From Acaryochloris thomasi RCC1774 (GTDB taxonomy: Bacteria; Cyanobacteriota; Cyanobacteriia; Thermosynechococcales; Thermosynechococcaceae): 32,000 bases of DNA. The DNA lies in assembly GCF_003231495.1 (NCBI RefSeq), contig NZ_PQWO01000005.1, positions 1 to 32,000 on the forward strand, read 5' to 3'. Positions within the stretch are counted from its first letter, which is position 1, and each line of letters begins with the position of its first letter. Under the pieces are notes generated by a model. That model was given only the letters and a program-made list of their open reading frames with translations, did no database searches and was not told the DNA's origin. The position numbers and the translations under genes are program-made. Positions 1 through 32,000 of this stretch are shown here, piece after piece.

Positions 1-194
1 AACTGCTTAAGCCCAAATAGTTCACACAAAGCATGTTGATGCTCTTCGGCAAATGTGTGTAGAGGACGATACCCCTGATATCCGGCTAGGATGCCCATGA
101 CCATCAATAGCAGCAGAATCCACAGCGGGTGAGATCTGCCATGGGATTTGCGGAAATCAGGGACTTGTTTCAGTTCTTCTATAAGGGTGCTCAT
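1..194 (-). CDS. ISAs1-family (H-repeat-associated type) transposase, N-terminal 64 codons; continues beyond the left window edge
   Basis: Absent from the ORF track because the window edge truncates it. Reverse-strand translation from the ATG (complement of 192-194) gives MSTLIEELKQVPDFRKSHGRSHPLWILLLLMVMGILAGYQGYRPLHTFAEEHQHALCELFGLKQ. This fits the N-terminal DDE_Tnp_1-associated pattern of ISAs1 transposases (VPDxR...H.L..iL.l...a.l.G). Recognised from memory, not searched. Confidence 0.6.
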   Translation of the reverse strand, partial: MSTLIEELKQVPDFRKSHGRSHPLWILLLLMVMGILAGYQGYRPLHTFAEEHQHALCELFGLKQ

Positions 195-229
195 GGGTCA
201 ATCCACTATCGTGATGTGAATGATCCTAA
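1..229 (-). mobile_element. Terminal part of an ISAs1-like insertion sequence abutting a 5'-truncated sensor kinase gene
   Basis: The transposase starts at 194. The kinase reading frame is closed by stops at 212-214, 221-223 and 227-229 and becomes open and PAS-like only from 230, so the IS end should lie in about 195-235. The terminal inverted repeat cannot be defined because the other end is outside the window. Confidence 0.45.
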
Positions 230-469
230 TTTTTCTACGGGAAATTTAAAACAGCCCTGCATGTTTGGAAGGGGAACATCAAGAACCGGGCTAAAGATGG
301 GAGTCATTACTGGGTCAATACGACCATCATTCCTTTTTTAGACGAGCAAGGACATCCAGAGCAATATCTAGCCATTCGCTTTGATATCACCCCTCAAAAA
401 CAACTGTCGGAGGAGTTAGTCCACAAACAGGAGGAACTTACAACATTCATTGAGGATGTACCGATTGGA

Positions 470-2665
470 ATGTACTCGATCAATCGCGAGGGATATATTG
501 TTTGGACGAACGACAAACAAAGAGAGATGCTTGGATACCAAAAAGAAGACTGTATTGGACAGCATGTTAGTGAATTGTACGTAGATTTAGCATCGAATAG
601 AAAGGTAATTGAGCACCTAGATAAGCAGGAAAATCTCCGCAATTACGATGCACAAATGAAGTGCAAAGACAATTCAAATAAAGACGTTTTGATCTCCTCT
701 AGTACTTGTTCACAAAGCAGTGAATTTGCTCAGAATCGATACTTTACTTACGACATCACAGCGCGTAAATGTATGGAGCGCGCGCTACGGAAAAGCGAAA
801 ATATATTTCGATTGCTGACGGAAAATTTGCGTGAAGTCTTTTGGATGACTAGCATCAATCTTACAGATCCGAGTCAGCAGCAAATTTTATATATTAGTCC
901 TGCCTATGAAGACATCTGGGAACGCGATCGGCAATCTCTATATCACGATCCTATGAGGTGGATTGAGGCGATACATCCAGAGGACCGGGAGCGCGTCACG
1001 GAACATTTCATGGACCAGGTAATTCAAGGTGGCTTCGATCATCAATATCGAATTATACGACCAGATGGTTCTATTCGCTGGATTAGAGATCGGGGCTTTC
1101 CTTTAAGCGATTATTCGGGGGAAACAATCACAATTACGGGATTTGCCGAAGATATTACCCAACGCAAAGCGACCGAAGATAGACTCCGCCTGCTTGAATC
1201 TGTTGTAGTTAATGCTAACGATGCAGTCATCGTCACTGAAGCAGAACCGTTTGGTGAACCTGGACCACGTATTGTCTATGTCAACGAAGCTTTCACGCAA
1301 TTGACAGGCTATCAGTCAGAGGAAGTCATCGGCCAGACCCCGCGTATTCTGCAGGGACCAAAAACCGATCGCAAAATACTTGATAAAATTCGGGCCGCTT
1401 TAGAAACTTGGCAGCCGATTAGGGTTGAGTTAGTCAACTATTGCAAAGATGGTTCTGAATTTTGGGTTGAGCTGATGATCACACCCATTACCAATGAATC
1501 AGGCTGGTTTACCCACTGGATCTCTGTCCAGCGGGATATTACTGAACGAAAACAAACAGAGATGATTCTGCAACAGAATGAACAGCGATTTCGTGCCCTG
1601 ATTGAGCATGCCTCAGACATCATCATCCTGCTAGATACGGATGGAATGATTTCCTATATCAGTCCCTCGATTGAGAGCACTTTAGGATATTTTTCTCAAG
1701 ATTTTATAGGTAAGCCAATGGTCACCTGGCTTCACCCAAATGACCAAAACAAGATCACAAAAGCTTTATCTAAGTCTTCACAACGACAGAAAGCGGAGAA
1801 TATCCCCGAAATACGCTGGCGAAGCATTAAGGAGGAGTGGCGCTTCTTCGAAGTGATCATCAAAAAGTTGTCTGAGGGCACCGCATTCAGTGGCTTTGTC
1901 GTCACCGCTCATGACATGACTGAGCGCAAAAAAATTGTGAAGATGCAGCAAGACTTGGAGCGGGAGAAAGAGCTGAGCGAGTTAAAACTTCGCTTTTTCT
2001 CTATGGCATCCCATGAATTTCGGACGCCTCTGAGTGTCATTTTAATTGCAGCCCAGACGATAGAAAACTATGGAAGCATAGAGCAGGCTGAAAAATTAAT
2101 TCGGAATACTCAGCGGATTCAAAGCAGTGTCTACCATTTGAGAAGCATGTTAACGAATGTTCTTTCAATTGCTAGAACTGAGGCAGAGAAAGTAGAATTT
2201 TCCCCCCAACATCTAAATTTATATAAATTCTGTTCTCAAATCATGAAGGTACTGTATGAAGAACAAAAAGAAAAAATGTCTGAATCTCAAATTAAATTCG
2301 CGCTTGACGGTACAAATAGAGAAGTATTCTGTGATCCAAAGTTGCTCCATTCGATGTTGACAAATCTACTGTCTAACGCGGTCAAGTATTCTCCAAAAGG
2401 TGGCGTCATTGACTTCTCTGTGACAATCCAATCTGAGTGGATTGAATTTGTAGTCAAAGATCAGGGGATTGGGATTCCTCTAGAAAATCAATCCCATTTA
2501 TTTGAGCCATTTTACAGAGGAGAGAATGTCGGCAAAGTCCAAGGCTCTGGTTTGGGGCTAGCCATTGTCAAAAGGTATTCAGACTTACATGGGGGGCAAG
2601 TCGCCTGCGAGAGTGTTGAAGGCATTGGAACTACATTTACGATTCATCTACCCGTTAGCTCATGA
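470..2665 (+). CDS. Multi-PAS sensor histidine kinase (PAS/PAC x3-4, HisKA, HATPase_c); 5' end probably truncated
   Basis: 731-aa ORF. PAS/PAC blocks include YRIIRPDGSIRWIRDRGFP and NYCKDGSEFWVELMITPI...SVQRDITERK. H-box is SHEFRTPL (His codon 2012-2014). ATPase boxes are LLSNAVKYSP, DQGIGIP and GSGLGLAIV. The same frame is open upstream to 230 and encodes another PAS C-terminus. Confidence 0.9.
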   Translation: MYSINREGYIVWTNDKQREMLGYQKEDCIGQHVSELYVDLASNRKVIEHLDKQENLRNYDAQMKCKDNSNKDVLISSSTCSQSSEFAQNRYFTYDITARKCMERALRKSENIFRLLTENLREVFWMTSINLTDPSQQQILYISPAYEDIWERDRQSLYHDPMRWIEAIHPEDRERVTEHFMDQVIQGGFDHQYRIIRPDGSIRWIRDRGFPLSDYSGETITITGFAEDITQRKATEDRLRLLESVVVNANDAVIVTEAEPFGEPGPRIVYVNEAFTQLTGYQSEEVIGQTPRILQGPKTDRKILDKIRAALETWQPIRVELVNYCKDGSEFWVELMITPITNESGWFTHWISVQRDITERKQTEMILQQNEQRFRALIEHASDIIILLDTDGMISYISPSIESTLGYFSQDFIGKPMVTWLHPNDQNKITKALSKSSQRQKAENIPEIRWRSIKEEWRFFEVIIKKLSEGTAFSGFVVTAHDMTERKKIVKMQQDLEREKELSELKLRFFSMASHEFRTPLSVILIAAQTIENYGSIEQAEKLIRNTQRIQSSVYHLRSMLTNVLSIARTEAEKVEFSPQHLNLYKFCSQIMKVLYEEQKEKMSESQIKFALDGTNREVFCDPKLLHSMLTNLLSNAVKYSPKGGVIDFSVTIQSEWIEFVVKDQGIGIPLENQSHLFEPFYRGENVGKVQGSGLGLAIVKRYSDLHGGQVACESVEGIGTTFTIHLPVSS

Positions 2666-3339
2666 AGATTCTATTAGTTGAAGATGACTTTTCCCTGGCC
2701 GAGGTACTCACTGAAGCGCTTAATGATTATGGCTATGTGGTTGATGTTGCGATCGATGGGGAAAAGGGCTGGTATCAGGCAACAGAAGATAACTACGGCA
2801 TTATTCTGCTCGATTGGATGTTACCCAAACTTGATGGCATCACTGTGTGTAAGCGATTGCGGGAAACTAGCTATACGGTGCCGATTCTAATGATGACCGC
2901 TCGGGATGGCAGTACTGACAAGGTGATGGGATTAGATGCAGGTGCTGATGATTATGTTGTTAAGCCCATCGATTTAGCAGAGCTGCTTGCAAGAATTCGA
3001 GCTTTACTACGACGTGGTCCTAGCACAATGATGCCTGTCCTAACCTGGGGAGACATACAGTTGAATCCTAGCAATCATGAAGTTTTCTATCAAAAGCAGG
3101 AAATAAACCTGACACCCAAGGAATTTTCGCTACTTGAGCTTTTTTTGCGTAGTGGTCGCCAGGTTCTCAGTCGTCGAATGATCCTCAATCAACTTTGGGA
3201 TTTTGAAGATCAACCAGAAGAAGAAGCCGTCAAGGCCCACATCAAGTTACTCCGACGCAAGTTCTCCTTAGCAGGTGTCCCTACAGATCCAATCAAAACC
3301 ATTCGCGGTATAGGCTACTGCCTCAAAAAACTCAACTAG
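2662..3339 (+). CDS. OmpR-family response regulator (REC + winged-helix Trans_reg_C)
   Basis: 225 aa. REC motifs are MKILLVEDD, ILLDWMLPKLDG and DDYVVKP. The C-terminal region LTPKEFSLLELFLRSGRQVLSR...IRGIGYCL is typical of OmpR/PhoB output domains. Its ATG overlaps the kinase stop (ATGA at 2662-2665), suggesting translational coupling. Confidence 0.92.
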   Translation: MKILLVEDDFSLAEVLTEALNDYGYVVDVAIDGEKGWYQATEDNYGIILLDWMLPKLDGITVCKRLRETSYTVPILMMTARDGSTDKVMGLDAGADDYVVKPIDLAELLARIRALLRRGPSTMMPVLTWGDIQLNPSNHEVFYQKQEINLTPKEFSLLELFLRSGRQVLSRRMILNQLWDFEDQPEEEAVKAHIKLLRRKFSLAGVPTDPIKTIRGIGYCLKKLN

Positions 3340-3401
3340 GATTAATGATTACAGGTCGTCTAGCTTCATTTGGACATAGAATCGTCCCAAAGGAGATTGC
3401 T

Positions 3402-3608
3402 ATGAACAGCTCATTAAGGCAACGCTCATACACAGGCAAAGACCTCTTTGTTGGCATTGATATTCGTAAACGCACCTACTCAGTTGCAGTGGTGATGGAG
3501 GGAGCGCTGGTCAAGAAATGGCAGACGTTCGCAGACCCAGTGAAGCTGGCCCATCAGCTCATTGCCTATTTCCCTAAAGCCTTACTACAAGGAGCACGAA
3601 ATTTTTGA
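3402..3608 (+). pseudogene. IS110-family transposase, N-terminal stub only (about 60 aa)
   Basis: An AAGGAG Shine-Dalgarno lies 8 nt upstream of ATG 3402. MNSSLRQRSYTGKDLFVGIDIRKRTYSVAVVMEGALVKKWQTFADPVKLAHQLIAYFPKA fits the DEDD_Tnp_IS110 N-terminus (fvGIDvhK..y.vav). Full-length enzymes exceed 300 aa. Similarity stops where the convergent TPR/GT41 gene ends (3585). Confidence 0.6.
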
Positions 3609-5987
3609 GAACAGATGTTCTAATGCTCGGGTCTGATCTTCTGCATTACATAGCGCAGAGACAGCCATTGTGGATCGTAGAGTGCTGCGCAATGTTGCCA
3701 ATTTCTCTAGATCTAGAGTGGCAGCTATAACCCTTTCAACATAAGCTTCAGGTGAATAGGTCACCCATTTCGCTAGACCTACAGTGCTTAACAGGCTCAA
3801 TCCTACCCGACTCACGTGAGTTTGCCCCGCTAGCGTGATCACAGGTACTCCCATCCATAGCGATTCACAGGTGGTGGTGGTGCCATTGTAGGGGAAGGGA
3901 TCGAGGGCAAGATCTAGACGGTGGTAGAACGCTAGGTGTTCTGCACTGTCCTGAAGAGGACCATAGAGCTGTACACGCTCACGCGAAATATCATGCTGGG
4001 CGAATAAGCGCCAGAATCGCTCCTGGGTAGGCGGATCATCTAAGCAGCGCATCTTCATGAGCAGTTGGGCTTCAGGGAGCGCCTGCAGGATCTTGGCCCA
4101 ACACTCAATCACCTGGGGAGATAGCTTAGCGAGATTGTTGCAAGACCCAAGGGTGAGGTTCCCTGTGGTGAGAGCAGGTAAGTTATTGACGGGTGGGGCA
4201 TTGGGCGGCGGCTGGTAGCACAAAAAACACTGGGGCAGTCGGATCAAGGTCTCTGTATAGTCACACTCCGTCAAGCCAGGAGGATCAGCTAAGGCGTCAG
4301 TGATGCGGTAGTTCATGGTCGTCAGCCCTGTGGTGTTGGGGTAACCCAGGTAGGTGATTTGAATCGGGGCGGGCTGACGGGCAAAAACCGGCAGGCGATT
4401 ATTACCGGTATGACCAGCAAGGTCGATCAAGATATCGATGTGATCTTCTTGAATCAGATCTGCTAGTTGCTCATCCGTGAGTGCATAGACATCTCGCCAC
4501 AGATGCCCGAGGGCTTTAATTCTCTCCGTATCGGCATCAGGGACGGCGACGTTGGCATAGCAATAAACCTGAAACGCCTCACGATCGTGATGCTTGAGAA
4601 TCGGTTCAATAAAGTAGGCAACGGAATGCTGGCGAAAGTCTGGTGACAGGTACCCAATGCGGAGCGGCTGATCAATCGAGTAAGAGGGCAGGGTGGTCAC
4701 CTTCGCCTGTTCCTGTGCACCCCAGCGACGGTGGGCCTCAGCAATAAAGTCACGGCTGTAGCTAGAGTCGTAGTTGAGGGCATAAAGAAAATTCGATTGG
4801 GCGGGATGATAGTCAGGCTCTAGCTTTAACAAGGTCTGAAAGCTGGCAATCGCTTCAGGAATCCGCCCCTGAGCAGTGAGGGCAAATCCCAGATTAATAT
4901 AGGCAGAAGCACTGTCCGGCTCTAGGGCAATTGCCTTTTGACAGTGGGTAATCGCACCCGAGACTTGACCCACAACACCGAGGGTAAATCCTAAATTGAT
5001 ATGGGCCTGAGTTAAGTCAGGATCAAGTTGAAGGGCTTGGCGCAGATGTGCGATCGCATCTTCAAACCGTCCTTGGTCGCTATACACAGACCCCAAGTTA
5101 CAGTGGGCTGCGGCATTGGCTGGATTTTGGCTGAGCAAACGTTTTAGAAGTGCGATCGCATCTTCAAACCGTCGCTGAGCTTTAAGCACCAGAGCCAACC
5201 GAGTAACCACATCAGCATTTTGGGGATGGTGAATGCGAGCCTGCTTAAGCTGTTGTTCAGCGGCAGTAAAGTTCTTCTGCTCTTGGAGAAGGGCGACAAG
5301 ACGCAGATGGGCCTCAAGCCATTCAGGACGAGAGCGCAGACTTTCCTGATAGGCAAGGATTGCAGCTGCGTCATTTCCTTGAGCAGAGAGGGCATTGCCC
5401 AAATTGTAGTGGGCTTCAGGATCGTTGGGGGACAGTGCAATGGCTTGCTGATGGCAGCGCACCGCTTCATCGAACCGGCCTAGGGCTTTCAGCGTATTGC
5501 CCAAATTGGTATGGGCGCGGGTGAGCTGGGGGTTGTGGGAAATAGCAGCTCGATAGCAGATCGCCGCTACCTCTAGCTGCTCTTGCTGCTGGAGTAATCT
5601 GCCCAGATTAAAGTGGGCTGCGGCTAGGTTAGGCTGCAGTTGAATCGATTGGCGGAAAGCTGACTCTGCCTCTGCTGCGTTCCCTTGAGCCTGGAGAGTA
5701 TTGCCGAGATTGAACCAAATGTCGGAGCGGTTGGGCTGGAGAGTGAGGGCTTTTTTTTGGGTTGCGATCGCATCTTCCAAGCGTCCCATTTGCTTCAGGA
5801 GACTTCCCATATTTACACGCACATCGACGTGATTGGGTTCTAGAGAAAGCACCTGTTGATACACTTCTAGTGCTTGAGAAAAATTACGCTGACGATGCCA
5901 GTGAACAGCTTGGTTAAACAATTGTTGAACATTGGCCTGAGGATCATGCGACTGTTCAGAATCCAAAGGAGCAGACATCAATAACAT
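3585..5987 (-). CDS. TPR-repeat protein with C-terminal GT41 (SPINDLY / O-GlcNAc-transferase-like, COG3914-type) glycosyltransferase domain
   Basis: 800 aa. The N-terminal ~400 aa are consecutive 34-aa TPR units (A.....A..L.P......NLG). The C-terminal half carries the pattern IGYLSPDFRQHSVAYF...IDILIDLAGHTGNNRLPVFA...ITYLGYPNTTGL..MNYRITD...DPFPYNGTTTTCESLWMGVPVITL, characteristic of bacterial SPY/OGT-like GT41 enzymes. Confidence 0.85.
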   Translation of the reverse strand: MLLMSAPLDSEQSHDPQANVQQLFNQAVHWHRQRNFSQALEVYQQVLSLEPNHVDVRVNMGSLLKQMGRLEDAIATQKKALTLQPNRSDIWFNLGNTLQAQGNAAEAESAFRQSIQLQPNLAAAHFNLGRLLQQQEQLEVAAICYRAAISHNPQLTRAHTNLGNTLKALGRFDEAVRCHQQAIALSPNDPEAHYNLGNALSAQGNDAAAILAYQESLRSRPEWLEAHLRLVALLQEQKNFTAAEQQLKQARIHHPQNADVVTRLALVLKAQRRFEDAIALLKRLLSQNPANAAAHCNLGSVYSDQGRFEDAIAHLRQALQLDPDLTQAHINLGFTLGVVGQVSGAITHCQKAIALEPDSASAYINLGFALTAQGRIPEAIASFQTLLKLEPDYHPAQSNFLYALNYDSSYSRDFIAEAHRRWGAQEQAKVTTLPSYSIDQPLRIGYLSPDFRQHSVAYFIEPILKHHDREAFQVYCYANVAVPDADTERIKALGHLWRDVYALTDEQLADLIQEDHIDILIDLAGHTGNNRLPVFARQPAPIQITYLGYPNTTGLTTMNYRITDALADPPGLTECDYTETLIRLPQCFLCYQPPPNAPPVNNLPALTTGNLTLGSCNNLAKLSPQVIECWAKILQALPEAQLLMKMRCLDDPPTQERFWRLFAQHDISRERVQLYGPLQDSAEHLAFYHRLDLALDPFPYNGTTTTCESLWMGVPVITLAGQTHVSRVGLSLLSTVGLAKWVTYSPEAYVERVIAATLDLEKLATLRSTLRSTMAVSALCNAEDQTRALEHLFSKISCSL

Positions 5988-6276
5988 ATCCTCAGCGTAC
6001 GTTTCCTCAACCTAGTATATTCGGATGGATTTTGAAATATAAATTCATAGAACAGAAAATCTTTGCACACGCCTCTCAGCCCCAATCCAAGCAAAGTTCT
6101 CAATCGAAGACAGGGCATCTAAATCATCAACCAACACCTTTAAAGAATCGCAGATCCATCACTGATGCGGGTGAATAAATATCGCGTCTATTTAAGCAGC
6201 TCGTAATCACAAGAAAAATGACAGATATATAAACAGTCCAAGTAATGACGACTCGATATATATATGTTAGATTATC

Positions 6277-6326
6277 TTCGGGGAACACAAGCATGACCTA
6301 GACGCGGGGTTTTATAGGTCTTACTC
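6277..6326. promoter_or_regulatory. Conserved paired CGGGG(TTT) element upstream of FG-GAP/RTX gene 1 (copies at 13472-13540 and 17354-17402)
   Basis: 6304-6326 GCGGGGTTTTATAGGTCTTACTC and 17355-17377 GCGGGGTTTTAAAAGTCTTACTG match at 20/23 positions. A second CGGGG lies 26-27 nt away in both (6279 and 6305; 17356 and 17383). The third locus has GGCGGGGTT at 13472 and TTCGGGGG 54 nt later. Function unknown. Confidence 0.4.
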
Positions 6327-6726
6327 ATATTTTTTTGGGGTCTTACAGCTTTAACATGTTGCGTTGCATTGGCTTTGCGGCCTATGGATTGACCTGTGCA
6401 GCTTGATTTGAAGGGAAATCCTATTCTCGGGAAAGCGGTCTCCGAGCTATCCAGACAATGCTATGAATGGCTTGAATATCGGGCTATGTGGAGCTTCTTT
6501 TCGCTACCACGATATCCTCGTGCGCAATTACTTTCCTGGCCCTTCAGTCCTTTCTATAGCTCTTTATTTTCAAGAGAATTAGCAGATTAATCACATAACT
6601 TAAAGTTGAATCTCTAGAATATTTTTTATTTGATTCATCTATTTCTAGTAGAGTTATATTTCTATATAGAAACTCCTACAATTCTCTTTTATTCATCTCT
6701 ATTTTTGGCGTCAGAGAGGCAAAAAA

Positions 6727-9396
6727 ATGTCGCAATCATCTTTAGATCTTTCTAGCCTCAACGGCAGTAATGGCTTTGTCATCAACGGCATTGACATATC
6801 TGATCAGTCTGGCTTCTCTGTGAGTGGTGCCGGCGATATTAACGGTGATGGCATTGATGACCTAATTATTGGGGCCTACCTTGCCGACCCCGACAGCACC
6901 AATGCTGCAGGTGAGAGCTATATCGTCTTTGGCAGCAGCAACGGCTTCAACAGCAGCCTCAACCTCTCCGATCTCAATGGCAGCAACGGCTTTACCATTA
7001 ACGGCATTGATATATCTGACCAGTCTGGCTTCTCCGTCAGTAGTGCTGGCGATGTCAACGGAGATGGCATCGATGACCTGATTATTGGGGCCTTTGCCGC
7101 AAATCCCAACGGCAACAACTCAGGTGAGAGCTATGTCGTCTTTGGCAGCAGCAATGGCTTCAGCAGCAGCCTTAACCTCTCCGATCTCAACGGCAGCAAC
7201 GGCTTTACCATTAACGGCATTGATCCAACAGATCAATCTGGCGTTTCCGTGAGCAGTGCTGGCGATGTCAACGGCGATGGCATTGATGACCTGATTATCG
7301 GTGCCAGGGCAGCAAACCCCGATGGCAACACCGTTGCGGGTGAGAGCTATGTTGTCTTTGGTAACAGTAATGGCTTCAGCAGTAGCCTCAACCTGTCCGA
7401 TCTGGACGGTAATGACGGCTTTACGATTAACGGAGTTGATCCATTTGATCAATCGGGTTTCTCCGTCAGCGGCGCCGGGGATATCAATGGTGATGGCATT
7501 GATGATGTCATTATTGGTGCCATGTATGCTGACCCCGATGACAACGATGCTGCAGGCGAGAGCTATGTGGTGTTTGGCAGCAGTAGTGGCTTTGACAGCA
7601 CCCTCAATCTATCGACACTCAACGGGAGTAATGGGTTTGTCATTCACGGCATTGACTCGATGGATCAGTCGGGTCGATCGGTCAGCAACGCCGGGGATAT
7701 TAATGGTGATGGCATTGACGACCTAATTATCGGAGCCTTGGGTGCAGACCCAGATGGCAGTAGTTCTGCAGGTGAGAGCTACGTGGTGTTTGGCAGCAGT
7801 AATGGCTTCAGCAGCACCCTCAATCTATCCGATCTAGATGGCAATAACGGCTTCACAATCAGCGGTATTGATCCATTCGATCAATCGGGGTATTCCGTGA
7901 GCAGTGCTGGGGATGTCAACGGTGACGGCATTGACGACCTGATTATTGGTGCCAGGGCGGCAGGCCCCAATGGCAATCTTGTCGCAGGCGAGAGCTATGT
8001 GGTGTTTGGCAACAGCAATGGCTTCAGCAGCACCCTCAATTTATCCAATATCAATGGCAGCAATGGCTTTGCTATTAACGGTATCAATCTAGAGGACCAA
8101 TCTGGTTTTTCCGTCAGTGGTGCTGGAGATGTCAACGGTGATGGCCTTGATGACCTGATTGTCGGTGCTCCCTATGCTGATCCGGGTGGCAATGGCGCAG
8201 CAGGCGAGAGCTACGTGATCTTTGGCTTTGAAAGCGGAAGCGGAGCGACCGAGGGTCCCGATCAGCTGGTCGGGACGCCGGAGAACGATACCTTAGAAGG
8301 CTTAGCGGGTGATGATCTGATCTCGGGCGGTAACGGTGCTGACGTCCTAGATGGTGGTCTCGACAATGACACTCTCTTGGGAGAAACAGGCAACGACACA
8401 CTCCTCGGTAACGCTGGCCTTGACTTGCTCCAAGGGGGTGGCGGTAGCGACTCCCTGAGCGGAGGGCTAGGTAACGACACCCTTGAGGGACAATCAGGCA
8501 ACGATACACTCCTCGGTGACGCTGGCCTTGACTTGCTCCAAGGGGGTGGCGGAAGTGACTCCCTGAGCGGAGGGCTAGATAACGACACCCTCGAAGGACA
8601 GGGCGGAAACGATACACTCCTCGGTAACGATGGCGCTGACTCACTTCGAGGGGGCAGCGGCAGTGACTCCCTAAGCGGCGGACTCAACAACGACACCCTT
8701 GAAGGACAAGGCGGAAACGATACACTTCTCGGCGGCAGCGGCAATGATTCCCTTATAGGTGCTTCGGGAAGCGATCGCCTGCAGGGCGGCGGCGGTGATG
8801 ATGTTCTCGGTGGCGGTGGCAACAATGACACCCTTGAAGGGCAAGCAGGGAACGATACCCTCCGGGGCAACAGTGGCTTCGATTCTCTCGCGGGCGCAGC
8901 CGGGAATGATCTCCTACAGGGAGGCTTGGCGAATGATTCTCTCAATGGGGGCAGTGACAACGATACCCTTGAAGGACAGTCAGGCTTTGATGTCTTGCTA
9001 GGGGGCAGCGGCAACGACATCCTGGTCGGTGGCTCCAACAATGACACGCTCACGGGCGGTATTGGGGCTGACACCTATCGCTTTGATACGGGCTTTAATA
9101 GTCTAGGTACGGATACGATTACCGACTTTGCCAGTAACGATGTATTGGAGTTAAGCCAGTCCGTCTTTGACTTGGGCGGTGTTGCGGGCACGAATATTGT
9201 TGCCAGTGAGTTTGCTACAGTGAACAGCTTAGTTGCGGCAGAAAATAGTGCAGCGCTGATCGTCTACAACCGCAATACTGGCGATCTGTTCTTCAATGCC
9301 AATGGCTCCGCTGCAGGGTTGGGCACAGGTGGCCAATTCGCTCAGTTGGAGAACAACTTCAATTTGATGGCTGAGCATATTGAGCTGACGGCTTAA
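6727..9396 (+). CDS. Secreted-type giant protein: seven FG-GAP (integrin-alpha-like) repeats + RTX nonapeptide block + conserved C-terminal module
   Basis: 889 aa with no N-terminal signal peptide. Seven ~65-aa repeats each contain S.S.AGD[IV]NGDG[IL]DD[LV]I[IV]GA (about nt 6727-8240). A long run of GGxGxDxLx repeats spans about 8270-9085. The C-terminal block TYRFDTGFNSLGTDTITDF...GGQFAQLENNFNLMAEHIELTA is shared with the three following genes. I see no Cys, Lys or Trp. Confidence 0.9.
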   Translation: MSQSSLDLSSLNGSNGFVINGIDISDQSGFSVSGAGDINGDGIDDLIIGAYLADPDSTNAAGESYIVFGSSNGFNSSLNLSDLNGSNGFTINGIDISDQSGFSVSSAGDVNGDGIDDLIIGAFAANPNGNNSGESYVVFGSSNGFSSSLNLSDLNGSNGFTINGIDPTDQSGVSVSSAGDVNGDGIDDLIIGARAANPDGNTVAGESYVVFGNSNGFSSSLNLSDLDGNDGFTINGVDPFDQSGFSVSGAGDINGDGIDDVIIGAMYADPDDNDAAGESYVVFGSSSGFDSTLNLSTLNGSNGFVIHGIDSMDQSGRSVSNAGDINGDGIDDLIIGALGADPDGSSSAGESYVVFGSSNGFSSTLNLSDLDGNNGFTISGIDPFDQSGYSVSSAGDVNGDGIDDLIIGARAAGPNGNLVAGESYVVFGNSNGFSSTLNLSNINGSNGFAINGINLEDQSGFSVSGAGDVNGDGLDDLIVGAPYADPGGNGAAGESYVIFGFESGSGATEGPDQLVGTPENDTLEGLAGDDLISGGNGADVLDGGLDNDTLLGETGNDTLLGNAGLDLLQGGGGSDSLSGGLGNDTLEGQSGNDTLLGDAGLDLLQGGGGSDSLSGGLDNDTLEGQGGNDTLLGNDGADSLRGGSGSDSLSGGLNNDTLEGQGGNDTLLGGSGNDSLIGASGSDRLQGGGGDDVLGGGGNNDTLEGQAGNDTLRGNSGFDSLAGAAGNDLLQGGLANDSLNGGSDNDTLEGQSGFDVLLGGSGNDILVGGSNNDTLTGGIGADTYRFDTGFNSLGTDTITDFASNDVLELSQSVFDLGGVAGTNIVASEFATVNSLVAAENSAALIVYNRNTGDLFFNANGSAAGLGTGGQFAQLENNFNLMAEHIELTA
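8392..8715 (+). repeat. Three tandem copies of a 108-bp (36-aa = four RTX nonapeptides) unit inside the RTX block
   Basis: The unit starts (AACGA[CT]ACACT[CT]CTCGG) at 8392, 8500, 8608 and 8716, an exact 108-nt period. The encoded units are NDTLLGNAGLDLLQGGGGSDSLSGGLGNDTLEGQSG, NDTLLGDAGLDLLQGGGGSDSLSGGLDNDTLEGQGG and NDTLLGNDGADSLRGGSGSDSLSGGLNNDTLEGQGG. Confidence 0.85.
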
Positions 9397-9482
9397 TTTA
9401 TCCCTGGGCTGGCCATCTTTTACCCACAATATAAATAGTCCGAGAGGATACCTGAACAATCAGATAAAGGTCGTCAGGAGGA

Positions 9483-9562
9483 TTTTGGGTTGCGATCGCA
9501 TCTCCAACTTGCCCCCTCTGCTTAGACAAACATCCTAGATTCCAGAACACATCCCATCGACG
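9483..9562 (-). pseudogene. Decayed copy of the 5' coding region of the TPR/GT41 gene
   Basis: 9483-9507 TTTTGGGTTGCGATCGCATCTCCAA matches 5755-5780 TTTTGGGTTGCGATCGCATCTTCCAA, and similarity continues to CACATC..CGACG. The minus-strand translation GCLSKQRGQVGDAIATQN aligns with MGSLLKQMGRLEDAIATQK of the intact protein. No start codon or long ORF remains. Confidence 0.7.
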
Positions 9563-9930
9563 AGGTCACAGCGCCCCTTATTTGCGCATTGAGTCACAGC
9601 AAGAAATTGCAGCTAGCACTGCAGCGAAGAATATAGCTTCAGTAGTTTTACCAAGATTTCAACCGATACTCTCAACTTATTTCAGTAAAATTCTTGAGGC
9701 TGTCACCCTAAGCCGTTGCCTAAGATGAAAACGGTTACCTAAAGCTAGCCCTCAGCTCTACCTATTTTTACTGATTTCTAAATAATTTTTTGAGCAGCTC
9801 AGTATTTTTTATCAATCGCTAGATTAACCTTCCAACCTGAACGATGCTCGCCATCATCTCAGGTTTTCTAGTCATAGATGTATGACTTAGATCCGTTTGG
9901 CCTAGCCAATTTTCCCACCCAATCTATTAC

Positions 9931-9963
9931 TAATGGCTCAGATCCAGGAGATCTAAGCCATTA
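9931..9963. promoter_or_regulatory. Imperfect 14-bp inverted repeat about 60 bp upstream of the RTX-matrixin start
   Basis: TAATGGCTCAGATC (9931-9944), a 5-nt spacer, then GATCTAAGCCATTA (9950-9963); 13 of 14 positions are complementary. Operator or 5'-UTR hairpin; function unknown. Confidence 0.3.
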
Positions 9964-10006
9964 GCAGTATTGATTTTCAGCTTCTTTAATAAAGGCATTT
10001 AATTTA

Positions 10007-13000
10007 ATGGCAGATAACGCATCTTCTCTATACCGCGCTCTTTTAATTGCCCAAGATTATTTGACCTCCTTTGCTGCCAGCGAAACCTTCACCGACAATT
10101 TGACTACGGCTTTTGGCAGTCTTCTCAACACTTCAACTGCTGCAGAATTTCGACAGCAATGGTTAACCGGTGACTTCAGCGGCATCTCAACGATCAAAGT
10201 CATCTCATCTAGCGACATCAACAGTGCCTTTACCCCCGCAGCCCAAACCATTTACCTCTCTTCAGAATTTCTGACCGCCAACACCGACAATCCTGCCGCC
10301 ATCGCCACAGTGCTGCTAGAAGAGATCGGTCACGCCCTCAATGCCCAGCTCACAGAAAGCAATACAGGCGATGAAGGAGAAGTCTTCGCAACCTTAGTCC
10401 AGGACGTGGAGCCAAGGATCTCCATGCAATTCGAAGCCATCTATGAAAATCCGGGCCTCTTACAAGAAGACCACCACGATGACTTTGAAGAATTCCAAGC
10501 CTCATCAAGATGGACCTCTACTGCAACCAATGGCTCAGGTTTACAGCAAGGCGACCCCACAACCTTAACGTGGAGCATTGTCGCAGACGGCACCTTCATT
10601 CCTGGCTTCAACGGTGAACCCGATGCCAACAGTGACTTAGTTGCATTCTTCAACAACATCTACGGCACCACGGCAGACTGGCTACCGATCTTTAGCAGCG
10701 TCTTTGACCGCTGGAGTGCCCTATCCGGCGTCAACTATGTCTTTGAAGCCAATGATGACGGAGCCGCATTTGGCAGTACCGTAGGACTTGTAGGCAGCCG
10801 TGGCGATGTGCGCATTGGCGGTCACTTTATTGACGGCGAATCGGGTTCCAACACTCTGGCCTACAACTTCTTCCCCAGCAACGGGGAAATGGTCATTGAT
10901 ACCTCTAACTTCAACTTCTATTCCAACACCAACAACAATTCTCTCAGCGTTCGCAATACCCTCGCCCATGAACTGGGACACGGCTTGGGATTAAGTCATG
11001 TCGAATCGAACAACGCCAAATTTTTGCTCGAGCCTTTTATCAGCACCGACTTTGATGGCCCTCAAATTGACGACATTCTAGGCTTACACCGCCTCTATGG
11101 TGATGCCCTCGAATCCAGCACAGGCAACCATAACCAATCCAATGACACTATTGCTGCAGCCACCAACTTAGGGACTGTCAATTCAGGAATGACGGTCTCC
11201 ATCGGCACAGACGCTTCCGATAGCAGCACCGTTGTTGCAGCCAATCAGACCGACTTCGTTAGTATCGACGACAACTCAGATACTGATTTTTATCGATTTG
11301 CGATCGCAAGCCCCTCCGCCATTGACGTCATTCTCAATCCCCGTGGTCCCTCCTACAACCAAGGCCCGCAGGAAGGCGCACAGGCCCTCTTCAACGCCAA
11401 AGCACTCAGCAATTTATCCCTAGCCGTTTTCAACAGCAGCGGCACTCTATTACGGAGCGTCAATAACGCTGCAGCCGGGGAGAGCGAGAGCATTGCAGGT
11501 CTGCAGCTATTGTCTCCGGGAGCCTATTACGTACGGGTAACGGGCAGCGCTAACAATGTGCAGCTCTATGATTTAAGTATTGCAGTCAATGCCAGTTCTG
11601 CATCCAACGATAATTTTGCAGATCGCTTTGTTCTAGCCGGTGAAAACACAGCAACAACCGGCTCTAACATCGGATTCACAGGCGAAACAGGCGAATCTAG
11701 CCAATCCGGTGTTCTTCACTCAGCCTGGTGGAGTTGGACCGCATCCTCGACCGGACAGGCCACCCTTGACACGAATGGCAGCAACTTTAATACCTTCCTA
11801 TCTGTCTTTACGGGCAGCTCAGTCAATAACTTAACGACCATTGGGCAAAACAATAACGGCGGCAACGGCAATCAAAGCCAGCTCAGCTTTACAACGGTCG
11901 CCGGAAGCACTTACCAGATTGCCGTAGATGGCGTCTCTAGCGATCAAGGTAACATTGCGCTCAACCTCAACTTTGCCAACAACGATAGCTTCGCCAATCG
12001 CCTTGCTCTAAGTGGTCAAAATACTAGCGTGACCGGCTCTAACGTCGGTTTCACCGGCGAAGCAGGGGAGTCCGCCCAAAGCGGCACCATCAACTCAGCT
12101 TGGTGGAGCTGGACTGCTGCTGCAACGGGAGAAGTCACGGTCGATACCAACGGGAGTAACTTTGATACCTTCCTATCGGTCTTCACCGGCAATGCAGTGA
12201 ATAGCTTGACAAGCGTAGGGCAAGACGATGATGGCGGCACGAATCTCCAGAGCCTCTTAACGTTCTCAGCCACAGCCGGGACAACGTATCACATCGCGGT
12301 TGATGGCTTCAGCGACAATACAGGCGACATTACGCTGAACCTAGCTCAGAACCTTGAAGGTATCCAACGCCTTGGCACCGGCGGTTCAGATCAGCTTATA
12401 GGTGGTGTCGGAGACGATACCTTAATCGGGTTCGGCGGCAATGACGTGCTATTTGGCGCCAACGGTGGCGACCTATTACGCGGCGGTAGCGGCAACGATG
12501 ACATCAGCGGCAGCGGCGGTATTGACACCCTGCTGGGCGAAGGTGGTCAGGATACCCTCGCAGGCGGTATCGGCGGCGATCAACTACAGGGGGGAAGCGG
12601 TAACGACTCCCTGCGTGGCGAAGCTGATAACGACACCCTACAAGGACAAGGGGGCGGCGACACGCTAATTGGCGGCAGCGGTGACGATTCATTGGTGGGT
12701 GCTTCAGGAAGCGACCTGCTGCAGGGAGGAGGAGATAACGACGTTCTCAGTGGCGGCGGCAATAACGATGTTCTTGCAGGCCAAGCAGGCAACGACACTC
12801 TGATTGGCAACAGTGGCTTGGACATCCTCACGGGACATGCGGGACATGATCTGCTTCAGGGTGGCCTTGCGAATGATGAACTCAATGGCGGCAACGATAA
12901 TGACACGCTCGAAGGCCAAGCGGGCTTCGATATTTTACTCGGCGGCAGCGGCGACGACATTCTGGTGGGTGGCTCGAATAATGACACGCTCACAGGCGGT

Positions 13001-13336
13001 ACCGGGGCCGACACGTTCCGGTTTGACAGTGGCTTCAATCGCCTAGGCGTCGATAGAATTACAGACTTTGCCAATGGCGATGTACTGCAGCTTAGTCAGT
13101 CAATCTTTGGTTTGCTCGGCAGCGCAGGTAGCAACATTATCGCTAGCGAATTTGCCACGGTAGGGAGCTTAGCAGCAGCAGAAAGCAGTACAGCAGTGAT
13201 TGCTTACAACAGCAACGATGGCCGCTTATACTTCAATTCTAACGGAGCAGCAGCTGGGCTAGGTTCGGGAGGCCAGTTTGCCCAGTTAGACAATACTTTT
13301 GATCTAAAGTCCAATCATATTGAACTGATTGCATAG
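10007..13336 (+). CDS. RTX-type secreted zinc metalloprotease: matrixin (M10A/MMP-like) catalytic domain + PPC-like domain + two 125-aa repeats + RTX block + shared C-terminal module
   Basis: 1109 aa. The zinc site HELGHGLGLSH lies at 10967-10999, followed by ...LLEPF...DDILGLHRLYGD, which is matrixin-like spacing. A DFYRF...YYVRV region resembles a pre-peptidase C-terminal domain. Repeats lie at 11606-11980 and 11981-12355. The RTX block spans about 12390-13020. The C-terminus TFRFDSGFNRLGVDRITDF...GGQFAQLDNTFDLKSNHIELIA is homologous to the FG-GAP paralogs. No signal peptide and no Cys. Confidence 0.88.
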   Translation: MADNASSLYRALLIAQDYLTSFAASETFTDNLTTAFGSLLNTSTAAEFRQQWLTGDFSGISTIKVISSSDINSAFTPAAQTIYLSSEFLTANTDNPAAIATVLLEEIGHALNAQLTESNTGDEGEVFATLVQDVEPRISMQFEAIYENPGLLQEDHHDDFEEFQASSRWTSTATNGSGLQQGDPTTLTWSIVADGTFIPGFNGEPDANSDLVAFFNNIYGTTADWLPIFSSVFDRWSALSGVNYVFEANDDGAAFGSTVGLVGSRGDVRIGGHFIDGESGSNTLAYNFFPSNGEMVIDTSNFNFYSNTNNNSLSVRNTLAHELGHGLGLSHVESNNAKFLLEPFISTDFDGPQIDDILGLHRLYGDALESSTGNHNQSNDTIAAATNLGTVNSGMTVSIGTDASDSSTVVAANQTDFVSIDDNSDTDFYRFAIASPSAIDVILNPRGPSYNQGPQEGAQALFNAKALSNLSLAVFNSSGTLLRSVNNAAAGESESIAGLQLLSPGAYYVRVTGSANNVQLYDLSIAVNASSASNDNFADRFVLAGENTATTGSNIGFTGETGESSQSGVLHSAWWSWTASSTGQATLDTNGSNFNTFLSVFTGSSVNNLTTIGQNNNGGNGNQSQLSFTTVAGSTYQIAVDGVSSDQGNIALNLNFANNDSFANRLALSGQNTSVTGSNVGFTGEAGESAQSGTINSAWWSWTAAATGEVTVDTNGSNFDTFLSVFTGNAVNSLTSVGQDDDGGTNLQSLLTFSATAGTTYHIAVDGFSDNTGDITLNLAQNLEGIQRLGTGGSDQLIGGVGDDTLIGFGGNDVLFGANGGDLLRGGSGNDDISGSGGIDTLLGEGGQDTLAGGIGGDQLQGGSGNDSLRGEADNDTLQGQGGGDTLIGGSGDDSLVGASGSDLLQGGGDNDVLSGGGNNDVLAGQAGNDTLIGNSGLDILTGHAGHDLLQGGLANDELNGGNDNDTLEGQAGFDILLGGSGDDILVGGSNNDTLTGGTGADTFRFDSGFNRLGVDRITDFANGDVLQLSQSIFGLLGSAGSNIIASEFATVGSLAAAESSTAVIAYNSNDGRLYFNSNGAAAGLGSGGQFAQLDNTFDLKSNHIELIA

Positions 13337-13951
13337 AGAGTCATTTGCATAACACAACATTTACCAACCTTGAAAGTTCGGACTTTTGGGAATCTATTAT
13401 CTTTAGTCAATTTCAATTGTGTAAAGAACGATATATCTAACTAAATCTGATTAGATACATGCTAAGTTAATGGCGGGGTTACAAAATTTTTGCAAAAATG
13501 TAGGGCAACGCTAGCCTTACTCTTATTCGGGGGATTCGGGTTCTATTGGCTATGGATAATGGACAGAGGTGTCAATAATCCACGGATCTAATTGGGCCTA
13601 CGCAAAAATTTTATCGTTCTGAAATATTGATCTTTGAGCTATACAACAGATGTTCAGATTAAGCTCTGAGCGGATAAAGCACCGTCTGGTACGGCAATGA
13701 GATGCCTTTAATCGTGTACATCCTGCTTTAGCTCTTCTCCAAAGTTCTTCCTAGAAGTGAATAGGCAGATAACTCTCACTGCTTGGGTTTTATTCCCCAA
13801 CGTTGGCATAGTCGAATCCACACCCGTTTTGGTCAGGGAATAGCTTCGACTAGAGCTGCATAAGCAATTTTGGCAGGGAAATACTTCTGAGTAGGGCTGC
13901 ATATATCTTCTCCTTATCTATCTTTTTTCTGGTGTCAGCAAGGCAAAAAAT

Positions 13952-16900
13952 ATGTCTCAATCATCTTTAGATTTTTCGAGCCTTACTGGCAGCAATGGCT
14001 TTGTTATTAGCGGCATTGATGAAAGTGATTATTCAGGCCATTCGGTCAGCGGTGCGGGTGATGTCAACGGTGATGGCATTGACGATCTGATTATCGGCGC
14101 TCCCTTGGCCGACCCCAATGGTAACGAGAGTGCGGGGGAGAGCTATGTGGTATTCGGTGACAGCGGCTTTGATAGCAGCCTTAATCTAGCCAGTCTCGAC
14201 GGTAGCAATGGCTTTGTTATTAGCGGCATTGATGAAAATGATTTTTCCGGTGACTTGGTCAGCGGTGCGGGTGATGTCAACGGTGATGGCATTGACGATC
14301 TGATTATCGGCGCTTCCTTCGCCGACCCCAATGGTAGCGAGAGTGCGGGGGAAAGCTATGTAGTGTTTGGTAGCAGCGGTTTTGATAGCAGCCTTGATCT
14401 CGCAAGTCTTGATGGTAGCAATGGCTTTGTTATCAGCGGCATCGCAACCTTTGATAGGTCAGGCCGTTCGGTGAGCAGTGCTGGTGATGTCAATGGTGAT
14501 GGCATTGACGACCTGATTATCGGGGCCTTCAGGGCGGATCCAGAGGGTATCGATAATGCGGGTCAAAGCTACGTAGTGTTTGGTCACAGCAGTGGTTTTA
14601 GCAGCAGTATCAGTCTTTCAAGCCTGGACGGTAGCAACGGTTTTATCCTGGATGGCCTTAATCCATCTGCTCAAGTCGGTCATTCGGTTAGCAGTGCCGG
14701 TGACATTAACGGTGATGGCATTGACGATCTAATTATTGGTGCACCTGGTGCTATCAACCCAGAGAGTCAAGAGATTAATGGGCAGAGTTATGTAATTTTT
14801 GGTGACAGCAGTGGTTTTGATAGCACCATTGACCTATCAAGCCTTGACGGCAGCAATGGCTTTACCCTCAATGGTATTGATTCCAATACTAACTCTGGCT
14901 ATTCAGTGAGCAGCGCTGGGGATATCAATGGTGATGGCATTGACGACCTAGTTATCGGTGCCCCTTTTGTCAATGTCAATGGCCGCATCAATTACTATGG
15001 CGAGAGCTATGTAGTATTTGGCAACAGCAGTGGTTTTGACAGCAGCATTGATCTGGCAACCCTTAATGGCAGCAATGGCTTTACTCTCAACGGTACTCGT
15101 TTCGAAAGCTTTTCAGGTAGTTTAGTCAGCAGTGCGGGTGACGTCAACGGCGATGGGATTGACGACCTGATTATCCGTGACTATGGCCAGGGCTATGTCG
15201 TATTTGGCAACAGCAGCGGGTTTGATAGCAGTCTCGATCTACGGCGCCTCGACGGTGACAATGGTTTTGTCATTGGCAGAGCGATTGGTTCAGTCAGCAG
15301 CGCGGGGGATATTAATGGTGACGGAATTGACGATTTGATCCTCGGGACATCCGGTGCTGACCCTGATGGCATCGATAATGCGGGCGAAAGCTATGTGGTG
15401 TTCGGCAATGCGTCTCCTGAACTAGATTTGAGTGGGGTAGATAATAGTACCTCTCCCACCAGCATTGACTACGAAGCCATCTTTATCGGCGATCCCTTGG
15501 TGATTGTGGGGACTGGCCTCAGCCTTACGGATGCTAACTCCGACAGGATAGTAGGGGCCACGGTTACGATTACCAACCTTACTAATGGCTTAGCCGAGAG
15601 CCTCAGTGCGATCACGACCGGCACTAATATTACAGCAACCTATGATTCAGGCACCCTCACCCTCAGCGGCACCGATACGGCTGCCAACTATCAGCAAGTC
15701 CTCCAGACCGTCACTTACCAAAATTTGACGCCCACGGGTGCAACACGAACCGTTGAGTTTGTTGTTGACGATGGCGAGACCCATTCCAATAGCAGTGCGA
15801 TCGCAACCACCACCGTGACTTTTGAAGTGGGTGATGCACCGGTTGCCCCTAATGACCGCATTACCGTGAATGAGACCGGTCGCGTCAATGGCAACGTTCT
15901 AGCGGATAACGGCGATGGAGCAGATAGCGACCCGAATGGCGATCTCTTGACGGTCTCTGCCGTCAATGGCCGCGATGCAGATATCAACACTCAAATTACG
16001 CTCCTTTCAGGCGCCTTGCTTACGCTCAATAGCGATGGCACCTTTCAGTATGACCCCAATAATCAATTTGCATCCCTTGCGGCTAGGGAAAACGCCACAG
16101 ATCAATTTACCTACACTGTGACCGATGGCGATGGGGAAACAGATACGGCCACCGTTGACGTTGAAATTAAAGGCTTGGCGGGGGCCTATCGCATTGGTAC
16201 CGCTGGCCAGGATCAGCTTGTGGGAAGCGCCTTTGGGGATACCTTAGAGGGTCTAGCAGCAGATGATGTGCTGATCGGGGGCCGCGGTCGCGATTCTCTA
16301 GCAGGGGGAAGGGGCAACGACTCCCTGAGTGGCGGCAGCGGCAGTGACACTCTCAAAGGCCACGCAGGGAACGATACCCTCCGGGGTGGTGACGGCATTG
16401 ACTGGCTCCAAGGTGGCCGCGGTCACGATTCTCTTGTCGGCGGTCTCAACAACGATACGCTCGAAGGCCAGACAGGCAATGATACGCTCTTGGGCGGCAG
16501 CAATAGTGATGTGCTAATCGGCGGTGCTGGGATTGATGTACTCTACGGGGGACTAGGCAGTGATGTCCTCAGGGGTGGTCAAAATCGCGATACCCTCAAC
16601 GGTCAAGCAGGGAACGATACGCTTGAAGGCCAAGCTGGCTCTGATATTTTGCTGGGCGGCGGCGGGAACGATATTCTCGTGGGTGGCGCGAATAACGATA
16701 CGCTCACGGGCGGTTCTGGAGCTGACACGTTCCAGTTCGATGCGAACTTCAATCGTTTGGGTATCGACACAATTACCGACTTTTCCAGCAACGATGTGCT
16801 GCAGTTAAGCCAGTCCATTTTCGGGTTAAGCGGTGCAGGCGTTACTGAGATTTCTATGCAGGAATTTGCCTCGGTGGGTAGTCTAACTGCGGCTGAGAAT

Positions 16901-17050
16901 AGTAGCGCTTTGATTACCTACAATCGCAATGATGGCAGTTTGTACTTTAATACCAATGGCTCCACTTCTGGGCTGGGTTCAGGGGGTCAGTTCGCTCAGT
17001 TAGACAATGCCTTCGGTCTCACGGCTAGCCATATTGAGCTTGTGAGCTAG
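13952..17050 (+). CDS. FG-GAP (seven repeats) + adhesin-like beta module + VCBS/cadherin-like domain + RTX block + shared C-terminal module
   Basis: 1032 aa. Seven GD[IV]NGDGIDDL repeats span about 13952-15420. A module with ...ITATYDSGTLTLSGTDTAANYQQVLQTVTYQN... spans about 15420-15827. A VCBS-like segment ...DQFTYTVTDGDGETDTATVDVEIKG spans about 15830-16160. RTX repeats span about 16185-16740. The C-terminus matches the paralogs. No signal peptide and no Cys. Confidence 0.9.
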   Translation: MSQSSLDFSSLTGSNGFVISGIDESDYSGHSVSGAGDVNGDGIDDLIIGAPLADPNGNESAGESYVVFGDSGFDSSLNLASLDGSNGFVISGIDENDFSGDLVSGAGDVNGDGIDDLIIGASFADPNGSESAGESYVVFGSSGFDSSLDLASLDGSNGFVISGIATFDRSGRSVSSAGDVNGDGIDDLIIGAFRADPEGIDNAGQSYVVFGHSSGFSSSISLSSLDGSNGFILDGLNPSAQVGHSVSSAGDINGDGIDDLIIGAPGAINPESQEINGQSYVIFGDSSGFDSTIDLSSLDGSNGFTLNGIDSNTNSGYSVSSAGDINGDGIDDLVIGAPFVNVNGRINYYGESYVVFGNSSGFDSSIDLATLNGSNGFTLNGTRFESFSGSLVSSAGDVNGDGIDDLIIRDYGQGYVVFGNSSGFDSSLDLRRLDGDNGFVIGRAIGSVSSAGDINGDGIDDLILGTSGADPDGIDNAGESYVVFGNASPELDLSGVDNSTSPTSIDYEAIFIGDPLVIVGTGLSLTDANSDRIVGATVTITNLTNGLAESLSAITTGTNITATYDSGTLTLSGTDTAANYQQVLQTVTYQNLTPTGATRTVEFVVDDGETHSNSSAIATTTVTFEVGDAPVAPNDRITVNETGRVNGNVLADNGDGADSDPNGDLLTVSAVNGRDADINTQITLLSGALLTLNSDGTFQYDPNNQFASLAARENATDQFTYTVTDGDGETDTATVDVEIKGLAGAYRIGTAGQDQLVGSAFGDTLEGLAADDVLIGGRGRDSLAGGRGNDSLSGGSGSDTLKGHAGNDTLRGGDGIDWLQGGRGHDSLVGGLNNDTLEGQTGNDTLLGGSNSDVLIGGAGIDVLYGGLGSDVLRGGQNRDTLNGQAGNDTLEGQAGSDILLGGGGNDILVGGANNDTLTGGSGADTFQFDANFNRLGIDTITDFSSNDVLQLSQSIFGLSGAGVTEISMQEFASVGSLTAAENSSALITYNRNDGSLYFNTNGSTSGLGSGGQFAQLDNAFGLTASHIELVS

Positions 17051-17055
17051 ATCTT

Positions 17056-17162
17056 TTTTGAGGGTTGCGATCGCATCTCACAGACCACTCCATAATCATG
17101 ATGTATAACAGTAGGCCAAGCCTCTTCTCTTAGACACGTCATCTAAGCATCTACAAACATCC
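17056..17162 (-). pseudogene. Second decayed copy of the TPR/GT41 gene 5' region, split by a ~36-nt insert
   Basis: 17056-17079 TTTTGAGGGTTGCGATCGCATCTC matches 5755-5777. 17116-17162 CCAAGCCTCTTCTCTTAGACACGTCATCTAAGCATCTACAAACATCC matches relic 1 (9504-9555) and the intact gene. The intervening 17080-17115 has no counterpart. Confidence 0.6.
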
Positions 17163-17747
17163 AATCTGGTAAAAGTGAAGTAATTTAGAAATTAGAAAAC
17201 TTAACAGCTATTAGGCACAACTCTCAGAGAGAGAGGTTCCCGTATCGATTGGGGCATCTAAAGGGCAGAAAGCGATTGATGACAGAGCAAGGCTGCCCTC
17301 ATGCAGCTAATTACCGCGATAGTGCCGACTCAAAATATATGTGCTAGGTTGAGTGCGGGGTTTTAAAAGTCTTACTGGAATGCGGGGTTTAATTAATTTT
17401 TTGTGTCGCGGTGTATTGGCAAAAACGTCAATATATTAGTAGGCACAAATTGACCAGTATCAGACTTTTCCATTTCAGAAATATTGTTCTTTGAGGCATC
17501 CACAACCTAGTTGGGGCTGCTCATAATTTGATCAACAGAAGTGCCTGCAACAGTCGCAGAACTTTCACTCAACACAATATTTCTAACTTTAATTTTTTCT
17601 ATAATTTTCCTCCTTCAGCTCGGCAGGTGGACCAACTTTGCTGCTTGGATCTGACCTCAACAATCAGAGTTGCTTAGTCTGAAACAGCTCTGACAGGGAA
17701 ATATTCCTGCCCAATACTGCATCCTTATTTGCCTTTATCCACCTTTA

Positions 17748-17772
17748 TTTCTGGCGTCAGAGAAGCAAAAAC
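17748..17772 (+). promoter_or_regulatory. Conserved leader directly upstream of the three FG-GAP/RTX start codons
   Basis: TTTCTGGCGTCAGAGAAGCAAAAAC-ATG (17748-17772), TTTTTGGCGTCAGAGAGGCAAAAAA-ATG (6702-6726) and TTTCTGGTGTCAGCAAGGCAAAAAAT-ATG (13926-13951). It is absent upstream of the matrixin gene. Confidence 0.5.
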
Positions 17773-20631
17773 ATGGCTCAATCATCTTTAGATCTCTCAA
17801 GCCTCAACGGCAATAATGGCTTTGTCATCAACGGCATTGACATCAATGACACCTCTGGTGACTCCGTCAGCAATGCCGGAGACATCAATGGCGATGGCAT
17901 TGACGACTTGATTATCGGCGCTCCTGCGGCTGACCCCAACGGCGACAACTCCGGCGAGAGCTACGTTGTCTTTGGTAGCTCCAGCGGATTCAGCAGCAGC
18001 CTAAATCTCTCAAGCCTCAACGGCAGCAATGGCTTTGTCATCAACGGCATCGATCAGGACGATAACTCTGGTCGTTCAGTCAGTCGTGCCGGTGACGTCA
18101 ACGGCGACGGCATTGATGACGTTATTATCGGCGCTCCCTTTGCCGACCCCAACGGCAATAGCTCGGGTGAGAGCTACGTCGTATTTGGCAGCTCCAACGG
18201 CTTCAACAGCAGCTTAGATCTCTCAAGCCTCAACGGCAGCAATGGCTTTGTCATTAACGGCGTTGCTCCACTTGACCAATCTGGTCGTTCAGTCAGTCAT
18301 GCAGGTGACGTCAACGGCGACGGCATTGACGATTTTATTATTGGCGCTCCCTTCGCCGACTCCAATGCTGTTAGCTCTGGTGAGAGCTACGTGGTGTTTG
18401 GTCGTTCCGGCGGTTTCGGCAGCAGCTTCAATCTCTCTACACTTGATGGCTCTAATGGCTTTGTCATCAACGGTACGGCACCAGACGACAGTGCGGGTCG
18501 TTCAGTGAGCAGTGCTGGCGATATCAATGGTGACGGAATTGACGACATTATTATCAGCGCCCCCTTCGCCGACCCCAACAACAACGACCAAGCCGGTGAA
18601 AGCTACGTCGTCTTTGGTCGCAGTACCGGATTCAACAGCACCCTGAACCTTTCTGCGCTCAACGGCTCCAATGGTTTTGTCATTAGCGGCATTGATGAGT
18701 ATGACAACTCGGGCCGTTCGGTAAGCAGTGCCGGAGATATCAATGGCGACGGAATTGATGACCTGATTATCGGCGCTCCCTTTGCCGACCCCAACGGTAT
18801 TAGCTCGGGTGAGAGCTACATCGTCTTTGGCAACTCCAACGGCTTTAGCAGTAACCTAGATCTCTCCAGCCTCAACGGCAGCAATGGCTTCATTATCAAC
18901 GGCATCGCTTCGAGAGGGGGAGGAGGCGCGACCGGTGACGAGTCAGGCTATTCAGTCAGCGGTGCCGGAGACGTCAACGGTGACGGCATTGACGACCTGA
19001 TTATCGGCGCTCCCAATGCCAACCTCAGCAATAGCGGCGGTGAAAGTTACGTCGTCTTTGGCAGCTCCAACGGCTTCAACAGCAGCTTAAATCTCTCCGA
19101 TCTCGACGGCAGCAACGGCTTTGTAATTACTGGCACAGATGAGAACGATTTTTCCGGTCACTCAGTCAGCGGTGCCGGAGACGTCAATGGTGATGGAATT
19201 GACGACATTATTGTAGGTGCGCAGGGTGGCGACGCCAATACCAATGACGAGGGTGAAAGCTATGTCATCTTCGGTAACGCGACCCCAGACCTAGACTTAA
19301 ACGGCAACGGTACCGGTGGAATTGACTTCAGCGCCACCTTCACAGGATCTGAAATCCTCGTTGTCGATAGTGATCTAAGCGTAGGGGATGATAACTCAGC
19401 GACCCTGTCTGGGGCCACCGTCAAGATCACAAATCGCCTCAACGGCACTAACGAGCAGCTCAATGCTGACACGACGGGCACCAGCATTACAGCAACATAT
19501 AACGCAAGCACGGGTGTTCTCACCCTCAGCGGCACTGGCACTGCAGCCAACTATCAGCAAGTTCTGCGCACGATCACCTACAGCAACACAGATCCAGTCG
19601 GCCCTTCACGGATTATTGAATTCAGCGTTGATGACGGGGAAGCCCACAGCAACACCAGCCAGGTCGCCGTCACTACCCTAACGTTTGCAGGTCTACCCAC
19701 TTCAGGCCCCGATCAGCTTATCGGAACATCAGGCAACGACACTCTCAAAGGCTTCGCCGGTAACGATCTGATCTCAGGGGGCAACGGCAGCGATCGACTA
19801 GAGGGTGGCATCAACAGCGACACCCTCCAAGGCCAAGGGGGTAATGACACCCTCCTCGGCAACGACGGTATTGACTTACTCCAGGGGGGCAGCGGCAGCG
19901 ACTCCCTCAGCGGAGGACTCAACAACGATACCCTCCAAGGCCAAGGGGGAAGTGACACACTCCAAGGCGACGCCGGCAATGATTCTCTGGTCGGCGCGTC
20001 TGGAGGCGACCTCCTGCAAGGCGGTAGCGGCAACGATACCCTTAGCGGCGGTGGCAATAACGACACCCTCGAAGGGCAGGCGGGCAATGATACGCTCCGT
20101 GCCAACAGTGGTCTCGACTCTCTGGTGGGAGCAGCGGGAAATGATCTACTGCAAGGAGGCTTAGGAAATGACACACTCGACGGCGGCAGTGGTGACGATA
20201 CACTCGAAGGACAGGGGAGCTTTGATGTCTTATTGGGGGGCAGCGGCAACGACATTCTGGTCGGTGGGTTGAATAATGACACACTCACGGGCGGCACGGG
20301 GTCTGATATATTCCGATTTGACACGGGCTTCAACAGCTTAGGCATGGATAAGATCACCGACTTCGCAAGCAATGATGTGCTGGAGTTAAGCAAGTCTGTC
20401 TTTGACTTGAGCGGTGTAGCAGGCGCTAATATTGTTGCCAGTGAGTTTGCCTCAGTGAACAGCCTGACAGCAGCCGGGAACAGTGCAGCGCTGATCGTCT
20501 ACAACCGCAATACTGGCGATCTGTACTTCAACGCCAATGGCTCCGCTGCAGGGCTAGGCTCCGGTGGGCAGTTTGCCGAACTGGACAACACGTTCAACCT
20601 CAGTGCAAATCATATTGAGCTGACGACCTAA
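17773..20631 (+). CDS. FG-GAP (seven repeats) + adhesin-like beta module + RTX block + shared C-terminal module
   Basis: 952 aa. Seven GD[IV]NGDGIDD repeats span about 17773-19270. The module ...ITATYNASTGVLTLSGTGTAANYQQVLRTITYSN... spans about 19280-19690. RTX repeats span about 19700-20320. The C-terminus IFRFDTGFNSLGMDKITDF...GGQFAELDNTFNLSANHIELTT follows. No signal peptide and no Cys. Confidence 0.9.
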   Translation: MAQSSLDLSSLNGNNGFVINGIDINDTSGDSVSNAGDINGDGIDDLIIGAPAADPNGDNSGESYVVFGSSSGFSSSLNLSSLNGSNGFVINGIDQDDNSGRSVSRAGDVNGDGIDDVIIGAPFADPNGNSSGESYVVFGSSNGFNSSLDLSSLNGSNGFVINGVAPLDQSGRSVSHAGDVNGDGIDDFIIGAPFADSNAVSSGESYVVFGRSGGFGSSFNLSTLDGSNGFVINGTAPDDSAGRSVSSAGDINGDGIDDIIISAPFADPNNNDQAGESYVVFGRSTGFNSTLNLSALNGSNGFVISGIDEYDNSGRSVSSAGDINGDGIDDLIIGAPFADPNGISSGESYIVFGNSNGFSSNLDLSSLNGSNGFIINGIASRGGGGATGDESGYSVSGAGDVNGDGIDDLIIGAPNANLSNSGGESYVVFGSSNGFNSSLNLSDLDGSNGFVITGTDENDFSGHSVSGAGDVNGDGIDDIIVGAQGGDANTNDEGESYVIFGNATPDLDLNGNGTGGIDFSATFTGSEILVVDSDLSVGDDNSATLSGATVKITNRLNGTNEQLNADTTGTSITATYNASTGVLTLSGTGTAANYQQVLRTITYSNTDPVGPSRIIEFSVDDGEAHSNTSQVAVTTLTFAGLPTSGPDQLIGTSGNDTLKGFAGNDLISGGNGSDRLEGGINSDTLQGQGGNDTLLGNDGIDLLQGGSGSDSLSGGLNNDTLQGQGGSDTLQGDAGNDSLVGASGGDLLQGGSGNDTLSGGGNNDTLEGQAGNDTLRANSGLDSLVGAAGNDLLQGGLGNDTLDGGSGDDTLEGQGSFDVLLGGSGNDILVGGLNNDTLTGGTGSDIFRFDTGFNSLGMDKITDFASNDVLELSKSVFDLSGVAGANIVASEFASVNSLTAAGNSAALIVYNRNTGDLYFNANGSAAGLGSGGQFAELDNTFNLSANHIELTT

Positions 20632-20693
20632 AGCATCTCTGAGGCACTAGCGCCAGCTCTCCCTGCGATGACAACATTCTGCCCCAAACAGAA

Positions 20694-20715
20694 AGCCAGC
20701 CCTAGCGGGCTGGCT
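20694..20715 (-). terminator. Rho-independent terminator for the small secreted-protein gene 20747-21136 (also closes the convergent RTX gene)
   Basis: A perfect 9-bp stem AGCCAGCCC / GGGCTGGCT with loop TAGC. On the minus strand it is followed by TTTCTGTTTGG. Confidence 0.65.
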
Positions 20716-20746
20716 CAGAAAAATGAATGGGAAGCGCTACTGAGGG

Positions 20747-21136
20747 TTACTCAGCAGATGCAGCATTTGTCGATTGTCCTGGTGGTGAATTAACTTTCAG
20801 CACTCGGCAACCTGGCGATACATTGGCGACCACAAATGCGGCTCCGTTAGGACCACAGGTAACAAGAGAGTTAGAGCCATCTGACGTAATGGTAGTGGCA
20901 GCTTCCTCAGCCCCACCGATATCAGACTCTGCTTCTTGCGTAGGATCACTTTCAGGGCTAAGCGTGTCTTCTGGAGCAGCAGGCGCTTCAGGCTCTAGCC
21001 GAGGGGACTCTCCTGCTTCAGGTGAAATGGGATCAGCGGGAGCATCCAGCGGACCTGACTGTGCGAGAACACTAGTACTGGAAAGAACTGTTGCGGCCAA
21101 TGCAGCAGACAGAAGCTTAGTGAACTTAATTTTCAT
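20747..21136 (-). CDS. Small secreted protein of unknown family (signal peptide + acidic Pro/Glu-rich linker + conserved two-Cys C-terminal block), paralog A
   Basis: 129 aa. A strong SD GAGGAGAA lies 8 nt before the ATG. The signal peptide is MKIKFTKLLSAALAATVLSSTSVLAQ. The C-terminal block ITSDGSNSLVTCGPNGAAFVVANVSPGCRVLKVNSPPGQSTNA is nearly identical to 21526-21879. A terminator lies downstream. Confidence 0.8.
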   Translation of the reverse strand: MKIKFTKLLSAALAATVLSSTSVLAQSGPLDAPADPISPEAGESPRLEPEAPAAPEDTLSPESDPTQEAESDIGGAEEAATTITSDGSNSLVTCGPNGAAFVVANVSPGCRVLKVNSPPGQSTNAASAE

Positions 21137-21144
21137 ATCGTTTT

Positions 21145-21190
21145 CTCCTCATCAAAAAATGAACCCATTACAAACAATGGGTTGAGGAAT
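21145..21190 (-). promoter_or_regulatory. Structured 5' leader: anti-SD (UCCUCA) + hairpin + U-tract + SD (UGAGGAG); second copy at 21888-21935
   Basis: On the minus-strand RNA, UCCUCA (21188-21183) is followed by the hairpin AACCCAUU/AAUGGGUU (21183-21162), then CAUUUUUUGA, then the SD UGAGGAG (21151-21145). Copy 2 keeps UCCUCA (21933-21928) and UGAGGAG (21894-21888) but has a different hairpin, CCAUCA/UGGUGG (21924-21909), with a G.U pair that exists only on the minus-strand transcript. Confidence 0.45.
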
Positions 21191-21472
21191 GATTATATGT
21201 AGTTGGCTTATAGGTTCAAAACAAACCAACAGATGTGAGTCTGTATCTATTAATACAGACTCAAGGTAAAGAAGCCGTGAATCTGCTGTTTTCGAATACC
21301 CAAAAGCGAAAGTATAGGGATTCACGCCTTCTTATCCATCACGCAAGGGCAAAAAATGACGTCAAGATCTCGAGCCGCGAGCCGAGTTTTAGAGTGATAG
21401 CATCCCGTATGATTGCTAGGCTCGTTGAGGTATCGTCAACGCCCGAACTGGTGACAAGATAACATCGGTCAC

Positions 21473-21505
21473 AAAATTAGCCAGCCCTGAGGACTGGCTA
21501 ATTTT
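21473..21505. terminator. Bidirectional-type hairpin terminator downstream of 21526-21879
   Basis: AAAATTAGCCAG (21473-21484) pairs with CTGGCTAATTTT (21494-21505) as perfect 12-bp arms. The GC-rich core is flanked by A4 and T4. Confidence 0.6.
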
Positions 21506-21525
21506 GTCAATAGCAAAAACAGATC

Positions 21526-21879
21526 TTATTCAGCGTTTGTAGATTGTCCTGGGGGTGAATTAGCCTTCAGCACATGGCAGCCAGGAGAAACCTCTGCCAC
21601 GATAAATGCTGCGCCGTTAGGACCACAGGTGACAAGAGAATTAGAACCATCTGAAGTAATGCTAGATGTTGCAACACCAGGGTCAGCCTCCTCGGGCAAA
21701 GGCTCACTCTCGGGAGCAGCAGGCTCAGCCGGGAAGTCAGGATCTACTTGCTCAGACTCGTCTGCCGGCCCAGTCGTGTTGGGTGCTTCACTAGGACTTG
21801 GCTGAGCAATCGCATTTGTCCCTGAAAGGACCGTTACCGCGAGTGCGGTGTAAAGAAAGCTCGTGAACTTGGTTTTCAT
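21526..21879 (-). CDS. Small secreted protein of unknown family, paralog B
   Basis: 117 aa. SD is GAGGAGAA. The signal peptide is MKTKFTSFLYTALAVTVLSGTNAIAQ, followed by an acidic Pro/Glu-rich linker. The C-terminal block is ITSDGSNSLVTCGPNGAAFIVAEVSPGCHVLKANSPPGQSTNAE. Confidence 0.8.
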   Translation of the reverse strand: MKTKFTSFLYTALAVTVLSGTNAIAQPSPSEAPNTTGPADESEQVDPDFPAEPAAPESEPLPEEADPGVATSSITSDGSNSLVTCGPNGAAFIVAEVSPGCHVLKANSPPGQSTNAE

Positions 21880-22200
21880 ATTATTTTCTCCTCACTGAGA
21901 TATTAAAACCACCACAAATGATGGACTTGAGGAATGATTACGCTGAGTTAGCTCGCCGATTTCAGCAAGAGCTAACTGGAGTGAATGTATGTATATGATC
22001 ACATACATTGAGTTGAAAGACCGCTAATTAATCAAAAATCTATCTATGGATAGACTGACACGCAGCGATGCCATCACAGCCATATATAAATTGAGTAGCG
22101 AGGCTTCAAACAGGTCATCTTTCCTGCGGATCTATCTGTGGAGAACACAGTTAGACAATCGAAGGACAAGCAAAATAATATTTAATTGCCCAAGCCGTCG

Positions 22201-23190
22201 CTAAAACTGCTTCAAGAATCTCAAGTCACTCGTATATAGACGGCGGATATCGTCAATCTGGTGCAACACCATCGCAAAACGCTCGACACCAAACCCAGCG
22301 GCAAAACCTGTGTAAACCTCCGGATCATATCCCACTGCCTTTAGAACATTGGGATCGACCATGCCACAACCCAGAACCTCTAGCCAACGCCCCTTCCATT
22401 GCACATCGACTTCTGCAGAGGGTTCTGTGAAAGGAAAGTAGCTGGCTCGAAAGCGAATCGGAACGTCGCCGAACATCCGTTCTAGGAAAACTTTGATGGT
22501 GCCTCTAAGATCGGTGAACGTCAGCCCTTTATCAATGGCAAGCAGCTCAATTTGATGGAAGACAGCGGCATGGGTAGCATCCTCAGTATCTCGGCGATAG
22601 CAGCGACCGGGAGCAACGATGCGAATCGGTGGATCGTGCTCTTCCATGTAGCGGATTTGCACAGAAGATGTGTGGGTACGGAGCAGGTTGCCATCGGGGA
22701 GATAAAAGGTGTCGGCCATATCCCGAGCGGGGTGATCCGGGGGAGTATTGAGAGCCTGAAAGTTGTAGTAGTCTGACTCCATTTCGGGTCCGCGAGCTAC
22801 GGTGTAGCCCAGACCCACAAAGACATCTAGAGCGAGATCAATCATGCCGTTAAGGGGATGAACGTGCCCTTGGGAGGTATAGGTCCCTGGCATGGTGACG
22901 TCCAGGGTCTCAGAGGCTAGGCGGGCCTGAATCTGTTCGTTTTGCAGGTCTGAGCGTTTCTGCTCTAGACAGCTTTGAACCGCTTCTTTGACCTGATTAG
23001 CAATGGCTCCAATGCGAGGACGATCTGCAGCATCTAGCTTACCCATCCCCTTCAAAATCTGGGACAACTGCCCTCTCTTGCCTAAAAATTGAATTCGGTG
23101 CTGCTCTAACTGGTCAAGATCTGCAGCATCTGAGATCGTTTGCTGCGCCGCTTGCTCGAGGGTCGTTAACTGGGTTTCTAGATCCGTCAT
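22201..23190 (-). CDS. pheS: Phenylalanine--tRNA ligase alpha subunit
   Basis: 329 aa. An N-terminal coiled region is followed by the class II catalytic core, with [39 protein letters not shown] and [14 protein letters not shown] motifs typical of PheS. Confidence 0.95.
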
Positions 23191-23469
23191 CTCAAGGTGT
23201 GAGTCAATAGGTAAATGGATGCCATTCTTGATAGTAACGTAGGAAGCCCTCGTTCTTGGGGTGGCTAATGTTAGCGACCCGCAGAGCGACAGTCTTGGCG
23301 AATCAGAATGGATAGGTCAGCATGCGACATTCAGATTTCAAATCGTATGTTTTAGGTGATCATTATTTTGGCGAGTTTCGGTCAGCGGACTTCAATATGT
23401 TTGCTACTAACAGCGCTTATGTAAATTTAGATATCAAAGTAATAACTGAATTGTTTTATCTTTTGCCAA

Positions 23470-24270
23470 ATGAGTCTATGGTTTAATGGATTGAATCACG
23501 GTCCTCTTTCACTTGTATGTAGGTATTTGAAGATGAGTTTGCCTGAACCTTTTGATCGTTCCACCTTCAAACAATCTCAGTCGCATCATTCAGTTGATCC
23601 GTTATCTGCACCCAGTGAAACGCTCGAGACGCAGCCGATTGGTGATTGGCAGGAGCAACTTTTGCCGGTTGCGACGTTAATGAGTGAAGAAGATGTCACG
23701 GTACTACGACAACAGCTTGAAGCAGCGCATCAGCTCTTGTACTATCGACAAAATTTAGTGGATTCCCTGACAGAGCAGCTGGTCAGCGGTCAGACGCACC
23801 TCGCTCAGGTAGAGCGAGACCTAGAGGAAGCTCAGCATAATTGTGCTCGTCAGGCTGACAAAGTTGAAGATGTACAGTCGGTTTGCCAAGATTTGCGATC
23901 GCAACTTCGTCGTCAGCAGCAGCGCATCGGCGAATACAAACAGGTCTTGAAGCAGAGCGGCCAGCTTCCGCGACCGGCAGGGCAACTGGCAACGCAGGGC
24001 TTTGTAGCCTTAGACTACGACTCCTTGAGCGGTGCGCCCGTCGATGAGAATGAGGCCAAGGCCGCTCCCGTTGCACCCTGGTCAGCAGAAGTCGCAGATC
24101 TTGCCGGTCCGCTCGCGATCTATCGCAAGCTAGCAGAGATGACGATGGCGACCGCCGCTGCGCGCTCGCAGCAAAAAATGATTCAAAAGCGGGCTGAACC
24201 ACAGACATACAATGCTGAAGATTATCAATTAGCAGCAGGGCACCGCATCGAATTGCCAAGCTTCACCTAA
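23470..24270 (+). CDS. Hypothetical Gln-rich coiled-coil protein
   Basis: 266-aa ORF. The central segment (LRQQLEAAHQLLYYRQNLVDSLTEQL...LRSQLRRQQQRIGEYKQVLKQ) looks coiled-coil. No recognisable catalytic motif. The true start may be the internal ATG at 23533 (MSLPEPF). A weak hairpin plus T5 lies at 24282-24301. Confidence 0.55.
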   Translation: MSLWFNGLNHGPLSLVCRYLKMSLPEPFDRSTFKQSQSHHSVDPLSAPSETLETQPIGDWQEQLLPVATLMSEEDVTVLRQQLEAAHQLLYYRQNLVDSLTEQLVSGQTHLAQVERDLEEAQHNCARQADKVEDVQSVCQDLRSQLRRQQQRIGEYKQVLKQSGQLPRPAGQLATQGFVALDYDSLSGAPVDENEAKAAPVAPWSAEVADLAGPLAIYRKLAEMTMATAAARSQQKMIQKRAEPQTYNAEDYQLAAGHRIELPSFT

Positions 24271-24402
24271 AGGTGTGCGGCCTAGCTGCAGGCTAGTTTT
24301 TCTACGATCTACAGCCTTAGCTGGTGACGCACTATTGATCAGCCACACCAAACCGGGTCGGTTTGTAATAACCTATTCAGAGAATGAGTAGGAAATGGGC
24401 CT

Positions 24403-26280
24403 ATGTGTGGAATTGTTGGCTATGTGGGTCATCAGGCAGCAAGTCAGATCTTGCTCTCCGGCCTCCAGAAGCTGGAATATCGAGGCTATGACTCAGCAGG
24501 CATTGCCACAATTCTAGAGGAGCAGCTCCACTGCATTCGTGCCAAGGGTAAGCTCCATCACTTAGAAACCAAGCTAGCCGGATGGGATAACCCAGCCCGG
24601 ATGGGTATCGGCCACACGCGCTGGGCCACCCACGGCAAACCGGAGGAATATAACGCCCATCCCCACCGAGATGAAAGGGAACGGTTGGCGGTGGTGCAAA
24701 ACGGCATCATCGAAAACTACCGCGACCTCCGCATTGAGCTGAAGGAGAAGGGATACACCTTTCGGTCTGAGACCGATACAGAGGTGATTCCCCATTTGAT
24801 CGCCGATCTGCTCAAGCAGCAGACCACGCCTAATCTACTAGAAGCGGTACGGGAGACCGTTAATCGGCTTACAGGGGCCTTTGCGATCGCAGTTGTTTCT
24901 GCAGACTTCCCTGAAGAGCTGATTGTGGCGCGGCAGCAGGCTCCACTGGTGATTGGCTATGGTGACCATGAGTTTTTCTGCGCCTCCGATACCCCGGCGC
25001 TGATTCCCCACACCCGCACCATCTTGACCCTCGACAACGAGGAGATCGCCACACTGAAGCCCTCGGGCGTAGAGCTATATCACTTCAACGGCGATCGGGT
25101 GCGGCGTCCGCCCCAAACCCTGAATTGGAACCCCGTCATGGTGGAGAAGCAGGGCTTTAAGCATTTCATGCTCAAAGAAATTTATGAGCAGCCTGGTGTT
25201 GTCCGCACCTGTTTAGAGAACTATTTAGATGAGCAGTGGTCACCCGATTCTGCAGCAGGTCCGATTAAGCTGGGCCTTGATCCATCCCTCTTTCAAGATC
25301 TAGAACGAATCCAAATTGTGGCCTGCGGCACGAGCTGGCATGCCAGTCTTGTCGGTCAGTACCTCCTAGAGCAACTGGCGGGGGTGCCCACAGTGGTTCA
25401 GTATGCTTCAGAATTTCGCTACGCTCCGACGCCATTAACGCCCAATACCCTGACGGTTGGGGTGACCCAGTCGGGTGAAACAGCAGATACGCTGGCGGCA
25501 CTAGAGATGGAAAAGCAGCGCCGCTCTGAGCTGTCTGATGAATTTCGCCCGCGCCTGTTGGGCATTACCAATCGGCCTGAAAGTTCGCTCTCTAGACTAG
25601 TGCCGCAGATTATTGATACCCACGCGGGCATCGAGATTGGGGTAGCGGCCACCAAGACTTTCGCGGCCCAATTGATGGCCTTTTATCTGCTAGCGCTAGA
25701 TCTGACCTATCAGCGCCAGTCGCAGTCGCCTGAGCGGCTGGCTGCGATCATTGGGGAACTCAGAACGCTACCGGCTCTGCTAGAGCTGGTGTTAGAAAGC
25801 CAAGAACGCTACGTGGAAACGCTGGCCCACGACTTTGTAGAGACCCAGGACTTTATCTATATTGGTCGAGGCATTAATTTCCCGATTGCTTTAGAAGGGG
25901 CGCTAAAGCTCAAAGAAATTAGCTATATCCATGCAGAGGGCTATCCCGCCGGGGAAATGAAGCACGGCCCCATTGCGCTGCTTGATGCCAAGGTGCCGGT
26001 GGTTGCGATCGCAATGCCCGGCTCAGTCTTCGAGAAAGTGCTCTCCAACGCTCAAGAAGCTAAGGCGCGGGATGCCCGCTTGATTGGGGTCACCCCCATG
26101 AACGAACAGGAAGCACGGGAAACCTTTGACACGCTCTTGCCCGTACCTGCCGTTGATGAGATCCTGTCGCCACTGGTAACGATGGTACCGCTCCAGCTTT
26201 TGGCTTATCACATTTCCGCCATTCGGGGCCTAGATGTCGATCAGCCTCGAAATCTGGCTAAATCAGTCACGGTTGAATAG
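24403..26280 (+). CDS. glmS: Glutamine--fructose-6-phosphate aminotransferase (isomerizing)
   Basis: 625 aa. It starts MCGIVGY (N-terminal nucleophile Cys2) and has two SIS domains (GTSWHA, QSGETADT). The C-terminus LAKSVTVE is typical of GlmS. Confidence 0.96.
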   Translation: MCGIVGYVGHQAASQILLSGLQKLEYRGYDSAGIATILEEQLHCIRAKGKLHHLETKLAGWDNPARMGIGHTRWATHGKPEEYNAHPHRDERERLAVVQNGIIENYRDLRIELKEKGYTFRSETDTEVIPHLIADLLKQQTTPNLLEAVRETVNRLTGAFAIAVVSADFPEELIVARQQAPLVIGYGDHEFFCASDTPALIPHTRTILTLDNEEIATLKPSGVELYHFNGDRVRRPPQTLNWNPVMVEKQGFKHFMLKEIYEQPGVVRTCLENYLDEQWSPDSAAGPIKLGLDPSLFQDLERIQIVACGTSWHASLVGQYLLEQLAGVPTVVQYASEFRYAPTPLTPNTLTVGVTQSGETADTLAALEMEKQRRSELSDEFRPRLLGITNRPESSLSRLVPQIIDTHAGIEIGVAATKTFAAQLMAFYLLALDLTYQRQSQSPERLAAIIGELRTLPALLELVLESQERYVETLAHDFVETQDFIYIGRGINFPIALEGALKLKEISYIHAEGYPAGEMKHGPIALLDAKVPVVAIAMPGSVFEKVLSNAQEAKARDARLIGVTPMNEQEARETFDTLLPVPAVDEILSPLVTMVPLQLLAYHISAIRGLDVDQPRNLAKSVTVE

Positions 26281-26331
26281 TCCCTCGTACAGTGGGCAAC
26301 CCAACACATATACACCGATAAGAAAAGAGGA

Positions 26332-26868
26332 TTACTCCACCAGTGAAGAGCCTAGAGGACACTGCACTGGTTCAGTCTCAGAGCTAGGTGCAGGCGGTGC
26401 AGCGGGCGGAAGCCGCGACGGAACGTCAGTTTCGCAAATGCCTGACACAAATTTGAGGTCAGTGGCTGCAGACTCCAGAACAAAGACGAAAGCCGTGTAG
26501 CTCTTTAGGTCAGTCCCCTTCAACGGCACAGTGGTGGCAATGGCAGTAGTCATCGTACTTAACTGAGGGACAATTCGGGAATCAAAATACCGGTTAACAA
26601 TTCTGCCATCAAGGTCATCTATCGATGTCGCAAAACCTTTGTTTTCCAACCGATACGCCTGCTGTGATCGGTTAATCGCACTTAAGCTCCCTGCCCCTTC
26701 AGACTTTCTCGCTAGGGCCAGCTCCCTGAGGAAAGAGGGAAGTGCGATCGCAAGCAAAATCATCAAGACAAAACCACCTACAGCTAAACAGCCACAACCG
26801 CCTAAAATTTTGACCATGCTTGAAACACCGCCTTTATTCTGTCGAGTATTGGGCCGTGAATTCGACAT
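26332..26868 (-). CDS. Type IV pilin-like G/H family (Pilin_GH-type) protein, atypical N-terminus
   Basis: 178 aa. LLAIALPSFLRELALARKSEGAGSLSAINRSQQAYRLENKGFATSIDDL matches the cyanobacterial pilin-like G/H pattern (AIALPSFL...ar.sE....l..inRaQQAY.lE...Fa). The canonical G/FTLIE prepilin site is replaced by GGFVLMI. The start may be M18 (26817). Confidence 0.6.
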   Translation of the reverse strand: MSNSRPNTRQNKGGVSSMVKILGGCGCLAVGGFVLMILLAIALPSFLRELALARKSEGAGSLSAINRSQQAYRLENKGFATSIDDLDGRIVNRYFDSRIVPQLSTMTTAIATTVPLKGTDLKSYTAFVFVLESAATDLKFVSGICETDVPSRLPPAAPPAPSSETEPVQCPLGSSLVE

Positions 26869-27063
26869 TTAAGTCACCCTCAAAAACTAAATTAAAAAGT
26901 ATCAGAAGAGCCGACAAGGCATTAAATTTATCTTCGCTGAACAAAAAAGCTGGCTCCAGCAAGGGGCAATCTTTATCAGATAACCTCTAAACTTTTGATA
27001 TCTAGACCCCTGACATAATCGGCAAAATCAGCATTCCTTTGAGCATCACCCCCGGAACAAAGC

Positions 27064-27432
27064 ATGGATTTTCTGAATGGCATCACCATCCTCTTAATTT
27101 ACGAGCTAGCGGGCGAAGCGATAAAGCTACTGCTGCAGCTCCCCATCCCTGGCCCAGTTCTGGGCATGATCTTTCTGTTCCTCACGCTGATCTCTCAACG
27201 CCATGTCTCCCACTCGGTCGATTTAACATCGAAGGTGCTCCTCAGCCATCTGTCATTGCTATTCATACCTGCGGGTGTGGGCGTCATGGTCCATTTTGAT
27301 CGCATCACCCAAGAGTGGCTGCCCATCAGCATTACCCTATTGCTCAGTACGGCAGTGACAATGGCCACCACCGCCGCCATCATGCTCGGCACCCAGCGCC
27401 TCTTTTCAAAGAAGGTATCTACGGATGCTTAA
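27064..27432 (+). CDS. CidA/LrgA-family membrane protein
   Basis: 122 aa with four predicted TM helices. The N-terminus MDFLNGITILLIYELAGEAIKLLLQLPIPGPVLGMIFLFL is typical of LrgA. The gene overlaps the downstream LrgB-like gene by 8 nt. Confidence 0.85.
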   Translation: MDFLNGITILLIYELAGEAIKLLLQLPIPGPVLGMIFLFLTLISQRHVSHSVDLTSKVLLSHLSLLFIPAGVGVMVHFDRITQEWLPISITLLLSTAVTMATTAAIMLGTQRLFSKKVSTDA

Positions 27433-28156
27433 GTCTGAGCTGGTCGAGATTTGGGTTTATCTTTCAGCTTCTCCACTGGTGGGTCTGACGATAACCCTCG
27501 TCACCTATGGCATCGCCTATCGCCTATATTTGTGGGCGAAATGCAATCCCCTCCTCAATCCAGTGGTGGTGTCAGTGGCGGCACTGATTGCTGTTTTATC
27601 AATCACAAATACCTCCTATGAAGCGTATTTCGAAGGCGGACAGTTTATTCACTTTTTGCTGGGTCCAGCCACTGTCGCCCTAGCCGTGCCGCTCTATCGG
27701 CAGTTCTCATCTCTAAAGAGACAATGGCTGCCTGTTTTTGCAGCCATTATGGGAGGGAGCACCATCGGTACGTTGAGTTCCGTCGCCATTGCTCAGCTTT
27801 TAGGGGCGAGCGTGCAGACGCAGCTCTCATTGGCTCCCAAATCGGTGACAACGCCTGTGGCAATGGGAATCTCAGAGCAGATTGGTGGTTTACCCTCCCT
27901 GACGGCAGCGCTGGTGGTGATGACGGGGGTGATCGGGGCGATTCTTGGCACTACACTGTTTAGAATCCTGCGGATCAACAACGACAGCGTTAAAGGGATT
28001 GCAATGGGCGTGACGGCCCACGGTATTGGAACCGCTCGCTCATTTCAAGTGAGCCCAGAGATGGGAGCCTTTTCAGGGCTGGCAATGGCGTTATCAGCCT
28101 TCAGTACTGCCGTCATTTTGCCTTGGCTATTGGGCTTAATCGGTCTTCTCAGTTAG
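27425..28156 (+). CDS. LrgB-family membrane protein
   Basis: 243 aa and polytopic. SLAPKSVTTPVAMGISEQIGG and GIAMGVTAHGIGTAR are LrgB hallmarks. It is paired with the LrgA-like gene, as in the PLGG1-type LrgAB architecture. Confidence 0.88.
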   Translation: MLKSELVEIWVYLSASPLVGLTITLVTYGIAYRLYLWAKCNPLLNPVVVSVAALIAVLSITNTSYEAYFEGGQFIHFLLGPATVALAVPLYRQFSSLKRQWLPVFAAIMGGSTIGTLSSVAIAQLLGASVQTQLSLAPKSVTTPVAMGISEQIGGLPSLTAALVVMTGVIGAILGTTLFRILRINNDSVKGIAMGVTAHGIGTARSFQVSPEMGAFSGLAMALSAFSTAVILPWLLGLIGLLS

Positions 28157-28856
28157 GGTGTTCCTGCAGCAGACTCAAATCTTGCAGGCGATCGCAATCT
28201 AAAATCTCTACCTGCATTCCCTGCATAGCAATGATGCCATCAGTACTGAGGCGATAGAAAGCCCGCGAGAGAGTGGCCGGAATGGTTCCTAATGCTGCAG
28301 CCAACTGGCTCTTGCTCATATTTAGCGTCACAGTACGCTGGACTTGAGACTCATTCACAGAACCATCATTCAAACTGAGCAAGTAGGCTGCCAATCGCTG
28401 CGGCACATCCTTGAAAGAAAGATTTTCAACCACCTTTACGAGATGCCGTGAGTGCCGCGCCAAAGTTACCAGCATATTAATCGCGATGTCAGGGTATTGA
28501 TGCAGCAGCGCTAAAAATTCAGTCCGAGGAACAAAGAGGAGAGTAGCAGGCTCCAAGGCAGTGGCGGAGGCCGGGAAGCATTGACCGTCCATTGCCGCGA
28601 CTTCTGCGAAGTTATCTCTCGCCTCGAAGATATTCAGAATTTGCTCTCTCCCGTTGGCCGCGAGCTGAAAGACTTTGACACGCCCTATTTTGATTACAAA
28701 GAATCCAGTGGCTTTGCAGCCCTGCTCAAACACAAGATCACCTTTGCCAAAGGTTCGCAACTGTGCAATATCGGTCAAGGCGGTGAGCTGTGATGCAGAG
28801 AGTCCTTGAAAAATGAGGGTCGTCGAAAGCCAATCGTTCAGTTCTGAGTCACCCAC
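28149..28856 (-). CDS. Crp/Fnr-family transcriptional regulator (cNMP-binding-like domain + HTH_Crp)
   Basis: 235 aa with a GTG start. It has an N-terminal beta-roll effector domain (FQGLSASQL...GDLVFEQG...FFVIKIGRVKV) and a C-terminal HTH (MSKSQLAAALGTIPATLSRAFYRL). There is no N-terminal Cys cluster, so it is not a classical Fe-S FNR. The 3' end overlaps the lrgB-like gene convergently by 8 bp. Confidence 0.88.
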   Translation of the reverse strand: MGDSELNDWLSTTLIFQGLSASQLTALTDIAQLRTFGKGDLVFEQGCKATGFFVIKIGRVKVFQLAANGREQILNIFEARDNFAEVAAMDGQCFPASATALEPATLLFVPRTEFLALLHQYPDIAINMLVTLARHSRHLVKVVENLSFKDVPQRLAAYLLSLNDGSVNESQVQRTVTLNMSKSQLAAALGTIPATLSRAFYRLSTDGIIAMQGMQVEILDCDRLQDLSLLQEHPN

Positions 28857-28964
28857 GTTTTGCCTTGTTGCGATCGCACATCAAACCTAGCCTTCCATTA
28901 TCAATGCTCTATTTTCACCTATCAGACCCAGCTAACTGGATTTAAGAATCTTTCAAGATCATTT

Positions 28965-28978
28965 TTGACTTAAGTCAA
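28965..28978. promoter_or_regulatory. Perfect FNR/FixK/Dnr-type palindrome TTGACTTAAGTCAA in the crp-like / glbN divergent intergenic region
   Basis: A 14-bp perfect palindrome fitting TTGA-N6-TCAA. Its centre is 133 bp upstream of the glbN ATG and 115 bp from the regulator start. A TAAGGT (TAnnnT) hexamer at 29002-29007 is compatible with a site centred near -41.5. Confidence 0.5.
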
Positions 28979-29104
28979 GGCACTTGCTGCGGTACACCTC
29001 CTAAGGTGAAGACGCAGAAGAAAACACCCTAGACGCTCTATCTATAGACAATGCAGACTGTCTAGCCCTGTATTTAAAACTGTCCCCACTTCCTTAGGAA
29101 TTTT

Positions 29105-29479
29105 ATGGCAACTTTGTACGAAAAACTGGGTGGCGCTGCCGCCGTTGATATCGCAGTTGATAAATTCTATGAGCGTGTTCTGCAGGATGACCGCATCAAG
29201 CATTTCTTTGCTGATACCGACATGGTGCAACAGCGGGCGCACCAAAAAGCGTTTTTGACCTACGCCTTTGGCGGCACTGATAAATATGACGGTCGCTTCA
29301 TGCGAACAGCCCATAAAGATCTAGTCGCAAAGCAGGGCTTAGGCAGTGAGCACTTTGATGCCGTAGCTGAAGACTTAATGACCACCCTCAAAGAAATGGG
29401 TGTACCCGAGCATCTACTGGCAGAAGTCGCAGCCGTAGCAGCAGCACCTCAGCACAAGAAAGACGTCTTAAACCAATAG
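29105..29479 (+). CDS. glbN: Group I truncated hemoglobin (cyanoglobin)
   Basis: 124 aa. MATLYEKLGGAAAVDIAVDKFYERVLQDDRIKHFFADTDMVQQRAHQKAFLTYAFGGTDKYDGRFMRTAHKDLV... is near-colinear with cyanobacterial GlbN as I remember it (STLYEKLGG...VDKFYERVLQDDRIKHFF...QRAHQKAFLTYAFGG). Confidence 0.93.
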   Translation: MATLYEKLGGAAAVDIAVDKFYERVLQDDRIKHFFADTDMVQQRAHQKAFLTYAFGGTDKYDGRFMRTAHKDLVAKQGLGSEHFDAVAEDLMTTLKEMGVPEHLLAEVAAVAAAPQHKKDVLNQ

Positions 29480-29487
29480 CGCCAAAA

Positions 29488-29524
29488 AATCAGTGAGATC
29501 GGCAAGGGTTCGATCTCACTGATT
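29488..29524. terminator. 14-bp-stem hairpin shared by the convergent glbN and the small minus-strand ORF
   Basis: AATCAGTGAGATCG (29488-29501) pairs with CGATCTCACTGATT (29511-29524). It is preceded by A6 on the plus strand, so on the minus strand it is followed by TTTTTTGG, a canonical intrinsic terminator for 29566-29784. Confidence 0.7.
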
Positions 29525-29565
29525 CTGCCAGTCAATGAACGATGATGCTCAATGCCACAGCATCT

Positions 29566-29784
29566 TTATTCAGAGGCCGACAAAGCAATAGTGCAGGCAG
29601 GAGAGGTTTGATTACTCACAATCAGGGTGGCTGGCGTTGGCTCGATTGAACAACTAGAACTGATGCCAGCGGCTTCTTTGAAGGGATTGGTCACGAGTAA
29701 ACCAAGGGCAGATGCAAAAGCACAAGCACCCATGACTTGGAAGCACCGACCGGCAGGGGCTGCGATAGATAAGAATCTAGTCAT
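29566..29784 (-). CDS. Small hypothetical protein with a Cys-pair C-terminal block, possibly distantly related to the 20747/21526 paralogs
   Basis: 72-aa ORF with a canonical minus-strand terminator 40 nt downstream. The C-terminal SSCSIEPTPATLIVSNQTSPACTIALSASE resembles VTCGPNGAAFVVANVSPGCRVLKVNS, sharing the pattern [LF][IV]V[SA]N..SP[AG]C. The SD is weak. Confidence 0.4.
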   Translation of the reverse strand: MTRFLSIAAPAGRCFQVMGACAFASALGLLVTNPFKEAAGISSSCSIEPTPATLIVSNQTSPACTIALSASE

Positions 29785-30065
29785 GGTGTCGTCTCACAAA
29801 TGAATTAAATACAACCAGTGATCGGCTGCGCCAGCTACAGAAAATCTACGCAAATGGACTCGTTGGAAAGAACTGAGTCTTGTTGACTTTTCCAGTTCCA
29901 GACGCCTTTAAAGACAATCAACAGGAGCCGCAGAGAACAGAACTTAGTAGTTGTTTATACTCATCATCATAGGGCTTGACCAGGATAGATTCAAGCCACT
30001 TTATTTTATTTTATGCATTGACCTAAGGCTATGAATCAGTATTTCAGTTCACCAAAGACCGTGAT

Positions 30066-30467
30066 TCAGCCCATCAGCAAAACAGTATCAATGCAGTGGA
30101 TGATGCCGTTGTCTACTTCAATATCAGGGGCAATGACGGTGGCATTTTTAACCTCAAATCCATCTGAAATATGGATGGGGAGTGGCGAACCTTCTACAGA
30201 GGTCAGTTCACCGAGATCTTGCAGATCTTCCTGGCTATAAGTGCCAGAAACAACGTGGTAGGTGAGGATGCGGCCCAGTTGCGGTAGGTTCTGCAGTAGG
30301 GTTTGAATAGTTCCAGGCGGTAGCTTTTCAAATGCGCTGTCTACAGGAGCAAAGACAGTGAAGGGGCCTGGGCTTTGCAGGGTTTCCACTAGGCCCGCTG
30401 CGCTGACGGCGGCAACGAGGGTTTTGAAGTTGGGAGATGCGATCGCAGTTTCGACAATATCTGCCAT
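30066..30467 (-). CDS. cupS: Fasciclin (FAS1) domain protein immediately downstream of cupA; likely the NDH-1MS subunit CupS
   Basis: 133 aa. FAS1 motifs are [15 protein letters not shown] (H1), LTYHVVSG (YH) and [12 protein letters not shown] (H2). Its size (~15 kDa) and position after cupA match the ndhF3-ndhD3-cupA-cupS operon layout known from Synechocystis and Thermosynechococcus. Confidence 0.7.
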
Positions 30468-30510
30468 TGAAGATTTTCCTTATAGGTGAGAAATATCAAA
30501 AACTCTACAT

Positions 30511-30540
30511 TGGCCCCCCCGGCCCCCCAATTCTGGGGGG
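30511..30540. repeat. GC-rich hairpin repeat TGGCCCCCCCGGCCCCCCAATTCTGGGGGG (copy 1, cupA-cupS intergenic)
   Basis: Identical over 27 nt to 31974-32000. It contains CCCCCC-AATTCT-GGGGGG (6-bp G:C stem). CATAGGCTGGG lies nearby in both copies (30548-30558; 31941-31951). Confidence 0.8.
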
Positions 30541-30559
30541 AGAGAAGCATAGGCTGGGG

Positions 30560-31858
30560 CTAGCGATATTGAGCTGTTTGAATGTCTCTAAGGCGGGCTT
30601 CAGACCGCTTGAAACGATCCATTTGCGCTTCAAAAAACGCGCGGTTGGCCTCTAGATGCTTGGGGTTCGGATCATCAAGGGGATACAGCAGCGCACACCG
30701 TAGCGCCTGAATAACAGCGGAGGTAACGGTGTACATCGATCGCTGAAAGCTAATACCCAACTGAATCAGGGTATCGTCGTCGCCGCGACAGTGCTGCTGA
30801 TAGTAGTCCACCAGATAGTCGGGCAAGAAATGGAGCATATCCTGCATGAGCTGGGTGGGAGGAATCCCAGCGGTGCCAACGGGGAAAACATCGGCGTATA
30901 AAATGCCGTAGTGAAACTCTTTTTGCTGCTCGGGAACTTGCCCCACCTGAGCGTTATAAGATTTCGTGCCCCGAAACGGAGAGGTGCGGTAGAAAATGGC
31001 TTCCACGTAGGGAAGTGCGGCTTCGTAGAGCCACATGAAGCCTTTTGATTTAGGGATGATTTCGTAGCACTCGCCTCGGATGTATACATGGTGATAGATG
31101 GGACGACCTGCGATCTCAAAGATCCCATTCACCAAAAAGTCCATCGCCTCTGGCACGGTGGTGAGTTTGCTTTCATCGTATAAATCAGACATCTCAAAGA
31201 ACACTGGGGCCATCACCTCCCAGAACAGACCCAAATTTGAGTAGTACGACATCTGCCGACACTGCTCTAAAAACATCTCTGGGAAGAGCTTATAGAGGCC
31301 CAACATAACAGGGTTGCGAGCGAAGAAAGCGCGAATCGCTTGGTCCGCATTGGCTCGATATTCGTCAGTATCGAGAAACGCATCGAACTGACCCATGCCC
31401 ATATCTCGACCGTGCCAGAGCATCGCTCGCATACAGGACTCAGCGAACTCCATATTGATGCGATCGTGCCAGAGGTGGTGGAGCAGCTTCGGCATTTTCC
31501 GGGTTTCGCCGGATTCCATGAAAGCCAGCAGCTCAGGATGGGCGGTGGCTTCTCCACGCCAGACTCGAAGGTCGGCCCCCTCCCCTGCATAGTGGTTGGG
31601 CAGATCGAGGTAGGACTGCGGCAGAAAGTATTTGAAGAAGGGGAGCGGTTCTAGAAAAACGTGCTCAGCAATGTAGAGCAGATCGCGCCAATAGAAATCC
31701 ATTGGCACAGCATAGGCTTTGTAGAGACCGATAATCTGCATCAGGTTCGCGGGAGAGTCAGGCAGCATTGCGCCCCCTGCTTCAAGGCGATGGACAACCT
31801 CAGCAAACTCATGGTTTGAGGGTGGCAGAGTAGCGGGTGGCGATGCGGCTTGAGTCAT
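30560..31858 (-). CDS. cupA: CO2 hydration protein of NDH-1MS (ChpY/CupA family)
   Basis: 432 aa. VHRLEAGGAMLPDSPANLMQIIGLYKAYAVPMDFYWRDLLYIAEHVFLEPLPFFKYFLP and the rest are ChpXY-family-like. The length and the downstream cupS favour CupA over CupB. Confidence 0.85.
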   Translation of the reverse strand: MTQAASPPATLPPSNHEFAEVVHRLEAGGAMLPDSPANLMQIIGLYKAYAVPMDFYWRDLLYIAEHVFLEPLPFFKYFLPQSYLDLPNHYAGEGADLRVWRGEATAHPELLAFMESGETRKMPKLLHHLWHDRINMEFAESCMRAMLWHGRDMGMGQFDAFLDTDEYRANADQAIRAFFARNPVMLGLYKLFPEMFLEQCRQMSYYSNLGLFWEVMAPVFFEMSDLYDESKLTTVPEAMDFLVNGIFEIAGRPIYHHVYIRGECYEIIPKSKGFMWLYEAALPYVEAIFYRTSPFRGTKSYNAQVGQVPEQQKEFHYGILYADVFPVGTAGIPPTQLMQDMLHFLPDYLVDYYQQHCRGDDDTLIQLGISFQRSMYTVTSAVIQALRCALLYPLDDPNPKHLEANRAFFEAQMDRFKRSEARLRDIQTAQYR

Positions 31859-31973
31859 GGTGTTTGTTAAGTGTGGATCTCAAATTTGAGGTAGAAGTTT
31901 TGACTTGGTGTTCGTTCCTTTAGAGCGATTGTTGTATATACATAGGCTGGGATAGGACTTTTGGGCTTTGCAC

Positions 31974-32000
31974 TGGCCCCCCCGGCCCCCCAATTCTGGG
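31974..32000. repeat. GC-rich hairpin repeat, copy 2 (upstream of cupA; cut by the window edge)
   Basis: TGGCCCCCCCGGCCCCCCAATTCTGGG is identical to 30511-30537. Confidence 0.8.

What the first reader, a model, noticed from the sequence alone, without database searches (positions are those of the whole stretch)
3585..9396. GT41 (OGT/NGT-family) glycosyltransferase divergently paired with sequon- and Ser-rich FG-GAP/RTX proteins: candidate glycosylate-then-secrete system
Seen in the sequence: the minus-strand gene 3585-5987 encodes TPR repeats plus a SPINDLY/OGT-type GT41 domain. It is transcribed divergently from the first RTX gene across a 740-bp shared intergenic region. Every inter-blade linker of the propellers reads approximately FG[SN]S.GF[SND]S[ST]LNLS.L[ND]GSNGF, which gives Ser clusters plus 1-3 N-X-S/T sequons per linker. 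I count 13 such sequons by hand in the propeller of gene 1. Many RTX repeats are of the GNDTL type, adding NDT sequons.

Established knowledge: GT41 enzymes act in the cytoplasm. The family contains both O-GlcNAc transferases (Ser/Thr) and the HMW1C/NGT enzymes that glycosylate Asn in N-X-S/T of adhesins before export.

Inference only: type I substrates remain unfolded before export and would therefore be accessible, so the RTX proteins may be the GT41 substrates. Physical linkage is reinforced by two relic copies of the GT41 gene 5' end next to other array members (separate findings).
Basis: inference. Interest (0 to 1): 0.65.

Follow-up and report, generated by a model that had tools for sequence, protein, structure and literature searches.

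The report
Sugar-adding enzyme beside secreted adhesin genes
A cyanobacterial gene for a plant-SPINDLY-like, protein-modifying sugar transferase sits back-to-back with an array of calcium-binding secreted proteins, and similar pairings in other cyanobacteria suggest, without proving, that it decorates these proteins before export.

Summary
Gene 3585-5987(-) encodes about 11 TPRs plus a GT41 catalytic domain. It is divergent from the first of four Cys-free RTX exoprotein genes, three of which carry 7-bladed FG-GAP propellers.

- The enzyme is SPINDLY-type: E 1.7e-110 to Arabidopsis SPY, with all SPY catalytic residues present. It is not HMW1C/NGT-type (E 1e-11). Ser/Thr O-glycosylation is therefore expected, not Asn glycosylation.
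- The N-X-S/T sequons are part of the family-wide FG-GAP blade consensus. Only 6 of 13 propeller sequons survive in a 79%-identical orthologue.
- One relic of the GT41 5' end is credible. The other is a short match around a HIP1 palindrome.

The first linkage survey was negative: 160 best GT41 homologue loci had no FG-GAP/RTX neighbour. Later evidence favours the link.
- The divergent pair is conserved in one related metagenome contig.
- In Acaryochloris and Nostoc plasmids, TPR-GT41 modules fused to DUF4915/TIGR03032 lie directly beside FG-GAP/RTX genes.
- DUF4915 neighbours close homologues of the window's RTX genes, and also the nearest cyanobacterial relative of this GT41.
- Other TPR-GT41 genes sit beside flagellin, TpsA adhesin and GDP-fucose synthase genes.

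Verdict: a plausible (about 0.5) "O-glycosylate, then secrete by type I secretion" system. It is a new variant of a known kind, and no glycan has been shown.

The parts
3585..5987 (-). TPR-GT41 gene. About 11 TPRs carry an Asn ladder (N59, N93, N127, N161, N195, N297, N331, N365), followed by a SPINDLY-type catalytic domain at aa ~393-800. The likely true start is M4 at 5978.
5988..6726 (.). Shared divergent intergenic region. Block ~6242-6340 is conserved in the related contig L081. A ~40-nt leader before the RTX1 ATG is shared with RTX3 and RTX4.
   Evidence: No Rfam match.
6727..9396 (+). RTX1: a 7-bladed FG-GAP propeller, an RTX beta-roll block and a conserved C-terminal ~140 aa. It has no Cys and no signal peptide.
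9485..9574 (-). Credible relic of the GT41 5' end (TPR2 region, aa 48-77), about 430 bp upstream of RTX2.
10007..13336 (+). RTX2: Peptidase_M10 (serralysin-like) plus PPC plus RTX. It has no FG-GAP propeller but the same C-terminal domain as the others.
13952..17050 (+). RTX3: FG-GAP propeller plus Big_9/cadherin-like domain plus RTX. It is a full-length homologue (42% identity) of the TIGR03032-adjacent protein of Nostoc ATCC 53789.
17034..17078 (.). It is only a short similarity around a HIP1 site (GCGATCGC at 17067), so its origin is doubtful.
17773..20631 (+). RTX4: 7 FG-GAP repeats plus RTX plus the conserved C-terminal domain.

Best explanation
**Shown.** Gene 3585-5987(-) encodes a soluble, SPINDLY-type TPR-GT41 protein O-glycosyltransferase with a complete active site. 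The four neighbouring genes encode Cys-free, signal-peptide-less RTX proteins that share a C-terminal domain of the kind used for type I secretion.

**Inferred.**
- The enzyme's main clients are these neighbouring exoproteins.
- Its Asn-ladder TPR superhelix binds the still-unfolded chains in the low-calcium cytoplasm.
- It adds single small sugars to Ser/Thr, not to Asn. Candidate sites are the Ser-rich inter-blade linkers (about 36% Ser+Thr) and possibly the Thr of GNDTL repeats.
- The donor sugar is probably not UDP-GlcNAc, because Tyr700 fills the pocket as in SPY. GDP-fucose is a candidate.
- A type I secretion system encoded elsewhere then exports the modified chains, which fold on binding calcium outside the cell.
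For: **Enzyme type**
- The catalytic part matches Arabidopsis SPY at E 1.7e-110, with 44% identity over 409 aa. The alignment is collinear and lacks the OGT intervening domain.
- SPY H495/S496, N661, K665, H728, Y744 and T747-749 are all conserved, as H454/S455, N617, K621, H684, Y700 and T703-705. Their roles are described in PMC9715652.

**Linkage in the same lineage**
- A contig from a related organism (RTX1 orthologue 79% identical, GT41 N-terminus 76% identical) has the same divergent pair.
- A GT41 5' relic upstream of RTX2 shows that the junction was copied as the array grew.

**Independent recurrence in other cyanobacteria**
- In Acaryochloris pMB01, a DUF4915...TPR-GT41 fusion is divergent from a 2863-aa FG-GAP/Calx-beta/RTX protein.
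- In Nostoc C057, a DUF4915-GNAT-GT2-TPR-GT41 fusion lies directly upstream of an FG-GAP/cadherin/RTX protein.
- DUF4915 lies beside 61-71%-identical homologues of RTX1 in three genomes.
- DUF4915 also lies directly upstream of the closest cyanobacterial relative of this GT41, at 57% identity.

**General habit of the family**
- TPR-GT41 genes lie beside genes for exported proteins: flagellin in B. glumae, TpsA adhesins in Methylosinus, and pilA in S. elongatus, where Ogt is needed for pilin glycosylation (PMC9306852).
- GDP-L-fucose synthase sits directly upstream of the most similar plasmid-borne GT41 in two Azospirillum plasmids.

**Background**
- The cyanobacterial RTX proteins SwmA and oscillin are reported to be glycosylated (PMC3034196). 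That review names no enzyme.
Against: - There is no direct evidence of a glycan on these proteins.
- The 160 highest-scoring GT41 homologue loci (2.05 Mb including flanks) contain no FG-GAP/RTX gene, apart from one weak RTX hit.
- Seven other cyanobacterial GT41 loci have no FG-GAP/RTX neighbour: L003, L005, L009, L021, L166, L167 and L181.
- Eight FG-GAP/RTX loci have no GT41 within ~10 kb.
- The fused GT41 modules are OGT/XcOGT-like and only 31-33% identical to this enzyme. The recurrence is therefore by analogy, not by orthology.
- The window has no DUF4915, no type I secretion genes and no sugar-nucleotide genes next to the pair.
- Ser/Thr positions in the propeller are no better conserved than other residues: 64 of 93 are kept, against 85% identity elsewhere.
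- Synteny at about 78% identity can persist without any functional link.
Confidence: 0.5

Rival explanations
1. The GT41 is a general or pilin-directed cytoplasmic O-glycosyltransferase, as in S. elongatus and N. punctiforme. Its position beside the RTX array is inherited synteny with no functional coupling.
For: - The only cyanobacterial GT41 enzymes with genetic data act on PilA (PMC9306852).
- There is no GT41-RTX adjacency in 160 homologue loci or in seven other cyanobacterial GT41 loci.
- Conservation was seen only in one close relative.
- A pilin-like gene (26332-26868) lies in the same window.
Against: - TPR-GT41 is juxtaposed with FG-GAP/RTX genes independently in Acaryochloris and Nostoc C057.
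- DUF4915 bridges both gene families.
- The pilin-like gene is 20 kb away, whereas S. elongatus ogt lies one gene from pilA.
Confidence: 0.33
2. One reading: the enzyme acts like HMW1C/NGT and N-glycosylates Asn in the N-X-S/T sequons of the linkers and the GNDTL repeats.
For: - Sequons are in excess over shuffles in RTX1 and RTX4 (z 4.3 and 3.5).
- NGT enzymes belong to GT41 and act before export (PMC3012730 and PMC4550697 abstracts).
Against: - HMW1C-type chains match at only E 1e-11, against 1.7e-110 for SPY. The N-terminus is a TPR array, not the all-alpha domain of NGTs.
- The sequons are the family-wide blade consensus.
- Homologues with 1.7-2.0 sequons per linker have no GT41 nearby.
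- RTX3, in the same array, has only 0.5 sequons per linker.
- Only 6 of 13 propeller sequons are retained in the orthologue, with NLS changed to NLA three times.
Confidence: 0.04
3. The GT41 affects the array indirectly. For example, it could modify a regulator, secretion component or chaperone that controls RTX expression or export through the shared divergent promoter region, rather than modifying the RTX proteins themselves.
For: - The divergent arrangement has a conserved intergenic block at 6242-6340.
- SPY and OGT enzymes regulate transcription factors in eukaryotes (PMC9715652).
- A two-component system lies next door at 470-3339.
Against: - No regulator gene lies between or within the pair.
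- In the DUF4915 fusions the enzyme modules sit next to the structural exoprotein genes, not next to regulators.
- The two-component systems of the window and of Nostoc C057 are unrelated.
Confidence: 0.08

Closest known systems
Arabidopsis SPINDLY (GT41 protein O-fucosyltransferase; PDB 7y4i, 8dtf)
   Same: - About 11 TPRs followed by a collinear catalytic domain with no intervening domain.
- 44% identity over 409 aa.
- All residues reported as catalytic or GDP-binding are conserved, including K665 and the pocket Tyr744 (PMC9715652).
   Different: - This enzyme is bacterial and is encoded beside secreted-protein genes.
- The donor sugar and the clients are untested.
- SPY modifies nucleocytoplasmic regulators, not exported proteins.
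S. elongatus Ogt (Synpcc7942_0051) and N. punctiforme OgtA
   Same: - Both are cyanobacterial TPR-GT41 enzymes without a secretion signal.
- Both are required for glycosylation or accumulation of an exported protein, PilA.
- S. elongatus ogt lies one gene from pilA (PMC9306852).
   Different: - The client there is a pilin exported through the type IV pilus pathway, and GlcNAc was detected.
- Here the neighbours are RTX proteins of the type I secretion kind, and the pocket Tyr argues against GlcNAc.
HMW1C/NGT with HMW1 (also Knh, EmaA): cytoplasmic GT41 glycosylation of adhesins before export
   Same: - The logic is the same: a GT41 enzyme encoded with a large adhesin modifies it in the cytoplasm before secretion (PMC4550697 and PMC3012730 abstracts).
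   Different: - NGTs lack TPRs and make N-linked hexose on N-X-S/T.
- Their clients use type V secretion.
- The window enzyme is only distantly similar (E 1e-11).
Flagellin O-glycosyltransferases with TPR modules (Caulobacter FlmG; Burkholderia FlmQ/BCAL0111)
   Same: - These are cytoplasmic O-glycosylation enzymes that modify an unfolded secretion substrate before export.
- The enzyme gene lies beside the client gene (PMC7591256 abstract; PMC4462625; B. glumae locus).
   Different: - The clients are flagellins exported by the flagellar type III system.
- The sugars are nonulosonic acids or dideoxyhexose derivatives.
- FlmG's family membership was not tested here.
DUF4915/TIGR03032-linked cassettes beside giant secreted repeat proteins
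   Same: - The client family is the same (FG-GAP/cadherin/RTX).
- TPR-GT41 is present as one of the attached enzyme modules.
   Different: - The window has no DUF4915 gene.
- Its GT41 belongs to the SPY-like clade, not the OGT-like clade.

Membership tests
GT41, SPINDLY-type protein O-glycosyltransferase | N-terminal TPR superhelix with an Asn ladder | tested here: met
   TPR families score at E 1e-73 over aa ~20-392. N[LM]G occurs with a 34-residue period at 59, 93, 127, 161, 195, 297, 331 and 365.
GT41, SPINDLY-type protein O-glycosyltransferase | PF13844 catalytic domain collinear with SPY, without the metazoan OGT intervening domain | tested here: met
   PF13844 scores at E 7e-49. A single stretch aligns query 3-412 to SPY 419-835 with small gaps only. 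Human OGT aligns in two separated pieces.
GT41, SPINDLY-type protein O-glycosyltransferase | Catalytic Lys (SPY K665 / hOGT K842), the His-Ser pair, and the phosphate-binding TTT | tested here: met
   K621, H454/S455 and T703-705 are present.
GT41, SPINDLY-type protein O-glycosyltransferase | Tyr at the SPY Y744 position (Cys917 in human OGT), which narrows the sugar pocket | tested here: met
   Y700 is present. The interpretation comes from PMC9715652.
GT41, SPINDLY-type protein O-glycosyltransferase | Uses GDP-fucose and transfers O-fucose to Ser/Thr | not testable with these tools
   There is only an indirect hint. GDP-L-fucose synthase sits directly upstream of the 46%-identical Azospirillum homologues. 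No such gene is in the window.
HMW1C/NGT N-glycosyltransferases | Close similarity to HMW1C, with an all-alpha N-terminal domain instead of TPRs | tested here: not met
   HMW1C-like chains match at only E 1e-11 over the C-terminal lobe. The N-terminus is a TPR array.
HMW1C/NGT N-glycosylation clients | Acceptor N-X-S/T sequons maintained in the client protein | tested here: not met
   Sequons are present but are the family-wide blade consensus. Only 6 of 13 propeller sequons are kept in the orthologue.
RTX / type I secretion substrates (RTX1-4) | Gly/Asp-rich nonapeptide repeats | tested here: met
   PF00353 scores at E 1e-58 to 1e-38 in all four proteins.
RTX / type I secretion substrates (RTX1-4) | No N-terminal signal peptide, plus a C-terminal secretion region | tested here: inconclusive
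   The N-termini run straight into blade 1 or the protease region. There is no Cys. The last 140 aa are 69-84% identical among the four. No signal predictor or secretion assay was available.
RTX / type I secretion substrates (RTX1-4) | Dedicated ABC transporter, membrane fusion protein and TolC-like genes nearby | tested here: not met
   None are among the ORFs of the 32-kb window. The rest of the genome could not be read.
FG-GAP (integrin-alpha-like) beta-propeller | Seven FG-GAP blades with Ca-binding D.NGDG.DD loops | tested here: met
   PF01839 gives 7 stretches in RTX1 and RTX4 and 6 in RTX3. The repeat period is 213-216 nt.
DUF4915/TIGR03032-linked exoprotein cassette (grouping made here) | A DUF4915 gene or domain beside the exoprotein gene | tested here: not met
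   tblastn with DUF4915 finds nothing in the window.
Glycosylate-then-secrete systems in general | Glycan demonstrably present on the secreted client and dependent on the enzyme | not testable with these tools
   This needs mass spectrometry and a mutant.

The most novel reading that the evidence does not exclude
The window shows a DUF4915-less member of a wider, undescribed system. In this system modular cytoplasmic enzyme cassettes are dedicated to modifying giant secreted repeat proteins before export. The cassettes combine DUF4915/TIGR03032 with GNAT, GT2, TPR-GT41, or sulfotransferase/hydroxylase modules, often with cysC nearby. The clients are FG-GAP/cadherin/RTX proteins in cyanobacteria, and autotransporters and other beta-helical surface proteins in proteobacteria and planctomycetes. 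Within this system, SPY-type GT41 enzymes would be bacterial protein O-fucosyl (or other small-sugar) transferases acting on type I secretion substrates.
Probability: 0.3. Interest if true: 0.8.

Novelty: new variant of a known kind. Interest (0 to 1): 0.62.

Why it matters
Cytoplasmic glycosylation of proteins before export is known for type V adhesins (HMW1C), flagellins and pilins. I found no report of it for RTX proteins exported by type I secretion.

The cyanobacterial RTX proteins SwmA and oscillin have long been reported as glycoproteins, and the review read here names no enzyme for them (PMC3034196). If the link is real, this locus offers a concrete candidate enzyme class and a testable pair of genes.

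It would also give a bacterial client set for SPINDLY-type GT41 enzymes. No client or donor of a bacterial SPY-like enzyme was reported in the papers read here.

The DUF4915/TIGR03032 association found along the way gives a handle on an uncharacterised family. It appears dedicated to giant surface proteins in several phyla.

Tried and rejected
1. **Genome and metagenome scans with the GT41 catalytic domain or the full protein.** These returned 160 loci at no more than 55% identity. No orthologues and no FG-GAP/RTX neighbours were found. This was useful as a negative control, but it missed the cyanobacterial fusions.
2. **Homology search with the TPR half.** It returned only generic TPR proteins and no orthologues, so that search was wasted.
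3. **Exact look-ups of the window's own GT41, RTX1 and RTX4.** Nothing is on record. The wider genome, including any type I secretion genes, DUF4915 genes or GT41 paralogues, could not be read.
4. **N-glycosylation reading.** Rejected on enzyme type and on sequon turnover.
5. **Second GT41 relic.** It reduces to a HIP1-centred match.
6. **Shared two-component system as a common regulator.** The window and Nostoc C057 response regulators are unrelated.
7. **Rfam and promoter/terminator scans of the intergenic region.** Nothing above background.
8. **DUF4915 against solved structures by sequence.** No meaningful match.
9. **Literature searches for DUF4915/TIGR03032 and for GT41 with RTX.** No relevant paper.


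Full report
**1. What is in the window**

The window is cyanobacterial.
- It carries a ChpXY CO2-hydration gene whose 90% cluster is named from Thermosynechococcaceae MAGs.
- It also carries pheS, glmS, lrgAB, a pilin-like gene and a PAS histidine kinase/OmpR-type regulator pair.

ORF 3585-5987(-) encodes 800 aa. TPR models cover aa ~20-392 and PF13844 (Glyco_transf_41) covers the rest.

Across a 739-bp gap, four same-strand genes follow.

| Gene | Coordinates | Domains |
|---|---|---|
| RTX1 | 6727-9396 | 7 FG-GAP blades + RTX |
| RTX2 | 10007-13336 | M10 protease + PPC + RTX |
| RTX3 | 13952-17050 | FG-GAP + Big_9/cadherin + RTX |
| RTX4 | 17773-20631 | FG-GAP + RTX |

All four lack Cys and lack an N-terminal signal peptide. 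Their last 140 residues are 69-84% identical, which fits type I secretion substrates. No ABC transporter, membrane fusion protein or TolC-like gene is in the window.

**2. Checking the observation**

- RTX1 has 13 sequons in the propeller and 15 NDT/NDS sequons in the RTX block.
- Against composition-preserving shuffles, RTX1 and RTX4 have an excess (z 4.3 and 3.5). RTX3 is marginal (2.2) and the protease RTX2 shows none (0.7).

The excess is not independent evidence.
- It arises from two positions of one repeated blade motif and one RTX repeat type.
- The motif [LF][ND]LS.L[ND]G[ST]NGF is shared by thousands of FG-GAP propellers at 55-80% identity. These occur in Nostoc, Microcoleus, Synechocystis and Gloeocapsa, and also in Nitrosomonas and Magnetococcales.
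- Sequons per linker across 29 homologues range from 0 to 2.0. RTX1 (1.83) and RTX4 (1.86) fall within this range, and RTX3 has 0.5.
- Homologues with 1.7-2.0 sequons per linker have no GT41 within 10 kb.

The Ser+Thr fraction of the window's linkers (0.36-0.37) is the highest in the set, but only slightly.

**3. What kind of GT41 this is**

Against solved structures, the catalytic part matches as follows.

| Structure | E-value |
|---|---|
| Arabidopsis SPINDLY | 1.7e-110 |
| Thermobaculum OGT | 4e-91 |
| human OGT | about 2e-43, in two pieces because of its inserted domain |
| XcOGT | 1e-37 |
| HMW1C/NGT | about 1e-11 |

The residues that the SPY structure paper reports as catalytic or nucleotide-binding are all conserved (PMC9715652). 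This includes K665 and Y744. The authors argue that Y744 makes the pocket too small for GlcNAc.

The TPRs carry an Asn ladder with a 34-residue period. From my own knowledge of the OGT TPR structure, this ladder is the peptide-backbone binding feature.

The enzyme therefore looks like an active, cytoplasmic Ser/Thr O-glycosyltransferase of the SPY type. The NGT analogy, and with it the relevance of N-X-S/T sequons, fails on the enzyme side.

It fails on the client side too. In an orthologue of RTX1 (P0207, 79% identical) that also has the GT41 next door, only 6 of 13 propeller sequons are retained, with NLS changed to NLA three times.

**4. Is the adjacency meaningful? First pass: negative**
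- A genome scan and a metagenome scan returned 160 loci encoding the best GT41 homologues, at no more than 55% identity and from many phyla.
- tblastn with the RTX1 propeller, RTX block and C-terminus found nothing in 2.05 Mb, apart from one weak RTX match.
- Six neighbourhoods of close FG-GAP/RTX homologues in cyanobacterial genomes, and two identical copies in Nostoc flagelliforme plasmids, have no GT41.
- Seven other cyanobacterial GT41 loci have no FG-GAP/RTX gene.

**5. Second pass: positive**

(a) *Conserved synteny.* The 4.6-kb contig carrying P0207 has a divergent upstream gene whose 249 available residues are 76% identical to the window GT41, starting at M4. It also has a strongly conserved intergenic block.

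(b) *Age of the junction.* A fragment of the GT41 TPR2 region lies upstream of RTX2. The GT41-RTX junction therefore predates the array's expansion.

(c) *A bridging family.*
- DUF4915/TIGR03032 lies directly next to FG-GAP/RTX genes in two of the six chromosomal loci.
- It also lies directly upstream of the closest cyanobacterial relative of the window GT41, at 57% identity.
- Searching annotated plasmids with DUF4915 gave 15 records, 14 of them distinct loci.
- In 13 of the 14 it adjoins a large secreted or surface repeat protein.

| Lineage | Protein type adjoining DUF4915 |
|---|---|
| 7 cyanobacterial plasmid loci | FG-GAP/cadherin/Big_9/RTX proteins |
| 4 alphaproteobacterial loci | autotransporters |
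| Planctomyces | choice-of-anchor-Q protein |
| Diaphorobacter | PMP-repeat protein |

One of the cyanobacterial neighbours is 68% identical to the RTX1 propeller and a full-length homologue of RTX3.

(d) *Fusions.* DUF4915 is fused to enzyme modules.
- GNAT occurs four times and GT2 once.
- TPR-GT41 occurs in Acaryochloris pMB01, divergent from a 2863-aa FG-GAP/Calx-beta/RTX protein.
- TPR-GT41 also occurs in Nostoc C057, directly upstream of an FG-GAP/cadherin/RTX protein.
- A decayed copy of the C057 fusion remains in Nostoc C052.
- The fused GT41 of the Nostoc C057 protein is OGT/XcOGT-like. Both fused modules are only 31-33% identical to the window enzyme. Two GT41 clades have therefore been recruited to the same gene context.

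(e) *General habit of the family.* TPR-GT41 genes lie beside genes for exported clients.
- In B. glumae the order is fliC-fliD-fliT-GT41-sugar genes. A flagellin glycosyltransferase is required in the related B. cenocepacia (PMC4462625). I did not test orthology between the two.
- In two Methylosinus plasmids they lie beside TpsA haemagglutinin genes.
- In S. elongatus the gene lies beside pilA, and Ogt is needed for pilin glycosylation (PMC9306852).
- In two Azospirillum plasmids, GDP-L-fucose synthase lies directly upstream of the 46%-identical GT41. One of these loci also has C39-ABC and HlyD type I secretion genes 4.5 kb away.

**6. Weighing the evidence**

As a rough estimate, if a genome of about 5000 genes has about 10 FG-GAP/RTX genes, a given gene has such an immediate neighbour with probability around 0.4%. 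Three independent cyanobacterial lineages out of about ten GT41 loci examined show the adjacency. That is far more than this estimate predicts.

Two of those three were reached through DUF4915, which is itself linked to RTX genes. The numbers are also small.

The most economical reading is that TPR-GT41 enzymes are among several interchangeable modifying modules serving this exoprotein family. On that reading, the window enzyme serves the adjacent array. I put this at about 0.5.

The main rival (0.33) is a pilin-directed or general O-glycosyltransferase that merely sits there. Indirect regulation is at 0.08 and N-glycosylation at 0.04.

**7. Mechanism, with status marked**
- *Shown:* the enzyme type and an intact active site; the client-like features of RTX1-4; the gene arrangement and its recurrence.
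- *Inferred from family knowledge:* cytoplasmic action on extended chains bound in the TPR lumen; transfer of one small sugar to Ser/Thr; compatibility with type I export of unfolded chains.
- *Inference only:* that RTX1-4 are the clients; that the Ser-rich linkers are the sites; that the donor is GDP-fucose.

**8. Novelty**

The principle of modifying a protein in the cytoplasm and then secreting it is known. A GT41 paired with type I secretion/RTX clients, and any client for a bacterial SPY-type enzyme, were not found in the literature searched. No paper mentions DUF4915 or TIGR03032. I therefore rate this a new variant of a known kind. It is of moderate-to-high interest, and it rests on gene-context evidence alone.

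Noticed in passing
Related loci L163, L166, L168, L170-L180, L184-L188: DUF4915/TIGR03032, for which no paper was found, adjoins a giant secreted repeat protein in 13 of 14 plasmid loci across cyanobacteria, alpha- and betaproteobacteria and planctomycetes. It is fused to GNAT, GT2 and TPR-GT41 modules. This looks like an undescribed exoprotein-modification cassette.
   Followed up: partly
L170, L172, L184 (cysC); L175, L186 (sulfotransferase): Adenylyl-sulfate kinase (cysC) sits next to three DUF4915/FG-GAP-RTX loci. Sulfotransferases lie in or near two others, one of them fused to an Asp/Asn beta-hydroxylase. This hints at sulfation or hydroxylation of the same exoproteins.
   Followed up: no
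window 20747-21136(-) and 21526-21879(-): Two paralogous small proteins (129 and 117 aa). Each has a signal peptide, an acidic Pro/Glu-rich linker and a conserved two-Cys C-terminal module (ITSDGSNSLVTCGPNGAAF.VA.VSPGC.VLK.NSPPGQSTNA). Neither has a Pfam or NCBIfam match.
   Followed up: partly
window 6242-6340: This intergenic block between GT41 and RTX1 is far better conserved in the related contig L081 than its surroundings. It may be a shared regulatory site. No Rfam match was found and no convincing promoter or terminator.
   Followed up: partly
window 6688-6726, 13908-13951, 17734-17772: A ~40-nt leader immediately before the start codon (TTTATTCATCTCTATTTTTGGCGTCAGAGAGGCAAAAA) is shared by RTX1, RTX3 and RTX4.
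   Followed up: no
L189 and L193 (Azospirillum plasmids): GDP-L-fucose synthase lies directly upstream, on the same strand, of the plasmid-borne TPR-GT41 most similar to the window enzyme. This fits a SPY-like fucose donor. L189 also carries C39-ABC and HlyD type I secretion genes nearby.
   Followed up: partly
L190 and L191 (Methylosinus plasmids): TPR-GT41 genes lie next to filamentous-haemagglutinin (TpsA) genes. This recalls HMW1C-HMW1, but with a TPR-type enzyme.
   Followed up: no
window 3585-5987: The window's GT41 protein was not returned by the large protein collection, either by exact look-up or as a self-hit, although RTX1, pheS, glmS and ChpX were. The ORF is intact, so the reason is unknown. 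It may be an annotation gap or a different gene call.
   Followed up: partly
window 23470-24270(+), 26332-26868(-): A 266-aa coiled-coil protein with a weak HmpF-like (pilus motility taxis) match at E 1.7e-4 lies about 2 kb from a Pilin_GH-type gene. glmS lies between them.
   Followed up: no
L082 7852-8799; L163 12470-13417: A 315-aa GT2 glycosyltransferase lies close to the FG-GAP/RTX gene in two Nostocales-type loci. A PMT_2 gene lies near an RTX gene in L169.
   Followed up: no
window 5764, 9492, 17067 and 12 other sites: There are fifteen HIP1 (GCGATCGC) palindromes in the window. Short similarities seeded on them can mimic gene relics.
   Followed up: yes

Follow-up and report, generated by a model that had tools for sequence, protein, structure and literature searches.

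The window analyzed here, a stretch of 32,000 nucleotides from Acaryochloris thomasi RCC1774, contains four open reading frames on the plus strand, which we call G1 (6727–9396, 889 aa), G2 (10007–13336, 1109 aa), G3 (13952–17050, 1032 aa) and G4 (17773–20631, 952 aa). These coordinates and lengths are exactly those of the first-pass annotation, which described the proteins as giants. This label is not appropriate: RTX proteins have a mean length of about 1600 aa in a published survey (PMC3034196). The G1 protein is identical to P0161 (NCBI, A. thomasi RCC1774), and the G4 protein to PZD73398.1 / WP_110985857.1 from the same strain. All four contain HemolysinCabind repeats (PF00353, 7–12 stretches per protein, E 1e-38 to 1e-58) and end in a 110 aa tail. 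The tails are found on the plus strand at 9064–9393 in G1 (ending in ..AEHIELTA), 13004–13333 in G2 (..SNHIELIA), 16718–17047 in G3 (..ASHIELVS) and 20299–20628 in G4 (..ANHIELTT). Another A. thomasi protein, P0004 (PZD74996.1), also carries a tail of this type.

Each reading frame opens at the first possible start codon past the upstream stop, so that there is no hidden N-terminal signal peptide. In fact, none of the N-termini has a basic residue within its first 15 aa or a hydrophobic core, in agreement with the lack of signal peptides noted in the first-pass annotation. Three of the proteins open with M[SA]QSSLD[LF]SSL.G.NGF, as also noted there.

The composition of these proteins is unusual. 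No cysteine is found in their 3982 residues, while it amounts to 1.10% in 13 neighbouring proteins of the window; the probability of finding none by chance is about 1e-19. G1 also lacks lysine (P about 1e-14) and tryptophan, and there are 10 lysines in the whole set. Each protein has 124–145 acidic residues (D+E) versus 8–27 basic ones (K+R), and the computed pI is at the lower limit of the calculator. The description of the proteins as acidic and Cys-free, with neither Lys nor Trp in G1, is therefore correct. RTX proteins are acidic, secreted by type I secretion systems (T1SS) and most abundant in cyanobacteria, and their S-layer and lipase classes have no cysteine (PMC3034196).

The N-terminal parts of G1, G3 and G4 contain seven FG-GAP stretches each (PF01839, E 1e-49 to 6e-58) and seven D[IV]NGDG calcium loops. 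From these features they are predicted to be seven-blade beta-propellers of the integrin-alpha type, as had been proposed. In G1 the propeller (aa 1–~499, nt 6727–8223) is directly followed by the RTX beta-roll (aa ~500–779, nt 8224–9063) and the tail (aa 780–889). In G3 and G4 the seven blades are followed by a beta module of ~130 aa with no assigned family (our repeat family D13). G3 also has a Big_9/Cadherin_4 domain (aa 618–740). The RTX repeats are found at nt ~16184–16717 in G3 and ~19690–20298 in G4, in both cases before the tail.

The FG-GAP propeller family contains 7992 proteins at E<=1e-20. Among the ~120 best FG-GAP-RTX homologues, the majority are Cys-free, and the majority also begin within blade 1, as M..NLSDLNGSNGF. 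Proteins with FG-GAP, Big_9/cadherin and RTX regions are found in the cyanobacteria Nostoc, Coleofasciculus and Synechococcus PCC 7335, and also in Nitrosomonas and Sulfitobacter; they are annotated as 'FG-GAP repeat protein', 'putative outer membrane adhesin' or 'tandem-95 repeat protein'. They share with the window proteins the propeller (50–72% identity), the start in blade 1, the lack of cysteine, the low lysine content and the RTX repeats. On the other hand, most of them have 1200–1550 aa, with more Ig-like or cadherin modules, and they end in ..TLTAANFTIV or ..LTEADFTIIG, with no match to the profile of the window tails: the FG-GAP cargo of the Nostoc, Nitrosomonas and Sulfitobacter homologues is joined to different tails. 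The genomic context of a PCC 7335 homologue consists only of mobile elements. Abundant FG-GAP proteins have been described in the exoproteome of a Nostoc (PMC5702739) and in extracellular fractions of Leptolyngbya (PMC9003413), which we compare with the window genes by domain name.

The three propeller proteins probably serve in binding or adhesion, at the cell surface or in the matrix. It appears quite doubtful that they are subunits of an S-layer or a fibrous surface coat, like SwmA, Sll1951 or RsaA, still exported by a T1SS, instead of soluble exoproteins or adhesins. Some data agree with this idea: RTX S-layer proteins are also acidic, Cys-free and abundant (PMC3034196), RsaA is found among both the fold and the profile matches of our proteins, the homologue P0212 is annotated as 'S-layer family protein', and a fibrous outer layer of about 15 nm has been reported to cover the cells of RCC1774 (PMC6002478). 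Nevertheless, the lattice-forming parts of known S-layer proteins show no similarity in sequence to ours, and three diverged paralogues accompanied by a protease do not resemble the usual single, highly expressed S-layer gene.

The protease is G2. After an N-terminal extension of ~160 aa, which matches no family in Pfam/domain scans, it has an M10 metzincin core (aa ~160–400, nt 10484–11206; Peptidase_M10, PF00413, E 1.2e-10, 41.9 bits with a cut-off of 24), three PPC domains (aa ~440–790, nt 11324–12376), RTX repeats (nt ~12374–13003) and the tail. The zinc-binding motif HELGHGLGLSH (HExxHxxGxxH, which includes the catalytic Glu) is located at 10967–10999 on the plus strand (aa 321–331). Both the family match and the zinc site agree with the matrixin catalytic domain assigned to one of the genes, and G2 is predicted to code for a single M10/PPC zinc metalloprotease, not of the serralysin type. 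The cysteine-switch propeptide of MMPs is absent, as the protein has no Cys. Alignment with homologues also shows that the conserved methionine of the Met-turn, downstream of the zinc site, is replaced by leucine: G2 and its close orthologues have LLEP, most homologues LMEP. Leucine is tolerated at this position. The title of PDB entry 1GO8 corresponds to the M226L mutant of PrtC.

Two orthologues of G2, P0002 (66% identity) and P0278 (69%), cover 99% of its first 530 aa. Metalloproteases of the matrixin family with M10 and PPC domains, found in Planctomycetota and Acidobacteriota, are 45–57% identical to G2 over residues ~160–530; they share its HExxHxxGxxH site, and their mature domain also begins with SRW..TATDG. 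An N-terminal signal peptide, lacking in G2, is present in most of them, and in several the C-terminal end is PEP-CTERM (PF07589), dockerin or Calx-beta; G2 differs in its 160 aa leader with no signal peptide, its RTX-plus-tail end and the leucine at the Met-turn. Of 118 proteins homologous to the G2 core, 87 begin with a signal-peptide-like segment; several carry PEP-CTERM or dockerin, and RTX repeats are found in only a few. Since most of these homologues have a Sec signal peptide and other anchors, the export module appears to have been exchanged. Scanning metagenomes with the G2 cargo yielded distant matches only, several of them limited to the PPC region, and no new synteny. We consider G2 a clear natural case of an enzyme refitted for another export route, with RTX plus tail in place of Sec, PEP-CTERM or dockerin, which is of practical interest for secretion engineering in cyanobacteria.

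The C-terminal regions of the four proteins are closely related. The first-pass annotation described the same C-terminal block, about 110 aa long, in all of them. Alignment confirms the shared block but not its limits: the whole of the last ~300 aa, RTX repeats plus tail, can be aligned, with 63–78% identity. Over the last 112 columns of this alignment the identity is 66–82%. Compared in pairs, the tails are 66–83% identical in protein and 66–80% in DNA, and 59 of their 110 columns are invariant. Recent gene conversion within the array, instead of old ancestry under selection, is a very improbable cause of this likeness. The tail of the G2 orthologue P0002 is slightly closer to those of G3 (73%) and G4 (70%) than to that of G2 (66%), which could reflect exchange between paralogues, but a firm tree cannot be built from differences this small. 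The moderate identity within the array argues against conversion, and so does the fact that its tails resemble those of a related metagenomic organism at least as much as they resemble one another: the upstream tail of its locus L032 is 75% identical to that of G4.

A word-index search with a single tail found no homologues, and an exhaustive profile search was needed. The profile of the four tails matches 3411 representatives at E<=1e-3, which means at least 3411 clusters at 50% identity. At E<=1e-10 there are 653, all of which span the 110 positions, and the best E is 1e-55. The tail is thus a widespread module, and neither exclusive to these four genes nor an invention of the locus. The last ~110 aa do define a family, with varied N-terminal cargos. 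RTX repeats are present in 60 of the 61 family members we scanned, and their cargos include Calx-beta, FG-GAP, M10, GH5 cellulase, phytase-like, 5'-nucleotidase, VWA, PKD and cadherin domains. At least 30 different Pfam cargos are joined to the tail; together with the FG-GAP cargo on other tails and the G2 core with Sec signals and PEP-CTERM, dockerin or Calx-beta ends, this supports the cargo-swapping family suggested initially. The window tails end in HIEL.., while [DN]F.[IV].. is commoner in the family.

No Pfam or NCBIfam model covers the tail in the window proteins. In the NCBIfam scan there is no match at E<=0.01 to the T1SS C-terminal target domain of the TIGR03661 type (VC_A0849 subclass). 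The window tails do not match the serralysin C-terminal domain (PF08548), which is found in 3 of the 61 family members. We have treated the window tail as a distant relative of PF08548 and of the AlgE R-module, not as a member, on the basis of sequence and model comparisons. With a curated model of this family, T1SS substrates could be predicted better across whole genomes, above all those of cyanobacteria, in which proteins of the family are abundant and mostly uncharacterised.

Structure prediction with a single sequence gave a pLDDT of 54.9 for the last 185 aa, and an alignment-based run was used instead. With an alignment of 40 sequences, AlphaFold2 predicts a domain with a pLDDT of 96.5 and a pTM of 0.92, in which the beta-roll turns pass into a capped domain, with HIEL as its final strand. 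In a Foldseek comparison with the PDB, the best matches of the last 165 aa are AlgE6 R-modules, Pseudomonas MIS38 lipase, CyaA RTX block V, PrtC/serralysin and RsaA (TMq 0.55–0.59), all of them T1SS substrates. Profile alignments with serralysins in the PDB reach position ~130 of 170; for the last ~40 tail residues, no PDB sequence gives a match. The model indicates that the tail is a real folded domain. The opposite possibility, a generic low-complexity RTX sequence with no family-specific conservation, was given as a refuting case in the first-pass annotation and may practically be dismissed. It is true that the first ~40 residues (F.F....G.D.ITDF...D.L.LS) resemble the last turn of many RTX proteins, and the empty word-index search and the absence of a Pfam or NCBIfam model also fit this idea. 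However, the invariant columns, the E values of the profile search and the confident fold model all refute it.

The tail may mainly be a structural or ligand-binding R-module, which caps the beta-roll and perhaps tethers the protein to exopolysaccharide or to the cell surface; the secretion signal would then be the last few residues at most. AlgE epimerase R-modules bind their polysaccharide substrate. The R-modules of AlgE4 and AlgE6 are the best matches in sequence and fold, and the entire tail, including its last strand, is predicted to be folded. In some relatives (P0003, P0019, P0030, P0071) the domain is internal, with 2–6 complete copies which end in ..ATDIEVV.. and are followed by more protein, and therefore the whole domain cannot be only a secretion signal. 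On the other hand, the tail is at most 12 aa from the C-terminus in 123 of the 149 top matches, a position not required of a pure binding module. Of these 123 matches, 91 are Cys-free and 70 end with acidic followed by hydrophobic residues. We consider the R-module role possible, although rather unlikely as the main one; it refines the secretion reading and does not exclude it.

The four genes probably code for substrates of a T1SS located elsewhere in the A. thomasi genome. The type I reading of the first-pass annotation is supported by the RTX repeats, the lack of signal peptides, the acidic and Cys-free composition, the conserved extreme C-terminus, the tail family, its predicted fold and the linkage to T1SS genes in other genomes, from which we infer actual export. 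Indirectly, the conserved [HQ]IEL.. end, the family of C-terminal tails and the fold shared with known substrates suggest that an uncleaved secretion signal may lie in the last ~50–60 residues.

As stated in the first-pass annotation, the window has no ABC exporter, MFP or TolC: Pfam scans of 15 other ORFs were negative, as was phmmer with T1SS ABC, MFP and OEP queries against all six-frame ORFs. The weight given to this absence was overstated: it is no puzzle, since T1SS genes not linked to those of their substrates are nothing unusual. A tail gene in each of three proteobacterial genomes is found within a few kb of genes for a T1SS ABC and an HlyD-type adaptor. In one of them (L014) it is directly followed by a PrtD-type ABC (TIGR01842, 674 bits with a cut-off of 510) and an HlyD adaptor (TIGR01843, 388 versus 209). 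In another (L012), genes for a TolC-like OEP, an ABC and an HlyD-like MFP are divergent from that of an M10-RTX-tail protein, and in the third (L031) an ABC and an HlyD adaptor (376 bits) are near the tail gene. Linkage of this kind was seen in Proteobacteria alone; in about 10 cyanobacterial loci with a tail gene, no ABC gene paired with an MFP gene was found within 10 kb.

Two further ABC genes were rejected. The ABC exporter 5 kb from the array of locus L033, in the related metagenomic organism, belongs to the HepA family of polysaccharide exporters and is not part of a T1SS. In Crinalium (L022), the ABC beside the tail gene scores below every T1SS cut-off and lacks an adjoining adaptor. 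The tail match in Sinorhizobium pSymB is not the T1SS substrate ExpE1 but a 1072 aa 'calcium-binding protein' in an unrelated neighbourhood, and therefore gives no experimental anchor.

If secretion takes place in this way, the proteins would be made with no signal peptide and no cysteine, and would stay unfolded in the low-calcium cytoplasm, as the RTX repeats and every FG-GAP blade would need Ca2+ for folding. The ABC/MFP/TolC machine would recognise the C-terminal region and export the chain with its C-terminus leading. On reaching seawater (about 10 mM Ca2+), the 110 aa tail would probably fold first, as a beta-roll cap, the RTX repeats would then stack on it, and the N-terminal cargo would presumably be the last to fold.

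The propeller genes probably derive from an old tandem duplication, and the protease core, Sec-exported in most other lineages, would have been fused to the same RTX-plus-tail module. The array would be older than the split from the related metagenomic organism, where L032 and L033 have the order [tail gene] - M10-RTX-tail - FG-GAP-RTX-tail. FG-GAP and Matrixin domains are found in one polypeptide in the JGI protein P0188. This conserved order and this fusion lend slight support to a speculative idea, which we think is probably not correct: propellers and matrixin-like protease would be a single co-secreted unit, in which the protease processes the propellers or both act on one surface or matrix ligand. 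Such a unit, maintained as an array and now and then fused into a single protein, would be the bacterial equivalent of the integrin/MMP pairing.

A G-rich upstream element is common to the three propeller genes. In G1 (6277–6311, plus strand, 423 nt before the ATG) it is a direct repeat, cttcGGGGaac ... GCGGGGTT, 27 nt apart. In G3 (13473–13507, plus strand, 479 nt before the ATG) it appears as GCGGGGTT ... GtaGGGca, and in G4 (17355–17389, plus strand, 418 nt before the ATG) as two copies of GCGGGGTT separated by 19 nt. It has no counterpart at the protease gene G2, which argues against strict co-regulation of propellers and protease. The window also contains the gene of an OmpR-type regulator, at 2662–3339. 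An Rfam scan of the window found no known RNA, and promoter and terminator scans of the window were at chance level. A hairpin at 20693–20716 was rejected as G4 terminator, as its T-run is on the minus strand.

Apart from the tail family and the refitting of G2, there is nothing out of the ordinary in this group of paralogous RTX exoproteins, a kind of protein which is common and well known in cyanobacteria. A single T1SS serving several genes has been proposed elsewhere: the PrsDE system of Rhizobium leguminosarum is thought to serve scattered paralogous Ca2+-binding exoproteins and enzymes which share a module (PMC9298526, PMC2275737). Its substrates, the Rap proteins and PlyA/B, resemble our proposal in their unlinked genes and common module. 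Going by the descriptions in these papers, that module is a Ra/cadherin-like domain, which sets them apart from the window proteins.

T1SS RTX exoproteins, such as serralysin/AprA/PrtC, family I.3 lipases, CyaA block V and RsaA, also have a GGxGxD beta-roll with a C-terminal capping region, lack a signal peptide, are acidic and Cys-free, and give the best fold match to the last 165 aa. The profile alignment with serralysins takes in the RTX repeats and, beyond them, about two thirds of the tail. Proteases of the serralysin/AprA/PrtC kind end in D-hydrophobic, while the window tails end in [HQ]IEL... The window proteins also differ in their cargos, FG-GAP propellers and a non-serralysin M10/PPC protease, and in having no adjoining secretion operon or inhibitor gene.

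The R-modules of the AlgE mannuronan C5-epimerases of Azotobacter vinelandii (PDB 2AGM, 2ML1-3) are the top match by sequence (E 1.3e-6 with one tail, 3e-19 with the profile) and also by fold (E 3.6e-5). The window proteins have no epimerase A-module, and identity is about 25–28%. AlgE proteins and some relatives of the window tail contain several internal copies of the unit, while each window protein has a single copy at its very end. In any case, the unit is built in the same way in both, RTX turns plus a non-repeat C-terminal part.

Re-calling the ORFs gives exactly the positions proposed in the first-pass annotation: G1 (6727-9396, 889 aa), G2 (10007-13336, 1109 aa), G3 (13952-17050, 1032 aa) and G4 (17773-20631, 952 aa), all on the + strand. 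Each begins at the first start codon past the upstream stop, so a missed signal peptide is impossible. Translation confirms the reported lack of cysteine (0 in 3982 residues) and the absence of lysine and tryptophan from G1; the four proteins contain only 10 lysines in total. With 13 other proteins of the window as background (1.10% Cys, 3.67% Lys), the chance of finding no cysteine in all four is about 1e-19, and that of no lysine in G1 about 1e-14.

The proposed domains are upheld by Pfam. G1, G3 and G4 have seven FG-GAP stretches each, with a D[IV]NGDG calcium loop in every blade, G3 has an additional Big_9/Cadherin_4 domain, G2 contains Peptidase_M10 and three PPC stretches, and HemolysinCabind gives strong matches in all four. 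A beta-rich module of ~130 aa follows the propeller in both G3 and G4, ahead of the next domain (15400-15800, residues ~480-615 of G3; 19290-19690, residues ~505-640 of G4), with the pattern ..TLTLSGT.TAANYQQVL.T.TY.N.. and no Pfam match; the corresponding DNA repeat, D13, is 81% identical between copies. G4 is identical to PZD73398.1 / WP_110985857.1 of Acaryochloris thomasi RCC1774, and G1 to another RCC1774 protein from the same 353-kb contig. These records are called "Bifunctional hemolysin/adenylate cyclase" by the depositor and "FG-GAP repeat protein" by RefSeq; the genome paper does not discuss these proteins (PMC6002478). The exact G2 protein is absent from the protein and contig collections, which do include its contig neighbours G1 and G4, and G2 is not among the matches to its own first 530 aa. 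It may be annotated in the public record with another start or as a pseudogene.

The shared end of the four proteins is well conserved, as had been claimed (66-82% identity over the last 112 alignment columns), but it is not limited to about 110 aa: RTX repeats and tail align over the last ~300 residues, with 63-78% identity. The DNA of the C-terminal copies (repeat families D10 and D11) is 66-80% identical. No Pfam or NCBIfam model matches the last 110 residues, which we call the tail, and a word-index search with it finds no homologue. An exhaustive HMMER search with a profile built from the four tails gives 3411 representatives (50% clusters) at E<=1e-3; of these, 653 reach E<=1e-10 and 10 reach E<=1e-30, most matches covering the full profile. 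The tail thus defines a family, as the first-pass annotation suggested checking, and it carries many cargos. Among the best 150 matches, 123 of 149 have no more than 12 residues between the end of the domain and the C-terminus; 91 of these 123 proteins lack cysteine, 74 finish with a [DN]F motif (for example ..ASDFVIQA), and 70 have acidic followed by hydrophobic residues in the last eight positions. Tails ending in [HQ]IEL.. form a small subgroup: G1-G4, a few metagenomic proteins and a fifth tail protein of A. thomasi, the VCBS protein P0004, which is encoded on a different contig. RTX repeats are present in 60 of the 61 full-length tail proteins scanned, whose cargos include Calx-beta, FG-GAP, M10, GH5 cellulase, phytase-like esterase, 5'-nucleotidase, VWA, PKD, cadherin, CHRD and DUF4347. 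The novelty of the domain is modest: It is uncurated, yet very widespread. Low lysine (0-0.5%) is found in many tail-family and FG-GAP-RTX proteins of unrelated bacteria. Lysine avoidance reaches well beyond this locus, and the sole account offered for it is acidic charge.

Two independent lines support the idea of exchanged N-terminal cargos. The first is given by the propellers. G1 has 7992 relatives at E<=1e-20; most of the ~120 best are Cys-free with low lysine and start in blade 1 with M..NLSDLNGSNGF. These proteins, from Nostoc, Coleofasciculus, Synechococcus PCC 7335, Nitrosomonas and Sulfitobacter, have other tails (..TLTAANFTIV, ..LTEADFTIIG), to which our tail profile is blind. The second is the protease. 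Residues ~160-530 of G2 belong to a large matrixin/PPC family, found mostly in Planctomycetota and Acidobacteriota, in which a signal-peptide-like N-terminus directly precedes the conserved SRW..TATDG start in 87 of 118 members. RTX repeats occur in only a handful, and several members finish with PEP-CTERM, dockerin or Calx-beta. G2 and its orthologues P0002 and P0278 instead combine an RTX-plus-tail end with a 160-aa leader that lacks a signal peptide. The leader (10007-10490 in G2) matches no family and is common to these three proteins alone; it may be a propeptide standing in for the signal peptide of its relatives. G2 is a plain natural case of a Sec-type protease adapted to RTX export, of modest novelty. 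In G2 and its close orthologues the metzincin Met-turn methionine is replaced by leucine (LLEP; 10967-11050, aa 321-348), a form found in ~22 of 120 homologues, the others having LMEP.

Two contigs of a related metagenomic organism (L032 and L033) present the order [gene ending in the tail ..SASDIELTT] - M10-RTX-tail - FG-GAP-RTX-tail, followed by unrelated genes. The protease is 66% identical to G2 (first 530 aa) and the propeller 74% identical to G1. The two organisms therefore split only after the fusion, and after the array had formed at least in part. Tails are no more similar within the window than between both organisms, with no sign of recent homogenization.

As had been noted, the window contains no ABC exporter, membrane-fusion protein or TolC. 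We surveyed 31 loci with a tail relative in cyanobacteria, Alpha-, Beta- and Gammaproteobacteria and Chlorobi, and type I secretion (T1SS) genes lie beside the tail gene in three. In L014 (Betaproteobacteria) it is directly followed by a PrtD-type ABC (TIGR01842, 674 bits, cut-off 510) and an HlyD adaptor (TIGR01843, 388 bits, cut-off 209). In L012 (Sphingomonadales) a TolC-like OEP, an LssB-like ABC and an HlyD-like protein are divergent from an M10-RTX-Big_5-tail gene, and L031 (Terasakiella) has an ABC and an HlyD adaptor (376 bits). No ABC-adaptor pair is found within 10 kb of the cyanobacterial tail loci, the window included. The classical RTX operons lack tolC, which lies elsewhere, and not every structural gene shares an operon with B and D (PMC3034196). 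Unlinked substrates are normal, so the missing genes are not anomalous. An ABC located 5 kb downstream of the array in L033 (11206-13044) was considered as a T1SS part; it belongs to the HepA family (886 bits, cut-off 725) and is a polysaccharide exporter instead.

The window also encodes a PAS histidine kinase, an OmpR regulator (2662-3339), PheS, GlmS, LrgAB, a Crp regulator, a globin, a fasciclin protein, ChpXY and a TPR-GT41 glycosyltransferase (3585-5987, - strand), divergent from G1; the gene content marks the DNA as cyanobacterial chromosome. GT41 also includes OGT and the HMW1C adhesin N-glycosyltransferases. G1-G4 have 22-32 N-x-S/T sequons each, counting RTX "GNDTL" turns, and their cytoplasmic glycosylation by this enzyme is conceivable as a candidate idea; the sequon count may be a mere effect of N/S/T-rich composition. 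The window has four copies of the element GCGGGGTT, all of them on the + strand and 390-480 nt 5' of G1, G3 or G4 (6277-6311, 13473-13507, 17355-17389), never upstream of G2; four matches are reached in none of 100 shuffles. Each site is preceded by tatatRtgYtaRRtt and has a G-rich partner copy at a distance of 27 nt; the three propeller genes share a 30-nt leader directly 5' of the ATG. The element is a candidate promoter or regulator site common to these genes, for which the OmpR-type protein would be an obvious suspect.

The array had been described accurately, and its interpretation is supported by the tail family, the fold, T1SS linkage elsewhere and cargo exchange. What has been observed in favour of the proposed mechanism are the sequence features, the family and its distribution, the predicted fold, linkage elsewhere and synteny. 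Our guess is that the propellers bind surface or matrix and that G2 is proteolytic; a functional pairing of both is possible, with modest novelty. P0188 (JGI, 1345 aa) is annotated with both FG-GAP repeats and Matrixin, so that one polypeptide joins both cargo types of the array. FG-GAP proteins, tied to G1, G3 and G4 by family name, abound in a Nostoc exoproteome (PMC5702739), as they do in extracellular fractions from Leptolyngbya boryana (PMC9003413). Cyanobacteria are known to have the largest numbers of RTX exoprotein paralogues, Acaryochloris marina having up to 28 (PMC3034196), and FG-GAP-RTX proteins number in the thousands: The array as such is ordinary.

From RTX/T1SS knowledge (PMC3034196), the chains would remain unfolded in the cytoplasm, exit C-terminus first via an ABC/MFP/TolC channel and fold outside the cell, beginning with the tail cap and proceeding towards the N-terminus. 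With a calcium loop in every blade, the propeller cargo would be calcium-dependent too. This reading also draws on the ratchet, driven by Ca2+, that is described for CyaA. An AlphaFold2 model of the last 165 residues of G1 (40-sequence alignment; mean pLDDT 96.5, pTM 0.92) has six short-strand RTX turns leading into a compact domain with more strands and two short helices, HIEL being the final strand. Foldseek against the PDB matches solely RTX modules of known T1SS substrates (TM-scores 0.55-0.59): AlgE6 R-modules, Pseudomonas MIS38 lipase, CyaA RTX block V, PrtC, serralysins and alkaline protease, and RsaA. Some relatives (P0003, P0019, P0029, P0030, P0053, P0071) have two to six internal copies of the domain, each ending in ..ATDIEVV.., like the R-modules of AlgE epimerases. 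The domain as a whole must therefore be a structural unit capping the beta-roll, and the export signal can reside only in a terminal copy. When the profile is run against PDB sequences, serralysins align to profile position ~130 of 170 and AlgE R-modules to ~104. The tail is therefore distantly related to the C-terminal domain of serralysins and to the R-module of AlgE, and lies outside any curated family.
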